From: Escherichia phage vB_EcoM_E9.1
Reading direction: 5' to 3' (one strand)
Sequence record: PP886230
DNA: 64,000 nucleotides
The translations under genes and the position numbers were made by a program. A model generated the notes under the pieces. The model saw only the letters and a program-made list of their open reading frames with translations. It did not search any database and was not told the origin of the DNA. Every line of letters begins with the position of its first letter. Position 1 is the first letter of the stretch. Of this stretch, positions 1 to 64,000 are shown piece by piece.

Positions 1-577
1 AGTAGGCAGAGGAAGTCTGCCGTACTTTGTAGTTTCCAAGCTCCTTTTCCATTTTGTAAATTACATCAAATGTAATCAAAAGTAATCACGCAATGATTAG
101 TACTGAATTATTACTTTCACCTTAATTACAATTACCCTTTTACCCTTCGGGGTAAAATTCAATTACCCCTTGAGGCTCCAGCAAAAAGTTGGTTAGTACT
201 CCATCCTAAATCTCGATCCTAAAAATTTTGGAGTACCTATGAAATAAAAGTTGGATCTTCGAAAGTTGAAATTTACGTTGGGACGTTTATGATTTGTGGG
301 ATATAATGATGTTTGTAGACGGGTAGTTCTCAAGAATATCAGTACTGAATGGTGAAAGAAAGTTATTGACATTATGATTCAGTACTGTATAATGTTTTAC
401 ATAGAGAGATGAGTTGCCGCAAACAATTCATTCACTCTACCTCCTGTCGTGAGACAGTACAGAAAGATAGTTCCTCCAATGGGTGGTACATCTTTTTGAA
501 CCTCATATGAAAATTGTAATAACAGTACTGATATTAACAGAATGGTGTCAGTACTGATTTTAATCTAAAGCATTATG

Positions 578-597
578 CCACCAGCACAAGCTGGTGG
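578..597. repeat. inverted Chi pair CCACCAGC-ACAA-GCTGGTGG (perfect palindrome)
   Basis: Chi octamer and its reverse complement separated by 4 nt. Confidence 0.6.
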
Positions 598-719
598 ATT
601 CCCTCTAACAGTATTCAGTACTACATGATAGTCTTCATCCTCCTAGGGTAACATAGTGAGGGCTATGATGGCAGTACTGAATACTCCCTTTCAAAAGATA
701 GATCTATGGTATAGTACTG

Positions 720-905
720 ACGGATTTTGGGCGTAGTTACCCTGGATGGATTTTGGACGTAGATATGTCTAGCCCTCCAGAAGTCTGGAAGTAAAGATGG
801 CTATCCATCTAGACGGCTAAACGGCTAGATTTCTGGATGGCTAGACGTTTGGACGGCTAAACGGCTAGATGGGTACACGTCTGGAAGTATAGACGGCTAA
901 ATCAA
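720..905. repeat. iteron-like short direct repeats (gacggctaaacggctagat x2, tctggaagta x2, ttttggRcgtag x2)
   Basis: Direct repeats read from sequence; no ORF. Confidence 0.6.
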
Positions 906-1517
906 AATTTTATTTTGTTTTTCCAATAGTTCCCCTACCGCGTGGGGATAGTTTCCCCGCAGTATCTGAAGTTAGATTTTTCTGAATCTGGAATCATTAT
1001 CTTATAAACTGGGGGCAATGTCAACGGCCTGGCCGGATATTTTTAAAAATTTTTTCAGTACTGAATTTTGGGCGTAACTATGCACCCGATGGGCTTGAGT
1101 CTTTCTCGACTTGATGGAACTATTATACAGTACTGAAAAAATAAAGCAATACCCTGGAAGCAAAAAAGTTTTAATTAATTTGCTTGCTATCCTGGGCCGG
1201 ACTATGGTACTATATTTCAGTACTGAGAAAGTGCGTTTACCTGCTAGGGTGCGGGAGTCTATCCTTTTTTTATATCTTGAATTTTGGACGGATCTTCCCA
1301 CCCCCTGGGGTATCCGCTTTCTCGCGTCTATGTAGTAATTATACGCTTTTTCAGGATCAAGTCAATACCTAAAAACAAAATAATTGAAAATAATTTAACG
1401 CGTTTAAACGGCCCGTAACGCCCTGGATTGTTGGGAGTGGTGCAAATGTATAGCTTAGGTGTATTAATGCGTTAGAATGCGTCTGAGGCCGTTTTATGGG
1501 GTGTAGTAGTGATTTGG

Positions 1518-1610
1518 TTGATTCAGTACTGAATAATAGTACTCCTATATAGAAAGATAGTTCCCCTGGATTGATTCAGTACTGAATAATAGTACTCCTA
1601 TATAGAAAGA
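1518..1610. repeat. tandem direct repeat, two 40-bp copies each containing TTCAGTACTGAA
   Basis: Copy 1 1518-1557, copy 2 1571-1610, identical. Confidence 0.7.
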
Positions 1611-1641
1611 AAACTATTTTAAAAGTATTTGTAGAAAGTAC

Positions 1642-1669
1642 TTGCACCGTACTGATAAAAGCGTATAAT
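1642..1669 (+). promoter_or_regulatory. sigma70-type promoter (TTGCAC-N16-TATAAT) plus downstream leader hairpin
   Basis: -35/-10 hexamers; hairpin gcgggaa..ttcccgc follows; this cassette recurs before most early genes. Confidence 0.6.
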
Positions 1670-1725
1670 GTTTTACATCGAGAGCGGGAACACTTCCCGC
1701 TACACTTTAAGAGAGATTAATACGA

Positions 1726-2087
1726 TGGCAACTCAAATCACCAAAATTATTGCTAACCTGGTTAACTTCCGCGACGAGATGAAAGATCTTCCGGCGGCGA
1801 CGGTTAAAACTCACATTGACGCATACCGCGAACTGATTAAAATGCTGCCGCTTAAGCGTGAACAATACGCCGCTACCGTGATGCTTGATGCGATGATCCA
1901 TAAGATGATCGCCAGTGATTTGACGATGGTTTATCAGTATATGGGCGAAAATTTCGCGGTGTGTAGTAAGCCAGTACCAGGGATGGCAACAACTGAGGAA
2001 TTGCACGGCTTAAACTTAAAACAAGATGCATGGGATAATATGCCTCGTTTCCTGGTATGGGCTGACAGTGGCAAAATTTACAAATAA
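1726..2087 (+). CDS. hypothetical early protein
   Basis: ORF with promoter, leader hairpin and SD upstream; the track ORF from 1668 begins inside the promoter. Confidence 0.65.
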
Positions 2088-2101
2088 GTTTAATAAAGTA
2101 C

Positions 2102-2129
2102 TTGCAAACTATGTTTAATGGCGTATAAT
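2102..2129 (+). promoter_or_regulatory. sigma70-type promoter (TTGCAA-N16-TATAAT)
   Basis: Consensus hexamers followed by leader hairpin ggtggggaa..ttccccac. Confidence 0.6.
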
Positions 2130-2182
2130 GTTTTACATCAGGTGGGGAATAGTTCCCCACTATATAAGAGGATTAAAAAAAA

Positions 2183-2422
2183 ATGGCTAAATCAAAAATG
2201 TTCTTAGGTCACAAAAACAAAACTCATTGGAATGTAAGCCTGTGGATTAATAACGATGAGGGATTGTATCGGTTGGCCCTGGACTTTATTGCCGCCAATA
2301 CTAATCGCAATGATGCGGCCCGTCATATGATGTTATTTTTAGAACAGACTGGACAAGATAAAACACCGGACGGATTCAAATATAGCACTACTGCGATCCG
2401 TGCGGCGATGGTTGGAATGTAA
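2183..2422 (+). CDS. hypothetical early protein
   Basis: ORF 79 aa, SD aagagga upstream. Confidence 0.65.
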   Translation: MAKSKMFLGHKNKTHWNVSLWINNDEGLYRLALDFIAANTNRNDAARHMMLFLEQTGQDKTPDGFKYSTTAIRAAMVGM

Positions 2423-2510
2423 TAGAATAGAATTTATTTAAAGTACTATTGCACGGGGATAGTACTTTATAATAGTGTTTTATTCATACACCAACGATAA
2501 GGGCAACAGC

Positions 2511-2777
2511 ATGAATATTAAGTATTTTGCGACGCGTGAACAAGCTCGGATCGCCGCTCGCCAGGACGGGGCAACGTTTAAAGATATGGGCGTACAATCG
2601 GAACGTGGTAAACGTTGGGCCATTGTAAAGCGTAGTACCGCCAGATCATTACAGTACTGGTTAGCGGCCTTAAAAAGTCCCGATAGTGTATCGCGTCGAG
2701 TGGTAGAAATAAAGCTCGACCGAAAGGGCAACCGCGTGACCGTGTACCGTACTAAAAAGATTGCAGTACTTGAATAA
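2511..2777 (+). CDS. hypothetical early protein, paralogue of 14728-15123
   Basis: Shares FKDMG and DRKGNRVTVY with the later ORF; start moved to ATG after the promoter. Confidence 0.65.
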   Translation: MNIKYFATREQARIAARQDGATFKDMGVQSERGKRWAIVKRSTARSLQYWLAALKSPDSVSRRVVEIKLDRKGNRVTVYRTKKIAVLE

Positions 2778-2784
2778 AAAGTAC

Positions 2785-2812
2785 TTGCAAACTATGTTTA
2801 AAGGCGTATAAT
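2785..2812 (+). promoter_or_regulatory. sigma70-type promoter (TTGCAA-N16-TATAAT)
   Basis: Consensus hexamers plus leader hairpin. Confidence 0.6.
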
Positions 2813-2864
2813 GTTTTACATCGAGAGCGGGAACTCTTCCCGCCTATAACCTGGAGTAATAAAA

Positions 2865-3095
2865 ATGACTAATATGTATATGACTGAAGTTAAAACCGTA
2901 AAAGATACTACCACGAATAAAACTACTTACTTACAGCGGATCTGTGGTGTATGGCAACGTATCAGCAAATCAAAGTACTTTAAATTAACATCATATGCAA
3001 ACCGTTCTGATTCATTCAGTACTGAAATAAAAGGTAATAAAGTACACCAATACGGCACTTATTATTATTACAGCCTGGACGCGATTGCAGTATAA
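2865..3095 (+). CDS. hypothetical early protein
   Basis: ORF 76 aa; SD ggagt upstream. Confidence 0.6.
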   Translation: MTNMYMTEVKTVKDTTTNKTTYLQRICGVWQRISKSKYFKLTSYANRSDSFSTEIKGNKVHQYGTYYYYSLDAIAV

Positions 3096-3123
3096 GCAGT
3101 TTACAAATCTTTACAATTGCCGG

Positions 3124-3205
3124 TATTGACTTATTTTGTCAGTACTGGCATAATGTATTCATTGGCAGATAAGCCGTAGCCCATAGGGTGCGGGAGTGTA
3201 TCTAT
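3124..3205 (+). repeat. promoter-containing repeat element (REP copy, variant): TTGACT promoter followed by conserved core cccatagggtgc
   Basis: Matches the elements at 9337, 11025, 13372, 16361 and 18622. Confidence 0.55.
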
Positions 3206-3344
3206 AGAAAAATTAGTTTAGTATAGTTACAATTGTGCACCCGGTGGGTTAGCTGTTGTCATGGGGTATATTATGCCAGTACTTGATAATGCTGTCAATA
3301 CTTTTTTTTACTATCCAGTACAGAAAACTATTTTTAAAAAGTAC

Positions 3345-3372
3345 TTGCAAACTATGTTTAAAGGCGTATAAT
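3345..3372 (+). promoter_or_regulatory. sigma70-type promoter driving a short non-coding transcript
   Basis: TTGCAA-N16-TATAAT; no ORF before the next promoter. Confidence 0.55.
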
Positions 3373-3377
3373 GTTTT

Positions 3378-3460
3378 ACATCAGGACGGGGGAACGAAAT
3401 AAGTAACTTCCCGTTAAGTAGCCCAGGAGTAAGGCACACGAAAAACTCCCCTGATAAAAT
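3378..3460 (+). ncRNA. candidate small RNA (copy 1), about 85 nt between two promoters
   Basis: Conserved sequence with compensatory-looking stems (acgggg..ccccgt, atcagga..tcccctgat); second copy at 13532-13612; no ORF. Confidence 0.35.
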
Positions 3461-3463
3461 AGT

Positions 3464-3491
3464 TTGACAAATGTTTTTAAAAGCGTATAAT
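3464..3491 (+). promoter_or_regulatory. sigma70-type promoter (TTGACA-N16-TATAAT)
   Basis: Consensus hexamers. Confidence 0.6.
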
Positions 3492-3523
3492 ACTTACATC
3501 AACTACTGAATGAGGGTTACAAA

Positions 3524-4135
3524 ATGAAAACTATCACTACTACTACTTTCGTTATGGATTTTTCTGAATTGAACGCAGAACAAAAAACGTCAGCTATCGA
3601 ACTGGTTCGGGAACGTGAAAAAAACTCAAACGACAATTATTTTTCTGAAAGTGAAATTGAATACTATAAAGAAACAGTACTACCGGAATATGGCATTAAT
3701 GACGCTGAAATACAATTCAGTGGCTTTTGGTCCCAGGGTGACGGTGCATCAATCAGTACTGACCACGTTGACGCAGTGAAGTTTTTACGCAAGGTAAGAG
3801 CATTAACTAAGTATCGCTCAATCCGTCACTTGCTGAATGAAGATGATTTGGCGATGAGTGTAAAGCGTTCGCACTCCCACTACTCGCATGAGAATACTGT
3901 AAGCGGGTACATTGAATCGGCTTACACTGATTTAACCGCAAAACAAGAAACGTTAGTTAATGAGCTTGAGGAACTACTCACTGATACTATTCGTGAATTG
4001 TCCCGCAAGTTGTACCGTGATTTAGAGAATGCATATGAGGATCAATTCACTACTGAAAACATTACGGCACTGATTGAGGGTAACGAGTATCAATTCAATG
4101 TTATTGATGGCGTAGTGGAATCAATCGAATATTAA
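3524..4135 (+). CDS. hypothetical acidic protein (203 aa)
   Basis: ORF with SD gagggt; acidic composition. Confidence 0.7.
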   Translation: MKTITTTTFVMDFSELNAEQKTSAIELVREREKNSNDNYFSESEIEYYKETVLPEYGINDAEIQFSGFWSQGDGASISTDHVDAVKFLRKVRALTKYRSIRHLLNEDDLAMSVKRSHSHYSHENTVSGYIESAYTDLTAKQETLVNELEELLTDTIRELSRKLYRDLENAYEDQFTTENITALIEGNEYQFNVIDGVVESIEY

Positions 4136-4227
4136 TTTAAAAAGTACTTGCAAACTAAGTTTAAAAGCGTATAATACTTTATATCGAGAGCGGGAATAGT
4201 TCCCGCTACTAATGAGGAATACTACAA

Positions 4228-4392
4228 ATGAATACTTTTACCTTCGCTCAATTGAACGCCCTGGATGTATTGTCTGATGCTTTGCGGGATGCAACTGAAA
4301 GCGGTTTATTTGACAATGTTGACATTCACCCTGATGTAATTAATAATTTTTGTGATGCTATCGCAGAAGTACTGGAAGATCTAAAAAAATAA
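4228..4392 (+). CDS. hypothetical small protein (54 aa)
   Basis: ORF below the track cutoff with promoter, hairpin and SD gagga upstream. Confidence 0.5.
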   Translation: MNTFTFAQLNALDVLSDALRDATESGLFDNVDIHPDVINNFCDAIAEVLEDLKK

Positions 4393-4480
4393 TAGAAAGT
4401 ACTTGCAATTAGTTTTTAGTACTGTATAATGTTTTACATAGAGGGGAGAAATGGTTCTCCCTGGTAATGAGGAAAATACA

Positions 4481-4702
4481 ATGGCTAATATCACTACTCT
4501 TTCCCAACTGGAAGCACTGGTTAAATCTATGCGGGAACATGCCGACAATATCGGCGTAAAAGATCCAGCCGTTTGCTTCTGCGACGAATTGAATGATGAT
4601 ACCCTGGTAATAGCAGAAGTCCAGGACGTTTCTAACTATTCCTCGCGTTACACTGGCGGCGTAGCAAATAAAGGTGACTTCTGTTTATACCTTACCAAAT
4701 AA
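4481..4702 (+). CDS. hypothetical early protein
   Basis: ATG after the leader hairpin; the track ORF from 4451 starts inside the hairpin. Confidence 0.65.
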   Translation: MANITTLSQLEALVKSMREHADNIGVKDPAVCFCDELNDDTLVIAEVQDVSNYSSRYTGGVANKGDFCLYLTK

Positions 4703-4705
4703 CAA

Positions 4706-4737
4706 CGCGGGGAGATAATAACTCCCCGTTACTTTTT
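4706..4737 (+). terminator. rho-independent terminator
   Basis: GC hairpin cgcggggag..ctccccg then T-run. Confidence 0.6.
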
Positions 4738-4945
4738 CAGTACTGAATCATTTAATAGACGGATCTCGGCACCCGGTGGGTTAGTGACTGTTTCGTCTTG
4801 ATGTAGTAATTATGCCAGTACTGGATGCACTTGTCAACAACTATTTTTCAAATACTTTTTATTAAAATACTTGCTAATAGTTTTTAAACGCGTATAATGT
4901 TTTGCATAGGGGGAGCGGTTCCCCTGGTAACTAAGGAATAATAAA

Positions 4946-5182
4946 ATGCTTGAACAAATCAAATCAACGTCTGCGAATGTAACGGGAACGGTTGTACACT
5001 TTACTAGTGATGAATCGCGGGGCGTTCCCTATTGTGCTGTACATGTAAACACTGATGGCAACTACTGGTTTACGGTTTACGGATCATATTCATTTGGACG
5101 ACCAGGGCATCAAAAAATTCTGGATAAAGTACAGCCAACGGGTAAAAATATCACGGCTGAAATGTTTTATAAAAAATCATAA
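4946..5182 (+). CDS. hypothetical early protein
   Basis: ORF 78 aa with promoter, hairpin and SD. Confidence 0.65.
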   Translation: MLEQIKSTSANVTGTVVHFTSDESRGVPYCAVHVNTDGNYWFTVYGSYSFGRPGHQKILDKVQPTGKNITAEMFYKKS

Positions 5183-5267
5183 AGTACTTGATAATAGTTT
5201 TTAGTACTGTATAATATTTTACATCGCAAGGGGGTAATGGTTCCCCCTGGTAACTAAGGATAATCAA

Positions 5268-5567
5268 ATGAAAGTTGCATTCATCGCCCTGGCTTTATCT
5301 GTTTCCTCTTTTGCTGTTAATGCGTCGTTAGATGTAAGTAGTGAAAAATTCATTCAGTGCACTGTAGCAATGACAGATGAAAGTACTGGCGAGATTGTAT
5401 TAAAGGATCTGGAGATTCAGCCGGAAGCATTTAAAAACGGCCCGTTCCATGAAGAAGACGAAAACGGTAGCACAACAATTTATTATGATGCCAGTACTAA
5501 ACGCGGGTCGGTCACTGTTATGGATACTGAGAAAGTAACTCATACTGGCGTTATTAATTGCCGTTGA
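5268..5567 (+). CDS. putative secreted protein with N-terminal signal peptide
   Basis: N-terminus MKVAFIALALSVSSFAVNA is hydrophobic with an AxA-type site. Confidence 0.65.
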   Translation: MKVAFIALALSVSSFAVNASLDVSSEKFIQCTVAMTDESTGEIVLKDLEIQPEAFKNGPFHEEDENGSTTIYYDASTKRGSVTVMDTEKVTHTGVINCR

Positions 5568-5588
5568 TAGATACTACGGGGTAACATC

Positions 5589-5819
5589 ATGACTAAGCGA
5601 ATTGTTTTACTTAACGAAAGCAGTACTACACAACTACTTAACGCCGTGCATTATGATATTGAAACGAGCGTTAATCTTATCAGTACTGTAGTACTGTTGG
5701 ACACTGGAAAGGTCGCCAATGATAAAGCGATTGCAGGTATACTAACGGATCTTGAGCCTGGTAGCAGTGCACCAATAACGTTAAATGGTAAAGTGTTTAA
5801 TATTTTACTCACTGATTAA
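5589..5819 (+). CDS. hypothetical protein
   Basis: ORF 76 aa immediately downstream, SD present. Confidence 0.6.
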   Translation: MTKRIVLLNESSTTQLLNAVHYDIETSVNLISTVVLLDTGKVANDKAIAGILTDLEPGSSAPITLNGKVFNILLTD

Positions 5820-5825
5820 GTACAT

Positions 5826-5850
5826 AGCCCACCTGGTGGGCTTTTTTGTT
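5826..5850 (+). terminator. rho-independent terminator
   Basis: Hairpin agcccacctggtgggct then TTTTTT. Confidence 0.7.
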
Positions 5851-6050
5851 TTTGTAGTATCGTAGTACTGAGATACTTTGAAAATAGTTTTAAAAAAGTA
5901 GTTGACATTACCGCAGAAAAGCGTAGAATGTATTACATCAAGACGGGGAGCACTAAGTAGACCGCCAGTAAGTCGAACGAAAAACTGGACACGTCGAGAA
6001 AACTTTGATACACTAATAAACGTAAACTAAACTTTAATTGAGGATTTATA

Positions 6051-6533
6051 ATGGCTAATGTAAAATCATTCATCAAAGCACTGGTAGCAAATGAAACTAA
6101 CGTCGCGGCTGAGATCCTGGCTGAACTGGATAACGATACCATGAAAGCGGTACGCAATAATTTTAACATCGCGTACAGTACTGCGAAAGAACTACAAGCA
6201 AATAAAGCGGCAGAAATTGAAGCGGCAAAGGCGGCCCGTGAAGCAGAACTACAAGCAACAATCGAAAGTATCCAGGCGGCGGTGTCTGGATTGGATCTGG
6301 AAGTGGTTGTGGAAATGGCACATAAAGCCCTGGCGGTTAAGTATGGTGAAGATAAGCCAGAATCTAAACCCAAAAAATGGATTCAGGAACGCGTAGCGGT
6401 AGTACTGGACAACGGGGAAGAATATCTGATTCCGGTGCGTGGTAACTGTATTGCGGTAGTACTGGACGCTATCAAAGAAAGCGGTATGACTCGCGAGGAA
6501 TGGATCGAAGCTCATCGCAAAGTTGAAGCATAA
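6051..6533 (+). CDS. hypothetical Ala/Lys-rich protein (160 aa)
   Basis: ORF with TTGACA promoter near 5903 and a long leader; SD gagga. Confidence 0.7.
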   Translation: MANVKSFIKALVANETNVAAEILAELDNDTMKAVRNNFNIAYSTAKELQANKAAEIEAAKAAREAELQATIESIQAAVSGLDLEVVVEMAHKALAVKYGEDKPESKPKKWIQERVAVVLDNGEEYLIPVRGNCIAVVLDAIKESGMTREEWIEAHRKVEA

Positions 6534-6554
6534 CAATTAAAGTACTGAATCACT

Positions 6555-6582
6555 AGCCCACTGTATAAGTGGGCTTTTTTGT
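6555..6582 (+). terminator. rho-independent terminator
   Basis: Hairpin agcccactgtataagtgggct then TTTTTT. Confidence 0.7.
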
Positions 6583-6817
6583 GTTTATCGTTTACCAGGC
6601 CACCAGCACCGCCTAGAAACGATTCTAACGCATTAAACGGATTATCTGATGCATTGCCCTAGCTGGTGGCGTTAAGGCTGTAAGAACGCGATTGAGAGCG
6701 TTTAAAGTATTTTGCAAAAAGTAATAAAAAGTACTTGAACGATTAAGAGATTAGCGTATAATGTTTTACATCGAGAGGGGGAAACGGTTCTCCTTCCAAA
6801 TCAAAGGAATCAAAACA

Positions 6818-7045
6818 ATGGCTATTATCATTACTCGCGTATCTGGTACTACTGGCAACGAACAAGTAGTTGCAGTCATTACGAACAAGGCAGGTGCGGA
6901 ATTGCAAAATGCAATGAATACCTGGGCCGTTAATGAGTTCGGTCAGTGGGCAAGTGTAGCATACATTGAAACCTATCAAGTGCCGTCGATTAGTTTAACT
7001 GATTTGGGCGTTGAGCGTATCCTTTGCCTTGATGAATTAAATTAA
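6818..7045 (+). CDS. hypothetical early protein
   Basis: ATG after promoter and hairpin; the track ORF from 6761 starts in the promoter. Confidence 0.65.
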   Translation: MAIIITRVSGTTGNEQVVAVITNKAGAELQNAMNTWAVNEFGQWASVAYIETYQVPSISLTDLGVERILCLDELN

Positions 7046-7130
7046 AAAAGTACTTGCAAAGTAAATCGAATAAAGTATAATACATTACATCAAGGGGAGA
7101 AATGGTTCTCCCCACTACAAGGAAACTAAA

Positions 7131-7343
7131 ATGGCTATCATTACTAAAATCAAAGTTAGTAAATCACTGGTTAAACTTGAAGAAGTGAAAGAAGGTTATA
7201 AAGTATCTTGGTGCGGTATGTATCGGACGTTCGCAGATATAGATGATGCGATCAATTATTACACTGACACGGTTAAAAACTTTGTTCGTGCTGATGTGGT
7301 TATGGCAGTGGCAACATATAAAGCATCAAAAGAAAGTAAGTAA
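7131..7343 (+). CDS. hypothetical early protein, paralogue of 10287-10466
   Basis: N-terminus MAIITKIKV resembles MAIIAKTEI. Confidence 0.65.
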   Translation: MAIITKIKVSKSLVKLEEVKEGYKVSWCGMYRTFADIDDAINYYTDTVKNFVRADVVMAVATYKASKESK

Positions 7344-7424
7344 AAATATTATCACAGTACTATTGACATAGTTTGATAGTACTGGCATAATAACTTTTAT
7401 CAAGACAACTAAGAGGAAATTAAA

Positions 7425-7769
7425 ATGGCTAACATCAATACTATAGCAGCACAAAATATCAACCTGTCTTCTGTTGAAGTTGTACATATTGCCGCTCGGC
7501 GTTGGTTCCAGGCTTCATATGGTAACACTTATTTCTCTTTAAGTGTAGACGTAGAAATTGATGGTAATTTTATTGAAGTAGTAAACGTGCCGTTCCAATA
7601 TGGATACGGGGATCATTTTGACACTGTAGCAATGGAAGAATTTAGCAAGGTTATTAATATGGAAGGTAAAGAGTTTTTACGCGGTTCTTATCTTTCCCGT
7701 TTTTGCCGTGATAATAATATCACTGTTTATAGTTCTGTTAGTGATGTTAAACGCAAAAAAGATCTTTAA
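7425..7769 (+). CDS. hypothetical early protein, paralogue of 14309-14632
   Basis: Shared GNTY, YGYG and C-terminal DVKRKKD. Confidence 0.7.
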   Translation: MANINTIAAQNINLSSVEVVHIAARRWFQASYGNTYFSLSVDVEIDGNFIEVVNVPFQYGYGDHFDTVAMEEFSKVINMEGKEFLRGSYLSRFCRDNNITVYSSVSDVKRKKDL

Positions 7770-7849
7770 TTAGCTTTACTTTATGCAGATACTTTGATAT
7801 AGTGTCTGCATAGGGGAAAGAAATTAAATTAACTTAAGAGGATAGTATA

Positions 7850-8119
7850 ATGAAAAATATCAGTACTTTAATCGATGCAGGTACTCATGTTCGTCGGTCT
7901 ATGGTTGCAACCAGTACTACAAAACAAGTAGCGAGCGGTTATCTTGTATTTGTGCACGATGGTAAACTCCTGGAACGTTCAATCAATTTTGATGTTAAAA
8001 ACAATTGCCGTTTTATTATCTTTAAGCGTGAGCAATATAAAATTGATTTACCAGCAAAGCCCATTAGTGGGGCGTACAACGTGCAATCATTGTTTGAACG
8101 TCAACCATACACCTATTAA
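7850..8119 (+). CDS. hypothetical protein
   Basis: ORF 89 aa, SD aagagga. Confidence 0.6.
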   Translation: MKNISTLIDAGTHVRRSMVATSTTKQVASGYLVFVHDGKLLERSINFDVKNNCRFIIFKREQYKIDLPAKPISGAYNVQSLFERQPYTY

Positions 8120-8170
8120 TCAAAACATCGTTAGCGGTCGATTCAGGCCGCTTATATTGGGGATTATACC

Positions 8171-8443
8171 ATGAACGTTAATCAAGTACTGAATGAGATC
8201 GAAAGCATCATTAAACCGATGAAGCGTACTGATGCTATGTTAACACCGGAAGAATGCCGCCTTTATGAGCGTTACAGCGTCGAACAAGTCCAGGCAATGG
8301 CTATGGCTACCCCAGCCGTTAAACCGCCTGAGAATGCGTTACAGGACGTTACAGGGGATTATATCATCAATCCAGTACTAGGGAAGATGGCTGCAATCAC
8401 CGAAGATCAACAAGACTACTTAAGCCAGTACTTAAAAGGTTAA
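8171..8443 (+). CDS. hypothetical protein
   Basis: ORF 90 aa. Confidence 0.6.
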   Translation: MNVNQVLNEIESIIKPMKRTDAMLTPEECRLYERYSVEQVQAMAMATPAVKPPENALQDVTGDYIINPVLGKMAAITEDQQDYLSQYLKG

Positions 8444-8448
8444 TTAAT

Positions 8449-8658
8449 ATGCTTACTGTACAGGATAAGATCGACATCTTAAAGGTTAATATGTATGTGA
8501 TTGATGCAGAACCTGGTAAAGTATTTGCATACGATGATAGTACTGTAAGCGATTTCTACTATAGCCAGGCCGTGGGGGATCTTTCTGTACAGTCGGTTAT
8601 TGAAAACGTAGTTAATGCAGCGTATGAGCATTTACTTTCAAATAGTACTTGCAATTAG
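8449..8658 (+). CDS. hypothetical protein
   Basis: ORF 69 aa, closely follows previous gene. Confidence 0.55.
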   Translation: MLTVQDKIDILKVNMYVIDAEPGKVFAYDDSTVSDFYYSQAVGDLSVQSVIENVVNAAYEHLLSNSTCN

Positions 8659-8728
8659 TTTTTAAACGCGTATAATGTTTTACATCGAGAGCGGGAATAG
8701 TTCCCGCCTCACTTTTAAGGAATATGAA

Positions 8729-8875
8729 ATGAAAGCATCAAAAAAGAGTACTAACAAGAAAGCACGTTCAACCTTAGATGGGGTATTCCCTTTACGTTTC
8801 GTTGATGAAGTGGTTTCCTACCCGCCTGGCCTTACTCCTGAGATGGTAGAAAGTTTGCGTAAATCTAAAAAATAG
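8729..8875 (+). CDS. hypothetical small basic protein (48 aa)
   Basis: In-frame ATG with SD taagga 8 nt upstream; the track ORF from 8675 begins in the promoter. Confidence 0.55.
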   Translation: MKASKKSTNKKARSTLDGVFPLRFVDEVVSYPPGLTPEMVESLRKSKK

Positions 8876-8956
8876 TACTTGCAATTAGTTTTTAGTACTG
8901 TATAATGTTTTACATGAAGGGGAGAAATGATTCTCCCCAATAACAGGAGAAACAAA

Positions 8957-9109
8957 ATGAAACAATACAACGCTCGGTTTGATGTTACTATCGGTAACGG
9001 CAAAGGTCAATTCTCTTTCAGTACTCGCCGCAGTTATACAGAAAACTTCCTGCGTAATTGTGCATTGACCGCCGCTCAAATTAAACATTATTTTCAGGCT
9101 AAAAAATGA
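8957..9109 (+). CDS. hypothetical small protein (50 aa)
   Basis: ATG after SD aggaga; promoter and hairpin upstream. Confidence 0.55.
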   Translation: MKQYNARFDVTIGNGKGQFSFSTRRSYTENFLRNCALTAAQIKHYFQAKK

Positions 9110-9195
9110 GATCATTAGCTTATTACAGTTCGGCCCTGGTCGGTGCATTGATCGCGGCGTTGTTAGTAACCTATCTATTCTTTATGGTGATTTAA
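9106..9195 (+). CDS. putative single-pass membrane peptide (29 aa)
   Basis: ATGA overlap with upstream stop; hydrophobic sequence. Confidence 0.35.
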   Translation: MRSLAYYSSALVGALIAALLVTYLFFMVI

Positions 9196-9333
9196 ATGAA
9201 TCCTAACGGTATAATTTACAGTACTCCTAAAACGAAAGCAGACAAGGTAAACGCTAAAAAAGCGAAAGTAAAGGAGTACATCAAACAAGGAATGACACGA
9301 AAGGCGGCGATTCTAAAAGCTAAAAATAAATGA
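9196..9333 (+). CDS. hypothetical small Lys-rich protein (45 aa)
   Basis: ATG directly after previous stop (TAAATG). Confidence 0.35.
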   Translation: MNPNGIIYSTPKTKADKVNAKKAKVKEYIKQGMTRKAAILKAKNK

Positions 9334-9336
9334 AAA

Positions 9337-9432
9337 AGTGGTTGACTTCGGTCAGCCATTTTGCTATTATATATTCATTGAGAGATAGCTCACTAGCCCA
9401 CAGGGTGCAGGAGTGTATCTATTGTATAATGT
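9337..9432 (+). repeat. promoter-containing repeat element (REP copy)
   Basis: ttgacttcggtcag..ctattatat then ..ctagcccacagggtgcaggagtgtatc. Confidence 0.6.
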
Positions 9433-9553
9433 TTGAGTACTGAAAACTATTTTAAAGTATTTGATAAAAAGTACTTGCAAACTATCTCAATAAGCGTATA
9501 ATGTTTTACATCGCAAGGGGAAACGGTTTCCCCTAGTAATAAGGAAACGAATC

Positions 9554-9895
9554 ATGACTATCTCAATTGCTCAATCTAACTTTGAAAATGAAATCATCGC
9601 CCAGGCACTGCGTTTAAATGATGGTCGGGCCGAAATCAATTACGGTTTCAATTCAGGCGGTTGTGAAAAATATCAGTACTTTGTAACGGCTGATGGCGGT
9701 GTACTGGGCATCAATACAGTTATTGTAAACATACAGAAAATTAATTTCAATGATCCAGACGATAGCCAGTTTTACATCACTGGCGTAGACGTGAACTATG
9801 AGGATGACTCACTAACTGATGACCACACTGGCGAGAAGTTAGAAAGTGCATACGGTGAAGATGATTATCAGTCCGGTCCAGAAGATTTCGAATAA
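9554..9895 (+). CDS. hypothetical acidic protein
   Basis: ORF 113 aa with promoter, hairpin and SD. Confidence 0.7.
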   Translation: MTISIAQSNFENEIIAQALRLNDGRAEINYGFNSGGCEKYQYFVTADGGVLGINTVIVNIQKINFNDPDDSQFYITGVDVNYEDDSLTDDHTGEKLESAYGEDDYQSGPEDFE

Positions 9896-9991
9896 TATTA
9901 AAAAATAGTTTGACAATAGATTATAGTACTGTATAATAGTTTACATCAAGGGGAGAAAAACTTCTCCCCACTAACAGAGAGAGAAAACAAA

Positions 9992-10204
9992 ATGGCTAAT
10001 ATCCGGTCGAAATTAAAAAATGCAAAACAAGTTTTATTTTCAGATCATGAATACTTTAATAAAGATATTACAGGAGTTACAAGTATCAAGGAAGTAAAAG
10101 AAAAAACCGGCGTTTTGTGTGATGTGCGATTAGTTGGGACATTTGGGAATAACGTGCTATATCGCTGTGGTGATTACAATTTTACACTGACTATCATTAA
10201 CTAA
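9992..10204 (+). CDS. hypothetical protein
   Basis: ORF 70 aa with promoter and hairpin. Confidence 0.65.
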   Translation: MANIRSKLKNAKQVLFSDHEYFNKDITGVTSIKEVKEKTGVLCDVRLVGTFGNNVLYRCGDYNFTLTIIN

Positions 10205-10286
10205 AAATATTATCACAGTACTATTGACATAGTTTGATAGTACTGACATAATAACTTTTATCAACTACACTACTAAGGAATTAAAA

Positions 10287-10466
10287 ATGGCTATCATCGC
10301 AAAAACTGAAATCATCGGCCTGGATTCTATCATCATGACGTTTGAAGATCAAAAAGGTATGTATGTGGTTTCCTATGGTGATTATGTTCGGGAGTATGAA
10401 ACGGTAGACGAAGCCTTTGAAAGTTACATTCGCCAGGTGAATAAAGCATACGACGACTACCGCTAA
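10287..10466 (+). CDS. hypothetical small protein (59 aa), paralogue of 7131-7343
   Basis: ORF below track cutoff; SD aagga; promoter 10215-10250. Confidence 0.55.
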   Translation: MAIIAKTEIIGLDSIIMTFEDQKGMYVVSYGDYVREYETVDEAFESYIRQVNKAYDDYR

Positions 10467-10565
10467 AATATATTACCAGTACTATTAAAGATATTGACAA
10501 CGTTTGATAGTACTGTATAATAAGTTTTATAAACAGTAGTTAACTTAACCTAAGAGAGAAATAAA

Positions 10566-10709
10566 ATGATCGCACTGGATTCATTCATCGACGCAGTACT
10601 GGCAAAAACTGGCGAGGATCTGACCGCAGAACAATACGCGATGATCGAACAATGTCAACAGGACGGTAAATCGGTGAAAGATACTGTTAAGATTATCCGC
10701 AAGATGTAA
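10566..10709 (+). CDS. hypothetical small protein (47 aa)
   Basis: ORF with SD agagaga and promoter upstream. Confidence 0.45.
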   Translation: MIALDSFIDAVLAKTGEDLTAEQYAMIEQCQQDGKSVKDTVKIIRKM

Positions 10710-10714
10710 GATTA

Positions 10715-10745
10715 TAGCCCACTGGTTAACGCTGGTGGGCTTTAA
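10715..10745 (+). terminator. terminator-like hairpin containing a Chi octamer
   Basis: agcccac..gtgggct stem; GCTGGTGG at 10732-10739; weak T-run. Confidence 0.45.
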
Positions 10746-10814
10746 TTCATTACCCTATACAATGCCAGTACTAAACCGTTTATCTCGTTAGAATGCGTTA
10801 CAGGACGTTTACCA

Positions 10815-11012
10815 ATGATTAGCATGAAATCAGTACAAAAACAAATAGAAACATTATCAAAAATTAAACGTAAACAGTACTCCTTAGAATATACAATCAA
10901 TGGTAACTATCATCTAATGAAAGAAAATAATTTTATAGTCATTGATGAATCATTGCAAATCATTAGTATAGTACTGAAAGCATTAATCAATGACAGAAAA
11001 AAATTAAAATAA
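10815..11012 (+). CDS. hypothetical protein
   Basis: ORF 65 aa. Confidence 0.5.
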   Translation: MISMKSVQKQIETLSKIKRKQYSLEYTINGNYHLMKENNFIVIDESLQIISIVLKALINDRKKLK

Positions 11013-11024
11013 ACTATTGACAAT

Positions 11025-11112
11025 ATCATCCAGCACTGGCATAATACTTACACCAAGACGAGAACGTCACTAACCCATAGGGTGCACAAATGTAACTGTA
11101 TAATATTGATCA
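11025..11112 (+). repeat. promoter-containing repeat element (REP copy, variant)
   Basis: TTGACA..cataat promoter then ..ctaacccatagggtgcacaaatgtaac. Confidence 0.5.
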
Positions 11113-11343
11113 AAAAATGATCTGATCAATACTTGATCAATTTGCGTAAAGTAGTATAATTCTATGCAGTTGGTTAGACGAAAGGTTATGATTAGTAGTG
11201 CAAGTGTATAAAAATTTTCATGGTGTATCGTTCCGCACATATGGGGATGAATATGTGGTATCATGTGGATTGGAAAAAGTAAGAACAAGTAATATTATTG
11301 TCGCATTACAGTACTATAGTATTTTTATAATGAGGTTAAAATA

Positions 11344-11601
11344 ATGGCTGTAGGATTCGCGAAAGATGGGGCCGAGCAAGACGAGATTAACGCAGTGATT
11401 CAGGCCGCCGTTAACCACGCTAGAAAGCAAATTAACGCACAAATAGAATCACTGATACATTGCCTCGACTGCGGCGATATAATCCCTGAGAAACGACGCC
11501 AGGCCGTTAAGGGATGTAAGTACTGCATAACTTGCCAGGAGGATCATGATAGTACTTTTAAACGTCCCCCGCGTAATTGTTGGCATAGATCTATGAGATA
11601 A
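11344..11601 (+). CDS. TraR/DksA-family C4 zinc-finger protein
   Basis: CLDCGDIIPEKRRQA..CKYCITC matches the zf-DksA/TraR pattern. Confidence 0.75.
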   Translation: MAVGFAKDGAEQDEINAVIQAAVNHARKQINAQIESLIHCLDCGDIIPEKRRQAVKGCKYCITCQEDHDSTFKRPPRNCWHRSMR

Positions 11602-11664
11602 AAAGTATTGACAGTACTGAAAGATAGTGTATAATGTTTTATATCTTAACTGAGGATAGTAATC

Positions 11665-12021
11665 ATGGGAATACAACATATCACGCGTACTACTGACAAT
11701 GGCGAGATCACTGGCTATCAAGTACAGGGCAAAGTAGCACAATTGCAGTACTGGTTTGTGAAACGTGGAATCATTGCACCGGATCTTGATTATGACCGTG
11801 TAGCGTTTATTGATTCTCTTTATGTTGATCCTGATAGTCGGGGCAATGGTGAAGGTAACGAATTAATGAATGCCTTTATTGATGCCGCCGATGATTCAGA
11901 TTGTATCATTTTAGAATGCGATACGGGAGAAGATAACGCCTTTAATCTTAAAGAATGGTACGAAGGTTTCGGATTCGAGGTACTGATCGATAGTGAATAT
12001 CCTATCATGATTTTATCATAG
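11665..12021 (+). CDS. putative GNAT-like acetyltransferase (small)
   Basis: VDPDSRGNGEGNELM resembles GNAT motif A and EWYEGFGFEV motif B; assignment tentative. Confidence 0.5.
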   Translation: MGIQHITRTTDNGEITGYQVQGKVAQLQYWFVKRGIIAPDLDYDRVAFIDSLYVDPDSRGNGEGNELMNAFIDAADDSDCIILECDTGEDNAFNLKEWYEGFGFEVLIDSEYPIMILS

Positions 12022-12099
12022 TACTTGCATTTAGTTTTCAGTACTGTTATAGTACTTGCATCAAGGGGAAACATCTTCCCCTACTAAGAGGAAATAAAA

Positions 12100-12288
12100 A
12101 TGGAAAACTTATCAAGTATTTTAGTACAAGATGATTTCGGTAATCCTGGAAGTGCTATCATTGTTCGGGGTAATAAAGCAACGTTTGTTATTGCTGGTGG
12201 ACCAGTACAGCGTAGCATTAAAAATAATGCTGTTACCATTAATAATGTACGCTATCGCTTAGATAAAGAATTGATTCATAAACTGTAA
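12100..12288 (+). CDS. hypothetical protein
   Basis: ORF 62 aa with promoter and hairpin. Confidence 0.6.
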   Translation: MENLSSILVQDDFGNPGSAIIVRGNKATFVIAGGPVQRSIKNNAVTINNVRYRLDKELIHKL

Positions 12289-12315
12289 TATTAATTTAAT
12301 AGAGGATAACAATAA

Positions 12316-12639
12316 ATGTACATTCATACTACTATCACAAAGGAAGTCCGTTGCCAGTTCGAAAGTATTCCGGGCGTATGTTTCATCACTGGTACGTTTT
12401 CCCCTGGTGATCGTGATAATCCAGTACTGTTACAATTACGCCATCCATCATGGGATAAAGCATTTGATCTACCGTTGAATGAATTCGCAACTACTGCTGA
12501 AAAGTACATTAAAAATATTCGCGAGAATGATCGACTATTCATTAATGCTTTTAGTGATTCCGCGTTAAGCGAGATCCACGGCGTATTGGTTGCAATCATG
12601 GAATCAATGCAGAAAACTAAATTCAAACAAGGTGAATAA
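12316..12639 (+). CDS. hypothetical protein
   Basis: ORF 107 aa; SD gagga. Confidence 0.65.
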   Translation: MYIHTTITKEVRCQFESIPGVCFITGTFSPGDRDNPVLLQLRHPSWDKAFDLPLNEFATTAEKYIKNIRENDRLFINAFSDSALSEIHGVLVAIMESMQKTKFKQGE

Positions 12640-12722
12640 AAACTATTGACAATGCAACCCAGTACTGTATAATAGTTTACATGAAGGGGAGAAATGATTC
12701 TCCCCACTGAGAGGAAAGAAAA

Positions 12723-12935
12723 ATGCAAGGTCAACTAATCGTTCGTAAATGGTCTGATACTAACGAAAAACCGTGGGATGTACAATACATCGGACCGGAT
12801 GGGGTATCACGTTATCAGCCTGGCGTAACGCATAGTACTGAGCAATATGCCGCCGCTCACCGCGAACGCCTGTTAGAATCCATGAAACAGGGATTCTGTG
12901 AAAAATTCATTCAAGATCATTGGCTGAAAGATTAA
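12723..12935 (+). CDS. hypothetical protein
   Basis: ORF 70 aa with promoter and hairpin. Confidence 0.65.
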   Translation: MQGQLIVRKWSDTNEKPWDVQYIGPDGVSRYQPGVTHSTEQYAAAHRERLLESMKQGFCEKFIQDHWLKD

Positions 12936-12952
12936 TAGAAGGAGTACAGCTT

Positions 12953-13045
12953 ATGCAAATGAATCCGATGATTATTGTTTTAGCTGTACTTATGATCATT
13001 CATGCAATTGTAGAAGTATTAACGCAATCAGGAGTAATAAAATGA
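12953..13045 (+). CDS. putative small membrane peptide (30 aa)
   Basis: SD aaggagt; hydrophobic; first of three overlapping micro-ORFs. Confidence 0.4.
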   Translation: MQMNPMIIVLAVLMIIHAIVEVLTQSGVIK

Positions 13046-13215
13046 TTCAAGTAGAATTATCAGTACTGAAAGATCTGTTTTATCGGTTAGGTACTACTGG
13101 AGAGTATCCTAAAAGTGATACCGCAAAACTTTTTGTATCACTCGACTTATGGCAACGCGAACAATTAGTAATGTCCTGGCGTAAAGGTAAAGCAGATCGC
13201 GAGGTGAAAGCATGA
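13042..13215 (+). CDS. hypothetical small protein (57 aa)
   Basis: ATGA overlap with upstream stop. Confidence 0.4.
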   Translation: MIQVELSVLKDLFYRLGTTGEYPKSDTAKLFVSLDLWQREQLVMSWRKGKADREVKA

Positions 13216-13361
13216 AAGAATTCTTATTCGAAGTAGTGTTTCAAGGTGTCGGTAGTAACCAACTGATTCGCTCAAGTGGTTACAATGTTAACCAGGCATG
13301 GAATAACATTAAACAAATGTACCCGAACGCTATCACCTATCGCAACCCGAAAGAAGTTTAA
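13212..13361 (+). CDS. hypothetical small protein (49 aa)
   Basis: ATGA overlap with upstream stop. Confidence 0.4.
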   Translation: MKEFLFEVVFQGVGSNQLIRSSGYNVNQAWNNIKQMYPNAITYRNPKEV

Positions 13362-13371
13362 AAATATTTGA

Positions 13372-13452
13372 AAAAGGGATTGACTCCGGTCAGTCCCTTT
13401 GCTATTATATACGCATAGAAACAATTCAGCCCACCGGGTGCATAAATGTATC
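13372..13452 (+). repeat. promoter-containing repeat element (REP copy)
   Basis: gggattgactccggtcagtccc..ctattatat then ..cagcccaccgggtgcataaatgtatc; Chi GCTGGTGG at 13451-13458. Confidence 0.6.
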
Positions 13453-13531
13453 TATTATATGCTGGTGGCTAGTACTGAAAACTATTTTTAAAAAGTACTT
13501 GCATTGTATTTAGAATCAAGTATAATGTTTT

Positions 13532-13612
13532 ACATCAGGACGGGGAACGAAACAAGTAACCCCGTTAAGTAGTCCAGGAGTAAGACATACGAAAACCTCC
13601 CCTGATAAAATA
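13532..13612 (+). ncRNA. candidate small RNA (copy 2)
   Basis: Near-identical to 3378-3460; substitutions look compatible with the proposed stems; sits between two promoters. Confidence 0.35.
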
Positions 13613-13674
13613 GTTTGACAATAGAAATTAAACGAGTATAATACTTACATCAACCACTGATAAGGAAACATAAA

Positions 13675-13950
13675 ATGCGGATTCTACTGACAGCTAACGA
13701 AATCGAACAAGTACTGACTACTAACCTGGAAGACTGGAAACGTGAAGCAGATATCCAGGCGGTTCAATGGTTAAATGATAAGTTAACGCCGGATGACTTA
13801 AGCAAGATTGTAGATCCTCAATTCTACGAAGATATCCACGACACCGCGTTAAGCGTCGAGGATGTACTAGATAAGCACTTTATTGATACTGATTTGCAGG
13901 TTTACGGTCGTAAAAACTTTATCACTATTCACGACATTTACAATAATTAA
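13675..13950 (+). CDS. hypothetical protein
   Basis: ORF 91 aa. Confidence 0.65.
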   Translation: MRILLTANEIEQVLTTNLEDWKREADIQAVQWLNDKLTPDDLSKIVDPQFYEDIHDTALSVEDVLDKHFIDTDLQVYGRKNFITIHDIYNN

Positions 13951-14037
13951 GTATTGACAAAGTATCTTAGTACTGTATAATAGTTTACATCAAGCGAGGG
14001 GAATGGTTCCCCTCCTAACTAAAAGAGAGAAATAAAA

Positions 14038-14220
14038 ATGGCTAAGTGCACTATCTGCAAGAAAGAAATAGTATTAGTTCCAAGTGCCCGTGAACGTGCC
14101 GCTCGGTTCGGTGGCAAAGCGTCAGACTATACAAAAATGTTTACTACCCATACAGCTTGCCAGGTAGCAAAACGTTCACAAGAAAGCGTAGAATTAATGC
14201 GTAAACTTTCCAAAAAATAA
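14038..14220 (+). CDS. hypothetical basic protein
   Basis: ORF 60 aa with promoter and hairpin. Confidence 0.6.
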   Translation: MAKCTICKKEIVLVPSARERAARFGGKASDYTKMFTTHTACQVAKRSQESVELMRKLSKK

Positions 14221-14308
14221 GTATTGACAAAGTATCTTAGTACTGTATAATAGTTTACATCAAGTGAGGGGAAACGGTTCCCCTCCTAACAAAGAGAGAG
14301 AAATAAAA

Positions 14309-14632
14309 ATGGCTATGATCCTTGCCCAGAAAGTAGAATTGAAAATTGTAACCTCCTTTGACATTAACGTTAATCGGTGGACTGATTCACACGGCAATAC
14401 TTACCACTCTTGCTACGTGTCTGCGTTAATTGGCGACCGCTGGGAAGACCTGGGACACGAAACCTTTACATACGGTTACGGTACACAAGGCGAATACACG
14501 GGCTTGGAGATCATTAAAGAAACCGTTATAGGTTTCAACCCGAAAGAAAAAGTTATTCACCGCATCGAGGAAGAGATCAACAAAGAAATAACAGTTCGCT
14601 ACCACGATGTAAAACGTAAGAAAGACATGTAA
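14309..14632 (+). CDS. hypothetical protein, paralogue of 7425-7769
   Basis: ATG after leader hairpin; shared DVKRKKD C-terminus. Confidence 0.7.
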   Translation: MAMILAQKVELKIVTSFDINVNRWTDSHGNTYHSCYVSALIGDRWEDLGHETFTYGYGTQGEYTGLEIIKETVIGFNPKEKVIHRIEEEINKEITVRYHDVKRKKDM

Positions 14633-14727
14633 TAGAATCCATTTAAAGTACTATTTGACATTGCCCAGATAGTACTTTATAATAGACTCTAACTTGTAGT
14701 ACTAACTTAACTAATAGGATGTATACC

Positions 14728-15123
14728 ATGATTACTAAATTCTACGCTACCCGTGAAGCTGCCCGTATTGTTGCACGCGAGGAAGGCGAAACATTTAAAG
14801 ACATGGGCAAAGATGCACCGAAAGGTCAACGCTGGGCCGTACAGTTCAAAGAGATCTCTGATATTGTGAATTCACCGGAGCCAGTACTAACAGCAGCAGA
14901 ACTAAAACGAGCGGATTTACTGGCGTCAATACTTGATGCACAAGATGAGTTTATCGCTGATTCTGATATCAAAGTACAGACAAACCACACCGCTTGGACT
15001 CACGCGGATCACCTGGCAAACCTTAAGCGTCCAAGTGAACTGATTCGCAACCAGAAAGAGATCCGACACGACCGTAAGGGTAATCGTGTAACAGTATACA
15101 GTAAACGCCGCCAGGTTATCTAA
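14728..15123 (+). CDS. hypothetical protein, paralogue of 2511-2777
   Basis: SD agga 8 nt upstream of ATG 14728; shared FKDMG and DRKGNRVTVY. Confidence 0.7.
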   Translation: MITKFYATREAARIVAREEGETFKDMGKDAPKGQRWAVQFKEISDIVNSPEPVLTAAELKRADLLASILDAQDEFIADSDIKVQTNHTAWTHADHLANLKRPSELIRNQKEIRHDRKGNRVTVYSKRRQVI

Positions 15124-15145
15124 TAACTTGCAGTACTAACAACAC

Positions 15146-15171
15146 GGCGGGATCAGTTCCCGCCTTTTTTA
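15146..15171 (+). terminator. rho-independent terminator
   Basis: Hairpin ggcgggatcagttcccgcc then TTTTTT. Confidence 0.7.
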
Positions 15172-15184
15172 TAGGACAAACAAA

Positions 15185-15439
15185 ATGATTAAGGTTCAAC
15201 TATATAAAGATAACATCTTACGGGTACACTATAAAGCACCTCAGAGAATCATCACAAAGGCCGTACAGCTTGCTAATGAGTTTATTAATGGTAACCTATT
15301 ACCAAGGAAGTTAAGCAACGGGAAACTGCGTGTAATCGATGTGGACACTAACAACAGAATAGTAATAGAGAACACAGGAAAAATAAACCTATATGAACAC
15401 CAACAATATAATAAGAAAATAAAACTAATATCACGTTGA
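15185..15439 (+). CDS. hypothetical protein
   Basis: ORF 84 aa. Confidence 0.55.
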   Translation: MIKVQLYKDNILRVHYKAPQRIITKAVQLANEFINGNLLPRKLSNGKLRVIDVDTNNRIVIENTGKINLYEHQQYNKKIKLISR

Positions 15440-15492
15440 CAGTACTCAAATGTTTTAGTACTATATGTACATACCAACACGGGGGAAACAAA

Positions 15493-15735
15493 ATGATTAC
15501 TTTAGAAAAACGTATCAAAGAAACTACATCGCTGGTGGAACTGTTAACAGTACTCAAATGTAAAACAACACCATTCAGCACGCCGGACTTTATTAATATG
15601 GTTGATGTTAATGGTCGCTATCGTATCACGGTCGAACAAGGAGCGGCGAAAGTATTCAGTACTAAAAACACGAAGGAAGTGATCCACGCCGTTAATGTTA
15701 AAAAAGTAGTTGCCATTGATAGTAAAGTACTGTAA
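15493..15735 (+). CDS. hypothetical protein
   Basis: ATG after gggggaaacaaa; the track ORF starts upstream at 15436. Confidence 0.55.
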   Translation: MITLEKRIKETTSLVELLTVLKCKTTPFSTPDFINMVDVNGRYRITVEQGAAKVFSTKNTKEVIHAVNVKKVVAIDSKVL

Positions 15736-15766
15736 GATAGTTACATTAACTCAAGGAGAACATGCA

Positions 15767-16351
15767 ATGCGTAATTATACTAAATTCATCCGTACACTGT
15801 CAGAAATGGAAACCAACAAAGAGATCCTTTCAGCTTGTCGGTTAGCTGGCCTGGAGATCATCGGTGCTGGTTCTTCCCGTATAGTATTCGCTTTAAATGA
15901 TCGGTTAGTGATTAAGGTCGCGAATTGTGATGCGGGTGTAGAACAAAATGAAACTGAATGTAAGGTATGGAATTTTTTAGACTATGACCGCCCTCAGTTG
16001 AAACAGTACTTTGCAAAGGTGCATATGCATTTATGCGATCCTGATAATATGTTTATCGTTATGGATCGGTTGAGTACTGCAAGCAAAGGCAGCGTAAAGC
16101 ACGTTAACGCGTGCAACGAATTAAAGTATAATATTAAACGTAATGCCATTGAACGCCAGCACCGCTTTGCTGATGCACTACAACACGTTGATGATACATT
16201 ATCAACACTAACGATAAGAGATATCAGAAAACAGAATATCGGCCAGGATCGTAATGGACTTATTAAAGTACTTGATTACGGTTTAACCCGCAATATCTGG
16301 AATCAGTACTATAAAAAGCGTGATGTAGAAGCAAGTAAGGTAACACGATAA
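15767..16351 (+). CDS. minimal protein-kinase-like protein (putative Ser/Thr kinase)
   Basis: Gly-rich loop IGAGSSRIVF, VIKV lysine, IRDIRKQNIG resembling HRDLKPENI, and DYG in place of DFG; SD aaggaga 6 nt upstream. Confidence 0.55.
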   Translation: MRNYTKFIRTLSEMETNKEILSACRLAGLEIIGAGSSRIVFALNDRLVIKVANCDAGVEQNETECKVWNFLDYDRPQLKQYFAKVHMHLCDPDNMFIVMDRLSTASKGSVKHVNACNELKYNIKRNAIERQHRFADALQHVDDTLSTLTIRDIRKQNIGQDRNGLIKVLDYGLTRNIWNQYYKKRDVEASKVTR

Positions 16352-16360
16352 AAAAAGATT

Positions 16361-16465
16361 AAAAAAGGGATTGACTCCGGTCAGTCCCTTTGCTATTATA
16401 TATTCATTGAGAGATAACTCACTGACCCATAGGGTGCGGAAGTGTATCTATTATATAAGTATTCA
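16361..16465 (+). repeat. promoter-containing repeat element (REP copy)
   Basis: gggattgactccggtcagtccc..ctattatat then ..cactgacccatagggtgcggaagtgtatc. Confidence 0.6.
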
Positions 16466-16573
16466 GTACTGAAAACTATTTTTAAAAAGTACTTGCATTG
16501 TACTTAGAATCAAGTATAATGTTTTATATCGAGAGGGGAAATGGTTCTCCCTCAAAGAACAAGGAATAAAATC

Positions 16574-16795
16574 ATGACTACAATGACTTGCATTCACGCT
16601 TCAAACCTGCTTAATGATGCGGCCTTTAATGTTGAAACAGAATATCAATGTTATCGGGATGAAAATAAAAAAGTTTTTGTAGTTGATAATAATGGTTTCC
16701 ATATTGAATTGCAATCCGGCTTCACTGGCGTTGATGGTAAATCAGTATGGGGCGTACAGGATGATAAAGGCACATATCATTTTAAACGTAATTAA
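16574..16795 (+). CDS. hypothetical protein
   Basis: ATG after SD aaggaat; the track ORF from 16541 starts in the leader hairpin. Confidence 0.65.
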   Translation: MTTMTCIHASNLLNDAAFNVETEYQCYRDENKKVFVVDNNGFHIELQSGFTGVDGKSVWGVQDDKGTYHFKRN

Positions 16796-16881
16796 GTATT
16801 GACAAAGTATATCAGTACTGTATAATAGTTTACATCAAGGGGAGAATAGTTCTCCCCACACCAATAAAAGGAAACATAATT

Positions 16882-17154
16882 ATGTCTAGCTACTCCGCTA
16901 CTATGATCATTAAAGATATGAACGGTAATCCTACTTCTGCTGGTGGATCATTTGGAAACATTAATTTAGATGGTCGGTTATCCATGCAATCAGCAATCGA
17001 TGCAGCGAAAGAAGTTTTTAAGAATGAATGTACTGTTAGTAAGCTGGATTATATGGGATTTGCTATCGAAAAAACTAATCGTTTTGTGGACTACAAAAAA
17101 CCACTGATGATTGATACTAACCTGAAAGCAAACGAAGTGGAGTACTTATTATGA
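16882..17154 (+). CDS. hypothetical protein
   Basis: ORF 90 aa with promoter and hairpin. Confidence 0.65.
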   Translation: MSSYSATMIIKDMNGNPTSAGGSFGNINLDGRLSMQSAIDAAKEVFKNECTVSKLDYMGFAIEKTNRFVDYKKPLMIDTNLKANEVEYLL

Positions 17155-17342
17155 CAGTTGAAGAAGTAAAAAAAGTACTGGCAGTACTACGCTATCATAA
17201 TCATTGTAAGGTGAAGAATGATCCTGATTATCTTGATTCATCCCTGGAAGAGGATACACTACAAGCAATAAGCCATATGCAAAAAATGCTTAAGCGTATG
17301 ACCGAAAAGAACAGGCCAGACTATATCGGAAATAAAATTTAA
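17151..17342 (+). CDS. hypothetical protein
   Basis: ORF 63 aa, ATGA overlap. Confidence 0.55.
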   Translation: MTVEEVKKVLAVLRYHNHCKVKNDPDYLDSSLEEDTLQAISHMQKMLKRMTEKNRPDYIGNKI

Positions 17343-17428
17343 AAAGTACTTGCATTGTAGTTAGATTAACGTATAATGTTTTACATAGAGCGGGGGAATA
17401 GTTCTCCCGCCAGTCCAGGAGATACACC

Positions 17429-17692
17429 ATGAACACTATCGAAATCACTATCAATGCACACGTATACGACAACGTAGTACTGCAAACTACTATGACCGCT
17501 AATGATACCAGTACTTTGCGGAATACTGTTATTAGTGCCGTATGTGCCGCTATCGGTGATGTCGCCCTGGAAAATGCAAAACACGTAAACGATGGTTTCA
17601 CTATGTGCAAACGTGATAACGCAAAACATATCATCGTGGAAGGTTACGGCGGTGTAGAATTTAATGTTTATATGAAAAAAGTACTTGCATAA
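17429..17692 (+). CDS. hypothetical protein
   Basis: ORF 87 aa with promoter, hairpin and SD. Confidence 0.65.
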   Translation: MNTIEITINAHVYDNVVLQTTMTANDTSTLRNTVISAVCAAIGDVALENAKHVNDGFTMCKRDNAKHIIVEGYGGVEFNVYMKKVLA

Positions 17693-17759
17693 TAACTAAA
17701 ACAAAGTATAATGTTTTGCATAGGGGGAGATATCCTCCCCCACTAAAAGGAGTACTAAA

Positions 17760-17984
17760 ATGGCTAACTTTGATGAACTGATGCGGGAAGTAGCTAACCT
17801 GGCAGAAGAGAAGAAATCATTCGATTCTATCTATAACACCGCTCATCGTGATTCAGTACTGGCATGTAACCAGGATCAAAAAGATGAACTAATCGCCACC
17901 TATCATGAAGCATGGAAGTACTACCGACAATGGGAGAAAGAAGAAAGCGAGTCTACCATCAACGGCATCAATAATCTAATCTAA
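17760..17984 (+). CDS. hypothetical protein
   Basis: ORF 74 aa with promoter and hairpin. Confidence 0.65.
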   Translation: MANFDELMREVANLAEEKKSFDSIYNTAHRDSVLACNQDQKDELIATYHEAWKYYRQWEKEESESTINGINNLI

Positions 17985-18060
17985 AAGTTTTATTTCAGTA
18001 CTATTGACATAGCTTGATAGTACTGATGTAATAACTTTACTAACTACAAGGGGAAACATA

Positions 18061-18318
18061 ATGGAACAGTTCACACAATATCGGGTAAATCCTCAAGCTA
18101 TGGCCTACGTAGAAGACCATAAAACGTTACCAGTACTGCAACCAGTTAAAGGCCATATCTATCGTGCAATGTCGTGGTGTGCGGCCCAGGATGGCTATAA
18201 AACCGTAGCCGTGGGTATGTACTGCGGTAATGGTGAATGGTTTGATCCAAATAATCCGGTAGCCATTGACAGTACTGAAAAAATGAAATGGGCCGACTAC
18301 ATCGAAGATATTTCATAA
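18061..18318 (+). CDS. hypothetical protein
   Basis: ORF 85 aa. Confidence 0.65.
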   Translation: MEQFTQYRVNPQAMAYVEDHKTLPVLQPVKGHIYRAMSWCAAQDGYKTVAVGMYCGNGEWFDPNNPVAIDSTEKMKWADYIEDIS

Positions 18319-18408
18319 AAACTATTTGACAGTACTAACCAGTAATGTATAATGTTTTACATAGAGCGGGGGAATAGTTCTCCCGCCAATAGTTTGGAGT
18401 TAAACATT

Positions 18409-18609
18409 ATGTCTATCGCTATCTCCCTGGTTGAAGTACTGAAAGAAGCTAAAGCCAACCAGATCGACGTAAAGATCCAGGAACTACAAAACGGCTTAAT
18501 CGGCTGTACTTGTACCGCTGGTGGAGCGGCAGACTATCGAGAACACGAATCACTCGAATCACTGGTTCGGTATCTTTCCATGATCGTTGATGATTGGAGA
18601 ATCATCTAA
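18409..18609 (+). CDS. hypothetical protein
   Basis: ATG after the hairpin; the track ORF from 18352 starts in the promoter. Confidence 0.6.
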   Translation: MSIAISLVEVLKEAKANQIDVKIQELQNGLIGCTCTAGGAADYREHESLESLVRYLSMIVDDWRII

Positions 18610-18621
18610 CAAAAAAGAATA

Positions 18622-18705
18622 AAAAAGGGATTGACTCCGGTCAGTCCCTTTGCTATTATATACGCATAGACAAAAACTAGCCCACAGGGTGCATAGGTGT
18701 ATCCA
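18622..18705 (+). repeat. promoter-containing repeat element (REP copy)
   Basis: gggattgactccggtcagtccc..ctattatat then ..ctagcccacagggtgcataggtgtatc; Chi at 18739-18746 just downstream. Confidence 0.6.
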
Positions 18706-18853
18706 AAATATATAGTTAATAACGGTGAGTAACTATCTGCTGGTGGAACTAAAACTATTAATAAAAAAGTATTGACAAAGTATATCAGTACTGCGATAAT
18801 GTATCTCGTAGGGCGGCAATGGTGCGACGGCCCACAAAGTTAGGAGATTCAAA

Positions 18854-19186
18854 ATGACTACTTCAATCGCTATCGTTAAAGCTTTCATCCGTACTAATGT
18901 TTCCTCTGTATTCATCGACGGCCTCGACCGTAACGTAGAATACTCAATCATTATCGCACAAACGGCAAACGGTTCTCGGTACATCCTGAATGATAGTGAA
19001 GCAAATCACTACTACTTCACTAAAGCCACTGGCTTTAAACGCATCGATGCTGATGTAGTATACGCTAAGATGAATAAGCTGGTAGATAAGATTAACGCTA
19101 AAGGTACTATAGATTTACAGTACTGGACCGAAACCGATCCAGAGTATGGATCTCACCGCTACCTGAATCCAGGTATCAAAATGTAA
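18854..19186 (+). CDS. hypothetical protein
   Basis: ORF 110 aa; TTGACA promoter near 18772 with a long structured leader. Confidence 0.7.
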   Translation: MTTSIAIVKAFIRTNVSSVFIDGLDRNVEYSIIIAQTANGSRYILNDSEANHYYFTKATGFKRIDADVVYAKMNKLVDKINAKGTIDLQYWTETDPEYGSHRYLNPGIKM

Positions 19187-19275
19187 AAAGTACTTGCATA
19201 GTACTTAGATTCATGTATAATGTTTTACATAGAGAGGGGGAAATGGTTCTCCCTCCTAAATTAAGGAGTTTTATC

Positions 19276-19677
19276 ATGACCTTCTCAATCAATTCCTTCG
19301 CTGACGTTTTAGTACTGGCCCGGACTTTTGGTAAAGATGCACTGGAGTACGCTGTAAGTAATGGCACTATCCAACCGGAACAGTGCCGCATCATTGGAAA
19401 CTGCAAACGTTGGGCGGTATCCAATACTATTGCACTGGAAAACTTCCACGATGGCAACAATGAATATTCTGTTGATGTAGTATTCGAAGCCGTTGATCTC
19501 GGCGGTATCTATAATACTAACCTGAATGATGTGCGTATCGTTCGCACGGGGTTCGGTGCTTATGATGTATCTATCCGTGAAGCTATGAACACCGGATACA
19601 TTAGCAAGGACTTACTTGCTCACATCATGCAGCTGTGTACGGAACGTAACGAAGCACGTACTATCTTAGGGCTGTAA
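19276..19677 (+). CDS. hypothetical protein
   Basis: ATG after SD taaggagt; the track ORF from 19213 starts in the promoter. Confidence 0.7.
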   Translation: MTFSINSFADVLVLARTFGKDALEYAVSNGTIQPEQCRIIGNCKRWAVSNTIALENFHDGNNEYSVDVVFEAVDLGGIYNTNLNDVRIVRTGFGAYDVSIREAMNTGYISKDLLAHIMQLCTERNEARTILGL

Positions 19678-19745
19678 GCAATACACATCACCAAACATCA
19701 TAGGCCGCTCTCTAGCGGCCTTAACTATATCAGGAGTACATACAT

Positions 19746-19955
19746 ATGTTCTATACAGTATACAGCGTTCTAGGCACTATTGCAGGCGTACATGATAACG
19801 TCAATGATGCTATGCGTACAGTACTGCAACAGGTTCCACTAAAGCCTAAGACCATTAAGCAGATGACAGCACGACTAACCAGGGCGACGGCTGGCGTGGA
19901 AGTATGGCAGGACTATGGGGATACACAGATAATCGTAAGCGTAACGAAGGATTAA
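19746..19955 (+). CDS. hypothetical protein
   Basis: ORF 69 aa, SD caggagt. Confidence 0.6.
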   Translation: MFYTVYSVLGTIAGVHDNVNDAMRTVLQQVPLKPKTIKQMTARLTRATAGVEVWQDYGDTQIIVSVTKD

Positions 19956-19959
19956 TGCG

Positions 19960-20200
19960 TAAAGGGATTTAGTACTGATTCAGAAAAAAGTCAAGGCGTT
20001 TTTAAAATTATGCGTTAAAAAAATGCATAGGTAATCCCTTGACTTTTTTGAAATAAAAGGGATTGGACTATGGCAAAATGCGTAGGGGGCTAAAGGGCGG
20101 GTAACCTTAGCGACTTCGATAAAGGGGTATTACGAATAAAATGTTATTGATTTTTTATACGAATCGTATATTATAGGATTGATATTATTTTTAATGGAGT
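19960..20200. promoter_or_regulatory. non-coding junction with inverted repeats (aaaaagtcaagg / ccttgactttttt; aaagggatt x3) at the transition to AT-rich DNA
   Basis: Inverted repeats read directly; base composition changes here. Confidence 0.45.
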
Positions 20201-20204
20201 CCCT

Positions 20205-20402
20205 ATGCGTATTTTAACTAAAGAACAGCACCACGAAAGACTTATCAATAACATGGCTATGATAATGTATAAGTCCCATGACCATGGTATTGCCTATAAG
20301 CGTGAATTAATTATGGCACTATTCATTGGAACTAACTTTCAGGAAAGGTATGTCAACGATTGGATTTGGTATTTAATTGAAGATATAACGAGTAAACTAT
20401 GA
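20205..20402 (+). CDS. family A paralogue (about 70 aa, LGTNYQE-type motif)
   Basis: Motif FIGTNFQERYV. Confidence 0.65.
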   Translation: MRILTKEQHHERLINNMAMIMYKSHDHGIAYKRELIMALFIGTNFQERYVNDWIWYLIEDITSKL

Positions 20403-20599
20403 AAATGCGTATTTTAAATAAAGAAGAATATCAATCACTGTTACGTAAAAACTTCACAAAGATTTATAATACAGACACACACGTAGAACGAATGGAGTTA
20501 TACCTTTTGATTACTTTGGGAACTAACTATCAGGAAAGATGGGTGATTCAATATATGGATACATTGAAAAATAAAATATTGTCCACGAGGAAACAATGA
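20399..20599 (+). CDS. family A paralogue
   Basis: ATGA overlap; motif TLGTNYQERWV. Confidence 0.65.
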   Translation: MKMRILNKEEYQSLLRKNFTKIYNTDTHVERMELYLLITLGTNYQERWVIQYMDTLKNKILSTRKQ

Positions 20600-20805
20600 A
20601 AACTATAACACGAACCCAATCATACGGTCTTATCTTGAAATACATGGACTTAATGGTGGATATCAGCAAAGACCTTCCTAAAACTGAAATTGAAGTTGCA
20701 AGAGCAGAGATCCGCATGTTGGCTGTACTGAACACAAACCATCAGGAAGAGTATGTTGACGATTGGATTCGATTTTTAATAGAAGATATTAAGAGTAAAC
20801 TATGA
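20596..20805 (+). CDS. family A paralogue
   Basis: ATGA overlap; motif VLNTNHQEEYV. Confidence 0.65.
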   Translation: MKTITRTQSYGLILKYMDLMVDISKDLPKTEIEVARAEIRMLAVLNTNHQEEYVDDWIRFLIEDIKSKL

Positions 20806-21017
20806 TTATTATAGAAAACTCATATCAATATACTGAACGCATCGCTGCCAGACAACTTGAAATCCTCATAATATACGAAGAGACTTCTGATTTAAACTTA
20901 GCCGAGGTATTGGAAAATGATATACTATTGGGTGCATTCTTAGGAACAGACTATCAGAAGTATTATGAGGAAAAGTATTTGTCATCTCTTGAGAAATATA
21001 TCAGGAGCAAATTATGA
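20802..21017 (+). CDS. family A paralogue
   Basis: ATGA overlap; motif FLGTDYQKYYE. Confidence 0.65.
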   Translation: MIIIENSYQYTERIAARQLEILIIYEETSDLNLAEVLENDILLGAFLGTDYQKYYEEKYLSSLEKYIRSKL

Positions 21018-21226
21018 TTTTTTTAACACCAGAAGAATATAAGAAACGTTTCAATTCCGCACAGGGTGAAATCTTACTTATATACCTTTCAAATGCAGAC
21101 CTTAACTTATCAAGGGTATTAGAAAAAGATTTACTTATGGGTGCATTCCTTGATACAGACTTTCAGGTGTATTATGTAGGGGAATACTTAATTGCACTTC
21201 AGAATTATATCAGGAGTAAACTATGA
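21014..21226 (+). CDS. family A paralogue
   Basis: ATGA overlap; motif FLDTDFQVYYV. Confidence 0.65.
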   Translation: MIFLTPEEYKKRFNSAQGEILLIYLSNADLNLSRVLEKDLLMGAFLDTDFQVYYVGEYLIALQNYIRSKL

Positions 21227-21441
21227 AACATTTAAGTAATTACGAGAAGAATAAAATTATCGTTGCTGCAATAAACAAATATTTTACACTTCCTCACACA
21301 GAAGGTTTATGTGTAAGGGAACACAGGATAAACACCACCGATATACGCATGATGGCTGTACTGGGGACGAACTTTCAGGAAGAGTATGTTGTTGCACACA
21401 TAGTTGCCCTCACTGATCTAATAAGGGACAAATGTAAATGA
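21223..21441 (+). CDS. family A paralogue
   Basis: ATGA overlap; motif VLGTNFQEEYV. Confidence 0.65.
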   Translation: MKHLSNYEKNKIIVAAINKYFTLPHTEGLCVREHRINTTDIRMMAVLGTNFQEEYVVAHIVALTDLIRDKCK

Positions 21442-21695
21442 AACACTTAACTGATGATGAATTTGAAACTATAATTCGTAAACTAACCCCCATCACAAGG
21501 ATAGTCTACGGTGACCCCAGCCTTACATGGAACCAAATGCGAGCTAAAGTTAATGAGCTATGGTTGCTGTACTTTATGGGGACTCAATATCAAGATAAGT
21601 TTTGCACAGAATATATCGAACAATTAACGAATGTTATACAGGATAAACTAGATGATTATTTGCTCACAAAACATGAAGACTTTATCAGGAGTTGA
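21438..21695 (+). CDS. family A paralogue with C-terminal read-through
   Basis: Motif FMGTQYQDKF; the usual KL-stop/ATGA junction is disrupted near 21645. Confidence 0.6.
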   Translation: MKHLTDDEFETIIRKLTPITRIVYGDPSLTWNQMRAKVNELWLLYFMGTQYQDKFCTEYIEQLTNVIQDKLDDYLLTKHEDFIRS

Positions 21696-21924
21696 GTATC
21701 AAACTGCCCTATTCTCTTTAATCCATACCCTTAGAAAAAACAATGCCTTACATGGTGCACCTGAAGTGGATGTTATCAACGGTGAACTTTATCTTATGAA
21801 ATTCATTGGAACAAACTATCAAGATCTGTTCATTCAACGATACTTATCCGCATTAAGAAACCAAATCCAATATAAAACCATCAAGGCCAAAAAAGAATGG
21901 AATAAACAATGCGACAAAGACTAA
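21652..21924 (+). CDS. family A paralogue (start uncertain, 21652 or 21673)
   Basis: Motif FIGTNYQDLFI. Confidence 0.6.
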   Translation: MIICSQNMKTLSGVEYQTALFSLIHTLRKNNALHGAPEVDVINGELYLMKFIGTNYQDLFIQRYLSALRNQIQYKTIKAKKEWNKQCDKD

Positions 21925-22160
21925 ATCACAAAATGTATTGTAAACTATTGCAGACACTGGCACAGAAACACTATGACACTGTATCTGAAATATTACCCTA
22001 TGATATCATGCGTTTAATTCATAGTGAGGCAGAGATGCTTGTACTGATGACAGGCACTGATAAAAAAGCAATTGCCAAATCAATAGATATGTTCATCGAA
22101 GCACAATGTCAACACATTAGAACCGAGATATGGAGACGAGAGAATGATAACACTAAATGA
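21909..22160 (+). CDS. family A paralogue (divergent)
   Basis: Degenerate motif LMTGTDKKAI at the usual position. Confidence 0.5.
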   Translation: MRQRLNHKMYCKLLQTLAQKHYDTVSEILPYDIMRLIHSEAEMLVLMTGTDKKAIAKSIDMFIEAQCQHIRTEIWRRENDNTK

Positions 22161-22359
22161 GTTTCAGTATCATTGGAGGTTACAAACTATCAAATCAAAA
22201 GTGTATAGTATTGTGTTAAACAAATCTATTGCACAAGAGGACAAATGTGTTATAATAGCTGAAATGAAGTTGGGTGCTTTCGTAGGGACAAACTATCAAA
22301 ACATCTACACTGACGTATTGTTAAGTGCCTTACGTAACAAGGTGGTATCCAAAATATGA
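22144..22359 (+). CDS. family A paralogue
   Basis: Motif FVGTNYQNIY. Confidence 0.65.
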   Translation: MITLNEFQYHWRLQTIKSKVYSIVLNKSIAQEDKCVIIAEMKLGAFVGTNYQNIYTDVLLSALRNKVVSKI

Positions 22360-22574
22360 GAAATTTACAAGGCTTTGAATACATCAGACTCCTGAAAACA
22401 TGCACCAGCAGAAGGAAAATCTTATCAAGCGATAAGAGCATCCAAGCTAACTTTAAGCACGCACTAGTAACTGAACTCTATGTAGGTGCACTCTTAGGCA
22501 CAAATTATCAACAAATGTATGTAGATCTATGGATTGACGCTCTACAGAAAGAGGTTAAAAGTAAATGCAAATGA
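22356..22574 (+). CDS. family A paralogue
   Basis: ATGA overlap; motif LLGTNYQQMYV. Confidence 0.65.
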   Translation: MRNLQGFEYIRLLKTCTSRRKILSSDKSIQANFKHALVTELYVGALLGTNYQQMYVDLWIDALQKEVKSKCK

Positions 22575-22783
22575 TTAATTTAAGTAAAGACGAATTTTAT
22601 GTTATACTGGCGAAAACTTATCCAGCACGTAAGGCCGTTTATGATAGTCACATTATTGAACCCTCAAAGAAGTTGATTTTAGTAAATGAGATAAAGATGC
22701 TTTCAGTCTTAGGAACAAACTATCAAGAGAATGCTGTACTGATGTTAATTGATGCCCTCCAGCGAGAGGTTAAACGTAAATGA
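22565..22783 (+). CDS. family A paralogue
   Basis: Motif VLGTNYQENAV. Confidence 0.65.
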   Translation: MQMINLSKDEFYVILAKTYPARKAVYDSHIIEPSKKLILVNEIKMLSVLGTNYQENAVLMLIDALQREVKRK

Positions 22784-23010
22784 AAATGATTAATTTAACT
22801 TACCATGAATATCAAAAACGTTTAAATGCATCCAGAGATATAAGGATTCAAATATTCAATAACAAAAGATTGAAGCCTGATATCAGGAAAATCAAAATCA
22901 TAGAAGCCGTGTTGTGCAACTTCCTAGGGACTAACTATCAGGAAGGTAAGGTAGAAAACTATCTTATAGAACTCATGAATAGTATTGAAAATAAATGTAA
23001 GGGTAATTAA
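22780..23010 (+). CDS. family A paralogue
   Basis: ATGA overlap; motif FLGTNYQEGKV; C-terminus runs into the duplicated 38-bp segment. Confidence 0.65.
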   Translation: MKMINLTYHEYQKRLNASRDIRIQIFNNKRLKPDIRKIKIIEAVLCNFLGTNYQEGKVENYLIELMNSIENKCKGN

Positions 23011-23011
23011 C

Positions 23012-23251
23012 ATGAAAATGATTAAATTATCTCAAGCAAAATATAAAGAACGCCTGGTAAAAATTGCACCTGGACTTAATGAAATCCATCACGGAGAAGT
23101 CATTAAACACGGAAATAAGATGATTATGAAACTTGAGTTAAAGGTGGGTGCATTCATAGGAACAAACTATCAGGAGTATTATGTAGATGAATACATAATC
23201 GCACTTAAGAGATACATTGGAAGAAAACTATATCTACAAACTAAAGAATAG
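23012..23251 (+). CDS. family A paralogue
   Basis: ATG start MKMIKLSQ (track ORF begins at TTG 22985); motif FIGTNYQEYYV. Confidence 0.6.
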   Translation: MKMIKLSQAKYKERLVKIAPGLNEIHHGEVIKHGNKMIMKLELKVGAFIGTNYQEYYVDEYIIALKRYIGRKLYLQTKE

Positions 23252-23280
23252 TATTGAAAATAAATGTAAGGGTAATTAAC

Positions 23281-23544
23281 ATGCAAATGATCAATTTAAG
23301 TAAAGATGAATATACCGAGCGTATGACAAAAATTACGCACAAACGTAATACAATCTATCACAACCCAGAAATTCAACACAGTAAGAAAATGATTATGATG
23401 CGTGAGTTAAAGATGGGTGTATTCTTAGGAACAAACTATCAAGATACAGAAGTAAATCGCTTAATCGCGGAGTTACTACTGGAAATCAGAGGTAAGCTGT
23501 ACTTTCATCAAATGACCCAACCACTGAGGTGTACTAAGAAATGA
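23281..23544 (+). CDS. family A paralogue
   Basis: ATG start MQMINLSK (track ORF begins at TTG 23254); motif FLGTNYQDTEV. Confidence 0.6.
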   Translation: MQMINLSKDEYTERMTKITHKRNTIYHNPEIQHSKKMIMMRELKMGVFLGTNYQDTEVNRLIAELLLEIRGKLYFHQMTQPLRCTKK

Positions 23545-23756
23545 TCAACATCACATTGCAAGAAAGATTCATCCGAATCAACTATGCAATTACCAAATTA
23601 GATGCTACTATAGGATTCCAAAGTCTACCATACAAAACCAGATTGTTATTAGAGTGTGAAGCTAAGTTGGGTGTACTATTAGGGACGCAACACCAACAAC
23701 GATATGTGGAAATCTGGATTGATCTTTTAACCCAGGATGTACATGAGAGAATGTAA
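23541..23756 (+). CDS. family A paralogue
   Basis: ATGA overlap; motif LLGTQHQQRYV. Confidence 0.65.
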   Translation: MINITLQERFIRINYAITKLDATIGFQSLPYKTRLLLECEAKLGVLLGTQHQQRYVEIWIDLLTQDVHERM

Positions 23757-24011
23757 ATGCAAAATGAAATGATATACTTAACCTATAATGAATACGTCGA
23801 GAGATTAGTTCGTGCCAAGAGATATACCAATAAACGTCCAATTGACCTAAACCAAACCCCTGCCGAAAGGAGTGCAGAAGTTTTATTCCAATCACTACCA
23901 TACCTTCTTGGAACTGATAGACAAGAGGAATATGTTGCACGTATGATTAGATATCTTAAAATCACTATTAAGGAAAAAGTAAATGCAAATGAAATACTTA
24001 ACAGACGATGA
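23757..24011 (+). CDS. family A paralogue
   Basis: Motif LLGTDRQEEYV. Confidence 0.65.
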   Translation: MQNEMIYLTYNEYVERLVRAKRYTNKRPIDLNQTPAERSAEVLFQSLPYLLGTDRQEEYVARMIRYLKITIKEKVNANEILNRR

Positions 24012-24234
24012 GTTAAAAGAACGACTAATTAAATCCAGAAAACTTACAAATCAACTTCCAAACGACACAAACAAGTCACATGCCGAAAGGAGTGCAGAAG
24101 TTTTATACATTCAACTCATGTACTTTCTTGGCACTGACAGACAAGAGTATTACATTGAAAGTATGCTTCGATATCTTAAATTCTCTATAAAGGAAAAGAT
24201 ACATGCTCAAGAATTTAAAAATCCTAACAGTTAA
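23983..24234 (+). CDS. family A paralogue
   Basis: Motif FLGTDRQEYYI; close paralogue of the previous gene (shared SHAERSAEVL). Confidence 0.65.
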   Translation: MQMKYLTDDELKERLIKSRKLTNQLPNDTNKSHAERSAEVLYIQLMYFLGTDRQEYYIESMLRYLKFSIKEKIHAQEFKNPNS

Positions 24235-24445
24235 TGAATATCATACGATTGTAATGAAAACTAATAGTGCAATTTCTAAAAAATCAAACCCAAAGTACAT
24301 ACTGGAACACACATTCGAAGAACGTCAATTAGCTTTAGTTGAAGCAAAACTTCTTGCACTCCTAGGAACAAACTATCAAGAAGAATACATCAGAAAACTA
24401 ATATACCTTTTAACTAAACATATAAGAAAAAGAAAAAATGCATGA
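24203..24445 (+). CDS. family A paralogue
   Basis: Motif LLGTNYQEEYI. Confidence 0.65.
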   Translation: MLKNLKILTVNEYHTIVMKTNSAISKKSNPKYILEHTFEERQLALVEAKLLALLGTNYQEEYIRKLIYLLTKHIRKRKNA

Positions 24446-24672
24446 AACACTTGACAGATGATGAACATGGGCTTATAGTAATGGATGTAATCAACATCGA
24501 ATACAAAAAGTTGATACGCTACCGTTGTTATGAAGATAAGCAACTCGTTCTAGCAGAACAGAAGTTGTTTCGACTCTTAAACACAAACTACCAAGCACAA
24601 TACGAAGAATCGTATATGTACCTTTTGGCGAGGAAAGCAAAAAGAGATTATGAAAATTTTAAGCGAAGGTGA
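24442..24672 (+). CDS. family A paralogue
   Basis: ATGA overlap; motif LLNTNYQAQYE. Confidence 0.65.
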   Translation: MKHLTDDEHGLIVMDVINIEYKKLIRYRCYEDKQLVLAEQKLFRLLNTNYQAQYEESYMYLLARKAKRDYENFKRR

Positions 24673-24865
24673 TTCAGTAATATTACTTATAGAGAATGCA
24701 AGTAAATTCTTAAACATAACACTGTCTGATATAGATGATGATGACAAAGAAGTACTTAGAGCCGATTTAAGAGTTCTTTTATATGTTGGAACTAACTTAC
24801 AAGAGCAATACATTGAGGACTACATCAATGAACTTAAAGAATCAGTACTGAGAAAATGCAAATGA
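24650..24865 (+). CDS. family A paralogue
   Basis: Motif YVGTNLQEQYI. Confidence 0.65.
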   Translation: MKILSEGDSVILLIENASKFLNITLSDIDDDDKEVLRADLRVLLYVGTNLQEQYIEDYINELKESVLRKCK

Positions 24866-25095
24866 AAATCATTACAGAAGAAGAATACCTAACAATCATA
24901 AATGGACTGTTTTTGAAGTTATTTGCCATTAACACATCAAAACTACCAGATACTGATAAAATCATTAAGTTAAATGAAATCTACGTTCAAGCTACTCTAG
25001 GAACTAACTATCAAGAAGCCAATGTGTATAATTACATTAATACACTCAAAAGGGTAATACAATTAAAATGCACAAACATATACACAAACCCCTAG
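24856..25095 (+). CDS. family A paralogue
   Basis: Motif TLGTNYQEANV. Confidence 0.65.
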   Translation: MQMKIITEEEYLTIINGLFLKLFAINTSKLPDTDKIIKLNEIYVQATLGTNYQEANVYNYINTLKRVIQLKCTNIYTNP

Positions 25096-25295
25096 GAACA
25101 GCAGAATACATTGAACTCATGGGATTACACTTCTCATCCTTTAAGAAACTGATGCAAGAATCAAATAATGATTTAGAATATCACATCAAAAGTTCAGATT
25201 TAAGATTGCTACTCACTCTAGGAACAGATTCCCAAGAGCGATTTGTCAATGAGCATATTAGAGCACTTTTAAATGGCATCAGGAATAAACTATGA
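25068..25295 (+). CDS. family A paralogue
   Basis: Motif TLGTDSQERFV. Confidence 0.65.
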   Translation: MHKHIHKPLGTAEYIELMGLHFSSFKKLMQESNNDLEYHIKSSDLRLLLTLGTDSQERFVNEHIRALLNGIRNKL

Positions 25296-25507
25296 AGGAA
25301 ATATCAAATCAAGAGTACTTGGCACTATTCAGGAAGAATAATCACAAATATATGGCACTTGATTCAAGAACTGATATAAGTGAACTTGAAAAAAATCTTT
25401 TGCGTTCAGATATGATAGTACTGACACTCTTAGGAACACAGCATCAAGAGAGAACTGTTAATTCACACATAGGGATTCTTATGCAGATAGTACAGGAAAA
25501 GATATGA
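25292..25507 (+). CDS. family A paralogue
   Basis: ATGA overlap; motif LLGTQHQERTV. Confidence 0.65.
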   Translation: MKEISNQEYLALFRKNNHKYMALDSRTDISELEKNLLRSDMIVLTLLGTQHQERTVNSHIGILMQIVQEKI

Positions 25508-25725
25508 TAATCATAACACAACAAGATATTCTTAAGTTCACAAGGGTTCATGCATCTGAATTTGATGCTATATTATCAAAAAGTTACAACAACCCTTATA
25601 CACAAGATGTACATTACAGTGAATTATGGATGTATATACTTTTAGGTACAAATAAACAAGAGCAAGCAGTACAGAAGTATTTGACAGCTTTACGTGATGC
25701 TACTGCTAATGGAGTACATGTTTAA
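25504..25725 (+). CDS. family A paralogue
   Basis: ATGA overlap; motif LLGTNKQEQAV. Confidence 0.65.
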   Translation: MIIITQQDILKFTRVHASEFDAILSKSYNNPYTQDVHYSELWMYILLGTNKQEQAVQKYLTALRDATANGVHV

Positions 25726-25726
25726 T

Positions 25727-25969
25727 ATGAAAGTACTGACAGAACTAGAAATGTATCATAGATTTAATAAGTACTATCATTTACTTAAGCCTATACAGAG
25801 GATTAAATGTCCATTTGAAGAGAAACAGGTTTTAATCTATGAGCACAAGTTCTTTGTATCATTAGGTACAGATCAACAAGAGTACTATTTGACGTTGTAC
25901 TTGATTACATTAATAGATTTAATTCACTATAAAACAAAACAAGCTAATAAAGAGAAATATGAAAACTAA
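25727..25969 (+). CDS. family A paralogue
   Basis: Motif SLGTDQQEYYL; ATG at 25727 chosen (track ORF from 25694). Confidence 0.6.
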   Translation: MKVLTELEMYHRFNKYYHLLKPIQRIKCPFEEKQVLIYEHKFFVSLGTDQQEYYLTLYLITLIDLIHYKTKQANKEKYEN

Positions 25970-26303
25970 TATACAACTCAAGGTATATAAATCATTTGAA
26001 CATACATATATCAAAAGTAGTCTATGTAGAGATGTAATGGATTACAAGGGTAAGCCATTCACAATTACCTATGATTCTTATGTTAGTGATTTATATATAT
26101 CATTTGTTAATTACGAAAATAAAATATACAAGCACGTTGATATTAAAGATTTAAGTACTTTATCTGAAGAGGAATACTTTCAGGAATCATTAGTATGGGA
26201 TTTAGAGTTTCCTATGCCATTAGTACATAAGATGATAGTACTAATGAAAGAATCTAAACAGGAGCCTAATGGTGATTATGAAGAACACACAGTTGAGTAT
26301 TAA
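25959..26303 (+). CDS. family B paralogue (EEYYFQ-S-L-V-D motif family)
   Basis: Motif EEEYFQESLVWD. Confidence 0.65.
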   Translation: MKTNIQLKVYKSFEHTYIKSSLCRDVMDYKGKPFTITYDSYVSDLYISFVNYENKIYKHVDIKDLSTLSEEEYFQESLVWDLEFPMPLVHKMIVLMKESKQEPNGDYEEHTVEY

Positions 26304-26673
26304 AAGTACTGATAATATTAAGAGTTATACAAGCTCAAGTACTGTGACAATCGAAGTGAATTCTCTTAATGCTGGTAATACAGTAGATAAGTTCTTTATT
26401 GCTCAAGGGTACAGGAAAGATATTCATCAATATTGTTCAGTATATGGGGAGTACAATAGTACTGAAGATATAATTTATTGGTCAACACATCAAGATTATC
26501 TAACTAAAATTGGCGTTCCAGATGTTAGTACTTTATCTGAAGAAGAATACTTTCAGTACAGCTTAGTACATGATTTACCTATACCTTTAGGGTTAATCAA
26601 GGGTATACAGGAAGAGGTTCATAAGCTTAAATCCATGAGTAAAGGTACTTTCATTAGAACAGTGCAATACTAG
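26269..26673 (+). CDS. family B paralogue
   Basis: Motif EEEYFQYSLVHD. Confidence 0.65.
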   Translation: MVIMKNTQLSIKSTDNIKSYTSSSTVTIEVNSLNAGNTVDKFFIAQGYRKDIHQYCSVYGEYNSTEDIIYWSTHQDYLTKIGVPDVSTLSEEEYFQYSLVHDLPIPLGLIKGIQEEVHKLKSMSKGTFIRTVQY

Positions 26674-26732
26674 CTTGACAGTACTTTTCATTACTGATAT
26701 AGTACACTAACGTTAATCATAGGGTAAAAATT

Positions 26733-26978
26733 ATGTTAAATTTTTTAAATTTTCTTATCGTCTTGTGTATTGTTCTTGGGATTGCACCATTTGTATTGTA
26801 TTTCATGGATTCAGATGAAATGCAGAAGATGAATTGCACAAGGACAGGACAGAGTAGAGTAGAGACGATTCTTATGCCTGTTACGGTTATTGTTAACAAC
26901 ATGCCCATTACGAACATGGTCCCTACCCTAACGACAACGTACCAGTACTCTTGTACAGACGGAGAGAGGTGGAGATGA
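26733..26978 (+). CDS. putative small membrane protein
   Basis: ORF 81 aa with hydrophobic N-terminal segment; preferred over the overlapping minus-strand ORF. Confidence 0.4.
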   Translation: MLNFLNFLIVLCIVLGIAPFVLYFMDSDEMQKMNCTRTGQSRVETILMPVTVIVNNMPITNMVPTLTTTYQYSCTDGERWR

Positions 26979-27295
26979 AATTTAATATAGCAAAAACATC
27001 GAGTATATGTATTTTTGGTTATGCAGAAGAGTTAGGTGATATTGACATTCTTTTGTACAAAAAGGATGGTGTTATGCATTTCAAGTACCAGGATGAAGAG
27101 GCAGACAATTATCTTTTACCTAATTTAGTACAAATGCAGGAAGAGGAATTATTCCAGTACAGCTTAATATACGACATTGATATTTGCACGATGCCAGTAC
27201 TAATTAGTATTCAAAAAGTGATGCTCGATATGTATGATAAGCTAATACAAGGTACATCAGGGAGAATCATTGAAATCGATATACAAGACAATTAA
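26975..27295 (+). CDS. family B paralogue
   Basis: Motif EEELFQYSLIYD; ATG at 26975 after SD ggag. Confidence 0.6.
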   Translation: MKFNIAKTSSICIFGYAEELGDIDILLYKKDGVMHFKYQDEEADNYLLPNLVQMQEEELFQYSLIYDIDICTMPVLISIQKVMLDMYDKLIQGTSGRIIEIDIQDN

Positions 27296-27488
27296 TCAAG
27301 AATGGAAGACCCAAAAGTACAGGGAATTCAACAGGAATTTTACAAAAGATGCATTGAATTTAAAAACAACAGAGTTTGATATGTTTATTTTTCTTGGAAC
27401 ACGTTCACAAGAACAATTTGTTCATTATTATATAAATTCGTTGCGAACGGAGATAGTATGCAAAACACAGGGTATTATAAAAAGGTAA
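27270..27488 (+). CDS. family A paralogue (satellite copy)
   Basis: Motif FLGTRSQEQFV. Confidence 0.6.
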   Translation: MKSIYKTINQEWKTQKYREFNRNFTKDALNLKTTEFDMFIFLGTRSQEQFVHYYINSLRTEIVCKTQGIIKR

Positions 27489-27724
27489 ACCAATATTTGT
27501 ACGCTACAAAGTACAGGGATTTTTGTTTAAAGGGTGGTGATGAAGATTTTTCTTTGCGATTATCAGAATTTAATCTGTTATTTTATCTTGGTACAAAAGA
27601 ACAAGAAGAAATGGCACAGAAATTTATCAAGCACCTTGTACAAAAAATTAATATGCAAATTTTGATGCTTAAGATACAGAATGAGATAAATGAATATGAA
27701 TCCAGAAATAGTTCAGGATCTTAA
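27458..27724 (+). CDS. family A paralogue (satellite copy)
   Basis: Motif YLGTKEQEEMA. Confidence 0.6.
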   Translation: MQNTGYYKKVNQYLYATKYRDFCLKGGDEDFSLRLSEFNLLFYLGTKEQEEMAQKFIKHLVQKINMQILMLKIQNEINEYESRNSSGS

Positions 27725-28082
27725 AAAAGTAATATTTCTTTTGAATACCAGAAGTGAATTGTATACAGAGTTAAAAGAGATTAATGCATTTTATCAGAAT
27801 TTTGTAATCCAAGAGATCAGTGATTTAATTACAGATGCATTATTTGAATTATCGGAGAAATACAAAGGTTCAGAGTTCAGTGTTAAGAATGTTATTCGTC
27901 CAAGTGCAAGGAAAATTATATTATCACATTTTACATTTGACAATAAAGATTTATTCAGTCATAATCCAAGTACAGCTTTATATTTTATTCCTGATTCAGA
28001 CAAAAATCATCCTATTCATTACGGATGGATTTTGTCATATATAGTACAAGGAAAGGAGTATCCTATTAAATGGAAAGATTAG
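27690..28082 (+). CDS. hypothetical protein
   Basis: ORF 130 aa, neither family motif. Confidence 0.55.
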   Translation: MNMNPEIVQDLKKVIFLLNTRSELYTELKEINAFYQNFVIQEISDLITDALFELSEKYKGSEFSVKNVIRPSARKIILSHFTFDNKDLFSHNPSTALYFIPDSDKNHPIHYGWILSYIVQGKEYPIKWKD

Positions 28083-28230
28083 GGCGATTAGATTATTACA
28101 CAATTAATACAAATTATTTGTTGCGTAATATAAAATCCGATTACAAAATATGGATAAAGAACAGAGATAGCATGTGTTATGAATTTTATTTAGATTATGC
28201 TATCAAACGATTTTTAAGAGAAGAACATTA

Positions 28231-28434
28231 ATGCAAAAGATTAATACGATAACATTAAATGCATTACAGGATTCATTATTAGATAGTATTAAGATGTATT
28301 ACAATATACATTTGAAGGGTGGTATTGATAATTACGATTATTATTTGAGTTTAATTACATTTGAGCACCTTTCAGTACAGGACAGGATTTTACATCCTAC
28401 AAATCCTAGGTATCCATCGATAGGTAAATTATGA
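28231..28434 (+). CDS. hypothetical protein
   Basis: ORF 67 aa. Confidence 0.5.
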   Translation: MQKINTITLNALQDSLLDSIKMYYNIHLKGGIDNYDYYLSLITFEHLSVQDRILHPTNPRYPSIGKL

Positions 28435-28979
28435 ATGAGATAGAGTTATTAGCACACAAGATAAGTACAATAATGCTTATCCTCAATAACAACCATCCTA
28501 TATCGCATATAGATGGAATCCTGAGTCAGAGGACAGGTGGTAGTTTATATTTGTCCATAAACGCAGATATCGCAAGGAAATACATTGATATCGATGTTGA
28601 AATCGAATATGATACAACGGGGATTGTTGATGTAGGTGCATTAATCAGTTCAAATCCAGTATCAGCATCCCCATTGACCAAAGATGTTAGTACAGGATTC
28701 GAAGGATATTTGTGGTACAATACCAATGATGATTATTTTATATATCAGCATTCCAATACAAATTATGATGAAGACAAATTTCAGTTCATAGACCCTTATG
28801 ATGAAGCTGGCGTATTCCAACAATCATTAATCACAAAACCGCATGAGATGATGTATCTAATGTTATTCAGTACAATGCATTTGAATTCATTAATTAAAGG
28901 TTTAAAATTTTATATTCAATTAAATTTAGTCCATGTAGTTTATGATTTATTAATGCAAGGATATAGTTATGAAGTATAA
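28431..28979 (+). CDS. family B paralogue (divergent)
   Basis: Motif EAGVFQQSLI; ATGA overlap. Confidence 0.6.
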   Translation: MNEIELLAHKISTIMLILNNNHPISHIDGILSQRTGGSLYLSINADIARKYIDIDVEIEYDTTGIVDVGALISSNPVSASPLTKDVSTGFEGYLWYNTNDDYFIYQHSNTNYDEDKFQFIDPYDEAGVFQQSLITKPHEMMYLMLFSTMHLNSLIKGLKFYIQLNLVHVVYDLLMQGYSYEV

Positions 28980-29280
28980 AATGATGTATACCCCAGATAT
29001 GATTTATGTTGAATTAGAAGATGATGACGATGGGTGGAATTTGATTTATTCAAGAAGTTCAGGTTGGTACATGGCACATTTAAATGATTCGATAGTTACA
29101 GATTATTTTGTAGATTTCAATACATTATCCGATGAAGAATTGTTCCAACAGCAATTAGTGATTGACACGGGTGGTTATGATGTCTTATTATTAAAAAAGA
29201 TACAGAAAGCTGTTATTGATTTTAAGCCCATGATATGGCAAAGGAAATATTATGACCTCGAAGTACCGTACCAGCAATGA
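28969..29280 (+). CDS. family B paralogue
   Basis: Motif DEELFQQQLVID. Confidence 0.65.
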   Translation: MKYKMMYTPDMIYVELEDDDDGWNLIYSRSSGWYMAHLNDSIVTDYFVDFNTLSDEELFQQQLVIDTGGYDVLLLKKIQKAVIDFKPMIWQRKYYDLEVPYQQ

Positions 29281-29818
29281 AATTCAGTACACCTACGCTA
29301 ATGCAATCCTTATGGGACAAAAGTTAGCTTGTATTGTTGCAGCCTTATATAATGCCCAGAAATATCACAAGCGTCATTTCCACAAATGTATTGGTATTAT
29401 TCCATCGAAGTACAATACATATATTGTGTGCACGAGTCATTTTGATAAACGATTCAATACACCTGATACCCCAAATTCCCGTAGTGTTATTGGTCTTTTA
29501 GATTTCGCCCCTGGTGCTGTTATTGGAAAGAATGATTTAGAGTACGCATGGTATAATAAAAATTCCCCATTAGTAATGGTAACATATGATAAAGAAACGA
29601 ACAAAACAATAGAGTACAATACATATAAATCAGAGGAAGAATTTTTCCAAGGTTCATTGCTTGTACCAGTGCGTTTATTGTTTTATAATGTCATAATGAG
29701 TACAGTACACAATAGTCCATTACACAAGAATCACAAAATTAATTTCAATTTTTGTGCTTATGCGATTGATGGTGTATATGAGTGTTTAATGGAGGTATTG
29801 AGTTATGAAGCTGAATAA
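29252..29818 (+). CDS. family B paralogue
   Basis: Motif EEEFFQGSLLV. Confidence 0.65.
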   Translation: MTSKYRTSNEIQYTYANAILMGQKLACIVAALYNAQKYHKRHFHKCIGIIPSKYNTYIVCTSHFDKRFNTPDTPNSRSVIGLLDFAPGAVIGKNDLEYAWYNKNSPLVMVTYDKETNKTIEYNTYKSEEEFFQGSLLVPVRLLFYNVIMSTVHNSPLHKNHKINFNFCAYAIDGVYECLMEVLSYEAE

Positions 29819-30146
29819 TACATTTGATATTAATAAGTTAAGAGAATGGTTTTATAGTATTGAAATTGAAGCCATCCCGTATCATAGATATGAACAATAT
29901 AATTTAACCAGTATTGATATCAGTGAGTTGTACGCGTATTATCAAAGTGCATTAGAGATGCATAAGTTATTTTTGAGTACAGATTTTGTTCTAAATTACA
30001 ATTTTGAGGAATTTAATAATTATAATTTAGTACAGAAATATGTAGTAGCAAAGTACATGTACCTTCAAGGAATTACAAGTATAGTGGAATTCAATACAGT
30101 CCTTGCTTTAGTTGAGGTAATTTTATGCAGTACATGTATGATTTAG
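29805..30146 (+). CDS. hypothetical protein (possibly degenerate family B)
   Basis: ORF 113 aa, only weak motif ELYAYYQSALEM. Confidence 0.5.
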   Translation: MKLNNTFDINKLREWFYSIEIEAIPYHRYEQYNLTSIDISELYAYYQSALEMHKLFLSTDFVLNYNFEEFNNYNLVQKYVVAKYMYLQGITSIVEFNTVLALVEVILCSTCMI

Positions 30147-30631
30147 AGTTCAGCTTAGATGCTGCATTTAAATATGTTCACAAGATAGAAACAATATACA
30201 GTACATTATGTGCAATAAAATCAGTAACAGAAGAGCTTGATGTTGGTGAAAGGTATCAGGTGTGGAATAATTCATTTTTTAATAAAGAACATTCTGCGAC
30301 GGTATTTTATATTTTAGCATTTAATCCCAGCAATTGTTACCCAGAGAAGCATGAACGTTATCCAAATGACGACATGTGGTTTGAGTACAAAGAAGATGCT
30401 GATATGTCGTCAATTGAAGTTCCTGATGATTTTAATGCACAAGATTTAACAGAAGAGTGGTGGTTCCAGCAGAATTTAGTACATGATGATATTGATTTAT
30501 TTTTCTATATTGCATTTAAAATGCTTTATCACAACAATATAGTTAAAGAAAGTGTATCGTTTTCATGTCTATATATTGATGATTTGTACAATGAAATTCA
30601 AATAAACATGCCCAGAACGCCTGTATCGTAA
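30125..30631 (+). CDS. family B paralogue
   Basis: Motif EEWWFQQNLVHD. Confidence 0.65.
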   Translation: MQYMYDLEFSLDAAFKYVHKIETIYSTLCAIKSVTEELDVGERYQVWNNSFFNKEHSATVFYILAFNPSNCYPEKHERYPNDDMWFEYKEDADMSSIEVPDDFNAQDLTEEWWFQQNLVHDDIDLFFYIAFKMLYHNNIVKESVSFSCLYIDDLYNEIQINMPRTPVS

Positions 30632-30648
30632 GATATGGGCTTTTTTTC
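30610..30648 (+). terminator. rho-independent terminator
   Basis: Hairpin gcccagaacgcc..atatgggc then TTTTTTT. Confidence 0.6.
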
Positions 30649-30657
30649 GTTTTGGTA

Positions 30658-30686
30658 TTGACATAGAAGACCAAAGCTGTTATCAT
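30658..30686 (+). promoter_or_regulatory. sigma70-type promoter inside the array (TTGACA-N17-TATCAT)
   Basis: Consensus -35, 17-bp spacer. Confidence 0.55.
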
Positions 30687-30714
30687 GTGTATTCATTTTA
30701 AAGGAGAACATATA

Positions 30715-31227
30715 GTGAGTTTCATAATCCCAAGTACATACGAAGATGCATCAAGTGCAGTTCATAAGATTCATTATATTTTTAATTTAATTATTAGATC
30801 TGCAAAAATTAAAATGTATGCACCTCTTGTGACAAATAATCGAAATGAAGAAATTTTTATTAGCACAGACAAAATTATTTTTCCATATTTCAATGAAGAT
30901 AGATTGTGGTTCATACATTTAGCTGCATTACAAAAATATAAGATGTCAATTCGTAATAATTTGGTTATACCGTTATATCATCCAGATATTGGAGAGGATG
31001 AGTATTTTCAGTACAGTACAGTACATCGCCATGAAGATATCTTTGTTGCTATGCTTATTGCTAAATTGAACACCGTTGATTTGGAGTACCACAAATACAA
31101 TAATAAATCATGTAAGATCATAATCCCTGCATTCATAGCTCTTTATGATTATGTGGTGCATAACAAAAAAGATGATACATATGCTTTCAATGAAGAGTAT
31201 TTGGATTTTTTTAAGGATAACATATGA
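30715..31227 (+). CDS. family B paralogue
   Basis: Motif EDEYFQYSTVH; GTG start after SD aaggaga (track ORF from 30685 overlaps the -10). Confidence 0.6.
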   Translation: MSFIIPSTYEDASSAVHKIHYIFNLIIRSAKIKMYAPLVTNNRNEEIFISTDKIIFPYFNEDRLWFIHLAALQKYKMSIRNNLVIPLYHPDIGEDEYFQYSTVHRHEDIFVAMLIAKLNTVDLEYHKYNNKSCKIIIPAFIALYDYVVHNKKDDTYAFNEEYLDFFKDNI

Positions 31228-31763
31228 GCAGTACAACAGTATCAAAAGTACAGAAAGCAATGTCATTCAATGAAATTGGTACATTTAAAGATAAGATCAT
31301 TGATTGCCTTGAATACATGATTTGTAGTAATATCGAAAGTATCGAGATATTTAACAAGACAAATCGCTCTTACCATATGATGTACATTGCAAACAATAAT
31401 GGTATCATTCCATTTATTTCGGATAGTACAATATGGTACGCATGTGATACGAAAAAAACCACAATAGGTTTACATTTATTTGAGACACATTATGATCTAA
31501 TTATTCCTGAACATTGTATGCAAGAAGAAGAATATTTTCAAATGCAATGTATACATTCACCATTAGTGTTGTTTAGTTTATATATTATACCTTATATCAC
31601 CAAATGTGTTCATGACAATAAAGCTCCGTGGAATCATGAATTTGTATCGTTGAAGTTATTGTATAATGTATTAGTAGAATATTATGATTACAGGCACAAT
31701 GGTACAATCAGTGATGTATGGGATTTTGAATCGCTAAGGGTGAAAACATACACAGGTGAATGA
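31224..31763 (+). CDS. family B paralogue
   Basis: Motif EEEYFQMQCIH; ATGA overlap. Confidence 0.65.
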   Translation: MSSTTVSKVQKAMSFNEIGTFKDKIIDCLEYMICSNIESIEIFNKTNRSYHMMYIANNNGIIPFISDSTIWYACDTKKTTIGLHLFETHYDLIIPEHCMQEEEYFQMQCIHSPLVLFSLYIIPYITKCVHDNKAPWNHEFVSLKLLYNVLVEYYDYRHNGTISDVWDFESLRVKTYTGE

Positions 31764-32379
31764 TATGACCAGAATTAAAATGTATGATTTGATGCAGTAC
31801 AGTAAAATTGCCATTCCAGTGCTTAATAAAGTGCTGGATGCATTCATTGCCAAATACCCTGAGAATTCAGTGTTATGTATTCCATTTAGTGTTCCAGATA
31901 AAGATGATATATTCCAAGTGAATGTCAGTACACGTGGTATTACATTACAGCAGAAATACATGGATACGGAATATTATGGAATAAAGTTGGATTCAGTACA
32001 GGGTTCAAAATCAGCCTATGATTTTTTTGTTCCTAATAATATAGAGTCATGGGAAACAAACATTTCAAAGAAAGATGAAAATGATGTTCCTATTAGTGGT
32101 GTGTTCAACAATAAAGTTTTTTATTATTACGAAACCGACAAATTCCCTGAAGAGTTATATTACAATTCAGAAATGAATGAAGATGTAGATGCATTCATGT
32201 TTCAATTATCTTTAGTACATGATATCATTGATGTTAAAGAGTTAAGAGCAGAAATCAATTTAGCTAAAGAGTTATCGGACATGCTGCCACCGTTTAGTAT
32301 GCTTTTTTGTGAAGGTGGTTATTTTTCAAAAGAAGTGTTTGAACATTTCGTAGATGTTGTAAAAGGGTTGGATATATAG
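31756..32379 (+). CDS. family B paralogue
   Basis: Motif DAFMFQLSLVHD. Confidence 0.65.
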   Translation: MNDMTRIKMYDLMQYSKIAIPVLNKVLDAFIAKYPENSVLCIPFSVPDKDDIFQVNVSTRGITLQQKYMDTEYYGIKLDSVQGSKSAYDFFVPNNIESWETNISKKDENDVPISGVFNNKVFYYYETDKFPEELYYNSEMNEDVDAFMFQLSLVHDIIDVKELRAEINLAKELSDMLPPFSMLFCEGGYFSKEVFEHFVDVVKGLDI

Positions 32380-32380
32380 T

Positions 32381-32575
32381 ATGCTTACAGTTGATGTTAA
32401 ACAAAAATACCGTAAGTTTGATTGGTTCACCGACAGTTTCCAGCTTGAATTATTACATTTGAATATCTGTGAAACATTATGTGCAGAAACACAAGATGAA
32501 TTTGATGATAGAGTGATGAACATAGTAATGCTTTCTTGCTTTAAACATTTTGGTTATTTTTTCGGACAGAATTGA
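32381..32575 (+). CDS. hypothetical small protein (possible family B fragment)
   Basis: ORF 64 aa with DSFQLELLHL. Confidence 0.45.
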   Translation: MLTVDVKQKYRKFDWFTDSFQLELLHLNICETLCAETQDEFDDRVMNIVMLSCFKHFGYFFGQN

Positions 32576-32583
32576 GGTAAAAA

Positions 32584-33099
32584 ATGCATCAACACAAGCA
32601 TCATTCATATGATTTTGCAATTAACATTATGAAGTTCATTCGAGCGTTGGAGGATGGGAAGCTTAGTCATAAGTACACCAAAGTGGGTGACAATTGGTTC
32701 AGAAATGATGATGAGTTCAGAAGTCATAAGATTGTTTACAGCAATAATTACAGTGCCAATTACCTACAAGATGTAGTGATGTGTTTTGAATACGTGTTGC
32801 AGTTCAGGGGTTCAATCCAGGATGAGTTGATGGAGCACATGTACATCAGATACCTTCCAATGCTCAAAGATGAAAATGTATTATTAAATTCAATATACCA
32901 ACGAGTTCGTGAAATTGAGTGCAGGGATATATTAGATACAGAAGAATCGTATTTCCAGCAATCCCTGATTTATGCACCTGATTTATTACAGGTACATAAT
33001 TTGTTTAATACATTACGTCAAAACATCAGTACAGACATATTTTTGTCATTATCGGATTATGATACATTTGTCAAAGATTTAGAGGAAATAGGTTTATGA
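32584..33099 (+). CDS. family B paralogue
   Basis: Motif EESYFQQSLIY. Confidence 0.65.
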   Translation: MHQHKHHSYDFAINIMKFIRALEDGKLSHKYTKVGDNWFRNDDEFRSHKIVYSNNYSANYLQDVVMCFEYVLQFRGSIQDELMEHMYIRYLPMLKDENVLLNSIYQRVREIECRDILDTEESYFQQSLIYAPDLLQVHNLFNTLRQNISTDIFLSLSDYDTFVKDLEEIGL

Positions 33100-33440
33100 G
33101 TCGATTTTCGGTTTATATAGTAAACGTCAGTAAAGATGGTAGTTTAATTGAATTTGATGTAGTTGATAACAATGATAATTCATATGGTATTAAGGTACAG
33201 GACAATGATGTACAGTTCAGTACAAGGACAAATTTTGAGAATCCAGTCCAAGTTCCGAATTTCATAGAAGATGAAGCTGCACGATTCCAATACGAAACGG
33301 CATATGACAATGTACATATGCATATTATTATGCAACAGAGTTTAGTTCAATTAGTTCCTTTGTTCAGACAAAATATATATGTACATGAAGTGTCGATTAA
33401 TGGCATTCAAAGTTCCGTTTTGTTCGGTACAAATATGTAA
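33096..33440 (+). CDS. family B paralogue (divergent)
   Basis: Motif EAARFQYETAYD; ATGA overlap. Confidence 0.6.
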   Translation: MSRFSVYIVNVSKDGSLIEFDVVDNNDNSYGIKVQDNDVQFSTRTNFENPVQVPNFIEDEAARFQYETAYDNVHMHIIMQQSLVQLVPLFRQNIYVHEVSINGIQSSVLFGTNM

Positions 33441-33450
33441 GGAAAGTACA

Positions 33451-33993
33451 ATGAGTTTATTAGATACATTAGAAAAAGACAGAAGTGCAATTAAGCGTTT
33501 AAAAGAGCAAGTACAAAAGATTGTATACAACGTTGATAAGTTTGAAGTCCCAGGAAGATTTGGTGATATTTCCCATACGGAGATCAAATCCCTTAAGTCA
33601 GATTTGTTGATTAAAAATAAAAATGGGTTGATTTTAGTTTTGAGTTCAGATATGATGGGGGCAACACATAGTTATAATGCAGTATCGGTGCGTTCAGAGT
33701 GTGAAGGTATATATCTATCACAGGGTTTCAATAGCGAGACACAGGTTTGTTTTTGTGATGCAGTACATGACCCTATGAAGTTCACGAGAAGTGAAGCCCA
33801 AGCGTTATTAGAGCTATCAGACGAGAGTTTGTTTCAGTACAGTACAATGTATGACAATGATAAGCTTCGTTGTATGTACGCTGTAAAGCATTATACACAG
33901 GAGTTCTCTGGATTTGCATACCTTTTAGTTAGAACCAATACCAGATATATTGATATGTTAGAAGATTACATCGATAAAGTTGTTAATGTATGA
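33451..33993 (+). CDS. family B paralogue
   Basis: Motif DESLFQYSTMYD; ATG at 33451 (track ORF from 33379). Confidence 0.6.
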   Translation: MSLLDTLEKDRSAIKRLKEQVQKIVYNVDKFEVPGRFGDISHTEIKSLKSDLLIKNKNGLILVLSSDMMGATHSYNAVSVRSECEGIYLSQGFNSETQVCFCDAVHDPMKFTRSEAQALLELSDESLFQYSTMYDNDKLRCMYAVKHYTQEFSGFAYLLVRTNTRYIDMLEDYIDKVVNV

Positions 33994-34175
33994 TGTATGA
34001 TTATGTGATGGTATAATGCTGATGAAAGAGTTATTTGAAGATCAGTTCAATACATATGTGGATAATATTCTTTATTCCAGCCGTGCTAGTCAACGAGGAA
34101 ATCGTGCTTACAATATAGATTACCTATTAGTGGTGCTGAGTTCACAGTACACCTACGCTGTACAGAGGACATATT

Positions 34176-34379
34176 ATGAATAATTTTAGAGATGTTGCTA
34201 AGGAGAAGTTCAAGTGCAGTTTAGATTTTGGGTTAAATGATTTTCTGACATGCACAATGTACAGGAATGATGATTATGAGCAATCCGTAATTTCGTTGCA
34301 CAGATATTTCGAAATAATTTACGCAAGATATCTTAGAAGGTTAGAGGGAATAGGGGATTGGAATTATGATTACGTTTGA
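34176..34379 (+). CDS. hypothetical protein
   Basis: ORF 67 aa. Confidence 0.45.
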   Translation: MNNFRDVAKEKFKCSLDFGLNDFLTCTMYRNDDYEQSVISLHRYFEIIYARYLRRLEGIGDWNYDYV

Positions 34380-34590
34380 AGAGCCGGAAGTGGCATATTG
34401 CTTTAGTGTGAAAGGTTTTGAATTCATGATGGATTCTATTTTGAAGGATACATATTTGGTTCAGATTGCAGTTGCAGATAATACAGATAATGCATTACAG
34501 CGAGTATTGAATATATACGAGAGGACGAGTCGAAGGCTTTGTGCAATGAAAAGGATTGAAGAAATCAAGGTTTCTAGGCTGAATAAATAG
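34366..34590 (+). CDS. hypothetical protein
   Basis: ORF 74 aa overlapping upstream stop. Confidence 0.45.
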   Translation: MITFEEPEVAYCFSVKGFEFMMDSILKDTYLVQIAVADNTDNALQRVLNIYERTSRRLCAMKRIEEIKVSRLNK

Positions 34591-34788
34591 AGACGTTTCG
34601 TTTTGACAGGCCGCAGGGGGGGGTCAAAAAAATTTCCGCTGAAAAACATGCTAAGGTATATGTTTAATATAAAGTTTTATATTGTGTTTTTCAGAGTACA
34701 GTTCATGTTTCTTGAAACAAAAAATACCCCGCCGCCGAACGTTCTCCTTATATTGGAGTTTACCTTATTAATTATAGTAGAGATTAAG

Positions 34789-35166
34789 ATGGAAATAAAA
34801 TATAATGAATTTTGTGCAAGGACATGGATGTACACTGGTGAGTTAGTTACGCACTCTAACTTATACAAGGGTGATTTAAACTACGCTAGGGACAAGATTT
34901 TAAAGTACTGGAATGCTGACTTTTATTTGATGGATTTTAGTACTGGGTTTAGGGGTAAAGCAACCGAGATGTTGGACTATACAGTACTTGATGATGCTGC
35001 ACTGTTTCAGGAGGCATTAGTATTTGATAAGAAGTACATCTGTACATTAGAAGAGATGATTGAATTACAGCGTAGAATTAAATGTATTCACAGGGAATGT
35101 ATAGATATCTGGTGCAGTACTGGTGAAGATAATTTTTGTAATCATTTCAATCTAGGGGAAGTGTGA
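34789..35166 (+). CDS. family B paralogue (subgroup DYT-LDD--LFQ-ALVFDKKY)
   Basis: Motif DAALFQEALVFD; ATG at 34789 (track ORF from 34603 spans non-coding sequence). Confidence 0.6.
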   Translation: MEIKYNEFCARTWMYTGELVTHSNLYKGDLNYARDKILKYWNADFYLMDFSTGFRGKATEMLDYTVLDDAALFQEALVFDKKYICTLEEMIELQRRIKCIHRECIDIWCSTGEDNFCNHFNLGEV

Positions 35167-35522
35167 TGGAATTTGATTTTTTAATATCAGTACATTCTTT
35201 TAAGAACAGTTATCAGTACTTTTGTAATTTAAACAAAGGTGATTTAATGCACAGTGCGAATGAGTATATTCATTACACTCAGGGTAAATTTACATTCATT
35301 GATTACAGTTCATTACAGTATCCACACCAAGATATGCCGGACTATACATTAATGGATACCGCAGAACTATTCCAAGAATCATTAGTATTTGATAAGAAGT
35401 ACTTGTGTACATTTGAAGAAGTTATTGCAATACAAAATGAAATGAAAGAGTATGCTGCTTTGCATAAACCCAATGCAAGTATTAATCAAGAATACAAATT
35501 CAATTTAGGAATTCAAGAATGA
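35163..35522 (+). CDS. family B paralogue (same subgroup)
   Basis: Motif TAELFQESLVFDKKY; ATGA overlap. Confidence 0.65.
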   Translation: MMEFDFLISVHSFKNSYQYFCNLNKGDLMHSANEYIHYTQGKFTFIDYSSLQYPHQDMPDYTLMDTAELFQESLVFDKKYLCTFEEVIAIQNEMKEYAALHKPNASINQEYKFNLGIQE

Positions 35523-35878
35523 CATATGATTATTCTATGTACTATTATAAGTTACCTAAAGGATGGGACTTGTGCTGTAATCTTATTAAGGGCGACTCGG
35601 AACATGAGTTGAGTTTATATATGCATTACAAAGATTCTTGTTTTAAATTTATTCATGTATCACATGACGACTATGACTATGAATCTGAGAGTCTTATAGA
35701 TTATACAGTACTGGACGATGGCGAACTATTTCAGGCTGCATTAGTGTTTGATAAGAATAAGTACTCCTGTACATTTGAAGAAATGGTTTCTTTGCAAAAT
35801 GAAATGAAGAGATTTGAAAAAGAAAACGTATTTAATCCATCCCCATCAAGAACGAATAATTATTATTTCAATATATGA
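35519..35878 (+). CDS. family B paralogue (same subgroup)
   Basis: Motif DGELFQAALVFDKNKY; ATGA overlap. Confidence 0.65.
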   Translation: MTYDYSMYYYKLPKGWDLCCNLIKGDSEHELSLYMHYKDSCFKFIHVSHDDYDYESESLIDYTVLDDGELFQAALVFDKNKYSCTFEEMVSLQNEMKRFEKENVFNPSPSRTNNYYFNI

Positions 35879-35887
35879 GATTATAAA

Positions 35888-36379
35888 ATGACATTACAGA
35901 GTTCATTGGAAAAAGCAAAGAAGATTCATGAGTACATGAATATGGCAAAAGAAGGTTCAGTTTACGGTGTTTTCAAAGACACAAGTACTCAATATTATGT
36001 ACCGGATAACCTCCTTTATAATGACTGCTCAGATACAGAAACGTGCGTACTGGATACAGAAACGTGCATACTAGATACCGACCCTAATGATTATGAATGC
36101 TTCATTAATATGCATAATGAGTACATGGTCTATATTAATGATACAGATACCATCAACAGTACTGACAGCGATTCCAATGACATTATAATTCCGAGTGAAG
36201 TACTGGAAGGTCCGTGGGATAGTGAAGAGTATTACTTCCAACAAAGTACTGTATACGATGATGAAGTACTTGATGTTATTATAATTATGTGGTACTTTAA
36301 AAGTATTGGTTCTGGGAACTTCTATTTCGATTACAAATACGTAAAGAAAACTGTAGATAACGGTATTAACAGGGGTTGA
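35888..36379 (+). CDS. family B paralogue (subgroup MSLQSALEKAKKIHEY..GPWDSEEYYFQ)
   Basis: Motif EEYYFQQSTVYD. Confidence 0.7.
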   Translation: MTLQSSLEKAKKIHEYMNMAKEGSVYGVFKDTSTQYYVPDNLLYNDCSDTETCVLDTETCILDTDPNDYECFINMHNEYMVYINDTDTINSTDSDSNDIIIPSEVLEGPWDSEEYYFQQSTVYDDEVLDVIIIMWYFKSIGSGNFYFDYKYVKKTVDNGINRG

Positions 36380-36380
36380 A

Positions 36381-36851
36381 ATGAGTTTAGAAAGAGCATT
36401 AGAGATTGCGAAGTTAATTGATTTATGCAGCAAAGAAATTGTAGCAAATTGTCTTAATGGATATCTATTCAAGGAAGGTAAATCTTATTGTCGAATGAGA
36501 TACGATGACAGTAGTGAGTACATTCACATGTATGAAGAAAACTTAGATTCTTCTGAAACAACACTCAATGGGTGTGATGTTAATTTGGAAGATAATTACA
36601 TGTACTTCTGTCGTGATGCTGATATTTTAATACAAGATTCTGACATTATATCTGGTGCAGCAGAGAAACATCTTCCATATTCAGTACTGGATAATGACTG
36701 GGGAAGTGAAGAGTACTACTTCCAGCAGAATACTATCTACGCAGAAGATGTACTTGACAAGCTTGTCATTCTGTGGTACTTTAATAATACAGATTGTCCT
36801 AGCTTCTATTTGGACTTGGATCTACTACGAGTTATAAAAGAGGATATATGA
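36381..36851 (+). CDS. family B paralogue (same subgroup)
   Basis: Motif EEYYFQQNTIY. Confidence 0.7.
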   Translation: MSLERALEIAKLIDLCSKEIVANCLNGYLFKEGKSYCRMRYDDSSEYIHMYEENLDSSETTLNGCDVNLEDNYMYFCRDADILIQDSDIISGAAEKHLPYSVLDNDWGSEEYYFQQNTIYAEDVLDKLVILWYFNNTDCPSFYLDLDLLRVIKEDI

Positions 36852-37291
36852 GTTTAGCAAGTGCACTTAAACTGGCACACAAAATACATCACTTCCACGA
36901 TAACATAAAAAGTGGGTTCTATGGTGATAAAGTAAGTGCATTTGGTGATGAGTATTATCTATCAGGTATAAAGACATACTCTGATGATATTTTACTTATG
37001 GGACAGGATAAAGACAATACTATACAGTACTCTTCATGTAGTCAATATACTAGTTTTTTTGTATATATTCCAGGTACTAAGATTACGTTTGACACATCAA
37101 ATGCACCTGTTGACTTCGGGGTACTTGATGGCCCGTGGGGTACTGAAGAGTATTATTTCCAACAGAGTTTCATTTTTAACCAAGAAATGCTTGATTCCTT
37201 GGTTGTGTTGTGGTACTTTAAGGAATTGAATTTTGAACCATTCTTTCTTGACTGGGGAGCATGTGAATATTTAAGTACAGGGGATTTGTAA
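36848..37291 (+). CDS. family B paralogue (same subgroup)
   Basis: Motif EEYYFQQSFIF; ATGA overlap. Confidence 0.7.
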   Translation: MSLASALKLAHKIHHFHDNIKSGFYGDKVSAFGDEYYLSGIKTYSDDILLMGQDKDNTIQYSSCSQYTSFFVYIPGTKITFDTSNAPVDFGVLDGPWGTEEYYFQQSFIFNQEMLDSLVVLWYFKELNFEPFFLDWGACEYLSTGDL

Positions 37292-37779
37292 TGTCATTAC
37301 AAAGTGCATTGAAAGAAGCAAAGAAGATTCATGAGTACATGATTATGGTACAGGAAGGTTCAGTACCAGGTGTATATAAAACATCTGATACTGAATTTTT
37401 TGTAAAAGACCGTGACGATTATGACGAGTCCGAGATATGTGCAGAAACATTAGTACTGCACACTGATACTGGTGACAGTGATAACTGTGAATATCATATG
37501 TACAATCAGTACATTAGTTATTGCCGTAATGAAGATATTACCATCTACAACACAGATAGTGATGCTGATGACACTATCATTCCTTATTCAGTACTGGAAG
37601 GTCCGTGGGATAGTGAAGAGTATTACTTCCAGAATACTACGTTGTACAATGAAGAAGAATTAGATGTTATTGTAATTATGTGGTATTTCAAAAGTATTGA
37701 CTCCAGTAGTTTCTATTTTGATTATGAATATGTAGAGAATACTGTAGGAGAAGGTAATGTCATTACAAAGTGCTCTTGA
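37291..37779 (+). CDS. family B paralogue (same subgroup)
   Basis: Motif EEYYFQNTTLY; N-terminus MSLQSALKEAKKIHEY. Confidence 0.7.
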   Translation: MSLQSALKEAKKIHEYMIMVQEGSVPGVYKTSDTEFFVKDRDDYDESEICAETLVLHTDTGDSDNCEYHMYNQYISYCRNEDITIYNTDSDADDTIIPYSVLEGPWDSEEYYFQNTTLYNEEELDVIVIMWYFKSIDSSSFYFDYEYVENTVGEGNVITKCS

Positions 37780-38209
37780 AAAAGCAAAAGAACTACATAG
37801 ATACTTTAACGATATAAAGGCAGGAAAGTTCAAAGAAGTGTACAAAGCCGAGAACGGCAACTACTACAAGGATGAAATGTATAATAACTCCGTTGGTGTA
37901 AGGGTTATTCTTGGGTTGAATTCCAATAGTCCTATATCGTTTTCTGAATACAATAGAGATGCAGAATTTATTAGTTATGTTGAAAATGGTAGCATTCGTT
38001 TTATTAATCGCAAAAAACCATTAATTTTGAATTATGAAGTACTGGATGGTCAGTGGGATAGTGAAGAGTATTACTTCCAAAACAGTACTGTTTACGATGA
38101 TGAAGTACTTGAAGCATTAGTTATTATGTGGTACTTAAAGAGTGTTAACTGTCCTCGATTTTATTTGGATTTCGAAGAACTTCGTAAAGATCCAGAAGGT
38201 ATAGAATGA
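37757..38209 (+). CDS. family B paralogue (same subgroup)
   Basis: Motif EEYYFQNSTVYD. Confidence 0.7.
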   Translation: MSLQSALEKAKELHRYFNDIKAGKFKEVYKAENGNYYKDEMYNNSVGVRVILGLNSNSPISFSEYNRDAEFISYVENGSIRFINRKKPLILNYEVLDGQWDSEEYYFQNSTVYDDEVLEALVIMWYLKSVNCPRFYLDFEELRKDPEGIE

Positions 38210-38520
38210 AAAACTTATTCAGTGTTCAGTACGTCCCTGGTGAAATTAGTTTATTGTATCTGTTTGATCATGATAATTCATTATTACTAGTAGTAAAGAA
38301 ATGCCAAGCTAGTTCATTTGTTGAATACATTCACGATAGTGAATATATACCTGATTTTTTAGAGTGTGATTATTACGATGAACATGAATCATTTATTTTC
38401 CAGGAATCGCTCGTGTGGGATAAATCGATCAACTTCTTTACGTTAATTGAATTACAAAAGCAGGTGAAGTATCATTGGGATTACTTAATCACACAGGATT
38501 ACATTGAGATAGAAATATAA
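38206..38520 (+). CDS. family B paralogue
   Basis: Motif ESFIFQESLVWD; ATGA overlap. Confidence 0.65.
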   Translation: MKNLFSVQYVPGEISLLYLFDHDNSLLLVVKKCQASSFVEYIHDSEYIPDFLECDYYDEHESFIFQESLVWDKSINFFTLIELQKQVKYHWDYLITQDYIEIEI

Positions 38521-38828
38521 TGACTAAAAATGAATTTGATTCACTTTGTACGGTTTATAATTCATTGACAGAAATACCTGACTTTATTAATTACATTTCA
38601 GCTTTAAATCAAATTATGCATAGTTTTGAACAATCGTTTGAAGAGAAATATGCTGGTAGAAAAGTTCTATGTCATATGTCAATGTACTTAGGAGATGGTG
38701 AGCCTTACACTACAAGTACTACATGTGAAATAAAAAAATATAATATATTATTGGGGACAATAGAATTCACAGTATCCAATGGTGGTAGTTATATGTACTT
38801 TAGAGATGGAGTGGTTGAATTATTATGA
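38520..38828 (+). CDS. hypothetical protein
   Basis: ORF 102 aa without family motif. Confidence 0.55.
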   Translation: MTKNEFDSLCTVYNSLTEIPDFINYISALNQIMHSFEQSFEEKYAGRKVLCHMSMYLGDGEPYTTSTTCEIKKYNILLGTIEFTVSNGGSYMYFRDGVVELL

Positions 38829-39274
38829 GTTACGAAAGTGCAATCAAGAAAGCAAATGATATTTTACGCGTCGTTAAATTCTTCAAAGAAAATCCTGAAT
38901 ACTTAGCTGATGAAAACCATGATCACGATGAGAGATTGAGACGAAAAATTGTCGCTTTATTTGACACTAATGCGGATAATTATAGTCTAATTGAGTTAGC
39001 ATACGACTATATTTCATTGAACCGAAACGGCAATATGGTTAATATAGAAAGACATGCGACTGAAGAATCTTTTAAAATTTCAGATATTTTATCCCTGAGT
39101 ACTGAAGAAGGGTACTTCCAGGGTAGTACTGTTTATGAACAAGGAACACTTGACAATCTATGCACATTCAGTGTAATATATCAGAAATCTGTACTGGATG
39201 TATTTTATCTTGACACTGCTGAACTGGATACACTAACCAATTTTGTTACTACTGAAGAGGCTACATTCGAGTGA
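38825..39274 (+). CDS. family B paralogue
   Basis: Motif EEGYFQGSTVY; ATGA overlap. Confidence 0.65.
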   Translation: MSYESAIKKANDILRVVKFFKENPEYLADENHDHDERLRRKIVALFDTNADNYSLIELAYDYISLNRNGNMVNIERHATEESFKISDILSLSTEEGYFQGSTVYEQGTLDNLCTFSVIYQKSVLDVFYLDTAELDTLTNFVTTEEATFE

Positions 39275-39807
39275 TGAAAGTTAACATCAATGACTTTGAT
39301 GCATTACAAGATTTATCAAAAAAGATTCGCACCATTGTACCAGTACTCAAAAAATGCAGTACTGGTTTAATCGATCCTAGTACTGTTGTTAATGAGAAGT
39401 ACAATTTTCATTATGTATTACAGGGTACTGGGGCATTCCAGAAGTGTGAGGTGCGTGAGACACACGTAATTGATACATCATTGTTTTCTATTGGTGCACC
39501 TGTGTCGAATAATACTATTTTCCTAGACAACGCTGGAAATATTCAACAATTAACATTTAAGAAAAGGAAAAAGAACAATAACATTGGTGTGTATGCGATG
39601 AAGTGGGGTCAACCTGATTTGAAGCGTGAAATTCACATCCCTAAGTACAATTACAATTCATTTGACGAACAGTGTTTTCAACTATCGTGTACTGACCCTG
39701 ACTATGCTATTATTCAGTTCTATATGGAATTGCAGATTGCATTTAACAGTAATTTGTATATTAACTTATTGGCGATGAACATCGATGAAGTATTCAAAAA
39801 CATTTAA
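39271..39807 (+). CDS. family B paralogue (divergent)
   Basis: Motif DEQCFQLSCTD. Confidence 0.6.
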   Translation: MMKVNINDFDALQDLSKKIRTIVPVLKKCSTGLIDPSTVVNEKYNFHYVLQGTGAFQKCEVRETHVIDTSLFSIGAPVSNNTIFLDNAGNIQQLTFKKRKKNNNIGVYAMKWGQPDLKREIHIPKYNYNSFDEQCFQLSCTDPDYAIIQFYMELQIAFNSNLYINLLAMNIDEVFKNI

Positions 39808-40003
39808 TCGAATTGAATACATGAGAACTGTGAGTGCAGTGTGGGACATATGGTTCACTACTAAACCAAAAATGGATTACCATGACTTTAAGCTCTTGTT
39901 CTTCGTTGGCTCTAACAAACAGGATGTTGCAATGAAGGGTTATATTCAGCACTTACAGGAACTAATCCAGAAGAGAATATATGAAAATAATAGACCAAAA
40001 TGA
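39785..40003 (+). CDS. family A paralogue (satellite copy)
   Basis: Motif FVGSNKQDVAM. Confidence 0.55.
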   Translation: MKYSKTFNRIEYMRTVSAVWDIWFTTKPKMDYHDFKLLFFVGSNKQDVAMKGYIQHLQELIQKRIYENNRPK

Positions 40004-40172
40004 CATTGCTAAACTATTCAATATATATTCTACTAGAATGATGCAAACCGACTCATATAGTACTGAATTCAAAGAGTTGAAAGTCCTGATGTACTTGGGA
40101 ACCCAATATCAGGAACAAGTTATTTTGGAATATATTAATTCGCTGAAGAAGGATATCCGTTATGTACGATGA
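39981..40172 (+). CDS. family A paralogue (satellite copy)
   Basis: Motif YLGTQYQEQVI. Confidence 0.6.
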   Translation: MKIIDQNDIAKLFNIYSTRMMQTDSYSTEFKELKVLMYLGTQYQEQVILEYINSLKKDIRYVR

Positions 40173-40722
40173 TTTAGATCTTGCGTTTGAACGTATGGTA
40201 ATTTTAATGCAATGTGCAGAAATGCATGAAACAATCCGTCGCACCAAAGGGATTGAATATACAAGTAAACTATTCTCATACGAAAGTCGTCGAGGGATGG
40301 ATCATTTTTACTGCACTGATTGTTCAAAGTTTTCAGTACTGAAATATTATCATCCTACTGTTTCCAATAATAGTTTAATATCCACATATGACGGTGATCT
40401 GTTTAGTGTAATGTATGACACATTACATCCATCAATTTCAATCTATAAAGATTGCGATAGTAGTTTATCGTATATAATTGAAGATTACTTATCTCCTAAT
40501 ACTGAAGAGAATATTTTTCAGAACAGTGTGTTGCATGATGAATTAAGTATAAAATGCATCTATATGTTCAATAAGTTAAAAGAGTACGCCGATAATAATT
40601 ACTTAATTGATAAGTTAGCAGTATTGTCTGTTTCCGTTTTTAATACAAATGACATTGATATGAAATACTATAATGAGATTTGTAAAGTACATCATATGTA
40701 TAAGGAACTATTATGTCAATAA
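40162..40722 (+). CDS. family B paralogue
   Basis: Motif EENIFQNSVLHD. Confidence 0.65.
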   Translation: MYDDLDLAFERMVILMQCAEMHETIRRTKGIEYTSKLFSYESRRGMDHFYCTDCSKFSVLKYYHPTVSNNSLISTYDGDLFSVMYDTLHPSISIYKDCDSSLSYIIEDYLSPNTEENIFQNSVLHDELSIKCIYMFNKLKEYADNNYLIDKLAVLSVSVFNTNDIDMKYYNEICKVHHMYKELLCQ

Positions 40723-40723
40723 A

Positions 40724-40764
40724 TGCAAATAAATGTTGTAGTGCAGATGTGCATTTGTTTTTTA
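40724..40764 (+). terminator. probable rho-independent terminator
   Basis: Hairpin caaatgc..gcatttg then TTTTTT. Confidence 0.5.
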
Positions 40765-40792
40765 AGAAATTAGCAAATGATATTATATATAT

Positions 40793-41317
40793 ATGCAGGA
40801 AATGATTTATCACAAACGAGCGGATTTAGAAAAAGCATTAGTACAGTTCTCATTTATGCTTGATGGTGATATATTTCTAGAGAGTGATGCATTGCGAATA
40901 GTATTAGACAAAAATGCTAAAAGATTTTTATTTCATATAGATAATAAATTATGTTCCTCCGTATGTCGTACTTTTTATAATCGTGATTCGGACTTATATC
41001 AATTCCTTTATTCTAAAGGTGCAGTAGAAGCATCATATGGTGATGGTTATGCCCTAGGAAAGAGTATTCCATTTATGAAATCATTTAAAATAGAACACAT
41101 CAGTACTGATGAAGATGCAATGTTCACAAATGATATAACTATGGGACGTGAAGATGCAATGCGATATATTACAAATTCTATGCATACATTCTTTCAACGA
41201 ACAGAATTTGATAATGTATATATATCAAATGTAAATATTTTCAATGACCTGTGTCAGTACTTGAAAAGTGTTTGTGATTTTGATGAAAGCTATTGTAAGC
41301 TTTATACTGAGGTATAA
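40793..41317 (+). CDS. hypothetical protein (possibly degenerate family B)
   Basis: ORF 174 aa; weak motif DEDAMFTNDITMG. Confidence 0.55.
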   Translation: MQEMIYHKRADLEKALVQFSFMLDGDIFLESDALRIVLDKNAKRFLFHIDNKLCSSVCRTFYNRDSDLYQFLYSKGAVEASYGDGYALGKSIPFMKSFKIEHISTDEDAMFTNDITMGREDAMRYITNSMHTFFQRTEFDNVYISNVNIFNDLCQYLKSVCDFDESYCKLYTEV

Positions 41318-41322
41318 AACAA

Positions 41323-41685
41323 ATGAACACATTAAGTATTACATACTATACAACTAAAAAATTAGTTACTTGTTTAATATCATTGAAGACAAACCATGAT
41401 GATATGTTTGATATGGCGGCATATGAATTAGAATTATCAGAAGATGGCTTCAAGAGCTATGAAGTATATAGCTATGTTCGTGAAGATGTAATTGACACTA
41501 CACTAATGCAAGAGGATGAGTTATTCCAAGAAAGTTTAGTATGGGATAATAAGTACGATTGTAACTTTGATTTCTTATGTTTAATCCAGAAAGAAATGAA
41601 AAGAATCTTTGATAATTATCCAGTGAAGAGATTGAGTACTGGACCGGAGCAGTACAGGAGAATTTTATTCCGTTATGAAGACTGA
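41323..41685 (+). CDS. family B paralogue
   Basis: Motif EDELFQESLVWD. Confidence 0.65.
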   Translation: MNTLSITYYTTKKLVTCLISLKTNHDDMFDMAAYELELSEDGFKSYEVYSYVREDVIDTTLMQEDELFQESLVWDNKYDCNFDFLCLIQKEMKRIFDNYPVKRLSTGPEQYRRILFRYED

Positions 41686-42010
41686 ATTAGTGAAAGTAAT
41701 GTACGCTACTCATATTAAACTACTACTTGTGAAATTTGATTATAATAAAAAACATAATGATTTCTATACTTTAATTCGTGATGAAAATACATTCTCCTTG
41801 CGATGCAACAATATACCGTTGAAGATAAATGATTTTACTTCACTTGACGAGGGTGAATTATTTCAAGAATCATTAGTTTTTAATAGTAATATAAAAATTG
41901 ATATAGAAGTTATTAAAAAATACCAGATTTTATTGAACAAAATTATGAATTGTTATCCATGTGAAATAGGAGGTCATATGCAGTTCAAATCAAAAATGTA
42001 TGAATTATGA
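41675..42010 (+). CDS. family B paralogue
   Basis: Motif EGELFQESLVF. Confidence 0.65.
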   Translation: MKTELVKVMYATHIKLLLVKFDYNKKHNDFYTLIRDENTFSLRCNNIPLKINDFTSLDEGELFQESLVFNSNIKIDIEVIKKYQILLNKIMNCYPCEIGGHMQFKSKMYEL

Positions 42011-42554
42011 GGTTTATATGTTAGATGAAAAAATGAACAATGGAACACAATATAATCATCTTAAGTTGGATACATTCGAATCAGCTATCAGTACTGCACA
42101 AGATATAATTGATATTATCAAGTTCATTAAAGAAAATAAGTTCAAATGTTTGAAAATACTAAATCGTTCAATGTACCGTGATAAAAATATTCATGTATCA
42201 GTACGTAGACCGAAAGATCAAGAAAGTGGGAGAGATTTCTATAACAACAGTGAGCAGTTCGAATGTGAATATGATCCAGAATTCAGAGGCGGTTTCATGT
42301 GTTACAGTATAAAGGATACCTCACACATTGAGATACGTTCATCGAAAGGTGGCATACGTACATTAGAGTTCATTGATATAGTTTTAAATCAGGAATACTA
42401 CTTTCAACTATCATTATTGTTTCCTGCATACGATTTAGGAGTTCTATTCATGTATAAGTACTTTCATGAGCACTGGAATGAAGACTTCTATCTGGACTTA
42501 GAAGATTACCAATTAGTTTGGAAAGAAATGGTAGAACTTCGCAATCCCTCTTGA
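42000..42554 (+). CDS. family B paralogue
   Basis: Motif QEYYFQLSLLF. Confidence 0.65.
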   Translation: MNYEVYMLDEKMNNGTQYNHLKLDTFESAISTAQDIIDIIKFIKENKFKCLKILNRSMYRDKNIHVSVRRPKDQESGRDFYNNSEQFECEYDPEFRGGFMCYSIKDTSHIEIRSSKGGIRTLEFIDIVLNQEYYFQLSLLFPAYDLGVLFMYKYFHEHWNEDFYLDLEDYQLVWKEMVELRNPS

Positions 42555-42580
42555 CACCCACCGATTCTTTGTGATATAAT
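42551..42580 (+). promoter_or_regulatory. sigma70-type promoter inside the array (TTGACA-N18-TATAAT)
   Basis: Consensus hexamers; leader hairpin ccctttat..taaaggg. Confidence 0.55.
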
Positions 42581-42613
42581 CCCTTTATATTAATTGTAAA
42601 GGGTTATAACACA

Positions 42614-43090
42614 ATGTCCAAAGACCTATCATTTAGCAATGCACAAAAAATAGCAAAAGACATTATCAGGGTTTATAAATTCCTTGCGAATGTTACTGAA
42701 GATTTTTCCGTGGGGGAACATAAAGTTATTAAACGAAATGGATACCTTTCATTTATGGATGGGTTACTCTATAGTTCAGATGAATCAACTTGTAGCATTA
42801 GAGTACTTGATGAAGTACCAAGTGGTGATTTTATTTCATACCATTTTCCAAGTTCAGATAATTTCAAATACTACAATCATCTTCTTATAAATGAAGCATT
42901 TAATACGATTGTAATTAACACTGAAGAAGAGTTCTTCCAGTACAGTACTGTGTATCCAGAGAGGATTGTTTTCAGTTCAGTGATTTACACTGCCCTTAAA
43001 AATGAACTAAATTCCGATAGTGATCATTTCTACTTGGACCTGAACAATGTCGATTGTATTATTGAGTACATGGAGAAAAATGGTTTATGA
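42614..43090 (+). CDS. family B paralogue
   Basis: Motif EEEFFQYSTVY. Confidence 0.65.
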   Translation: MSKDLSFSNAQKIAKDIIRVYKFLANVTEDFSVGEHKVIKRNGYLSFMDGLLYSSDESTCSIRVLDEVPSGDFISYHFPSSDNFKYYNHLLINEAFNTIVINTEEEFFQYSTVYPERIVFSSVIYTALKNELNSDSDHFYLDLNNVDCIIEYMEKNGL

Positions 43091-43581
43091 TTACTACAGA
43101 ATATGATTACTATGGTGTTTTAGAATTTACAGAAAATATCTATCGCATTGCAAAGGAGTTCAGAAGTCCTAAGCCTTTTGGTGGTATGTTTCAATACGAT
43201 GAGTTCAGTTCATCCAAAGGAAGACTTGCATTTACTAATGTTAGAGGTAATCAAATCTACGCGGAGTACTTTGATGATAATGACTTTCATTACAAAACCG
43301 AATACATTTCATATTGCCCTGGGTCTGATTTGAAGATTAATATTGATACCTTTAGAGATTCAGTGCTTGTCCCTTATAGTGAGTTAGTTTTCATGACAGA
43401 AGAAATGTACTTCCAAGGGTCTTGTATTCATGATGCAAAAGTACTTAATGCTATGTTATTTTATGGTGCACTACTTCATCATTACAAATACAAACAACGA
43501 TTCTTTTTAGATTTAGTAGTATACTATAAATGCGTGGATTATTTGAATGCAAAATACGACAACAATTCAGTACATGACTGA
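43087..43581 (+). CDS. family B paralogue
   Basis: Motif EEMYFQGSCIHD; ATGA overlap. Confidence 0.65.
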   Translation: MITTEYDYYGVLEFTENIYRIAKEFRSPKPFGGMFQYDEFSSSKGRLAFTNVRGNQIYAEYFDDNDFHYKTEYISYCPGSDLKINIDTFRDSVLVPYSELVFMTEEMYFQGSCIHDAKVLNAMLFYGALLHHYKYKQRFFLDLVVYYKCVDYLNAKYDNNSVHD

Positions 43582-43909
43582 TGGTTCTGAATACTTTGTT
43601 TCAAGATATGTAATCACACACAACCATTATGTAACCTATATTCCAGAGTACAATCAATTTTATATTCAGATTTATCAAAATAATGGAAAGATAAATGATA
43701 TATATTCAGAAATAAAAATCCCTGATTATAGTACTTTATCAGTAGAGGAATTGTTTCAGGAGAACACTATAAGTACTGAAGATGTGTACGAAATAATGGA
43801 ATACCAAAAGGTACTTAAACATTTTCATGAAACAAATGATATACAAATAGATATTGTTAAACCGTGGTGTTACAATACATATGAGGTAAATTATGTTAGA
43901 AATGATTAA
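43547..43909 (+). CDS. family B paralogue
   Basis: Motif VEELFQENTIS. Confidence 0.6.
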   Translation: MQNTTTIQYMTDGSEYFVSRYVITHNHYVTYIPEYNQFYIQIYQNNGKINDIYSEIKIPDYSTLSVEELFQENTISTEDVYEIMEYQKVLKHFHETNDIQIDIVKPWCYNTYEVNYVRND

Positions 43910-44306
43910 AATTATGCAACGCTGTATTGTTGACCAACACGGGGTATATGGATATCGTTTAAGTGCTCCTATTGACAAAAATAAAACAACCTATGTAAGC
44001 TATAATGCTGTACAAGGATTTGATATATTCATTAGTACTAATTATCAAATCAAACAAGCTAAAGATGTGTCTATAATGACCCCTGATGAGTTATTTCAGT
44101 ACAGCTTAGTCTTTCCTACATGTATCGATTTACAACGTCTAGGAGCGATACAGAAGGTTTTACGCGAACATAAAGTACAACCCAATAAAGTCACACACAT
44201 TCCAGAAACAATCTTCAAAACCATAGAAGTAGAAACTCCTGATTATATGTTAAGTGATGATGAGTTCTACGAGAAGCACTTCCCTGGTAAAGTTTGGAGA
44301 GACTAA
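43893..44306 (+). CDS. family B paralogue
   Basis: Motif PDELFQYSLVF. Confidence 0.65.
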   Translation: MLEMIKIMQRCIVDQHGVYGYRLSAPIDKNKTTYVSYNAVQGFDIFISTNYQIKQAKDVSIMTPDELFQYSLVFPTCIDLQRLGAIQKVLREHKVQPNKVTHIPETIFKTIEVETPDYMLSDDEFYEKHFPGKVWRD

Positions 44307-44797
44307 TGAACCGAAAGTACAGAGAAACTATGAAGTTCGCTAAGGAGTGTTTAGAAGTGTTTGAGTTCATCAATGCTCATAAAGATTTACTCCATAGATA
44401 CATTGCAATCAGTGAGACAGATGACCATAGGTACATATGTTCTCGAATTCAAGATAAGATATATAAGATTGTGTTCTCGGAAACATACACAGATACATCT
44501 AATTCACTATATGATTTTGCACGTACTGATTACGTTTCATACAAATCTTGGTCTGATAGTATTAAAATTGTGCACAAGCAAAATACATTTTATTCTTTTC
44601 TTACAGACATTTCCGAAGAAAGTTACTTTCAAAACAGTTTAATTTATACAGAAAAAGAACTCAAAATGTTATTCATAATGTCGTACTTTAAAAAGTACTG
44701 CAAATTTAATACATTATCTTTTGAGATTTCTGCAATGAAAGTATTCATTAAAAATGTAAAAGAATTAAAGAGGGCTTTTAATGTACATAGAAAATGA
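44294..44797 (+). CDS. family B paralogue
   Basis: Motif EESYFQNSLIY. Confidence 0.65.
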   Translation: MERLMNRKYRETMKFAKECLEVFEFINAHKDLLHRYIAISETDDHRYICSRIQDKIYKIVFSETYTDTSNSLYDFARTDYVSYKSWSDSIKIVHKQNTFYSFLTDISEESYFQNSLIYTEKELKMLFIMSYFKKYCKFNTLSFEISAMKVFIKNVKELKRAFNVHRK

Positions 44798-45323
44798 GAA
44801 TGTAAAATGCATTACTGACATTTGTATAAAATTAATGAAAATTTTCATTAACCCAAAATACAAGACTCGTTCTTTACGTCATAATATTGATGAGCATTGT
44901 ACCATTAATATACTAGGTAGTATTCTTGATGTAAAATATGATGGTAAAATGTTATTCGGTATAAGAGAAGAGAAGATAGATGATGCATTCTTTTCTTCTA
45001 AAGATAAATTTGAACCTTCTGATTATAAAGTGATTATTCGTGATGATAGCATCTATATTAGTAGTGATTATTCAAATTACTTCGATAAAATATACACTGA
45101 AAACGTTGACTACCATTATGAAATGATAGATTTACCAGTAACAGACATTGATATGGAGAGAATCAAATTTTCATTATCAGATAATGAGTACTTAGGTATA
45201 CAAACATATTATTCACTACAAGGAAAGATTCCACCTGCTATGTATATAAGGATTGAGATTGGTAATGTATTCAATGATAAGGTTATATCTATTGCTGATA
45301 AAATATTGAGGGTTGAATTATGA
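44781..45323 (+). CDS. hypothetical protein (possibly degenerate family B)
   Basis: ORF 180 aa, weak motif. Confidence 0.55.
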   Translation: MYIENENVKCITDICIKLMKIFINPKYKTRSLRHNIDEHCTINILGSILDVKYDGKMLFGIREEKIDDAFFSSKDKFEPSDYKVIIRDDSIYISSDYSNYFDKIYTENVDYHYEMIDLPVTDIDMERIKFSLSDNEYLGIQTYYSLQGKIPPAMYIRIEIGNVFNDKVISIADKILRVEL

Positions 45324-45883
45324 ATATCAATGATTACCAATTTCATAGGCTTGAATTTCGTCATTGTGTTGCATTTGCAAAAACATTGATGTGCATCATT
45401 GACACTCTTTCATCCAAACAATTTCGTAAGGATAATGATTTATTTCTGAAAAAAGGTCGTGTAACATCAACCGATATCGGTATTGAACTATTTGTTGATA
45501 TCAGTGTTGATACCGGAGACAGTACAAGGGTTGGTTGTATAGGTCATATTGGTACACATTGCTTCACATGGAATCCAAATACAAGTCAAGTACGAATTGA
45601 TTATAGAAATTCACGTTGGGTTGATCTTAGTACTGAATCAGATTTAGAATCAGCTATGTTCCAGCTAAGTTTAATTCACAATCCTAATGAACTTCTTTAC
45701 ATTATTACTTTCAGTTATCTGTTACAAAACTACGATAATCCATCAGGATTTTTCATAGAATCAGATATAGATGAAATTATGGAAGAGATTCCAAGTTTAA
45801 AGAATATTCTCGAAGAAAAAGATTTCTATGAAGACTTCAGAGATTTATACGACATGCACTTGGAGTTATTTAAAAATGGATAA
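45320..45883 (+). CDS. family B paralogue
   Basis: Motif ESAMFQLSLIH; ATGA overlap. Confidence 0.65.
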   Translation: MNINDYQFHRLEFRHCVAFAKTLMCIIDTLSSKQFRKDNDLFLKKGRVTSTDIGIELFVDISVDTGDSTRVGCIGHIGTHCFTWNPNTSQVRIDYRNSRWVDLSTESDLESAMFQLSLIHNPNELLYIITFSYLLQNYDNPSGFFIESDIDEIMEEIPSLKNILEEKDFYEDFRDLYDMHLELFKNG

Positions 45884-46394
45884 AGATGATATTCTAATTA
45901 GACTAATTAATAGTTTAATAAAGTTCTCAAATAATGATGTCGATACATACAAAGTGGGGGATATTGAATTTAAATCATTTGGTATGTACGGTGAGGATAA
46001 AACATATTATGCGTCAATGAAATTTCAAGATTTTCACGAGATGTTAATATCGTTATCATATGAAGATGTTGATCCAAGATGGAGTTCCAGTATTTCACTA
46101 TCGAGAATGGTAATTCGTAGTAAGCATCGTTATATTTCGTCAAAGAATACTCCTAACTTGATTAATATTGTGTTGAATGAAAATACAAATCCCCTATCTA
46201 AACATGATATCGTACCGTTAACCGATGAAGTTATTTTTCAATTGAGTACCATTTGTGATGAAGATGTGATATCATGTATGAAAATTTATGAGAAGGTTGG
46301 GAGTGATATTCCCATGAACTATTACCTAACTATAGATGGAACGTACCTTCGAGATGAGGTTCTAGCGTACATCGACAGTGTTTTACCAAAATAA
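45876..46394 (+). CDS. family B paralogue
   Basis: Motif DEVIFQLSTICD; ATG at 45876 overlapping upstream stop (track ORF from 45828). Confidence 0.6.
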   Translation: MDKDDILIRLINSLIKFSNNDVDTYKVGDIEFKSFGMYGEDKTYYASMKFQDFHEMLISLSYEDVDPRWSSSISLSRMVIRSKHRYISSKNTPNLINIVLNENTNPLSKHDIVPLTDEVIFQLSTICDEDVISCMKIYEKVGSDIPMNYYLTIDGTYLRDEVLAYIDSVLPK

Positions 46395-46416
46395 AGACCC
46401 GTATGGGTCTTTTTGT
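46395..46416 (+). terminator. rho-independent terminator
   Basis: Hairpin agacccgtatgggtct then TTTTTG. Confidence 0.65.
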
Positions 46417-46469
46417 GTTTATGGCTTTACAAGAGCATTCAGGTGTGTTATACTTGATTTTAACTAGAG

Positions 46470-47048
46470 TTGGAGGAATCTATGAGTACTGAATTAATTA
46501 AAGAAGTCACATTACTTCTGAAGCATTGTTTTAAGTTCATTCCTGATACTGGCTCACGCCAGTACATTAAAGTTAATGAGAAATATAACATCAATATCCT
46601 TGTATCTGAAACTGCGAGCAGTTATGCAAACATTGAGTTGGATTCTGAAGAAAAATATACAGTATTACAAATCATAGCAGATGTACAACGTAAACAAGAT
46701 TATCGTTCTTCATTTTACAACGATCATCTGTGTGTTTGCTCAAACTTCAGTGAGAATAAAATTGTGTATAAGAATTTATACACACATGAAGTGATTGATA
46801 CATATAATTATAAAATTTCATCTGATGAATACAATGTTCTAATGTTCAACGCAAACCTTTTGTATGATGCCAGTACTGTACGCTGTTTAGAGTTAGCATA
46901 TAAAATTCCAAAGATCATGGAAAGAAAAGATTTGATTCACTTTAAAACTATTTTAAAATACAGTACAAAAGAATTAGAGGATTTAGTACAGGCTCTTAAG
47001 AATTTCATTAATGAACATATACCTGTTAAATTCGAGGATGCACAATGA
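46470..47048 (+). CDS. hypothetical protein (possibly degenerate family B)
   Basis: ORF 192 aa; SD ggagga. Confidence 0.6.
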   Translation: MEESMSTELIKEVTLLLKHCFKFIPDTGSRQYIKVNEKYNINILVSETASSYANIELDSEEKYTVLQIIADVQRKQDYRSSFYNDHLCVCSNFSENKIVYKNLYTHEVIDTYNYKISSDEYNVLMFNANLLYDASTVRCLELAYKIPKIMERKDLIHFKTILKYSTKELEDLVQALKNFINEHIPVKFEDAQ

Positions 47049-47629
47049 ACCATATCAGAACTAAAATTTTGAGACTCATGCATGACATTGCAGAACTTTC
47101 AGAGATTCATGACATTACAGAAATTGTTGAATTTGATGATTATCGACTGAAAATTGAAAACAAATCCAAACATCGTTTTGGATCAGTTCAGTTGGATGTA
47201 TATAAAACTTATGAATTTTCTAAAAAAATTAAAAGTTCATGGGATACGATTACTATGTACATTCGCACATCCAGAAATCGTGAACGTATTGGTTCTATTT
47301 CTTCTAATATGGTATTTGCGAATGCATTACATGAAAAAATGAATAAAATTGTAGAATCTAATTTCAGTGAAGATGATGGATTTATTGGGTTGGATGTTCC
47401 ACCAGAATTAGACCAAAGTGAAGATATTCGAGATGCATTCATTTTCCAGAAATCCTTGTTGGACAATTACAAAGAATTCGAGTACTTAATGCTTTGTTAC
47501 GATACTGCAAAAATTCTTGATTGTGGTGAACTAGTTATGTACAATGATTTTATCAATTGCAAGACTGATGTTCTGAATACACTACTTCAAAATATAGAAT
47601 CTGTTAAGGAAAAATATGAACGCTTATAG
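47045..47629 (+). CDS. family B paralogue
   Basis: Motif DAFIFQKSLLD; ATGA overlap. Confidence 0.65.
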   Translation: MNHIRTKILRLMHDIAELSEIHDITEIVEFDDYRLKIENKSKHRFGSVQLDVYKTYEFSKKIKSSWDTITMYIRTSRNRERIGSISSNMVFANALHEKMNKIVESNFSEDDGFIGLDVPPELDQSEDIRDAFIFQKSLLDNYKEFEYLMLCYDTAKILDCGELVMYNDFINCKTDVLNTLLQNIESVKEKYERL

Positions 47630-48194
47630 TTATATGACAGAACGCCATCAGTTATTATATGATATCAGTAAAAAAATGCTATCAATTGTTGGTAGTGCGA
47701 AAGAAATTGAAAAACAATATCTCATCCGTGATGTATCAATTTCATCCAAATGTTGGTCAAATGAATATTACGACCACGGTATTCTTACTATTTCTGGGGC
47801 CAGAAATATTTGTATTGTAAAAAATAAAAGTAAAAGTAATGAAGAGTGTGAGATTAGAACCGATATACAAATTAAGGATGATGGAAGTTTTTCACACCAC
47901 CCATTCCATATTAGTACTGTTGGTGTTTTATATAATATTAAAGTACTATTCGGTGATGAAGAGTATGTGTTAAAATCTATCAATCCAGATTCAAGTACAG
48001 TTGAAGAAGAACTGTCCCAGATGAGCACTGTTATACCTGAAGAGGTTCTTAGTACTATTATTTTTTGTAGTTTAATTTATCATGAATACAAAAAGAACCA
48101 GTTCGATTTCCACATGTTAGGAACGTACATCTTCAATAATTTGAATGTAGATCGTTTAAAAGCATTAAATGCAGCAATGGATAAGGTTATATAA
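47616..48194 (+). CDS. family B paralogue (divergent)
   Basis: Motif EEELSQMSTVI. Confidence 0.6.
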   Translation: MNAYSYMTERHQLLYDISKKMLSIVGSAKEIEKQYLIRDVSISSKCWSNEYYDHGILTISGARNICIVKNKSKSNEECEIRTDIQIKDDGSFSHHPFHISTVGVLYNIKVLFGDEEYVLKSINPDSSTVEEELSQMSTVIPEEVLSTIIFCSLIYHEYKKNQFDFHMLGTYIFNNLNVDRLKALNAAMDKVI

Positions 48195-48622
48195 TGACAA
48201 GAGATGATTGTTTGTACATATGGGATATAATTGAAACTACACTTTCAAATCCAGAAAATTATAAAACAAAAAAAAGACAACGACACAAAATATGGATAGA
48301 TTTGTTCGTTGAGGGCATACACGCAGTGACTATTTGGGATTCACCGAGGGCATCAGCATCTACTCTATTGGACAATGAATGCATTGATTGCATTAATTCC
48401 ACTTTTCATCTCTACGGTACTACATTTTTCGGTACATTTCTGGATATTGAAAGTAAAGATGATATTGATTCACTTGCGTTACAATACCAAGTACTGTATA
48501 ATACTAAATTAATTTACGATTTAGTACTAGCTTCTTATGTGTATAAATTAATGATGAAATATAATCATATTTCTGTTTCAGTTTATACTAAGGATATTCT
48601 TTCATTAAGAGACAAAACATGA
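48194..48622 (+). CDS. hypothetical protein (possibly degenerate family B)
   Basis: ORF 142 aa, weak motif SLALQYQVLY. Confidence 0.55.
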   Translation: MTRDDCLYIWDIIETTLSNPENYKTKKRQRHKIWIDLFVEGIHAVTIWDSPRASASTLLDNECIDCINSTFHLYGTTFFGTFLDIESKDDIDSLALQYQVLYNTKLIYDLVLASYVYKLMMKYNHISVSVYTKDILSLRDKT

Positions 48623-49128
48623 GTTTATTAAATGCACGCGAATTAGTTGAGATGTATGAGATTTTGTCTTCATATAAAAATTCTCATGGAGATGTGATTC
48701 TCGACAAAAAGTTCCATGTCAGTGTTGAACATATATCAAATATAGATATGATTTCTTTGGTGGAAAGTAATAAGTCAGGTCTTGAACGCGATATCATGCG
48801 TTTGATTTATATTCCCAAACCATCATATACTAATGATAGTTCAATTAGTAATGAGACATTCATGTATAGTCCTGGTACGGATTCTACTATAGTATCGCTG
48901 TCCAATAAATCAATGGGTACTTTCCAATTCATCTATACCAGTACTGATAACATTGAAGAAATTGAATTTCAAAACAATACATTAAGTCCATGTAGTAGTG
49001 TTATAACCTTTATGTCATATCTATGGTCAACTAAAACAAGTGCTGTTGTATATAGTTCAAATTATACACAAGATAGTATTGTTGAATCATATAAAGTTCT
49101 AAAGGAATACTATGAAAATAACAAATGA
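48619..49128 (+). CDS. family B paralogue (divergent)
   Basis: Motif EEIEFQNNTLS; ATGA overlap. Confidence 0.6.
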   Translation: MSLLNARELVEMYEILSSYKNSHGDVILDKKFHVSVEHISNIDMISLVESNKSGLERDIMRLIYIPKPSYTNDSSISNETFMYSPGTDSTIVSLSNKSMGTFQFIYTSTDNIEEIEFQNNTLSPCSSVITFMSYLWSTKTSAVVYSSNYTQDSIVESYKVLKEYYENNK

Positions 49129-49693
49129 TTTTATTAAAAGTGTAGTACACCCTATGCTTAGTATTATGAAAAAAATACAGAATCTACCGGAAGATAACGA
49201 TTACAAGTTTAATCGTTTTGATTCAGATGTGTTTTGTATTGAAATTGAAATTAATAACAATCGCAATTTACATTTAAAATTCAAAGAATCGTCAAGTCCG
49301 TACTACAACTTTGATATGAATTTTAAAATAGATACTGACATTGAAGAAAACGTAATATCAAATCATACTAGCAAAAATGGTTTTATGCATAGAACTACTA
49401 TGTACAATAATAAAAATAGTATTATATCTAAATGGAATCATCAATTCACTAAAATTTGTGAAATTGAATATAGTGATTTTGGTGAAGAGAATTACTTTCA
49501 GTTAAGTACAATTCATGAACTTCCACCGTATGATTATGTTAAAACATGGTTTGATATTCATAATATAATTGATGATGCAATCAAACTTCCATTTGGTGTG
49601 TCAATATCATATACTGCTCCTAAAACATTTGTTTTTACTGAAGATATGATTATGAAAAAGATATGGGCAATTATCCCACTTATGATGGATTAA
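49112..49693 (+). CDS. family B paralogue
   Basis: Motif EENYFQLSTIH. Confidence 0.65.
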   Translation: MKITNDFIKSVVHPMLSIMKKIQNLPEDNDYKFNRFDSDVFCIEIEINNNRNLHLKFKESSSPYYNFDMNFKIDTDIEENVISNHTSKNGFMHRTTMYNNKNSIISKWNHQFTKICEIEYSDFGEENYFQLSTIHELPPYDYVKTWFDIHNIIDDAIKLPFGVSISYTAPKTFVFTEDMIMKKIWAIIPLMMD

Positions 49694-49754
49694 ATTCGTA
49701 CCAGGGGTTGACTCTGGTATTTTTGTATGATACATTGTCCTAAAGGAGAATTTT

Positions 49755-50306
49755 ATGAACTACAATCATGATCTTTTTACATTATGTGCATCCAAATGTG
49801 TTGATGGATGGACAGATAAAATCAATACCATAATTCATCGATATCTGGTCTTTAGTTCTCGTGCACGAAGTGAGGGGGCTATGGATTTCAAATATACACT
49901 ATCTATTGATGGTGTAACTATCCATGCAGACGAAGAACGTCTGAGCATTAATTTGTATGATTCCTGTGTATTTGCTATTCACCAAAAGATGGGGAAAGGA
50001 TGGGGTTGTAATAACATTAACTCAAAAGCTATCTTTTGGGTTGGTCACCACCAGACAGTACTTGATCCTTCAATCAAATCTAATCTTTTATCCGATAATA
50101 TGGTTTATGATTTATTGTACTCCGAAGAACAACATTTTCAGTTAAGTACATTACATGATCTGGCACAGTACGAGGATTGTTACAAAACATTAGAACTATG
50201 CCATTCCCTTGAACTTAAAGATAAATTGATACAAGTTTACCCTTCATTCTTTCATGAAGAAGTACAAAGTACACTAGATCATATTTTATATGGATACGAT
50301 AAATGA
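49755..50306 (+). CDS. family B paralogue
   Basis: Motif EEQHFQLSTLHD; SD aaggaga. Confidence 0.65.
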   Translation: MNYNHDLFTLCASKCVDGWTDKINTIIHRYLVFSSRARSEGAMDFKYTLSIDGVTIHADEERLSINLYDSCVFAIHQKMGKGWGCNNINSKAIFWVGHHQTVLDPSIKSNLLSDNMVYDLLYSEEQHFQLSTLHDLAQYEDCYKTLELCHSLELKDKLIQVYPSFFHEEVQSTLDHILYGYDK

Positions 50307-50905
50307 GAAAAAGTTATCAAGAAGCTATTGACTTAATTCGTGAAGTTATCAAGGTGGCTCCTGCTGCTATTGAGTTCAAGAAGTCCATATACAAGAAGTA
50401 TGGTTCAATGTCGAGTATGTGCTTTCAAAAGAAACGTAGAGCATTCACTACCCAGTACTGGAATGATTCTATCATCCTGAGCAATGAGACTCAGCGTATT
50501 TTAACACTAGAATCTGAACCTAATGAGTACGGGGAAGGGAACATTTGTGTACCTGATTATGATGAAATTAACTTCAACTGCGGTGATTTTGAAACAACAT
50601 TATTACTTCATGAGGGTTATCCAGAAGGTGATGTATTAGCTGAGTACAATCCAAAAACTAAAATTCTCAAAAGAGGAATCCAGTTCACTATTAATAACAA
50701 AGATGATGTTCAAGCAGCACTGATGCAACTGAGTACAAGTGAACCTATCACTATTAGTGTAGAAGAGTTATGGGGAATTATTTCAGTACTCAATGAGTGC
50801 TACAAAGTAAAATCATTGCGTAAACACAGCATTATATTACATACCAATATGGCAAATATAAAATGTAAGCACATTCAAGAAATGGTGGTTCCAGATGGAC
50901 TTTAA
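50303..50905 (+). CDS. family B paralogue (divergent)
   Basis: Motif QAALMQLSTSE; ATGA overlap. Confidence 0.6.
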   Translation: MRKSYQEAIDLIREVIKVAPAAIEFKKSIYKKYGSMSSMCFQKKRRAFTTQYWNDSIILSNETQRILTLESEPNEYGEGNICVPDYDEINFNCGDFETTLLLHEGYPEGDVLAEYNPKTKILKRGIQFTINNKDDVQAALMQLSTSEPITISVEELWGIISVLNECYKVKSLRKHSIILHTNMANIKCKHIQEMVVPDGL

Positions 50906-51479
50906 AGAAATTGAAAGTAAATTAAAGTACTTCAAAGATATCAAACTTCTTTGGAAAAAGTATAAAGTTGATTACAATTTCAGTGATGATGAGACAATAA
51001 AATACATTGAGATTAATATCAAAATCAAGTTCAAGAATAATAATTATGGTGAAGTAACCTTAAATCATACTGGTATATCACTCAAGGACTATGATGGTAC
51101 AACACTCGCATATTTTGACTTCACACCAGAACCAGGTGAAACACTACTTAGTGAGATAAATTCCTATGACATGGAAGTGTTCGGCGGGAATCCGTTACTG
51201 TTCCGACTTTCTGAAGAGTGGAGTGAAGAGTACTACACTTACAAAGATGGTGTAGTACTTGACATTCATGGAGAAGTTGTGAATGACTTGGAAGAACGTT
51301 TGTTCCAAGAATTGTGTGTTTCAAATACTTCATATGCATACAATCATATCCTTGACATGTTTGATTTATATAGTAAAATAGATGCTGAAATGAAGGCACA
51401 TGGTATTCATTACCTTACAATTAACGACTATGCTCAACTCGAAACCGCTGTGAAAGCATTGACTAAAGTACTGAAATAG
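50895..51479 (+). CDS. family B paralogue (divergent)
   Basis: Motif EERLFQELCVS. Confidence 0.6.
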   Translation: MDFKEIESKLKYFKDIKLLWKKYKVDYNFSDDETIKYIEINIKIKFKNNNYGEVTLNHTGISLKDYDGTTLAYFDFTPEPGETLLSEINSYDMEVFGGNPLLFRLSEEWSEEYYTYKDGVVLDIHGEVVNDLEERLFQELCVSNTSYAYNHILDMFDLYSKIDAEMKAHGIHYLTINDYAQLETAVKALTKVLK

Positions 51480-51488
51480 GAATGAAAT

Positions 51489-51902
51489 ATGAAACTGTAT
51501 CATGCGAGTACTGTAAAAATTGATAACTTTTATATCCCGTATGGTGGTCTTCATATGGGAGGTAAACACAGTGCTTTGGAAGCTGCATTACGCAAGCTGA
51601 GAAGCCCACTGAACGTAGTAGACGCATGTACAGTATACTTGCATACCTTAGAAGTTGATGTTGATAACGTGCTTCTGTGTGAAGATTTAGGCAGTGATGA
51701 TGAGTGGCGTTCACTTATTGAGAATTGCACTGCTCAAGGTTATGATGCTGTTCAGTACAAAAATGACTACGAGCCTGATAATGTTCCTAGCTTTATGATT
51801 TGGGATGCATCTAAAGTTCGCATCATTGAAGTTGATGCTATGCATATGGATGAAGCTGAAATGATTATCGAAGATTTTCTTGATGAATATGAAGGTGTAT
51901 AA
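51489..51902 (+). CDS. hypothetical protein unrelated to the flanking paralogues
   Basis: ORF 137 aa, no family motif, visibly less AT-rich than neighbours. Confidence 0.6.
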   Translation: MKLYHASTVKIDNFYIPYGGLHMGGKHSALEAALRKLRSPLNVVDACTVYLHTLEVDVDNVLLCEDLGSDDEWRSLIENCTAQGYDAVQYKNDYEPDNVPSFMIWDASKVRIIEVDAMHMDEAEMIIEDFLDEYEGV

Positions 51903-52438
51903 TGACTGACCCGATGGTAGCACTGGCACGTACTAAGTTACTATTAAAGATTGGTGAGATTTTTACGGTTCTTCTGTCCAATAATATTGATATTACTGAG
52001 CTAGATATTAAGCAACCGTGGGAAGTGACTATGTTCTCGGCGTTCCACCGATTGTCATATAAAGGTGAAAGTGTTCTTGATTTTAACCCTAAAGCAAAAT
52101 TCATAGATTATGCTGCGTTGTACAGAGAGTTGCACCGAAATATTTATTCCGGTTGTATAACCAATAACTTCAAAGAAATTAAAGTTCAAACTGCATCACA
52201 TGAGTTCAATGATTTACTTTATCCAGAATTTAATCTAACGGAAGAATTACTCTTTCAGTACTCGTTAATTCTCACAAATCTCGAAACACTAGAGTTCTAC
52301 AAAGAGTTAGTAGATATTTTTATGAATACACGACTTTCAAAAGATATTGTGATATTCTGGTATACAGAGCATGTTACGGAGGAATTGCTTACTGAATTTC
52401 TTCTAAATATGACAGCTATAAAGGAGAAGTTATGTTAG
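51902..52438 (+). CDS. family B paralogue
   Basis: Motif EELLFQYSLIL. Confidence 0.65.
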   Translation: MTDPMVALARTKLLLKIGEIFTVLLSNNIDITELDIKQPWEVTMFSAFHRLSYKGESVLDFNPKAKFIDYAALYRELHRNIYSGCITNNFKEIKVQTASHEFNDLLYPEFNLTEELLFQYSLILTNLETLEFYKELVDIFMNTRLSKDIVIFWYTEHVTEELLTEFLLNMTAIKEKLC

Positions 52439-52905
52439 ATATTTTAGGAAACATCGATACTGCAAATTATTTTATCCAGGACGCACTGTTCAATACAGTT
52501 CAACAAGGATTAGAAGTTCGTCATAACGTTTACCAAGGTGATGGTTATTTCGTTGATATTGTTGAGGCACGAAAGAATACGTTTAATGTTAACATTACAA
52601 CACTGGGTAGACAGAACATTGCACGAATTTTAGTAAGTAAAGATGAAATTGTATTGAGATACAGTGCTAAGTTTATGTTGACTTATAAGAAAAAAACTGA
52701 TATGTTCAGTACTAATTTATTTGATGAGCCATTTGACCTTGAAGATATTGAAGCTACTTTCTTTACTCAAAGTACTATGGTAAAATACACTGATGTTCAA
52801 TTTTCTGCTGATGTAATGTCAGAAACATTACAAATGATCAAGGTATTATTTTATGCATTTGAGCAATTTAGAGAAGAAAGAAACAAGGTTAACAACCACA
52901 GATGA
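52432..52905 (+). CDS. family B paralogue (divergent)
   Basis: Motif EATFFTQSTMV. Confidence 0.6.
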   Translation: MLDILGNIDTANYFIQDALFNTVQQGLEVRHNVYQGDGYFVDIVEARKNTFNVNITTLGRQNIARILVSKDEIVLRYSAKFMLTYKKKTDMFSTNLFDEPFDLEDIEATFFTQSTMVKYTDVQFSADVMSETLQMIKVLFYAFEQFREERNKVNNHR

Positions 52906-53266
52906 ACTAATAGAGGCGATGACTAAGGAGTCAAAATACCACAAAGGGATTCGTCTATATTTTATAGATATTGGTTCAATGGAAGGCATATACATTTATG
53001 GTTCACAATCTTTATCTTATGATGTAATGCCAAAAAAACATGTAAAAATCTTTTTAGGTTCAAATAAAAAAACTTTCTTGACAATTAATGATAAAAACGT
53101 TATTATGAATTCGTTGGGTCATGATAAGGTGGAAATTGATCTAAACACACTGGAGGATATTGATTTTTTTCAATACGAGTGTTTAGGTGTTGACTTACAT
53201 GGCATTAGTAGCGATATGATAAAATCATTAATCAAATATTTCGAAGGTGTTCATAAATGTATCTAA
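52853..53266 (+). CDS. family B paralogue (divergent; start may be ATG 52919)
   Basis: Motif DIDFFQYECLG. Confidence 0.55.
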   Translation: MHLSNLEKKETRLTTTDELIEAMTKESKYHKGIRLYFIDIGSMEGIYIYGSQSLSYDVMPKKHVKIFLGSNKKTFLTINDKNVIMNSLGHDKVEIDLNTLEDIDFFQYECLGVDLHGISSDMIKSLIKYFEGVHKCI

Positions 53267-53754
53267 CTAAATCAATGAAAAATTCATTTGATAAAATTAA
53301 GAGTTGTCTTGATGGAGAAAATATTACAAGTGTTACACAAACTGCTGACCAAATTCAAAGCAGTTCAAGTGATTGCACTGTTATTTTTGGTTTACATAGT
53401 CTGCGTTTATCAATAGTAAATAATATTGACAACACTGCTATTGTAATCACACCATGCAATATTCAAAATGAGAATGGTGTATATCTTCATCACATGGGAA
53501 CAGTATTTCACATTTTCAATTCAAACGAAAACATTGTTAAGGAATACAATACTCTTAATATTGATTCAGGTGAATTATTTCAAATGAGTACTTTGTACTC
53601 ATGTAATTTTACAGATACTTCATGTATTTTGCCATTTTTCTTGGAAATTATTAAGAAAATGGAAAATTTAAAACGTGAATACAATAAAGAAATGGTTCCT
53701 GAAGCTATATTAAATATTACTAATGCTATAGAGAAGTATAATGCAGTGACTTAA
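53257..53754 (+). CDS. family B paralogue
   Basis: Motif GELFQMSTLY. Confidence 0.65.
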   Translation: MYLTKSMKNSFDKIKSCLDGENITSVTQTADQIQSSSSDCTVIFGLHSLRLSIVNNIDNTAIVITPCNIQNENGVYLHHMGTVFHIFNSNENIVKEYNTLNIDSGELFQMSTLYSCNFTDTSCILPFFLEIIKKMENLKREYNKEMVPEAILNITNAIEKYNAVT

Positions 53755-53796
53755 TAAAAACGCACATGGAGTGCATTAGAAGATCAAGGATAGATC

Positions 53797-54270
53797 ATGG
53801 AGATTAAAACTGTTGAAAATGGGAAAATTGATGACATTTTAGAGTTGGACGCATTCAAAGTTCATGATATAATGTTTAATGTGAAGGACATTATTCAATG
53901 TCTATTTTTGTGTAGCAAGACAATGCATGATTTTTTTCACAACCCAAATACTAACGTTTTTATACTAACAATCAGTACTGAAAACTCGTTTATCATGGGT
54001 ATGCCTATGAGTACAAATGAACAATATATTGATTGTGTTATTCGTAATAACGATAGTATTACGCCACAATCTGAAGTACGTAAAAAGAAAAACACCTACA
54101 CAATCAAAGATGATAAAATTATGATGTGCTGTAGTAAAGGGTTTATATTAGATAATTTTATCGTCAAAGACAGTTATCACGACTTTAAAGTGTCTGAAAA
54201 TCAATCCAATGTAGTTCTTTATGCGAGTGACATAGAAAGTCTAACAGTTAAAGATCCCAGTTTGGAGTAA
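53797..54270 (+). CDS. hypothetical protein
   Basis: ORF 157 aa. Confidence 0.6.
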   Translation: MEIKTVENGKIDDILELDAFKVHDIMFNVKDIIQCLFLCSKTMHDFFHNPNTNVFILTISTENSFIMGMPMSTNEQYIDCVIRNNDSITPQSEVRKKKNTYTIKDDKIMMCCSKGFILDNFIVKDSYHDFKVSENQSNVVLYASDIESLTVKDPSLE

Positions 54271-54273
54271 GTA

Positions 54274-54404
54274 TGGCTAAGAAAGTAAACAATTTCGTAC
54301 AGAAACACATGAATGAGTTTAACAAGCCTCAGACACATGTGGACCGTAAAAAAGCAATGAAGAATGGTAAAGTAAAACACAAGTCGAGATTTATTCTCGA
54401 CTAA
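54274..54404 (+). CDS. hypothetical small Lys-rich basic protein (43 aa)
   Basis: ORF below track cutoff; SD ggagt upstream. Confidence 0.4.
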
Positions 54405-54437
54405 TTTTTTGTCCGAAATTTAGGAGATTGTATTACT

Positions 54438-55283
54438 ATGGATACAACAGATTTTCGTAATTTCAAAAAGTATTCAGTACTTGAACATATCAACGAATTT
54501 CTGAATTCCCCAACACCATTTGGTATCAGTACATCAGATACATACGATGGATATAGAATCTTCCCATGCAATGACTTTCAAATTTCTGTCAAAAAAGGTA
54601 CTTCAAAAGAAGTTGCAATTCGTGATGTAGTAATGTATAGCGATTCTTCTATTTATTACTGTCATGATGTGAACAAGTTTGAATCTCTTGCAACACCTAA
54701 TTGTTCATACTACAAATCACATGACACGATGATGTATAAAGAACAACATATCAATGGTGTTTCGTTCTATAAAACTAGCAGTGATAAATCATATACATCT
54801 AGAGATGATTTTGGAAAATACACATGTACTATGCACACGGATAATGAAAAAACAAATTACACTCATTCATTCGAGTCCAAATTCCAAGAGAGTGAAGTTT
54901 CAAATATCACTATACAAGAACAGGTTTCAGAAGGCATTGTATATCGTAGCACTGCATTCTTTCGCATGAAAGATATTGCCACAGGCAGACCAATGATGTA
55001 CAATATTGATATATACATGAAAGGTGATATATCCGAAATAGTGATTAGTACTGGTTATCGTGAAAAATATACAGTTACAATGGAATCACCAGATGCATCA
55101 TTAGTTCACCTCTTTAACAATTTATATACATTCCAATTCGAACTTAGTTTCGATCCAAATGAATATCAAATATTTGATATATTAAAAAGTAATATTATTA
55201 ATAAGTTAGAATATTACTACAAGTTAGGTGGTAAGATGTGCATAGTTAATACTATGTTACATAACATAAAAGAAACATTATAA
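54438..55283 (+). CDS. hypothetical protein (281 aa)
   Basis: Long ORF in AT-rich DNA; SD aggaga. Confidence 0.7.
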   Translation: MDTTDFRNFKKYSVLEHINEFLNSPTPFGISTSDTYDGYRIFPCNDFQISVKKGTSKEVAIRDVVMYSDSSIYYCHDVNKFESLATPNCSYYKSHDTMMYKEQHINGVSFYKTSSDKSYTSRDDFGKYTCTMHTDNEKTNYTHSFESKFQESEVSNITIQEQVSEGIVYRSTAFFRMKDIATGRPMMYNIDIYMKGDISEIVISTGYREKYTVTMESPDASLVHLFNNLYTFQFELSFDPNEYQIFDILKSNIINKLEYYYKLGGKMCIVNTMLHNIKETL

Positions 55284-55299
55284 ATCTGGAGGATTTGGT

Positions 55300-55593
55300 A
55301 TGGATACTAAATTCAAAATTATTTTTAAAACTAAGCCGTATATTCCACATACCGCAGAACGTTTTATACCACATGGTGCTGAGGAAATTATTCACCAAGA
55401 TGGTACTAAGTTATACCTTGTTCCTTGTTCTTATGAACGTGCAGTAGAAATGTTACTAATGAATGCTAGACTATGCAAAAACAAGTACATTAGTTACCTA
55501 TACAATGAACATATTTTAGATTTCAATGATGAAAATATGTTCATTCTAGCAATCGAGGATTTTGATAACTGGTACAATATTATTAAAATCTAA
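55300..55593 (+). CDS. hypothetical protein
   Basis: ORF 97 aa; SD ggagga. Confidence 0.6.
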   Translation: MDTKFKIIFKTKPYIPHTAERFIPHGAEEIIHQDGTKLYLVPCSYERAVEMLLMNARLCKNKYISYLYNEHILDFNDENMFILAIEDFDNWYNIIKI

Positions 55594-55600
55594 TGAAAAT

Positions 55601-55648
55601 AATGTGAACATATTAGATTCTTGTGATATAATGTTCACATCTTTTTTT
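55601..55648 (+). terminator. rho-independent terminator
   Basis: Hairpin atgtgaacat..atgttcacat then TTTTTTT; a TATAAT sits in the loop. Confidence 0.6.
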
Positions 55649-55664
55649 GATAACGGAGATATAG

Positions 55665-56051
55665 ATGAATACAAGTTCAATCCTAAAAGCAATTGGTGGT
55701 GTTTTACTCATTGAAGTAAAAGGTGAGCCAAAGCTATGCTGTTTAGAAGATATGAAGAATACAAAACACTTCAGTACTGGTCAGATTTTCAATGCCATTC
55801 GTATTCTAAATGACAAATCCATTGCTGATTATGGAAAAGTTTGGCCTGTATATCAAAATGCTGATGGTGATATCAGTACTGATTGGAAAACAATTGAGGC
55901 GGTACGACAAAGTTGTGAGAGTGATTGGGACTTCATTGTTGAAGTTTGTGATCAACTACAAGAAGATGTTCCAGAAATTGTCGAACGAAAAGAAGTCCTA
56001 TCACGACTTGAAAAATTCCGTCACGGAACACTACAGTATGACACAATCTAA
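55665..56051 (+). CDS. hypothetical protein
   Basis: ORF 128 aa; SD ggagat. Confidence 0.6.
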   Translation: MNTSSILKAIGGVLLIEVKGEPKLCCLEDMKNTKHFSTGQIFNAIRILNDKSIADYGKVWPVYQNADGDISTDWKTIEAVRQSCESDWDFIVEVCDQLQEDVPEIVERKEVLSRLEKFRHGTLQYDTI

Positions 56052-56100
56052 TCTGCTTATTAAAAATATCTAATTAACATTATATAAAAGGAATTTAAAA

Positions 56101-56406
56101 ATGGAAGACAATGGAATGAAATTTGATATGTTTGAAGGTGTACCAGAGTTCGATTTCAACAAACTTGAAGAAGGTGAGGAATCAGAACTAGTCAGTGTTA
56201 CACTTAAAGCAGATTCTAAGAAGAAATATTCATCAGCAGTACGTTCACGTTCACAAGAAGAATACGAAACATTTATTGAAAGTATTCATTATGAAACATT
56301 CCATCATGCAGATGGAACTCCATATGAAGTACGTGTAACAGTGCTGAAGCCTGAAGTAAATCCAATGGAAAATCTACGTCCTGTTTACTGCTGGGCAAGT
56401 CACTAA
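56101..56406 (+). CDS. hypothetical acidic protein
   Basis: ORF 101 aa; SD aaggaa. Confidence 0.6.
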   Translation: MEDNGMKFDMFEGVPEFDFNKLEEGEESELVSVTLKADSKKKYSSAVRSRSQEEYETFIESIHYETFHHADGTPYEVRVTVLKPEVNPMENLRPVYCWASH

Positions 56407-56414
56407 TAAACCAA

Positions 56415-56447
56415 AGGACGGGATTTGTTATCTCGTCCTTTTTTTAT
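56415..56447 (+). terminator. rho-independent terminator
   Basis: Hairpin aggacgggatttgttatctcgtcct then TTTTTTT. Confidence 0.7.
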
Positions 56448-56457
56448 CTGGAGATGT

Positions 56458-57312
56458 ATGAAACTTTATCTAATCGTTGACTACAATAAGGATTATGCTG
56501 GTAACTTCACCGAAGATTCGGATGGATATTGCACATCGACTAATGTCAATGTACGTATCAGTAATGCTCATGAACATGAATCTTGTAAAAATCTAAAAGA
56601 TTTTATCACATACCGAGCATTTGAAAAGAACTTCTGCCGCAGTAGATATTCGAAGTTTGAGTACCCGTTAATTGATGTTCCTGATGATTTAATGTTCCAG
56701 TTAATGCTAACTGGAGTTCAAGATTATGATTACATAGCATATAATCATATTACTAAGAAAATTTATATTGGTACATCATCACATGACACTTCTATGTATG
56801 CATCATGCCCAGATGATCGAATGAATGATAGAAAATCATACTATAGTGGATCAGTTGGTTTAAATGATTCATTAAATGAAAATTTATTCTTTGAGTATGT
56901 TTATGATTACCATCATGAGAAAAAAGAACGTGAAGATTACTGTATAGCAATTGATAGTACTAATGGGTATGAAGACGTGAAAGAAGCACTTATGCCGTAC
57001 ATTATTGAAAAGTACTACAAAGATTTTCAGTACTGTAGTAATTTTCTAATCAGAAATTCTATTATAATCGGTCGCCAATCTAGTGCATACTCTCAGTACT
57101 ATAATGATTCACCAGTAGCATCGGCAAATGAAATGTGTGATATTTTACAAATTCCACGTGAAGATATGGCATTCATTTTTACATCTTTTATTGAAGATGA
57201 TGAGTTGTATATTAAAAATAAACACCGTTTCATGCCAAGCAAGATTGAGGTTATTCGAAGTTTTAGTGTTGATATACTAACAAATTTCACAGAAAAAACC
57301 GAATATAACTGA
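56458..57312 (+). CDS. hypothetical protein (284 aa) with two family-B-like motifs
   Basis: DDLMFQLMLTGVQDYD and ENLFFEYVYDY; ATG after the terminator (track ORF from 56425 overlaps it). Confidence 0.65.
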   Translation: MKLYLIVDYNKDYAGNFTEDSDGYCTSTNVNVRISNAHEHESCKNLKDFITYRAFEKNFCRSRYSKFEYPLIDVPDDLMFQLMLTGVQDYDYIAYNHITKKIYIGTSSHDTSMYASCPDDRMNDRKSYYSGSVGLNDSLNENLFFEYVYDYHHEKKEREDYCIAIDSTNGYEDVKEALMPYIIEKYYKDFQYCSNFLIRNSIIIGRQSSAYSQYYNDSPVASANEMCDILQIPREDMAFIFTSFIEDDELYIKNKHRFMPSKIEVIRSFSVDILTNFTEKTEYN

Positions 57313-57341
57313 GACAAATGATAAGTTAATGATATAATATA

Positions 57342-57377
57342 AGGTGACAACATAATATGTTAGTCACCTTTTTTTAA
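57342..57377 (+). terminator. rho-independent terminator
   Basis: Hairpin aggtgacaacataatatgttagtcacct then TTTTTTT. Confidence 0.7.
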
Positions 57378-57990
57378 TCCTGAAAGGTTCCCATAAGGAA
57401 ATGATTAAAAGCCTAATCCACTCGAAAATGTAGAGGGTAGATGAGTAGTCCTTTCAGTACGAACAGCAGATGAAACCCGTTAGATGATGGCATAGTTTGA
57501 ACCACTCACGGCAATGCGGCTGTATAAAGAACTCCAATAGGATAAAGAGAGTTCCTCGATAGACATATAAGGATCGCACCTTACCAATTATCTAAGGGAG
57601 ATTTCATAAGAAATATGCGGTCGGAATTATACAATATAGTTGCGTCCAAATTTTGTGAAATCAAATACAAGTACTGGTCATATGGTATTTGTATTATGTG
57701 TCGGGATGTTTAAGACCGACGACCGTTGCTACAAGAACCGCGATAGAGAGAAACAGAGCAACCCGCTTTCGTCTCGTAAGAGAATTCGTGATATGAACTA
57801 TGTGAAGGCCACCAGCGTCAAACTTTTTTGTTCTTTCCCCTGCGGGGGGATGAAATATGCTCAAGCAAACCCCGTCAATATTAATTAAAAGAAAATAGTA
57901 CTTGTAGAATTAGACATGCGTAGCATGGTAATTCTACTGATGTTGATGAAATCAACGTCACGTATATTCATTGATGTTTCCATAGGAATA

Positions 57991-58536
57991 ATGATGGCAT
58001 TTATTAGAAAACAAAAAACTTTTACCTATAAGACTTTGGATTTTGTTGATTGTGAAAACCAATTACAAGATGAAGATAACTTTACAGGATTTGTTGTTAT
58101 TAAAGAAAAAGGATGCATTTCTTACATAAAGGAATTACAGAACGGCATTGAAGTTACTTCAGTCAAATTACTTCCTACACAAAAACCAACAATATTAAAA
58201 GCACAGTATGGTAATTATTTCGAGGAAAGATATAGTAATAATTTAATAAGTGTTAAGGCTTATATTATAAAAGGAGAACTAGAAGGAGAATATAGAAAAT
58301 ACAACCCACAAGGAAAATGTGTTTGGGTTAAATACTTCAATTCAGGAAATGATGTAACATCTGAAATAATTGAGTTTTTAGGTTTAACATGTACCCCTGA
58401 AACTCTTCATGATTACAAATTTAATACTGAAGAAGAGTTTAATCTGATGATGCGTTATGGTTCACATTTTAAATTTTTGTATGAATATAACATTGACAGT
58501 AGTACTTTTGATAAGATAGTACAGAACTGTCTATAA
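57991..58536 (+). CDS. hypothetical protein (start uncertain: 57916, 57991 or 57994)
   Basis: ORF; SD aggaa before the ATGATG pair at 57991. Confidence 0.55.
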   Translation: MMAFIRKQKTFTYKTLDFVDCENQLQDEDNFTGFVVIKEKGCISYIKELQNGIEVTSVKLLPTQKPTILKAQYGNYFEERYSNNLISVKAYIIKGELEGEYRKYNPQGKCVWVKYFNSGNDVTSEIIEFLGLTCTPETLHDYKFNTEEEFNLMMRYGSHFKFLYEYNIDSSTFDKIVQNCL

Positions 58537-58552
58537 CAAAAGGATTTATAAC

Positions 58553-59074
58553 ATGTCGAAGAAGGATACTTCGAACAAACATTCAGTACACTTCAGTACT
58601 GGTAAAGATAACTGGACAACTCCAAAAGATTTCTTTGAAGAGTTAGATGAGTTATGGGGATTTACGCTTGATGCTGCTTGTGTTGATGAGACTGCATTAT
58701 GTGAGAATTATTTTACACCAAATGATGATTCTCTTTCACAGGATTGGGGAAAGAATATAGTTTGGTTGAACCCTCCATATAGTGATTTGAAAACATGGTT
58801 ATCTAAAGCAGTAGATGCGTATAATAAAGGGGCAACTGTATTAATTCTTGTACCATCAAGAACGGATACTATAGCTTTTCAGGATTATGCTGCGAAAGTT
58901 TGTGATTGTATTTGTTTTATTAAGGGAAGGTTACGATTTGGTATCCCAGAAGAACCAGAGAAGAAAACAGATTCAGCACCATTTCCTTCGTGTCTGATAG
59001 TACTAGATAAGTACTTAACCACTGCTAAAATCAATTATCTTAAATCTCTTGGATTGGTGATGAAGAATTTATGA
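58553..59074 (+). CDS. phage Dam-type DNA N6-adenine methyltransferase
   Basis: N-terminal W-TP..FF..LD..WGFTLDAA and catalytic NPPY motif. Confidence 0.8.
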   Translation: MSKKDTSNKHSVHFSTGKDNWTTPKDFFEELDELWGFTLDAACVDETALCENYFTPNDDSLSQDWGKNIVWLNPPYSDLKTWLSKAVDAYNKGATVLILVPSRTDTIAFQDYAAKVCDCICFIKGRLRFGIPEEPEKKTDSAPFPSCLIVLDKYLTTAKINYLKSLGLVMKNL

Positions 59075-59604
59075 AAGAAACATGTATATTATCATTTATG
59101 AGATGTAACCCAGTCCACAATGGTCATGGTTTAGTTTTTGAAAAGGCCAAAACATTACAAGAACAGTACAATGCAGATTTGAAAATATATCTAAGCACCA
59201 GTACTGATAATATAAAAAACCCGCTTCCTCCTGAATTAAAGATGTATTACACTGAGGGTTTCTATCCTTCGGTTCAAGAAAACATTTATACTGAAGATAA
59301 TCTTTTTGATATAATGCGTGAATTAGATGGAAAATATTTAGATGTATTTTTTATATGTGGTTCAGACCGTATTGATTCTTTTCAGAAAACACTTGACAGT
59401 TACAATGGGAAGTTGTATAATTTTTGTAATATAAAAGCAATTCAAGCAGGTATTGACCGCCAATCAAGTCAATATAGCTCAACACAAATGCGTAACTTCG
59501 CAAAAAATGAAGATTTTGATAGTTTTCGTGAGTTTTTACCTGGAAATGACGAGGACTTAAAAATACAATTATTTGAAGACGTTATAAAATACATGAGGAA
59601 ATAA
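59071..59604 (+). CDS. nucleotidyltransferase-like protein with HxGH motif (possible NMN/NaMN adenylyltransferase-like)
   Basis: N-terminal SFMRCNPVHNGH resembles the FDP.H.GH motif of cytidylyltransferase-fold enzymes; ATGA overlap with the methyltransferase gene. Confidence 0.45.
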   Translation: MKETCILSFMRCNPVHNGHGLVFEKAKTLQEQYNADLKIYLSTSTDNIKNPLPPELKMYYTEGFYPSVQENIYTEDNLFDIMRELDGKYLDVFFICGSDRIDSFQKTLDSYNGKLYNFCNIKAIQAGIDRQSSQYSSTQMRNFAKNEDFDSFREFLPGNDEDLKIQLFEDVIKYMRK

Positions 59605-59606
59605 TT

Positions 59607-59900
59607 ATGTCAGTACTGTTCAAAACCAATCCAGTACTTTGGGATCAAAATGAGCAATCAGGATTTCGTTCCATCCATGTTGAATACAAAGGTAATACTG
59701 TAGTTGCAATTATTGCTAACAAAACTCTAGGAAACTGGACTGCACAGGTTGTTCCTATGGGATATTCTTACACATCTGATGAGGTTCAATTCCTGGCTGA
59801 ACTATATCGTCAAGTGCCGTTTATCATTAATGTACTAGAAGGTAATGATACATTATCACATGCAGATGTGATTAATTTTCTTGGAAACTTGCATGTGTGA
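59607..59900 (+). CDS. hypothetical protein
   Basis: ORF 97 aa directly downstream. Confidence 0.6.
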   Translation: MSVLFKTNPVLWDQNEQSGFRSIHVEYKGNTVVAIIANKTLGNWTAQVVPMGYSYTSDEVQFLAELYRQVPFIINVLEGNDTLSHADVINFLGNLHV

Positions 59901-60180
59901 TGAAATAAATCTTACAGGATATTTTTTACAAGAATCAATGATTAAATTTAGTGATAAATTTTCAGTACTGGATGGTATCGAAATGTGGCATGTCAAACCA
60001 CTGTTCCACACTTTCAGTAAAGAGCACAAAATGTTATTGACTGAAGCCAGTAAATCAAATAACATATGTGAAATCAAAATTGGTGTAAATGTCTATAAAG
60101 GGATGGTTATCTTTTTTGACAATAACAGCAACTACTTTTATATTGTTAAGGAGCATTACGTTGACAAATACAAATACTAA
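59881..60180 (+). CDS. hypothetical protein
   Basis: ORF 99 aa. Confidence 0.55.
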   Translation: METCMCDEINLTGYFLQESMIKFSDKFSVLDGIEMWHVKPLFHTFSKEHKMLLTEASKSNNICEIKIGVNVYKGMVIFFDNNSNYFYIVKEHYVDKYKY

Positions 60181-60775
60181 TACATACTTCCGTTATCTTC
60201 GCTTAGGTCTTTCCCTACGTCCGATCCGTGGAAAGTGCGATTCACTCGCTGACCTTGACTATGCATATGCATTACATCATGAAGGTGTACAGTATGTATT
60301 GGGTGATTATGGTGAATTTGAAGAAACAAATGACAGTACTGGAATTAATGCTGGTGTAGAAAATCTTAACAACATTGCTAACAGTTCTCGCCATGACATT
60401 GTGTTACAGATTCAAAACTTTATTGAGCAACACACAGGCAAACGTGTTTGGTGCTATGTCGGTACTGATGCACAAATGTCAATTTCATTCGGTAACGATG
60501 AAGGATATGTTGCACAGCTTATTATGGATTTTGAATCTGAAGAGAAGTTTTTAGAATTCAAAGAAAAGATTATTCAGTCACTTGTTGATATGGGTATCCC
60601 CGAAGATAAAATGCCAGAAGTCCAAAACATTGATGAATTTGTTTTGATTCCATCTGATGAGAAATATGATGCAATGTTTACTGCTCTTAATATTCCAGGA
60701 GTTATTGTGGAGTACTTTGATGATGGTGATGATAGTATCTATATCGATCTAGATGACGATGACGACGATGAATAA
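60161..60775 (+). CDS. hypothetical protein with poly-Asp C-terminus
   Basis: TTG start 7 nt after SD aaggag (track ORF from 60089 overlaps upstream gene); C-terminus DLDDDDDDE. Confidence 0.6.
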   Translation: MTNTNTNTYFRYLRLGLSLRPIRGKCDSLADLDYAYALHHEGVQYVLGDYGEFEETNDSTGINAGVENLNNIANSSRHDIVLQIQNFIEQHTGKRVWCYVGTDAQMSISFGNDEGYVAQLIMDFESEEKFLEFKEKIIQSLVDMGIPEDKMPEVQNIDEFVLIPSDEKYDAMFTALNIPGVIVEYFDDGDDSIYIDLDDDDDDE

Positions 60776-60780
60776 TGTAC

Positions 60781-60810
60781 ATAGCCCGACATAAGTTCGG
60801 GCTATTTTTG
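60781..60810 (+). terminator. rho-independent terminator
   Basis: Hairpin atagcccgacataagttcgggctat then TTTTTG. Confidence 0.7.
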
Positions 60811-60821
60811 TAAGGGGATAT

Positions 60822-61097
60822 ATGAATTATAAAGTTCTACAATATACATACAGTGTTTTGTTTGATTTACATCACAATGGAAGATATCTCAATACAATAC
60901 GAGAAAACACATTCACTCATACTATCTGGATTAATCACTTAATAATGATACGTGAATATTTTGTTAATAGTGAGATAATCATTCGTGGTAAAAAACAGAA
61001 GATAGAACAAGTTAATAGTTTTGGTGGTAAATTAGTACTATCATTTATAGATAGTAATACTAATGAAAGATATAGTATAGATTTGGTGGACATATGA
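60822..61097 (+). CDS. family C paralogue (90-100 aa, N-terminal TYK-LYDL motif)
   Basis: N-terminus MNYKVLQYTYSVLFDLHHNG; SD aagggga. Confidence 0.6.
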   Translation: MNYKVLQYTYSVLFDLHHNGRYLNTIRENTFTHTIWINHLIMIREYFVNSEIIIRGKKQKIEQVNSFGGKLVLSFIDSNTNERYSIDLVDI

Positions 61098-61360
61098 ATT
61101 ATAAAGATTTCCTACTAACATACAAGATTATTCGAGATTTAGCACACGACAATGATAGCCCTAGTCTAGAAGACACATGCACTGAAATGATTCATACGAT
61201 TCGTGGTAAGATTAAAAAAAAATTCAGTACTGTTATTATTGGTGATGACCATGCAGAATTTTCTGATATAATCATTAGACGTGATGGTAAAGTTGAGGTT
61301 CAGTACTACACTGATTTTGGATTTACCAGTATTCCGTTGGAGATATTCCCTTGGGATTAA
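61094..61360 (+). CDS. family C paralogue
   Basis: N-terminus MNYKDFLLTYKIIRDL; ATGA overlap. Confidence 0.6.
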   Translation: MNYKDFLLTYKIIRDLAHDNDSPSLEDTCTEMIHTIRGKIKKKFSTVIIGDDHAEFSDIIIRRDGKVEVQYYTDFGFTSIPLEIFPWD

Positions 61361-61662
61361 ATTTAAATGATATACAATTCACTTATAAGATCCTATATGA
61401 TTTGTATGATGTATACCTTGTTAGTAACAACATAGGTTCACATAACCCATACAAAGAACAACCATTTATTGATTTATATATTGAGTACTTAGATTCAGTA
61501 GGTGAATATATAAAAAAGAATTACAGTACTTTTATCGATGGAAATGATATATTCGAGTTCTCTGGAGTTAAATCATACAATGGGATTATCCATGTTGAAT
61601 TTCTTGAAATAACCGATAGGGGATTTATCGAGATTAAAGTTGTGAAGTTGGTGAATTTATAA
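61351..61662 (+). CDS. family C paralogue
   Basis: N-terminus ..NDIQFTYKILYDLYDV. Confidence 0.6.
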   Translation: MGLNLNDIQFTYKILYDLYDVYLVSNNIGSHNPYKEQPFIDLYIEYLDSVGEYIKKNYSTFIDGNDIFEFSGVKSYNGIIHVEFLEITDRGFIEIKVVKLVNL

Positions 61663-61672
61663 GAGGTTACAT

Positions 61673-61984
61673 ATGTTATTAAATGATATACAATTCACAT
61701 ACAAATTTTTGTATATCCAATACGCTACGGTTGATGCTGGAGAATATCTCTACAGTGAAATCTATCGTTCGGTATGGATAAAGTTTTTGGATGAATTACA
61801 TGAATATTACCATGATTTGTGTATAGTTCGTGATAATAAAATATACAAATTTCGCGATATTGTTAGTCATAGCGGTAAGCTACGATTGGAATTAAGTACT
61901 GATAGTGATGTTGATTGGATTGGTGTAAATTTACTGGAATTGAAGAATGAAAAACAACTTAAAGGAAATACAAGTATTTTATAA
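61673..61984 (+). CDS. family C paralogue
   Basis: N-terminus MLLNDIQFTYKFLYIQY. Confidence 0.6.
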   Translation: MLLNDIQFTYKFLYIQYATVDAGEYLYSEIYRSVWIKFLDELHEYYHDLCIVRDNKIYKFRDIVSHSGKLRLELSTDSDVDWIGVNLLELKNEKQLKGNTSIL

Positions 61985-62231
61985 ATTCTTATACTTATCA
62001 TATGTAAAAGATGAGTACTATGAAAGTGTATATTATTTTTTATGGCAACATTACCGTACTATAGTAAGAGATTTATATATAGGAAAATCTATCATATCCA
62101 ATGGTGAAAAATGTATCTGTACGGATGTAGTTAGTTTTAATGGTTCTTTAACACTGTGTTTCAGATGCGATAATAATAGTGGGTCATTTTCATTAAACGT
62201 ATATCAGTTAGAAGGAATAAATTTTGAATAA
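61947..62231 (+). CDS. family C paralogue
   Basis: N-terminus ..LKEIQVFYKFLYLSY. Confidence 0.55.
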   Translation: MKNNLKEIQVFYKFLYLSYVKDEYYESVYYFLWQHYRTIVRDLYIGKSIISNGEKCICTDVVSFNGSLTLCFRCDNNSGSFSLNVYQLEGINFE

Positions 62232-62424
62232 ATGTCCATATTGTAACAGTACTCAATTAGCTCGTTTCCGTTTAGATTCAGACTGGGCGACTGGTGCTGG
62301 TGATTTCTTCCCTATTAATGATGATGCAGAATACACCGAAGAACAGCACAAAGATTTTGATAAATCATGGCGACCTGACATTGAGTGCATTTATTGCCTT
62401 AATTGTGAGCGTGTTCATGACTAA
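62224..62424 (+). CDS. small zinc-ribbon protein (4 Cys)
   Basis: CPYC near N-terminus and CIYCLNC near C-terminus. Confidence 0.6.
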   Translation: MNKCPYCNSTQLARFRLDSDWATGAGDFFPINDDAEYTEEQHKDFDKSWRPDIECIYCLNCERVHD

Positions 62425-62680
62425 AGCTGAACTAATAGTTCATACATATAAAATGATATCAAGTACTGAGTTATCATATAGTGCAGATAATCCAGTACTG
62501 GATTATTTTGTTGAATTATTGAAAGAGCATTATATTGGTAAATCACTGATTCTTAATAATATTAATTTCACGGTAAAGGATGTAGCACCTGGAAAAAACG
62601 TACTAATAGTATGTGTTACTTCATCTGATAACCCAGTATACCCAATATCAATAATTTTTGAGATATTAGGAGATTTATGA
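62417..62680 (+). CDS. hypothetical protein (possible family C relative)
   Basis: ATG at 62417 overlapping upstream stop (track ORF from 62294). Confidence 0.5.
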   Translation: MTKAELIVHTYKMISSTELSYSADNPVLDYFVELLKEHYIGKSLILNNINFTVKDVAPGKNVLIVCVTSSDNPVYPISIIFEILGDL

Positions 62681-62967
62681 ATATCATTTTAATGCAGAAA
62701 ACATATGCTATATTGGTGAAAGATTATTCCATTACTTTCGATTCACAAGAAAGTGCTCTACATAACCTATACAAAAACGTAACACAAGAATACAGAAATA
62801 TGTTTTCTGACTTAGTAGTAGGAAGGTATTTCAGTACTAGAAAATACCCAAAACTTCAAATAGTTGATGTTTCTTTTTATTTCAATGGTCATATTACTAT
62901 TCATAGTTTAGACCAAGATTCAACAACGTACTTAAACTTTTCATTTGATGAGGTAACATTTTTATGA
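62677..62967 (+). CDS. family C paralogue
   Basis: N-terminus MNIILMQKTYAILVKDY; ATGA overlap. Confidence 0.55.
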   Translation: MNIILMQKTYAILVKDYSITFDSQESALHNLYKNVTQEYRNMFSDLVVGRYFSTRKYPKLQIVDVSFYFNGHITIHSLDQDSTTYLNFSFDEVTFL

Positions 62968-63140
62968 GAACAGTATTTTTTATCTGGAGTCTTTTTTCAT
63001 TGGCAGTACTGACAGTATGTGGGATTTGTTTCCTTTCATCAATTAATACTTGGTATATCAATTTACTATTTCCATTTGTCGGTGTTGGTTTAGGGTTTAC
63101 TTTGCATAGTGTATGTAAGGATTACAATGAGAACAAATGA
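62964..63140 (+). CDS. putative small membrane protein (58 aa, two hydrophobic segments)
   Basis: ORF below track cutoff; ATGA overlap with upstream stop. Confidence 0.45.
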   Translation: MRTVFFIWSLFSLAVLTVCGICFLSSINTWYINLLFPFVGVGLGFTLHSVCKDYNENK

Positions 63141-63405
63141 AGTACTTATTGCTGAAACAATGAAGATGATTTACAATATCACGTCAGCACAGAATATGCC
63201 CTATCCAACTAAGTCTTTATTGAGGACTGTGTATCTGGGGATAGTACAGGAGTACTACAAATCCAAGCACCGAAGCATTATTAGTGTTTATCGTGATTAT
63301 GAAAGGATTCGTATTTTATTCTGGAACAAGAATCGAGTACGTTCTGAATGTGACCTAGTGGACTTTAAATTAGAGAATCTTTATTGCTATAAACAGGGAC
63401 AATAG
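63127..63405 (+). CDS. hypothetical protein
   Basis: ATG at 63127 preferred over the GTG at 63109 used by the track. Confidence 0.5.
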   Translation: MRTNEVLIAETMKMIYNITSAQNMPYPTKSLLRTVYLGIVQEYYKSKHRSIISVYRDYERIRILFWNKNRVRSECDLVDFKLENLYCYKQGQ

Positions 63406-63462
63406 TTTAATTCATGATATAATAATGGGTAAGGAACAATAATTAACACAAGGAGTGTGTGA

Positions 63463-64000
63463 AATGCTTGACCGTATCCGTTTCGCTACAGAGATGGCGA
63501 ATGAATTAAACATGGCAAATTTCCAAATGTTAACATCAGTAATGGCTGAACATGCATGTGCTTATTCTGTAAGTGGTGTGCAGTGTGGTCAGGAGAATAT
63601 GTTAGCAGATGTTTATAGTGAAGTGCAAAGTAAGCAATATAGTGTAAAGACATATAAGGATAAGTTTGTTAGTCTTTATATGAACGAAGATATTGCCGAA
63701 GACCGTAAATTCACTGATTTTATTATTGAACGCCGAGTATCAGGTGTATCTAATCCTAATGCATCAAGCGAGGAAGTTTTTGCAGAAGTACTGAAAGATA
63801 TATACGAAAATGAATTAAAAAGTAAGAATCATTACAATGTACGTGAAACTAACACAGTGCTCTTGGGATATGATGAAGACGAAGAATACTATTATTTTCG
63901 TATGACTGAAGTTCCTTTTGAATACAAATCTCCATATACAACTACAGTGAAAGAATTTACTGAAAAAAGTAAAAACTTCATGAAGCATGAAGGAAATCGT
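63463..64000 (+). CDS. hypothetical protein, 3' partial (continues past window end)
   Basis: SD aaggag 8 nt upstream of ATG; open frame with no stop to the window end. Confidence 0.6.

Follow-up and report, generated by a model that had tools for sequence, protein, structure and literature searches.

A 194-aa minimal kinase-like coding sequence lies at 15767-16351 on the plus strand of the analysed window, i.e., the whole 64,000-nt stretch of Escherichia phage vB_EcoM_E9.1 DNA (PP886230). The gene was defined from the ORF list and the raw sequence and ends with a TAA stop codon (16349-16351). A Shine-Dalgarno sequence, AAGGAGA, can be read at 15753-15759 (plus strand), 7 nt 5' of the ATG. An alternative TTG start from 15710 overlaps the preceding gene and is used by no related record. 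Directly upstream, across a gap of 31 nt, the ORF list places an 81-aa ORF (15490-15735, plus strand), which is probably co-transcribed with the kinase gene. The closest upstream promoter-like site, found by sequence match, is TTGACA-N17-TACTAT at 15436-15464 (plus strand, 10 of 12 positions), and on its sequence it is a candidate promoter for both genes. A perfect 12-bp hairpin with A- and T-tracts on its flanks starts 13 nt past the stop codon (16364-16391, plus strand). It overlaps another promoter-like sequence, TTGACT-N17-TATTAT, and is the probable end of the transcription unit. An Rfam scan of the whole window returned no matches. Homologues of the 81-aa ORF stand directly upstream of the kinase homologue in fENko-Kae01 and EJP2. 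In RaK2, the ORF is replaced, and the arrangement looks more like general synteny than a dedicated pairing with the kinase.

The window corresponds to the left genome end of a jumbo coliphage of the genus Asteriusvirus (G17/PBECO4-like). By megablast, the region is 95-97% identical in the ~350-kb Asteriusvirus jumbo coliphages G17, PBECO4, 121Q, Sharanji, and phAPEC6. With tblastn, the protein was found in 59 phage records, all of Rak2-like jumbo phages. It is 100% identical in G17 and CRJP21 and 91-99% identical in other Asteriusvirus members. Identity amounts to 36-40% in Salmonella phage SE_PL, Klebsiella phage fENko-Kae01, Escherichia phage EJP2, Erwinia phage Kaldavass, Xanthomonas phage XbC2, and Klebsiella phages RaK2/K64-1, and to ~27% in Yersinia phage fHe-Yen9-04 and Pectobacterium phage CBB. 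The same 585-bp coding sequence is annotated for orthologues in about 40 related phage records. In most records, the product is called hypothetical. Six name a (putative) protein kinase, including fEgEco12, ph0011, SE_PL, fENko-Kae01, Turkey3, and Turkey5. The orthologue in Sharanji is gp063 (WNN14351.1), which was described as "another protein kinase, which function is unknown" (PMC11895373). Because these records and one paper already speak of a kinase, the novelty here lies in what emerges for the family as a whole and in how severely the protein is truncated, rather than in the annotation.

The gene had been assigned to the early region of the genome, and its surroundings agree with this at the sequence level. 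In vB_Ec-M-J, the annotated direct terminal repeat covers 1-21,525 and the gene occupies 16,690-17,274. Klebsiella phage fENko-Kae01 has a repeat at 1-19,736, with the 39%-identical homologue at 16,233-16,823. Being inside the direct terminal repeat, the gene has two copies per genome and thus appears twice in many records. The first 19.2 kb of the window contain 27 exact consensus-type σ70 promoters (12 of the form TTGACA-N16-18-TATAAT and 15 of the form CTTGCA-N17-19-TATAAT). All 27 are located on the plus strand between 366 and 19,193; the other 44 kb hold 2, and the minus strand holds none. These promoters sit in reiterated modules, each followed by a conserved 5' hairpin. The kinase gene lacks such a module. 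Given the repeat location and the σ70 promoter block, host RNA polymerase should transcribe the gene within the first minutes of infection. Early expression from the first-entering DNA is thus likely, as predicted from these sequence features. Depletion of Ser, Thr, and Tyr in early proteins, a test taken from the T7K paper (PMC13645617), gave an ambiguous picture: the combined content is 17.1% versus 19.7% (p=0.005, on crude ORF calls), but Tyr alone drives the difference, and Thr goes in the opposite direction.

Taken alone, the protein gives a weak kinase signal. Its Pfam Pkinase (PF00069) match reaches 17.8 bits (E 0.0024), below the gathering cut-off of 31.7, and it matches PHROG 4301, which is labelled "unknown function" and is not annotated as a kinase. 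This weak match would suit the view that the motifs arose by chance or that the ORF is not a real gene. Nevertheless, the phmmer search against the PDB yielded 82 marginal matches, all of them protein kinases, with the alignments falling on the catalytic loop and DFG. A word-indexed homologue search retrieved 13 relatives. When 1.84 billion cluster representatives were searched exhaustively with a profile, the family grew to at least 2,072 clusters at E≤1e-3 (244 at E≤1e-10); most are stand-alone proteins 180-300 aa long. Two profiles, made from 14 and 52 members, matched 252 and 613 distinct PDB sequences, respectively, at E≤1, essentially all of them protein kinases. The best PDB match of the family profiles was MKK4 (7e-5), and the register remained constant across matches. 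In the MKK7 alignment, family residues 29-183 pair with MKK7 residues 21-172 of 323, from the Gly-rich loop to just past DFG. The best relative in the Pfam Pkinase comparison, P0018, reached E 6e-6 and 26.2 bits (cut-off 31.7), and another family member matched AceK_kinase at E 1e-6. Among the 25 commonest of the 86 Pfam families matched by 93 members, sub-threshold matches included Pkinase, PK_Tyr_Ser-Thr, AceK_kinase, YrbL, and ABC1.

Structure prediction, proposed earlier as a check of the kinase fold, bore the assignment out. A first AF2 model from a 14-sequence alignment was poor (pLDDT 52, below 50 in the C-terminal half) and was set aside. The model from a 93-sequence alignment is confident throughout, with a pLDDT of 94.0 and a pTM of 0.90. 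It begins with two N-terminal helices, followed by β1 (residues 30-34), β2 (38-42), β3 (47-52), αC (55-73), β5 (96-100), and helices at 109-120 and 130-145. Two short strands then flank the catalytic loop, and the chain closes with a final helix at 175-182. The model has the bilobal kinase arrangement, i.e., a five-stranded N-lobe with αC, a hinge, αE, the catalytic loop, and DFG. Foldseek against the PDB gave 27 matches at E≤1e-3, namely kinases, aminoglycoside phosphotransferases (APH), Rio2, and the related SAICAR-synthase fold. Against viral models, T7-type phage kinases ranked among the better matches, at E~1e-6 (TMq 0.53-0.58). The protein therefore almost certainly has a kinase-like fold. 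The good ribosome-binding site and the conservation of the 585-bp coding sequence over dozens of phages speak against a spurious ORF. Chance is refuted by the 2,072 representatives, the confident model, and the conserved residues, and the probability left to this explanation is negligible.

The four motifs originally recognized in the protein, IGAGSSRIVF, VIKV, IRDIRKQNIG, and DYG, occur in that order at the places given for them, and all four hold up across the family. Conservation was counted over 271 domains from 241 family proteins aligned to the family HMM. The Gly-rich, phosphate-binding loop G33-A-G35-S36-S37-R38 is encoded at 15863-15880 (plus strand), with G35 in 268/271 domains, S36 in 252, and R38 in 270/271. 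The family loop thus reads G-x-G-S-S-R, the third Gly of the GxGxxG of eukaryotic-type protein kinases (ePK) being replaced by the invariant Arg38. K50, the lysine of the β3 "VAIK" motif (15914-15916, plus strand), is present in all 271 domains and pairs with the β3 Lys in the MKK7 alignment. The start of helix αC carries Q60-N61-x-x-E64 (15944-15958, plus strand; Q60 271/271, N61 267/271, E64 271/271). E64, which was absent from the earlier reading, is the αC glutamate within a G-x-x-Q-N-x-x-E motif, and Q60/N61 form an invariant pair specific to the family.

The catalytic loop R151-D152-I-R-K-Q-N157-I-G159 (16217-16243, plus strand) aligns with the HRDxKxxN of MKK4/MKK7/PknB-type kinases. 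D152 is found in 268/271 domains, with Glu in the other three, and G159 in 268/271. Position 151 is Gly in 167/271 domains, so that most members are "non-RD". The Lys at D+2, usual in the catalytic loop of Ser/Thr kinases, is not conserved. At position 157, this protein and its close relatives have Asn; H, N, S, T, or Q occurs there across the family, and Asn is replaced in most relatives. The DFG-equivalent metal-binding motif D170-Y171-G172 lies at 16274-16282 (plus strand), with D170 in 268/271, Y171 in 201/271 (F in 32), and G172 in 266/271. In the AF2 model, the last helix (residues 175-182; 16289-16312, plus strand) ends at the near-invariant Y182 (235/250).

Conservation peaks in the β1-β3 region (2.6 bits/position), the β7-DYG segment (2.4), and the hinge (2.3). 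The most variable part of the family is the helical C-lobe remnant formed by residues 105-146 (16079-16204, plus strand), with αD-like and αE-like helices, at about 1.0 bit/position and with a segment length of 22-47 residues. Judged by this variability, it is a candidate specificity surface. A conserved active site next to a variable 105-146 segment points to an enzyme whose chemistry stays the same while its specificity surface changes, which is not the pattern of a pseudokinase. Moreover, the catalytic set K50, E64, D152, and D170 is kept in every copy of the tandem and fusion proteins. From the conserved residues, the protein is likely a catalytically active phosphotransferase.

The statement that the protein lacks most of the substrate-binding lobe proved accurate. 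Kinase matches end at the DFG region, and one 8-residue helix follows DYG. Of the 263 Pfam Pkinase positions, 26-152 are aligned in this protein and 3-152 in P0018. Positions 153-263, which comprise the activation segment, the P+1 loop, APE, and αF-αI, have no counterpart. After D-Y-G, 22 residues remain, eight of them helical in the AF2 model, and this last helix replaces all post-DFG parts of ordinary kinases. In ordinary kinases, the lost αF-αI scaffold organizes the catalytic and regulatory spines. Together with the poor conservation of the metal-binding Asn, its absence could indicate an ATP binder that is not a conventional kinase, such as a pseudokinase-like regulator or decoy, or an enzyme with other chemistry such as AMPylation. 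Indeed, kinase folds can perform other reactions. Pseudokinases, however, typically lose the Lys, the catalytic Asp, or the DFG Asp, and here each of these three, like the αC Glu, persists in at least 268 of 271 domains despite very deep divergence. Hence, a protein of this kind appears quite improbable.

Neither NCBIfam nor Pfam describes the family. No NCBIfam family model matches, and a Pfam scan of the window protein, 10 distant relatives, and 93 members showed a family without its own model. Locus searches, made with subfamily alignments, confirmed 155 loci in IMG/VR; the same patterns gave 1 locus in bacterial and archaeal genomes (one genome for each of 185,579 species). This single locus outside the viral set lies on an 86-kb MAG contig, and the family is essentially phage-restricted. 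Adjacent paralogue arrays of 2-7 genes were present in 21 fetched loci. Some predicted polypeptides hold 3-4 complete copies, and two copies were found within one 3,248-aa PhageMin_Tail (tape-measure-type) protein, which would be ejected into the host. Arrays and fusions to virion proteins are typical of host-virus conflict genes.

One phage enzyme for comparison is T7 gp0.7 (T7K). It is likewise a phage kinase-fold enzyme made early from host promoters, early expression being predicted in the present case. T7K disarms defences by phosphorylation and acts as a broad counter-defence weapon (PMC13645617). It has a DPV motif in place of DFG and a C-terminal shut-off/DNA-binding domain (PMC13645617). 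In contrast, the window protein has D-Y-G, ends at residue 194 without a C-terminal domain, and is about half the size of T7K. The 93-sequence family profile aligned with T7 gp0.7 by hhalign at a probability of 0.2%, which is not significant, and a tblastn search of the window with T7K found nothing. Membership in the T7 gp0.7-type kinases was rejected on the basis of the hhalign result, the assignment to PHROG 4301, the D-Y-G motif, and the missing C-terminal domain. A separate distant T7K homologue is found elsewhere in phages of the genus, e.g., Sharanji (WNN14432.1) and G17 (PMC11895373, PMC13645617).

Polyvalent-protein kinases offer another comparison. Iyer et al. (2017) described a Ser/Thr/Tyr-kinase-superfamily domain without any of the C-terminal subdomain, in which the ATP-binding and phosphotransfer residues are kept (PMC5512222). 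It is found in phages, also as a stand-alone protein, is predicted to modify host proteins, and comes mainly from Verrucomicrobia-Chlamydia and Bacteroidetes (pro)phages (PMC5512222). Its signature has three parts: strand 2 is preceded by a Glu, the final strand of the N-lobe carries a Gln, and an insert separates a conserved His from the catalytic Asp (PMC5512222). The window family resembles it in losing the C-terminal subdomain with the active site intact. As with polyvalent proteins, some members form part of very large proteins of the multidomain or tape-measure type, and some have ART-PolyVal genes as neighbours. The window family differs in its G-x-G-S-S-R and G-x-x-Q-N-x-x-E motifs and in having no conserved His before D152; the polyvalent Glu and Gln features were compared by the description in the paper only. 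The Pfam model of the polyvalent kinase, which we take to be "Kinase-PolyVal", was unmatched by the window protein at E≤10, by the 10 distant relatives at E≤0.01, and among the 25 commonest of 86 families for the 93 members at E≤1. Canonical Pkinase PF00069 membership was rejected as well, with the score below the cut-off and subdomains VIII-XI missing.

The substrate is best discussed together with the genomic neighbourhood and the related small kinases. For the neighbourhood census, 160 viral loci were reduced to 76 non-redundant lineages at 60% identity. In one clade, RNA-repair genes adjoin the kinase-like gene, and one protein carries 2H-phosphoesterase and CCA-adding domains as fusion partners. 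These observations would fit an RNA (tRNA) kinase, i.e., a functional analogue of ArkI acting where phage and host contend over tRNA cleavage and repair. Seed searches across the 76 lineages found Pnkp-like genes in 9, Rnl1 in 7, KTI12-like genes in 6, and RtcB in 2, which makes the Pnkp-like, Rnl1, and RtcB neighbours clade-specific. The Pfam scan of 279 immediate neighbours was headed by 5'-3' exonuclease (13), RecA (9), DnaB (7), and AAA_33 (7). It also returned dUTPase (6), tail sheath (6, a count that leaves out six further similar ORFs), ART-PolyVal (4), and tRNA_lig_CPD (4). Other clades are located beside a 5'-3' exonuclease/RecA/DnaB/dUTPase gene module, or upstream of tail sheath. 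The family thus occupies three or more mutually exclusive syntenic settings, and no neighbour is common to all of them. In the window, no RNA-repair gene adjoining the kinase gene was found. As the RNA-repair association is confined to one clade and no partner is universal, the RNA-repair hypothesis is a minority rival only.

ArkI (Ark1) itself, an archaeal tRNA 2'-kinase, is marked by HGQ and DFE motifs, still has subdomains IX and XI, and carries a conserved basic YKR motif and a basic tRNA-binding surface (PMC9095486). Unlike ArkI, the window family has [G/R]-D and D-Y-G; HGQ and DFE are absent, and the catalytic Asp and D-Y-G are kept. The C-terminal YKR/basic signature of ArkI was rejected as not conserved in the family. 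K or R follows Y182 in 32-39% of members only, and the family median pI is 6.45, with over half of the members acidic. An RNA-kinase role is possible for some clades, nothing supports it for the window gene, and overall it is improbable.

A small-molecule kinase of the aminoglycoside/choline-kinase-like type, acting on a metabolite, a nucleotide, or an immune second messenger, should also be considered. Structurally, only 115-137 of the 194 residues superpose on aminoglycoside 2''-phosphotransferases and Rio/Bud32 proteins, which differ from the window protein in their 235-300 aa and substantial C-lobes. The invariant R38, Q60, and N61 near the γ-phosphate could reflect a single conserved non-protein substrate, which counts against a protein substrate. 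Against a small molecule, no match of the 93 members to the APH, choline-kinase, or RIO1 Pfam models was seen at E≤1 among the 25 commonest of 86 families. The His conserved in the APH/Brenner motif (H-x-D-x4-N) has no counterpart in the family, and the helical C-terminal subdomain, the substrate-binding part of APH, is missing. APH-type membership was rejected for these reasons. Tandem arrays of diverged paralogues are also hard to square with a single small substrate. This possibility appears unlikely, if somewhat less so than an RNA substrate. In size, the window protein is similar to YrbL (PF10707), an enterobacterial kinase-like protein of ~200 aa. The YrbL model gave sub-threshold matches from 5/93 members, and as the best E was only 0.017, membership does not follow. 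YrbL is itself uncharacterized and thus adds no functional information on the window protein.

On the preferred explanation, the gene encodes an active phosphotransferase that uses ATP and has a protein-kinase fold reduced to its essentials. The protein retains the complete N-lobe, the hinge, an αE-like helix, the catalytic-loop Asp and Asn, and D-Y-G. Since the activation loop is missing and the catalytic loop is non-RD or weakly RD (G-D in most relatives), the enzyme should be constitutively active from the moment of its synthesis. Arg38 may stand in for the missing catalytic-loop Lys and hold the γ-phosphate, and the variable helices of residues 105-146 might confer target specificity. On the model of the T7 kinase, the enzyme would phosphorylate Ser/Thr (possibly Tyr) residues of host proteins for take-over or counter-defence. 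A (host) protein is our best guess for the substrate, with about even chances of being right. It is favoured by the protein kinases as nearest relatives, the diversifying arrays, the fusions to ejected proteins, and the T7K precedent. Against it, the protein has none of the elements with which kinases grip a peptide substrate (activation segment, P+1 loop, αF-αG). The full explanation, protein substrate included, could go either way.

A more speculative extension can be proposed at the family level. The half-kinases of ~170 residues might form a very large phage-only family that works without the αF-αI scaffold, which, to our knowledge, is thought to organize all protein kinases. Expanded in arrays and ejected proteins, they might serve as a diversifying counter-defence arsenal, each paralogue inactivating a different host target, perhaps including tRNA or nucleotide immune signals. 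We regard this picture as tentative and rather doubtful.

In any case, jumbo coliphages appear to carry a second, much smaller kinase-fold enzyme, unrelated to T7K, in what is likely the first-entering DNA. The family of this gene comprises thousands of phage proteins, for which neither Pfam nor NCBIfam has a model. If active, the protein would be among the smallest self-sufficient kinase catalytic cores and of interest for kinase-fold function without the C-lobe scaffold. At 22.5 kDa and identical in the cultured phages G17 and CRJP21, it is a tractable target, and K50, D152, and D170 provide clear sites for mutation.

The first 19.2 kb of the window, in which the minimal kinase-like gene (15767-16351, + strand) lies, are densely supplied with σ70-type promoters. 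Exact matches number 27 in 1-19,250, all on the + strand, against two in the remaining 44 kb (19,250-64,000). Twelve of the 27 follow TTGACA-N16-18-TATAAT, and 15 follow CTTGCA-N17-19-TATAAT. These promoters are parts of reiterated modules of about 45-77 nt, in which the -10 element precedes a conserved 5' hairpin (GGGGAA..TTCTCCC), then a Shine-Dalgarno sequence and ATG. The edge of the promoter-rich block agrees with the direct terminal repeat of about 20-21.5 kb annotated in relatives.

A second repeated element of about 100 nt occurs three times between genes (13360-13460, 16351-16451 and 18611-18711), each time directly 3' of a stop codon. It opens with an A-tract and a perfect 12-bp hairpin, AAAGGGATTGAC-TCCG-GTCAGTCCCTTT, which shares sequence with a promoter-like site, TTGACT-N17-TATTAT; the 3' part holds the conserved stretch GCCCACnGGGTGC...GTGTATCTATTATAT. 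This module, for which searches of Rfam gave no match, may serve as a combined terminator and promoter cassette or may encode a small RNA.

The ORF that directly precedes the kinase gene (15490-15735, 81 aa) belongs to no Pfam or NCBIfam family. Klebsiella phage fENko-Kae01 and Escherichia phage EJP2 have a homologue at this place too; none is found at the corresponding position in RaK2. The fENko-Kae01 homologue, ENKO_042, carries the record note 'identified with LC-MS/MS analysis'. The product may be a partner of the kinase, or the arrangement may reflect mere conserved synteny.

According to work on the T7 kinase, phages that carry a kinase have early proteins depleted in acceptor residues (PMC13645617). 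Among crudely called ORFs, tyrosine makes up 4.4% of residues in the early block (1-20,000) versus 6.8% in 21,500-64,000 (p=3e-7), serine is slightly lower and threonine slightly higher, and the three together account for 17.1% versus 19.7%. The depletion signal in the early block is ambiguous. Gene orientation is almost wholly one-way past the terminal repeat as well: in 21,500-64,000, crude calling gives 102 ORFs of 50 aa or more (median 120 aa), of which 99 are on the + strand.

Phages of the same genus also encode a protein distantly homologous to the T7 kinase (PMC11895373, PMC13645617). The gene, found in Sharanji (WNN14432.1) and in phage G17, lies outside the window, and a tblastn search of the 64,000 nt with T7 gp0.7 gave no match. 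Phages of the genus therefore have two unrelated kinase-fold genes each, the minimal kinase and the T7-like one.

Elsewhere in the minimal-kinase family, the gene is sometimes multiplied. In uncultured phages, two to seven paralogous copies stand in head-to-tail arrays, with seven at locus L136, four each at L151 and L134, and further arrays at 18 other loci. Predicted single polypeptides with three to four complete copies also occur, and the catalytic residues are kept in every copy of both kinds (proteins listed: P0021, P0023, P0027, P0030 and P0032). The long polypeptides are either real fusions or gene-calling artefacts, caused for example by stop-codon recoding. A protein of 3,248 aa, P0130, bears two minimal kinase domains (662-848 and 849-1056) together with a PhageMin_Tail domain of the tape-measure type; some phages may therefore bring the enzyme in along with their DNA rather than have it made after entry.

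In the clade of P0188 (loci L007-L010), a Pnkp-like AAA_33/tRNA_lig_CPD gene comes directly after the minimal kinase gene, and the neighbourhood downstream also includes genes for NUDIX, T4 RNA ligase 1, a protein with an HD domain, and DNA ligase. KTI12 and RtcB are found near the kinase gene outside this clade, and one protein of 2,130 aa combines the minimal kinase with GNAT, 2H-phosphoesterase and CCA-adding/PolyA-polymerase domains. Besides the P0188 clade, locus L011 and protein P0121 belong to this set of observations.

Follow-up and report, generated by a model that had tools for sequence, protein, structure and literature searches.

Long direct terminal repeats (DTRs) have already been described for close relatives of this phage among the Asteriusvirus jumbo coliphages. 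The DTR of fEgEco12 was sized at 20,993 bp by PhageTerm and confirmed with ten restriction enzymes (PMC13070987), that of Sharanji was sized at 20,668 bp by PhageTerm (PMC11895373), and read coverage indicated a terminal repeat of about 20 kb in G17 (PMC6563267). Further away, most of the 13,185-bp terminal redundancy of Bacillus phage SPO1 is taken up by a cluster of small genes, the majority of them orphans, which forms a host-takeover module (PMC10531801). A term search of the articles PMC13070987, PMC11895373, PMC6563267 and PMC11465974 found no mention of a contrast in composition, codon usage or promoters at the end of the repeat, nor of a cut motif.

The DNA considered here is a stretch of 64,000 nt from Escherichia phage vB_EcoM_E9.1, referred to below as the window. 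An earlier note on this DNA had pointed to a sharp junction near 20.1 kb and had proposed that it is either a mosaic boundary or a regulatory switch between expression classes. This reading is partly right, and it misses the terminal repeat as the cause of the break. Taking the inner boundary of a DTR, an early module and the junction elements together gives the best explanation of the whole, to which we assign a probability of roughly 90%. What is new is modest: a composition break at the end of the repeat, a conserved cut motif, and host-like codon usage.

A Break in Composition and Gene Layout

The GC content is 0.387 for positions 1-20107 and 0.322 for positions 20108-64000, in agreement with the moderately GC genes on the left and AT-rich genes on the right of the earlier note. 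In a maximum-likelihood scan of the 64-kb window, the best single change point in GC falls at 20127 (support interval 19918-20169), with a log-likelihood gain of 126.7. The composition junction is real, since the largest gain in 200 permutations of 100-nt blocks is only 13.0. Further change points within either half yield gains of just 5.9 and 3.8, none worth naming. The proposed check on GC and codon usage was run, and both shift at the junction: GC at third codon positions (GC3) is 0.376 on the left and 0.301 on the right.

The layout of the genes changes at the same place. Approximate + strand gene calls, on which all of these spacing and coding figures rest, give a median intergenic distance of 82.5 nt to the left of the break and of -4 nt to its right (Mann-Whitney P = 4e-13). 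Overlaps affect 11% of the gene junctions on the left as against 63% on the right, and the coding fraction is 0.70 and 0.93, respectively. The mostly ATGA-coupled arrangement announced for the right side is confirmed. The break at 20.1 kb is the dominant compositional and organisational boundary of the window.

The Boundary Lies at the Inner End of the Terminal Repeat

A 6-kb query taken around the junction matches 67 phage records, the best of them being Asteriusvirus jumbo coliphages with 92-98% identity, including UB, ELP-22, phAPEC6, PBECO4, G17 and fEgEco12. Among phage records, the best local match to the window reaches 99.3% identity. Positions 1-1500 align from base 1 of CRJP21, BF17, ELP-22, fEgEco12 and vB_Ec-M-J, whose ends were resolved in the deposit. 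Because its base 1 coincides with base 1 of these five end-resolved records, the start of the window is taken as a left physical terminus. Alignment thus identifies the window as the first 64 kb of an Asteriusvirus (PBECO4/121Q/G17-like) jumbo-phage genome, counted from its left physical end.

Eight records contain two copies of the region, and their far ends were compared. In seven of them (fEgEco12, G17, vB_Ec-M-J, CRJP21, BF17, WPEC3 and WPEC5) the sequence stops at the identical nucleotide, ...GGGTAACCT (also given as ...GGGCGGGTAACCT), which is homologous to window position 20107. Origins are stated for five of the seven: Finland, Germany, Poland and, twice, Thailand. In these seven relatives the common terminus lies 152 nt past the stop codon of the homologue of the gene at 19746-19955. 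The exception is ELP-22, whose record stops 128 nt earlier, at ...TAGTACTGAT, equivalent to window position 19979. In Turkey5 (3150-3270), about 80 nt of the spacer that follows the gene are duplicated at the place where the ELP-22 record stops.

The GenBank record of vB_Ec-M-J carries a feature named "Direct Terminal Repeats" at 1..21525, and the end of this feature aligns to window 20106/20107. In alignment coordinates, base 20,993 of fEgEco12 corresponds to window 20106-20107, and the repeat length published for Sharanji agrees with the position in G17 of the copy of window base 1. Because record ends, the vB_Ec-M-J annotation and published lengths all meet at 20107, alignment identifies window 1-20107 as the left DTR, and the junction at 20.1 kb as its inner boundary. 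By the same comparison, it is at 20107 that the right physical end of the virion DNA is formed, with the cut context GGTAACCT^TAGCG. For this particular genome, the second copy of the repeat and the physical ends are deduced from relatives with 92-99% identity. The GC change point of the window falls 20 nt from the end of the DTR; in fEgEco12 it falls at 21013, again offset by 20 nt from the published end at 20993.

A packaging model can be proposed from DTR phages in general. Replication would produce concatemers in which a single copy of the repeat lies between unique regions. The terminase complex would then make cuts at 0|1 and at 20107|20108 of the window, both of them fixed sites, with duplication of the repeat, leaving every virion with a repeat at both ends.

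Anatomy of the Junction

The last gene of the DTR and the first gene of the array are separated by 249 nt. The features of this spacer and of its surroundings are as follows.

1-20107, + strand: left DTR, about 55 small spaced genes with many promoters and terminators, GC 0.387 (from the termini of relatives and annotation)
19746-19955, + strand: final gene of the DTR, encoding 69 aa of unknown function, phrog_17833 (homologues in seven relatives)
19961-19969, + strand: first copy of AAAGGGATT (exact match)
19971-19978, no strand assigned: AGTACTGA, holding the final AGTACT palindrome before a 4.8-kb gap (motif count)
19984-20049, + strand: nested hairpin, candidate terminator, possibly bidirectional (inverted repeat and RNA fold)
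20056-20072, + strand: second copy of AAAGGGATT, running into the block GATTGGACTATG (match and alignment)
20100-20118, + strand: right-terminus site GGTAACCT^TAGCGACTTCG, with 20107 as the last base of the DTR and the core CCTTAGC at 20105-20111 (record ends)
20147-20174, + strand: array promoter, sigma-70-like, TTGATT-N16-TATTAT (conserved in relatives)
20196-20207, + strand: start of the first gene in the array, with its ribosome-binding site GGAG and its ATG (sequence, conserved in relatives)
20205-25725, + strand: 23 phrog_4148 paralogues in tandem, 65-90 aa, mostly ATGA-coupled (gene calls and family match)

The inverted repeats seen earlier in the junction are indeed present. The outer stem of the hairpin is formed by AAAAAAGTCAAGG (19984-19996) pairing with CCTTGACTTTTTT (20037-20049) at 13 of 13 positions, with 40 nt between the arms, and the inner stem by 20008-20016 with 20022-20030. 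Six T, partly inside the stem, close the 3' arm, and just 4 of the 13 outer pairs are G-C. The RNA fold has a z-score of -2.85 for 19956-20065 and of -4.2 for 19950-20210. A 40-nt structured loop on an AT-rich stem is atypical of an intrinsic terminator, and a simple terminator scan did not report the hairpin at 19984-20049. The chances seem about even that this nested hairpin with its T-run would end transcription of the repeat ahead of the DNA end, or boundary.

Three aaagggatt motifs had also been reported here. Two of them are exact + strand copies of AAAGGGATT, at 19961 and 20056, and the third is an inverted form, AATCCCTT (20033-20040), that matches the reverse complement at only 8 of 9 positions. 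In the whole window this 9-mer occurs 8 times against 0.74 expected. Downstream of the GATTGGACTATG block, a G-rich block runs up to GGTAACCT^TAGCG. The conserved promoter at 20147-20174 would then drive the coupled phrog_4148 array as a single long operon.

The order of elements in the spacer, first the hairpin and T-run (19984-20049) and then the conserved promoter (20147-20174), is what would be expected if the junction were transcriptional punctuation and nothing else, a terminator and a promoter between two classes of operon with no tie to the genome ends. There is next to no chance that this is the full account, as it leaves unexplained the seven genome ends at 20107 as well as the PhageTerm and restriction evidence. 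Such punctuation fits as one component of the best explanation, namely the inner boundary of the DTR, and not as an alternative to it.

The only small ORFs in the 249-nt junction encode 22 and 27 aa, and each overlaps a flanking gene. An Rfam search of 18500-21500 gave a single sub-threshold match to bglG-cis-reg (26.5 bits for a gathering score of 80, E = 0.068), which was taken as chance, and a tRNA/tmRNA scan of the window returned no genes.

Conservation of the Junction and Cut Site

The heptamer CCTTAGC is invariant in the divergent Asteriusviruses JNE01, Turkey5 and EJP2, although the flanks and most of the spacer have changed. The array promoter is kept in G17, vB_Ec-M-J, JNE01, Turkey5 and EJP2, in relatives in the form TTGACT-N16-TAnAAT, and the ribosome-binding site GGAGTCCC..ATG is kept in JNE01, Turkey5 and EJP2. 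GGACTATG is present in JNE01 and Turkey5 but not in EJP2, and GATTGGACTATG is found in JNE01, Turkey5 and the Klebsiella phage fENko-Kae01 but not in EJP2.

The conservation extends to another genus. In fENko-Kae01, the 19,736-bp repeat defined by PhageTerm ends at the homologous ...GCCT|TAGCC, after GATTGGACTATG, and the last gene of this repeat is a homologue of 19746-19955 (38% identity, E = 8e-15). An analogous AAGTCA...TGACTT nested hairpin precedes the end of the repeat in the same phage. EJP2 has a different hairpin and a T-run at the homologous position, and in JNE01 and Turkey5 the alignment reads as an ATGCAT...ATGCAT repeat, then a T-run, in place of the repeat that forms the outer hairpin. 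Because JNE01 and Turkey5 have this other repeat, and because the informative variation is too small, no claim of covariation is made for the hairpin.

Since the position of the cut is conserved across genera, CCT^TAGC is marked as a candidate for the cut or recognition sequence of the terminase. A motif common to the left (...CCCACTA|AGTAGGCAG) and right (...GGTAACCT|TAGCG) cut sites was sought, and nothing convincing emerged; aligning the left cut region between genera gave no useful information.

The end of the repeat can be located from sequence alone, by GATTGGACTATG-N32-CCT^TAGC (with the spacing of the window) together with a GC change point that lies within 20 nt of it in two genomes. 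This would help to mend the numerous collapsed or arbitrarily permuted genomes in the sequence databases. Identifying the boundary also removes a false lead, as the junction at 20.1 kb is no new element.

The Repeat as a Probable Early Module

The repeat is rich in signals for transcription by host-type machinery, in keeping with the earlier claim of many promoters on the left and few on the right. On the left, 109 sigma-70-like sites are counted, versus 65.9 +/- 8.8 in shuffles, and perfect TTGACA-N16/17-TATAAT promoters occur 12 times in the repeat, all on the + strand. The next 20 kb to the right hold 103 sigma-70-like sites, versus 118.5 +/- 10.9, none of them perfect. Terminator-like sites number 26 versus 12.2 +/- 3.0 on the left and 8 versus 6.2 +/- 2.7 in the right 20 kb. 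Several recurring units are found almost entirely within 1-20107: 16 of the form AGTACTTG(C/A)A..TATAAT, 17 of the form TTGACA..NATAAT, and 14 copies of GTATAATGTTTTACAT. The repeat carries at least 33 stereotyped near-consensus sigma-70 promoters, along with terminator-like hairpins, and most of its genes would have such a promoter to themselves.

Between 1637 and 19230, and in the repeat only, 14-16 stereotyped units AGTACTTG(C/A)A-N16-GTATAATGTTTTACAT share a conserved initial transcribed sequence. Three identical cassettes AAAGGGATTGACTCCGGTCAGTCCCTTTGCTATTATAT, which begin AAAGGGATTGACT, lie at 13373-13410, 16364-16401 and 18624-18661, with a variant at 9335, and each is opened by a copy of AAAGGGATT. 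The cassette consists of a 12-bp hairpin whose 5' arm holds a -35 box, TTGACT, 17 nt from TATTAT. These cassettes look like compact terminator-promoter units.

Codon usage also differs across the boundary. The genes of the repeat come nearer to the codon choice of highly expressed E. coli genes: with index values after the Sharp and Li table, the codon adaptation index relative to E. coli falls from 0.32 within the repeat to 0.21 on its right (P = 6e-11). CTG makes up 26% of Leu codons in the repeat versus 7% on the right, AGA 8.5% versus 34% of Arg codons, and ATA 12% versus 28% of Ile codons. Such host-like codons, with few AGA and ATA, would suit an unmodified host machinery in the first minutes of infection. 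The products of three genes in the repeat are candidates for host-takeover functions: a DksA/TraR-type C4 zinc-finger protein (11344-11601, E = 1.6e-10), a GNAT acetyltransferase (11665-12021, E = 4e-9), and a protein-kinase-like protein (15767-16351), the last a weak, sub-threshold match.

The repeat is probably an immediate-early, host-takeover module, with its timing read from promoter consensus and codon usage. Its higher GC would then stem from the constraints imposed by promoters, terminators and codons, and not from a foreign origin. A regulatory switch between expression classes at the junction, as the earlier note put forward, is plausible in view of the many promoters of the repeat and the single conserved promoter ahead of the coupled array. 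Because the array promoter is also sigma-70-like, however, the genes on either side may fall in one and the same temporal class. The literature searched yielded no report on transcription timing in Asteriusvirus or fENko-Kae01, nor on DNA injection in this phage group. Given its host-takeover architecture, the repeat is the place to seek early anti-host genes.

The outermost part of the repeat (1-1724) has a different character. No convincing gene was found there, and most relatives annotate nothing. Its DNA is crowded with (T)CAGTACTGA(A) palindromes as well as other direct and inverted repeats, among them two identical units of 40 nt (at 1518 and at 1571) and, at 780-900, repeats of the GGCTAGAC/GGCTAAAC type. 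This DNA could hold signals for packaging, replication or entry.

The way in which promoters are arranged in the repeat would suit very early expression, and also a T5-like injection stop, in which the repeat would enter first, transfer would pause at the structured boundary, and proteins made from the repeat would admit the rest of the genome. The left repeat of T5 is analogous, as it carries pre-early genes and a palindrome-rich stop signal (bioRxiv 10.1101/866236), and the low fold z-score of the junction (-4.2) shows that it too is structured. Such a stop is nevertheless very unlikely because DnaA boxes, by which that model defines the T5 stop region, are not enriched: TTATCCACA with at most one mismatch is found 26 times versus 27.2 expected, and not once in 19900-20300 or 1-1700. 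Besides, the repeat-rich untranslated DNA is at the outer end (1-1700) and not at the inner boundary, and these phages are myoviruses with a distant kinship to T4 rather than siphoviruses of the T5 type. The inner boundary of a DTR that probably acts early remains the preferred reading.

Paralogue Arrays to the Right of the Boundary

The paralogue array announced on the right of the junction is real, with 23 consecutive genes of the same family at 20205-25725. The members of this family, phrog_4148, share an LGTNxQExYV motif, and the paralogues have 16-35% identity to the first array member. In a search of 5.8 billion proteins and 50,697 phage records, members turned up in Asteriusvirus phages, in E. 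coli assemblies that have contigs of roughly 350 kb, and nowhere else, and tblastn did not detect the family in EJP2 or fENko-Kae01. In these two phages the boundary is immediately followed by another family, of about 160 aa. Its matches to window genes, in families further right, are weak (best E = 3e-4) with a shared EExYFQ motif, and a clear homology between these post-boundary arrays and genes of the window was set aside for that reason. Between 29252 and 44797 of the window, the EExYFQ motif recurs in at least 13 proteins, about 115-190 aa long, which fall into two or three families of paralogues. A Pfam search of the array proteins and of the last genes of the repeat gave nothing above threshold.

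Identity between relatives also falls across the boundary. In JNE01, protein identity drops from 96-98% for the last proteins of the repeat to 35-50% for the first proteins of the array, and the DNA of fEgEco12 is 93-97% identical in the repeat and 72-87% beyond it. The boundary thus also separates a conserved block from fast-evolving arrays, which adds a mosaic component, and to this extent the earlier proposal of a mosaic boundary was partly right. Carried to its end, this proposal would make the boundary purely mosaic: the AT-rich arrays would have been acquired or be lineage-specific, and the step in composition would reflect a foreign origin, with no physical landmark involved. Several of the observations above are in its favor, namely the restriction of phrog_4148 to Asteriusvirus-like sequences, the other family of about 160 aa at the same place in EJP2 and fENko-Kae01, and the drops in identity in JNE01 and fEgEco12; in addition, the array is devoid of the AGTACT signal that marks the genome at large.

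The composition itself tells otherwise. GC stays at 0.32 over all 44 kb on the right, including the non-array genes, without any second composition boundary, and the array (GC 0.337) is no outlier among its neighbours. With so little identity to the first member, the paralogues point to an old expansion. Since low GC runs unchanged for 44 kb and since the paralogues are old, a recent insertion does not account for the GC step, although the distribution of phrog_4148 among relatives is patchy. Moreover, the boundary is the end of the repeat to the base, in seven genomes and in another genus that is without this array. A purely mosaic origin is thus extremely improbable. The GC step is a property of the repeat versus the rest, not of an insertion, as the preferred reading of a DTR boundary has it.

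A Separate Pattern of AGTACT Palindromes

The ScaI palindrome AGTACT is by a wide margin the most over-represented hexamer of the window, with 250 copies versus about 21 expected (roughly 12-fold). It occurs in all three codon phases as well as in intergenic DNA, and its sites are more conserved than average hexamers. Its density is highest in the terminal repeat, at 6.6 per kb, and its last copy before the first gap lies in the junction, at 19971. It is absent from two arrays, leaving gaps at about 19977-24750 and 27197-34903. In the second gap, the half-palindrome AGTACA is found 41 times, spread over all three phases and falling at protein positions that are not homologous; none of the 71 GTAC there is followed by T, a strong strand asymmetry. 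The phrog_4148 array has the opposite variant, TGTACT, 9 times.

The AGTACT domains of fEgEco12 are the same as those of the window, and in its structural-gene region the hexamer is counted 104 times versus 17.9 +/- 3.9. It is also enriched in the repeat of fENko-Kae01. The restriction digests of fEgEco12 did not include ScaI (PMC13070987), and the literature searched contained nothing relevant on AGTACT/CAGTACTG in these phages.

Candidate roles for AGTACT would be a binding or modification site, or an operator inside early promoters. We consider it rather doubtful that the end of the repeat at the same time delimits a DNA-marking domain, with AGTACT as a selected, frame-independent signal throughout this phage family, systematically exchanged for AGTACA in the second array, and the adjoining arrays deliberately unmarked or hemi-marked. 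If this were true, the arrays beside the repeat would be handled differently by some phage or host factor. The AGTACT/AGTACA domains are the only surprising item in this region, and they are best kept as a separate curiosity.

Comparison with Known Systems

The left terminal repeat of T5 is like that of the window in containing both the genes expressed first, as far as can be inferred here, and structured non-coding DNA. It differs in two respects: DnaA boxes are not enriched here, and the repeat-rich non-coding block of the window is located at the outer end.

SPO1 provides a parallel in organisation, as a cluster of small genes fills most of a long terminal repeat in both cases. The host-takeover genes of SPO1 are expressed early from strong host-type promoters. 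The repeat of the window has the same type of layout, with its approximately 55 genes, its median spacing of 82.5 nt, and its enrichment in promoters and terminators. SPO1 differs in host, in DNA chemistry (hmU) and in phage family, and for the window early expression is a prediction.

Repeats of about 20 kb with about 50 small genes are also present in Rak2-like fENko-Kae01 (19,736 bp) and in Pectobacterium phage CBB (22,456 bp). As in the window, a tightly packed array follows the CCT|TAGC end of the repeat in fENko-Kae01. Both phages belong to other genera, and the family found after the boundary is the one of about 160 aa, not phrog_4148. The RpoD-like promoters in or next to the 22.5-kb repeat of CBB have likewise been read as early (PMC5259590).

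The nearest systems are the DTRs of the Asteriusvirus phages fEgEco12, vB_Ec-M-J, Sharanji and G17, which are like the window in start base, end base and gene order, and whose sequence is 92-99% identical to the repeat of the window. Their lengths are 20,993 bp, 21,525 bp, 20,668 bp and about 20 kb, respectively, versus 20,107 bp in the window, and this difference is due to internal insertions and deletions.

Follow-up and report, generated by a model that had tools for sequence, protein, structure and literature searches.

The question raised by this locus is why a jumbo coliphage should line up 26 small paralogous genes, here called family A, as the first thing after its direct terminal repeat (DTR), and what their products may do. 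The window, that is, the whole 64,000-nt stretch of DNA that was analysed, comes from an Asteriusvirus jumbo coliphage of the PBECO4/121Q/phAPEC6 group and forms the left end of its genome. The explanation that we prefer, although we hold it tentatively, is that family A is a set of early intracellular binders, multiplied by lineage-specific expansion, that serve host takeover or counter-defence.

The ORF listing and the HMM search agreed with the original prediction of some 26 consecutive small paralogues at 20205-25969, where 26 ORFs of the + strand, each 65-96 codons long, follow one another and fill the interval exactly, and both also recovered the four satellite copies that had been placed at 27270-27724 and 39785-40172, in the family B array. 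A six-frame HMM search of the window returned exactly these 30 copies and nothing else, a result that is partly circular because the HMM was built from the same 30 copies; independently of our own HMM, PHROG 4148 was matched by all 10 copies tested (E = 7e-9 to 3e-21), with alignments spanning profile positions about 1-72 of 74. Judged by this profile similarity, family A is PHROG 4148, a family without assigned function whose entry carries no statement on function, structure or copy number. With 30 copies in one genome, 26 of them contiguous, family A is a multigene family in the sense of many tandem paralogues in one genome.

All 30 copies lie on the + strand and read inward (E-values below are from our HMM unless PHROG is named). 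The array opens with copy 1 (20205-20402; 65 aa; E = 7e-20; PHROG 4148 E = 1.2e-19), to which copies 2 (20399-20599; alternative start 20405; E = 1.6e-19), 3 (20596-20805; E = 5.3e-23), 4 (20802-21017; E = 1.6e-18; PHROG 4148 E = 1.9e-17), 5 (21014-21226; E = 1.8e-21), 6 (21223-21441; E = 4.6e-24; PHROG 4148 match) and 7 (21438-21695; C-terminal extension; E = 9.7e-26) are joined one after another by ATGA overlaps, the AGGAG Shine-Dalgarno sequence of copy 5 lying within the final codons of copy 4. Copies 8 (21652-21924; likely start 21673; E = 2.1e-19), 9 (21909-22160; E = 2.5e-18) and 10 (22144-22359; E = 5.7e-24) follow, and in the alignment it is copy 9 that departs furthest from the motif, reading T-G-T-D-K-K and carrying two inserted residues. 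ATGA overlaps introduce copy 11 (22356-22574; E = 1.1e-25), which was used for structure prediction, and copy 13 (22780-23010; E = 1.3e-25), and the copy between them, 12 (22565-22783; E = 2.2e-23), has an ATGA start at 22571. Copy 15 (23254-23544; likely start 23281 or 23287; E = 2.1e-25) is the most recent duplicate of copy 14 (22985-23251; likely start 23012 or 23018; E = 5.3e-26), the two forming a 226-nt direct repeat of 76% identity with a period of 269. After copy 16 (23541-23756; ATGA overlap; E = 1.5e-21) comes the closest pair in the family, copies 17 (23757-24011; E = 9.9e-22) and 18 (23983-24234; E = 3.4e-23), at 54% identity. The array then runs through copies 19 (24203-24445; E = 1e-21; PHROG 4148 match), 20 (24442-24672; ATGA overlap; E = 2.1e-16), the acidic copy 21 (24650-24865; net charge -6; E = 5.5e-22), 22 (24856-25095; ATGA start at 24862; E = 8.4e-24; PHROG 4148 match), 23 (25068-25295; E = 7e-21), 24 (25292-25507; ATGA overlap; E = 9.6e-22; PHROG 4148 match) and 25 (25504-25725; ATGA overlap; E = 3.5e-22) to the last, copy 26 (25694-25969; likely start 25727; E = 3.1e-22). 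The satellites are copies 27 (27270-27488; TTG start; E = 8.4e-21; PHROG 4148 E = 7.2e-9), 28 (27458-27724; E = 1.6e-18), 29 (39785-40003; motif variant G-S-N-K-Q-D; E = 5.7e-17) and 30 (39981-40172; E = 4e-18; PHROG 4148 E = 1.2e-16).

Median pairwise identity among the 30 copies is 24%, and column counts across them bear out the conserved C-terminal block that had been reported from the letters alone: G48 is present in 27/30, T49 in 29/30, N/D50 in 24/30, Q52 in 29/30, E/D53 in 23/30, Y/F55 in 19/30, V/I56 in 23/30 and L63 in 29/30, with about 15-20 residues after the motif. Some DNA-level repeats at the motif and at the junctions would fit a view of the repeats as functionless duplicates in decay or as a conserved nucleic-acid element, but this view is extremely improbable: all 30 reading frames are intact, 2-6 synonymous codons are used at the conserved residues (GGA/GGG/GGC/GGT for Gly, ACA/ACT/ACG/ACC for Thr, CAA/CAG for Gln and five codons for Leu63), the dN/dS of concatenated family A orthologues against five genomes is 0.26-0.33, no Rfam match was found within the window, and the predicted fold is confident. 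The synonymous codon variation and the dN/dS together indicate that selection acts on the protein, which contradicts the idea, raised as a possible refutation, of a nucleic-acid element without synonymous-site bias; what is conserved is the protein motif and not its DNA.

The packing of the genes is equally regular. ATGA start/stop overlaps were found at 14/25 internal junctions (56%), so that the earlier description of the joins as mostly ATGA was slightly overstated while the tight packing stood throughout; the remaining junctions show an overlap of 8-44 nt or a spacing of 0-2 nt (-44 to +2), and a start candidate always lies at most 2 nt from the preceding stop. Sigma-70-like sites inside the array region are not in excess (45 vs 49 +/- 6), and the array therefore has the stop/start overlap or near-zero spacing, without internal promoter excess, by which an operon is recognised. 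The gene overlaps also suggest that translation of the array is coupled. The 3' end of copy 26 overlaps the first family B gene (25959-26303), and two family B genes (25959-26673, + strand) continue the gap-free unit begun by the array, the first gap and the next promoter-like site coming at 26674-26732. Coupling this tight is commoner among genes for the parts of a single complex than among those for effectors that act independently, and it counts against a panel of binders.

Structure prediction of a representative, proposed earlier as a check, was run with AlphaFold on copy 11 and gave a confident all-alpha four-helix monomer (pLDDT 97.2, pTM 0.81). In the model, G-T-N-x-Q-E sits at the junction of helices 3 and 4, which is bridged to the conserved N-terminus M-K-x-L through residues 2 and 49 (DSSP), and family members predicted independently in BFVD superpose on it with a TM of 0.92; no specific structural match was found in the PDB or among viral models. 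The conserved columns are hydrophobic or belong to the helix 3-4 junction, the other columns exceed 3 bits of entropy, and the hypervariable positions presumably lie on the surface of the modelled fold. Net charge spans -6 to +8, and pI 4.4 to 9.9. Replacements between orthologues favour the columns that vary among paralogues (Spearman rho 0.53, p = 2e-6; 21% vs 12% differences). A conserved polar cluster, E8, E40, N50, Q52 and E53, may form an active or ligand site common to the copies, and such a site, if present, would suggest that they share a function instead of having many targets.

These data bear on the idea that the copies assemble inside the cell into a single hetero-oligomer (a helical bundle, a ring or a filament, for example), with the overlapping stop/start codons enforcing equal subunit amounts. 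Besides the 14/25 ATGA junctions and the union of 26 family A and two family B genes in one gap-free unit, the retention of every copy in related genomes (reciprocal-best pairs with five genomes for 23-28/30) and the conserved hydrophobic a/d-like spacing along the 20-residue last helix argue for such an assembly. We nevertheless regard it as unlikely, since the monomer model is compact and confident without partners (pLDDT 97), the wide range of surface charge shows no obvious complementary pairing, and copy number varies from 27-32 within the genus to about 12, dispersed, in one Alcyoneusvirus phage, which is hard to square with a fixed stoichiometry.

It is also very doubtful that family A proteins are small DNA-binding regulators in which L-G-T-x-x-Q-E forms a helix-turn-helix whose site differs per copy. 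Helix-turn-helix proteins often carry an 'L-G-V-S-x-Q-T-V' pattern, and the likeness of the motif block to it by eye is a lead only; the median pI of 8.65 points the same way. When all 30 copies were compared with Pfam and NCBIfam at cut-offs of E <= 10 or E <= 1, no helix-turn-helix model was matched, and family A does not show the tri-helical helix-turn-helix fold. In favour of regulators, the zinc ribbon that phage G carries in about 35 copies has been suggested to act as transcription factors (PMC7824862), and in both cases one small domain, of unassigned or conjectural function, occurs in tens of copies in one lineage with a very large genome. Unlike the zinc ribbon, however, family A is all-alpha without a Cys/His metal site, and most of its genes overlap in a single unit whose place in the genome is defined.

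The neighbouring family B consists of E-E-x-Y-F-Q-x-S proteins at 25959-54270 of the same window, and like family A it is a large paralogous expansion of unassigned function, adjoining and on the same strand, with a similar omega (0.28-0.32). Kinship of the two families, at which the resemblance of G-T-N-Y-Q-E to F-Q-x-S had been taken to hint, was not supported: an hhalign comparison of the profiles of 30 family A and 34 family B sequences gave a probability of 0.14% (E = 0.43) over one aligned column, and the placement of the motifs differs. The predicted folds differ too: the AlphaFold models are all-alpha four-helix for family A and alpha/beta for family B (a helix, then four strands, then helices, with F-Q-x-S inside a helix). 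Family A proteins might still be partners of family B proteins, as adaptors, chaperones or inhibitors, because the family A array runs gap-free into the first family B genes, both satellite pairs lie in the family B array directly upstream of a larger gene, and in-frame fusions between a family A domain and an unrelated domain of 200 aa occur in phages EC.P1 and UB, which implies that family A can serve as a module joined to another protein. This seems quite unlikely to us, however, given that 26 family A genes precede any family B gene without one-to-one pairing, that the two families have no sequence or fold relationship, and that the domain fused in EC.P1 and UB is not a family B member.

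The position of the array is in keeping with the preferred reading of early binders. The DTR, outside family A, occupies 1-20107 (+ strand; about 20.1 kb) and ends 98 nt before the array; in an alignment with the BF17 record the two sequences begin together at position 1, and the copy at the right end of BF17 breaks off at window 20107. Published DTR lengths for Asteriusvirus are 20.7-21.5 kb (PMC13070987, PMC11895373). The DTR contains small genes downstream of strong sigma-70 promoters; TTGACA-16/17-TATAAT occurs in perfect form 12 times on its + strand, and promoter-like sites number 108 vs 65 +/- 9 in shuffled sequence. It carries GNAT and kinase-like genes, an HMM search found no family A copies within it, and a Dam methylase gene lies downstream of the arrays. 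A non-coding gap at 19956-20204 (+ strand), spanning the DTR boundary and the array leader, shows 98-100% identity across some 200 nt when six genomes are compared, whereas the family A genes there differ by 3-30%. Within it, TTGATT-16-TATTAT (20147-20174, + strand) is a candidate sigma-70-like promoter for the array by consensus match; it scores 9/12 in the window, and the aligned sequences of relatives read nearer to consensus, having TTGACT as the -35 box and TAAAAT or TATTAT after it. The 9/12 score of this single candidate and the lack of excess sites within the array weigh against the preferred reading. Early transcription of the terminal-repeat region is known from the related phage PA5oct.

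Across related phages, the copies are kept under purifying selection, and an omega of about 0.3 is of the ordinary purifying kind; it does not demonstrate positive selection and in this respect counts against the preferred reading. Family A evolves faster than neighbouring genes: its omega is 0.28-0.38 vs 0.16-0.17 for terminal-repeat genes, and its dN against 121Q is 0.087 vs 0.025 for the next 28 kb. Orthologue order is colinear with phAPEC6, UE-S1 and BF17 but not with ph0011 or 121Q, and five related Asteriusvirus genomes carry 27-32 copies each. The distribution is narrow, with 96 clusters among 1.84 billion representatives; the named matches all come from Asteriusvirus phages or from E. 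coli assemblies that contain such phages, and weak copies outside the genus occur in Alcyoneusvirus only. In the one such phage checked by HMM, Klebsiella phage Muenster, about 12 copies (at least 12) are dispersed after the repeat, the first two genes past which are family A copies; they are 28-46% identical to the window copies and about equally distant from each other. For only 16 of the 30 window copies is the nearest relative another window copy. Family A is probably an old expansion that Asteriusvirus has retained.

Family A had no matches to known anti-defence or host-takeover proteins in the searches run, which counts against the preferred reading. Immunity families of polymorphic toxin loci were not matched either, and no toxin domain was found among the neighbours scanned; PADLOC defence models gave no recurrent match, nine models hitting one copy each (best E = 6e-4). 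The phAPEC6 orthologues gp462c-gp489c are absent from the 62 virion proteins in Table 1 of PMC7247149, a list from mass spectrometry, which can miss small proteins. On the preferred reading, family A proteins are soluble, non-virion proteins of about 70 aa. We found no description of the 26-gene array, its repeat-boundary position or its fold in the literature.

In the mechanism that we propose, host RNA polymerase would transcribe the array early, either starting at the conserved sigma-70-like promoter by the repeat boundary or reading through from the strong promoters of the terminal repeat. Stop/start overlaps would couple translation so that all copies are made together, and each copy would bind stoichiometrically, via its own variable surface, a different macromolecule of the host or of a competing element, making the array a panel of host-takeover or counter-defence binders built on one scaffold. 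The terminal redundancy of the Bacillus phage SPO1 and the pre-early region of T5 are genome-end host-takeover modules, and family A resembles these and the PA5oct region in having many small one-strand genes of unassigned function at what is probably the first-entering end, near strong host-type promoters, whose products are not virion components. Those modules consist mostly of unrelated genes with a promoter each, whereas family A lies just outside the repeat and is one paralogous family packed as an operon. Poxvirus Bcl-2-like proteins and the MGF of African swine fever virus are multigene families of large eukaryotic DNA viruses, and by analogy family A may work as they do, with a small helical scaffold, repeated in tandem close to genome ends, whose diverged surfaces bind different defence proteins of the host; family A has no homology to them, and the likeness is one of mechanism only. 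If the proposed reading is true, the array would be to a phage what such multigene families are to large eukaryotic DNA viruses.

The original prediction of about 26 consecutive small paralogues of family A holds exactly, as 26 plus-strand ORFs of 65-96 codons fill positions 20205-25969, and the four satellite copies claimed with them were recovered as two further ORF pairs at 27270-27724 (copies 27 and 28) and 39785-40172 (copies 29 and 30). Searching every frame of the window with a profile built from these 30 sequences added no further copy. Independently of that profile, all 10 tested copies matched PHROG 4148, whose function is unassigned (E = 7e-9 to 3e-21). ATGA overlaps join the genes at 14 of the 25 internal junctions; at the others, neighboring genes share 8-44 nt or are separated by 0-2 nt. 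Several C-terminal I-R-S-K-L endings encode both an AGGAG ribosome-binding site and the overlapping start of the gene that follows. The packing extends past family A itself: the first two genes of family B, the neighboring E-E-x-Y-F-Q-x-S proteins, adjoin without a gap (25959-26673), and a gap first opens at 26674-26732, where a promoter-like site lies. One unlikely explanation of such an arrangement is a heteromeric assembly whose stoichiometry is fixed by coupling. Copies 14 and 15 are the product of the window's youngest duplication (22950-23175 and 23219-23444; 269-nt period, 76% identity), and because both keep an identical upstream TTG-initiated leader (M-K-I-N-V-R-V-I-N-M), the choice of start in these two genes is ambiguous.

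The C-terminal motif is conserved as had been claimed, with G48 in 27/30 copies, T49 in 29/30, N/D50 in 24/30, Q52 in 29/30, E/D53 in 23/30, V/I56 in 23/30, and L63 in 29/30. The codons behind these residues vary synonymously: Gly48 is written as GGA, GGG, GGC, and GGT 15, 5, 4, and 3 times, Gln52 as CAA and CAG 19 and 10 times, Thr49 with four codons, and Leu63 with five. Among reciprocal-best orthologues in the Asteriusvirus genomes phAPEC6, ph0011, UE-S1, BF17, and 121Q (23-28 of the 30 copies), concatenated dN/dS was 0.26-0.33, and it exceeded 1 in at most one gene per genome comparison. Protein-coding status, which had been set beforehand as the point on which the prediction could fail, is thus borne out by the synonymous variation and the dN/dS values, and functionless or non-coding repeats are an extremely improbable explanation. 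A non-coding RNA or tRNA origin was also rejected, as zero Rfam families or tRNAs lie within the window. Orthologue order is colinear with phAPEC6, UE-S1, and BF17, and not with ph0011 or 121Q. Family A evolves about two times faster than the genes of the terminal repeat (omega 0.28-0.38 vs 0.16-0.17), its dN against 121Q is 3.5 times that of the following 28 kb, and amino-acid differences between orthologues favor the columns that vary among paralogues (rho 0.53, p = 2e-6; 21% vs 12%).

The position of the array could be fixed on the physical genome. A megablast search with 20205-25969 matched 33 phage records at 85-97% identity, PBECO4, 121Q, phAPEC6, and BF17 among them; all are jumbo phages of E. 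coli or Salmonella in the genus Asteriusvirus, and the genes under the match are annotated as "hypothetical protein" throughout. In the alignment, position 1 of the BF17 record coincides with position 1 of the window, and the second copy of this sequence, at the right end of BF17, ends at window position 20107. Published PhageTerm analyses put the direct terminal repeats of Asteriusvirus phages at 20,668-21,525 bp, which restriction digests bore out for fEgEco12 (PMC13070987; PMC11895373). Taken together, these data indicate that the window is the left end of the genome and that 1 to about 20107 is a direct terminal repeat of about 20.1 kb, so that the array begins 98 nt past the repeat end. 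Family A is encoded as a single compact unit at the start of the unique sequence of the genome. Across the repeat boundary runs a 249-nt gap (19956-20204) that is 98-100% identical in six genomes, while the flanking genes differ by 3-30%, and it holds several ATGCGT repeats and the inverted repeat AATCCCTT...AAGGGATT; it may contain a terminase or repeat-boundary signal as well as the array promoter. Within this gap, a sigma-70-like site lies about 30 nt upstream of the first array start (TTGATT-16-TATTAT here, with TTGACT as the -35 box in relatives), and promoter-like sites are not in excess within the array region (45 vs 49 +/- 6).

In the terminal repeat, promoter-like sites number 108 vs 65 +/- 9 in shuffles, and 12 perfect TTGACA-16/17-TATAAT promoters, on the plus strand only, precede small genes that are spaced by gaps of about 80 nt. 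The few recognizable genes nearby, namely a GNAT acetyltransferase (11665-12021) and a weakly matched protein-kinase-like ORF (15710-16351) in the repeat and a Dam-type adenine methyltransferase (58553-59074) downstream of the arrays, are typical of early or host-modifying functions. In the related phage PA5oct, the terminal-repeat genes are transcribed early. We also found a 38-nt element, AAAGGGATTGACTCCGGTCAGTCCCTTTGCTATTATAT, identical at 13373-13410, 16364-16401, and 18624-18661 and with a variant at 9335-9372, which forms a 12-bp stem-loop with the -35 box of a TTGACT-17-TATTAT promoter in its arm. Comparable cassettes, termed "promoter early stem-loop", occur in T4-type phages. Separately, an 84-aa terminal-repeat gene on a metagenomic Asteriusvirus contig (1511-1765 of that contig) has a precomputed Pfam match to the toxin family ParE_like, and its probable counterpart in the window is 15185-15439.

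An AlphaFold2 model, for which the 30 paralogues were supplied as the alignment, was predicted with high confidence (pLDDT 97.2, pTM 0.81) and comprises helices at residues 6-14, 17-25, 31-45, and 52-71 and a single beta-bridge from residue 2 to residue 49; it superposes on family members modeled independently in BFVD with a TM of up to 0.92. Given these helix boundaries and the bridge, the G-T pair is predicted to lie in the linker joining helix 3 to helix 4, touching the conserved N-terminus (M-K/I-x-L), and Q52-E53 opens helix 4 in the model. The conserved hydrophobic residues have helical spacing (L4, Y9, L13, I23, I29, V36, L41, L43, F46, L47, Y55, V56, Y59, I60, L63, and I67), a few polar positions beyond the motif are conserved as well (E8, E40, and K70), and no position carries a conserved Cys or His in the 30 copies. 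The conserved polar cluster could be purely structural or form a shared site. Almost all non-conserved positions have an entropy above 3 bits, and the copies span net charges of -6 to +8 and pI values of 4.4 to 9.9. The paralogues are old, with a median identity of 24% and a maximum of 54%. We read family A as a fixed scaffold with free surfaces.

No family in Pfam, NCBIfam, or PADLOC recurs among the 30 copies, a family profile search of all PDB sequences gave only chance-level matches (E >= 0.63), and Foldseek against viral models returned nothing beyond the family's own members. The suggested kinship with family B was not upheld, as profile-profile comparison gave an hhalign probability of 0.14% and the predicted folds differ; that family A proteins act as partners of family B proteins, beside which they are encoded, is distinctly unlikely. 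It is very unlikely that they are DNA-binding regulators. A helix-turn-helix reading of L-G-T-x-x-Q-E was rejected, as neither a model match nor a fold match turned up. The phAPEC6 orthologues are absent from the 62 virion proteins of that phage (PMC7247149).

Among 1.84 billion representative proteins, the profile search found only 96 matches, nearly all of 52-122 aa, and the named relatives come exclusively from Asteriusvirus phages or from contigs of about 350 kb in E. coli assemblies, the latter fitting the reported persistence of these phages in bacterial isolates. Each Asteriusvirus genome carries 27-32 copies, with zero in the terminal repeat, and the same arrays are present in metagenomic contigs. 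Weak copies were detected in Klebsiella Alcyoneusvirus phages by tblastn with the consensus, and HMM search of one of them, Muenster, found at least 12 dispersed copies within 30 kb past the repeat, including the first two post-repeat genes; pairing these with Asteriusvirus copies reached no assignment of orthologues. In one 269-aa protein, a type found in phages EC.P1 (338002-338808) and UB (185239-186045), an in-frame fusion joins a family A domain to one of 200 aa, which is absent from the window and has relatives only among hypothetical proteins of RaK2-like Klebsiella phages; comparison ruled out membership of family B, and no known function was assigned. As a separate observation, the region directly before the right terminal repeat of BF17 (1-19020 of its 338-357 kb segment) carries on the minus strand a tandem series of about 16 paralogues, each about 380 aa long and some annotated as "regulator of chromosome condensation", which would bring the large expansions in this genome type to three; the phAPEC6 "DNA condensation proteins" gp003-gp010 and gp549/551, which are virion proteins, may be their counterparts.

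What is well supported is the expansion, probably lineage-specific, of a small protein that folds and is not part of the virion, with each copy retained. The family is already known as a PHROGs entry and as GenBank hypothetical proteins, and many paralogues are known in jumbo phages (about 10% in RaK2; about 35 zinc ribbons in phage G, PMC7824862), but the family, the 26-gene array, its position, and its fold are not described in the Asteriusvirus/RaK2-group papers or the jumbo-phage comparative review that were searched, and a literature search for anti-defence roles of tandem paralogues in jumbo phages turned up no relevant work. We infer, at somewhat less than even chances, that the copies are putative early intracellular proteins forming a takeover or counter-defence panel, in which the variable surface of each copy would bind its own host or rival-element target early in the cell. 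Its sharper form, a panel of about 30 binders on a new four-helix scaffold, each of which would neutralize its own target among host defence or housekeeping proteins at infection start, is less likely still; if it holds, family A would be the first counterpart in bacterial viruses of the tandemly arrayed immune-evasion multigene families known from poxviruses and African swine fever virus. In a variant reading, the copies would co-assemble into a heteromeric intracellular structure peculiar to these non-nucleus-forming jumbo phages. Beyond the main reading and its rivals, the remaining probability falls to something else.

No function is known for about 80% of the genes of jumbo phages (83% in phAPEC6; PMC7247149), and here about 6 kb of family A and 28 kb of family B form two expanded families directly past the terminal repeat. 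Family A is an unusually large, well-defined expansion: a single small fold, predicted very confidently, occurs in 30 natural variants that share a fixed core and differ elsewhere. Asteriusvirus phages are under development for therapy and often persist in E. coli isolates (bioRxiv 10.1101/2024.12.31.630880), and the roles of their early genes thus carry practical weight. If the proteins are host-directed binders, they would offer a ready set of probes and inhibitors directed at E. coli proteins or defence systems, a compact natural scaffold usable in protein engineering, and a model of effector diversification in phages via tandem duplication.

Follow-up and report, generated by a model that had tools for sequence, protein, structure and literature searches.

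The question raised by this locus is why a 38-bp sequence occurs twice, without a mismatch, on both sides of one small gene, and whether it marks a place at which neighboring genes have recombined. The window examined here is a stretch of 64,000 nt from Escherichia phage vB_EcoM_E9.1 (PP886230). An earlier sequence-only reading of it took the repeat, together with an apparently broken gene junction near position 21645, for scars of recombination between repeats.

Genomic context of the locus

A megablast comparison of window positions 20000–26000 with public records gave 33 matches from the Asteriusvirus group at 85–98% identity, and the 1.2 kb around the repeat was 99.9% identical to phage PBECO4. 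By homology, the window is assigned to the left end of an Asteriusvirus jumbo coliphage genome (PBECO4/121Q/phAPEC6 group). Positions 1–16580 align to fEgEco12 1–15614 and to vB_Ec-M-J 1–16143. Restriction digests have confirmed the ends of the fEgEco12 genome, the direct terminal repeats (DTR) of which measure 20,993 bp (PMC13070987); the annotated DTR of vB_Ec-M-J is 21,525 bp. In both phages the first gene of the array described below lies 98–99 bp past the DTR end. The alignment to the starts of these two genomes and the DTR offset together indicate that the window starts at the left genome end and that the array is the first unique block behind the DTR, which by homology would end approximately near position 20107, ~98 bp before array gene A. 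The GC content falls stepwise from ~0.39 in the DTR to 0.34 in the array and 0.31 downstream. A non-coding 250 nt (19956–20204), reported as lying between the inferred DTR end and gene A, contains a promoter-like TTGATT-16-TATTAT (20147–20174) and a GGAG before the ATG, and might hold a candidate promoter for a polycistronic array transcript. An Rfam scan of 19500–28500 returned only a sub-threshold bglG-like match (19931–20067; 26.5 vs. 80 bits), which is outside the array and probably due to chance.

The array and the related genes were localized as follows:

20205..25969, + strand: tandem array of 26 consecutive ORFs of 65–90 aa, lettered A–Y, with an LGTNYQE core common to the members
27270–27488 and 27458–27724, + strand: two divergent family members, with another paralog family lying between them and the main array
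39981..40172, + strand: isolated family member of 63 aa (phrog_4148, E = 1e-16), 14 kb 3' of the array

Clustering by BLASTP grouped 24 of the 26 array ORFs together, and the mean column identity among the paralogs was 28%. All eight array proteins that were tested, M, N and O included, matched the phrog_4148 profile over their full length (E about 1e-16 to 1e-26); phrog_4148 carries no functional annotation. A Pfam search of the array proteins gave sub-threshold noise only, a PDB sequence search gave no match for the family, and a fold search of BFVD retrieved only the family itself and no informative fold. A word-indexed search of 5.8 billion clusters yielded 97 family matches and an exhaustive search of 1.84 billion proteins yielded 88 family representatives, all of them small proteins; every match with a named source came from an Asteriusvirus-type phage or from an E. 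coli assembly with ~350-kb contigs. The best family profile score (E = 7e-30) belonged to a 154-aa protein on an ENA metagenome contig of 3,149 bp, the length of which suggests a fusion of two family units into a single ORF, as would be expected if a junction stop were lost. Since dN/dS values of orthologous array pairs were mostly 0.1–0.6, the array ORFs are considered to be real genes under purifying selection.

The array is already on record in 121Q, where it was read as a product of tandem duplication (Hua et al., 2017, mBio; PMC5646251); the sequence-only reading had not recognized the region as this known paralog array of a jumbo phage. The 121Q array occupies the same locus as that of the window, with genes 319 to ~341 as collinear orthologs of genes A–Y, and has a single 38-mer and no gene N. 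The order of the orthogroups was conserved in 14 genomes, while array size among relatives ranged from 20 to 28 genes, with whole-gene indels or replacements at several other positions. Only about half of the array genes are annotated in the PBECO4, UB and UE-S1 records, or truncated ORFs are called, and the PBECO4 record has 3 CDS across a stretch with 7 conserved ORFs; owing to this uneven annotation, gene counts of these phages are not comparable between records.

Beyond the array, BLASTP grouped genes on its 3' side, partly in tandem, into no fewer than three additional paralog families of 8, 8 and 3 members, and multigene families without assigned function make up much of this genome end:

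25959–26673, 34648–35878, 41323–42010 and 49112–49693: further paralog family (BLASTP)
35888–39274, 43087–43581 and 44306–44797: further paralog family (BLASTP)
60822–62231: further paralog family (BLASTP)

Within the array, 22 of the 25 gene junctions overlap, 12 through a 4-nt ATGA and 10 by 10–44 nt; only M–N (+1 nt), N–O (+29 nt) and P–Q1 (0 nt) do not. The description of a "usual KL-stop/ATGA junction" made earlier was borne out for the ATGA overlap to the extent of these 12 junctions, but not for the KL-stop, which was found at only five of the 25, all within the ATGA set.

The 38-bp repeat is a gene-to-gene junction

The repeat, GAATAGTATTGAAAATAAATGTAAGGGTAATTAACATG, has two exact copies in the 64-kb window, 269 bp apart and both on the + strand. 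The features needed to describe it are:

22780..23010, + strand: gene M, 76 aa, phrog_4148 member, from whose 3' end the 38-mer sequence derives
22977..23014, + strand: copy 1 of the 38-mer (junction j1), in which the closing 11 codons and TAA of gene M are separated by one base from the ATG of gene N
23012..23251, + strand: gene N, 79 aa, chimeric paralog and variable cassette
23219..23245, + strand: diverged remnant resembling the tail of M, 18/27 identical to 22950–22976, immediately 5' of copy 2
23246..23283, + strand: copy 2 of the 38-mer (junction j2), comprising the last codon and TAG of gene N, a 29-nt spacer, and the ATG of gene O
23281..23544, + strand: gene O, 87 aa, phrog_4148 member, directly 3' of M in genomes lacking N

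The two copies, claimed from the outset to be a perfect duplication of ~38 bp, proved identical on exact comparison, and self-comparison of the array region established the 38-mer as the longest exact repeat of the array. Even with up to three mismatches allowed, no further match was found in the 64-kb window, and none appeared in 100 dinucleotide shuffles. The flanks of the two copies agreed at 18/27 positions upstream and 64/100 downstream; the two units spaced by 269 bp could be aligned without gaps over 226 nt at ~76% identity (~70–76% outside the 38-mer). At a background identity of ~70%, plain arithmetic (0.7^38) puts the chance of a perfect run of 38 nt at ~1e-6. Since the flanks are far less alike and the chance of such a run is so small, a perfect 38-mer is not expected from ordinary paralog similarity or common ancestry alone.

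The 38-mer is a gene-to-gene junction, made up of the 3' end of gene M, a ribosome-binding site and the ATG of the next gene. Copy 1 is translated in the frame of M (...ATG AAT AGT ATT GAA AAT AAA TGT AAG GGT AAT TAA) to give the protein end ...MNSIENKCKGN*. Copy 2 is read in another frame, in which GAA TAG closes gene N (last codon and stop at 23249–23251), and the 29 untranslated nt that follow are the only real intergenic gap of the array. One copy had thus been correctly described as the C-terminus of a gene; of the two roles offered for the other, the intergenic one agrees with the 29-nt spacer. A TTG start at 23254, which would extend O at its N-terminus, is unlikely because the N-termini of the family align at the ATG. 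A Shine-Dalgarno-like AAGGG lies within the 38-mer, ~9 nt 5' of the ATG. Stop/start overlaps of the ATGA type are known from translationally coupled gene junctions in phage operons; the array resembles such operons at its ATGA junctions, whereas the 38-mer junctions differ in having gaps of +1 and +29 nt and a Shine-Dalgarno-like motif of their own.

Gene N is a chimera with an M-like end

Gene N matches the phrog_4148 profile at E = 9e-27 and is a mosaic when each part is assigned to its closest paralog: the head is closest to O (69%), the core and tail to E (78%) and D (72%), and the 3' extension to M (43/45 identical). The normal end of N, ...RYIGRKL, is the usual end of the family; it is followed by AGAAAACTAT in place of the usual ATGA. 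After this join come 27 nt that resemble the tail of M (18/27), and then the 38-mer. AGAAAACTAT is a 10-nt microhomology between 23222–23231 and 22953–22962, located where the ...RKL end of N meets M-tail sequence. Six codons (YLQTKE) are thereby added to N, out of frame from the copy of the M tail, and in an AF2 model of N (three helices, pLDDT 96.6) this extension is predicted merely to lengthen helix 3. When N was compared with an N-like gene of fEgEco12, the homology ended exactly at ...AAACTA.

Cassette N is present in some relatives and absent from others

Related genomes were compared for the presence or absence of the duplicated gene, using 31 distinct public genomes. Gene N was present in 18 and absent from 13, and the indel was exactly 269 bp, equal to the junction-to-junction spacing in every genome that carries N. 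The genomes were sorted by the state of their junctions:

State (i), N present, both junctions the exact 38-mer: the window and 11 public genomes (PBECO4, SP27, BF17, SD-1/2/6/15, ECO103 4-12-1, EC22.5-2, BAU.Micro_ELP-22 and JP4)
State (ii), N present, copy 2 with four differences within 10 nt (...GTGAGGTTGATGAACATG): phAPEC6, G17, SHEFM2K, slurp01, CRJP21 and Sharanji
State (iii), N present, both junctions diverged (11 and 6 differences): UE-S1
State (iv), N absent, a single exact 38-mer joining M to O: UB and 121Q
State (v), N absent, other junction variants: TH47, Turkey3, Ecwhy_1, vB_Ec-M-J and fEgEco12
State (v), assigned by length only: WPEC3, WPEC5, CMSTMSU, EC.P1 and ph0011
M and N both absent: A4

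A 1,196-bp query from the window spanned ~927 bp in TH47 and Turkey3 and was proportionally shorter in UB, 121Q, Ecwhy_1 and others. The alignment of UB with the window showed a clean 269-bp gap, the placement of which is ambiguous only within the repeat, and 1/197 differences in M and 9/261 in O. An apparent "1272-bp" class (BF17, JP4, slurp01 and EC22.5-2) was rejected as a different arrangement, being instead an offset from the joining of BLAST pieces; genes L through O of BF17 measure 980 bp, as in the window.

The state (ii) variant is informative as to how the junctions change. Between phAPEC6 and the window, four differences fall within 10 nt of copy 2 and two in the other 727 aligned nt, and the altered patch is identical to the M–O junction of Ecwhy_1 and fEgEco12. 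Both the clustering of the four differences and the match to this junction indicate replacement of a patch by recombination rather than point mutation. Divergence also changes from segment to segment. UE-S1 differs from the window by 11% in M, 1.7% in N and 0.4% in O, and 121Q by 5% in M and 23% in O; the identity of the array to 121Q ranges from 0.69 to 0.99 per gene. On these comparisons, the 38-mer junction is assigned as a mosaic breakpoint. As the divergence is mosaic by segment, one local tree cannot polarize gain versus loss of N.

Origin of the repeat

Taken together, the data argue with good confidence that the 38-mer on both sides of N is the footprint of recombination between paralogous gene junctions in the tandem array, which upholds the reading first given to it: cassette N is polymorphic, the indel equals the spacing, UB and 121Q have a single copy, a 4-nt patch variant exists, and exact junction repeats recur around one-gene units at other places in related arrays. 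As in direct-repeat recombination, repeats in the same orientation flank N, the N-less UB and 121Q keep one of them, and the gap equals their distance. Phages of the Asteriusvirus group encode a RecA-like recombinase (PMC7247149).

We propose that O-like and E/D-like paralogs supplied the parts of the chimeric N, and that in its last join the ...RKL end was placed out of frame onto a copy of the M tail at the AGAAAACTAT microhomology. A counterpoint to an origin of N by such a join is that the 27 nt upstream of copy 2 match the tail of M at only 18 positions. The two junction copies would at first have been diverged, as they are in UE-S1. In the PBECO4 lineage, the window included, a short gene conversion or crossover may then have made copy 2 equal to copy 1; its source could have been intragenomic, or an N-less genome of the UB/121Q type crossing over in a shared 22 nt. 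The resulting 38-bp direct repeats would be substrates for homologous recombination, and deletion of N with one repeat would give the UB-type arrangement. UB and 121Q could, as judged from sequence, be ancestral N-less states rather than deletion products.

Among the other explanations weighed, the one least remote, although unlikely, is that selection keeps the 38-mer identical as a cis element, such as an efficient, unstructured site of translation initiation or a weak internal promoter, required at junctions whose upstream gene lacks the usual overlapping ATGA end, with recombination being incidental. The AAGGG ~9 nt upstream of the ATG would suit such a role, as would the location of the 38-mer at two of only three non-overlapping array junctions, RNA folds less structured than those of shuffles (z = +0.7 and +0.9), a promoter-like TTGAAA-17-TAACAT match in each copy, and the exact 38-mer in 121Q despite an O diverged by 23%. 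Six near-identical genomes have, however, a different 3' half of copy 2, and the corresponding junctions of UE-S1, TH47, Turkey3 and Ecwhy_1 have other sequences; this variety among close relatives argues that the exact 38-mer is not required. The identity of the M tail in 121Q is unremarkable since M is only 5% diverged there, promoter-like sites of the region are no more frequent than expected by chance (45 vs. 49 expected), and no Rfam match was obtained in the array at E ≤ 1. A structured RNA was rejected on the lack of an Rfam family in the array and on folds no better than those of shuffles, and a promoter or terminator because consensus matches did not exceed the shuffled expectation. 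Selection on the 38-mer is a possible contributing factor.

If a single 269-bp unit had simply been duplicated in tandem not long ago, with N and O as sisters and the 38-mer as the part not yet diverged, the resemblance of the N head to the O head and the 226-nt alignment at 269-bp spacing would be accounted for. We regard such a duplication as improbable, given that it predicts uniformly high identity and not a 38-nt island, that the units are only ~70–76% identical outside the 38-mer, and that the N tail is closer to E and D than to O; in addition, UE-S1 has N in nearly unchanged form between two junctions that differ from each other like ordinary paralogs. Direct repeats around a segment that is present or absent could also be the target-site duplication of a mobile element or a homing-type event that inserted N. 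This is very improbable: N is an ordinary phrog_4148 array member and not a transposase or endonuclease, terminal inverted repeats are lacking (the best pairs are 10–20 nt, 70–90% complementary and off the cassette ends), and the 38-mer is itself gene-junction sequence homologous to other junctions. Typical target-site duplications are, moreover, far shorter than 38 bp. For a chance match or an assembly artefact nothing speaks beyond the low GC and repetitiveness of the region, and with no match in 100 shuffles and the same arrangement in 11 independently sequenced public genomes, the probability is practically negligible.

Junction repeats elsewhere in related arrays

Recombination between paralogous junctions, the reading preferred here for the 38-mer, can be set beside other exact junction repeats in these arrays. 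In fEgEco12, the N-like gene (locus 3499–3760) lies between K and L, two genes upstream of the M–O slot, and is bracketed by an exact 26-mer, AAATGCAAATGATTAATTTAAGTAAA, at 235-bp spacing; its position between K and L means that the slot filled by this cassette type varies from strain to strain. In A4, gene L is bracketed by an exact junction repeat of 40 nt, and exact junction repeats of 28–31 nt at one-gene spacing surround Q copies in 121Q, UB and phAPEC6. Inside the bodies of the adjacent genes Q1 and Q2 of the window, a 26-nt exact repeat, TGCCGAAAGGAGTGCAGAAGTTTTAT, was observed at 23861–23886 and 24081–24106 (220-bp spacing). Q-type genes number from 1 to 3 copies among relatives.

The junction near position 21645

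The second putative scar concerns genes G and H:

21438..21695, + strand: gene G, with a 14-codon C-terminal extension past ...QDKL, overlapping H by 44 nt
21652–21924, + strand: gene H, downstream of G

The original description of this junction was accurate, in that G has no stop after ...QDKL and runs on for 14 codons. Compared with the usual AAACTATGA, the junction has two additional bases (AAACTA-GA-TGA) that put the stop out of frame. Its interpretation as a recombination scar was not supported. Every one of the 11 relatives with both genes shows the read-through of G and the 44-nt overlap free of indels, over an identity range of 99.6% to 74% (121Q, 74%), and the length of 14 codons and the pattern of the extension are kept across diverged versions (DDYLLTKHEDFIRS, NERIVEKYENFIKL and NESIIAKYKNFIKH). 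The upstream ATG of H is also conserved among relatives. By comparison of these sequences, the G–H junction is judged to be an old, maintained gene end, separate from the 38-mer event. In phAPEC6 (locus 2374–2682) and BF17 (locus 2450–2758), the stop of G is changed from TGA to GGA, giving a G of 102 aa and a much longer overlap with H. Mosaic switches were also observed right at the G–H junction, e.g., in UE-S1 after AAACTA.

Relation to known systems and significance

Unequal or ectopic homologous recombination between short direct repeats in tandem arrays is known from the gene "accordions" of poxviruses and from T4-type hyperplastic regions. The locus described here resembles them in having repeats in the same orientation, gain or loss of whole units, an indel equal to the spacing, one repeat left behind, and copy-number differences among strains. 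Unlike them, its units are old, diverged paralogs and not recent identical copies, and the homology does not extend beyond the gene heads, the junctions and the LGTNYQ core.

The only mention of the array in the literature examined is the single sentence of Hua et al. (2017), which does not cover the junction anatomy, the presence or absence of N among strains, the chimeras or the DTR-adjacent position. A term search of the fEgEco12, Sharanji, CBB and phAPEC6 papers gave no description of the 38-mer junction or of the N cassette. The 38-mer finding is an ordinary consequence of a tandem paralog array known for the genus, and its exact sequence is contained in published genomes. By itself the repeat matters little; it offers a clean, well-documented illustration of a phage acquiring, losing and rebuilding single genes of a tandem paralog array by way of short junction repeats. 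It also accounts for inconsistencies of annotation at this locus in public Asteriusvirus genomes, such as missed genes and differing starts.

A bolder proposal, which we consider doubtful, is that the array is a deliberately plastic arsenal of ~26–30 small three-helix proteins, with heads, junctions and the LGTNYQ core serving as built-in recombination sites. Equally speculative is its corollary that cassettes are shuffled, chimerized, gained and lost between co-infecting phages, the arsenal being aimed at variable host targets or defence systems. If this were true, the array would be a phage counterpart of the poxvirus gene accordions, with the 38-mer as one visible joint; lying directly behind the DTR, its genes would be some of the earliest unique ones to be delivered into the cell. 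The narrow distribution of the family, the confidently predicted three-helix fold, purifying selection, 20–28 strain-variable copies and the DTR-adjacent position fit an early host-takeover or anti-defence set. The role of the phrog_4148 family is a more interesting question than the repeat itself, and the family is a tractable target for deletion and expression screens.
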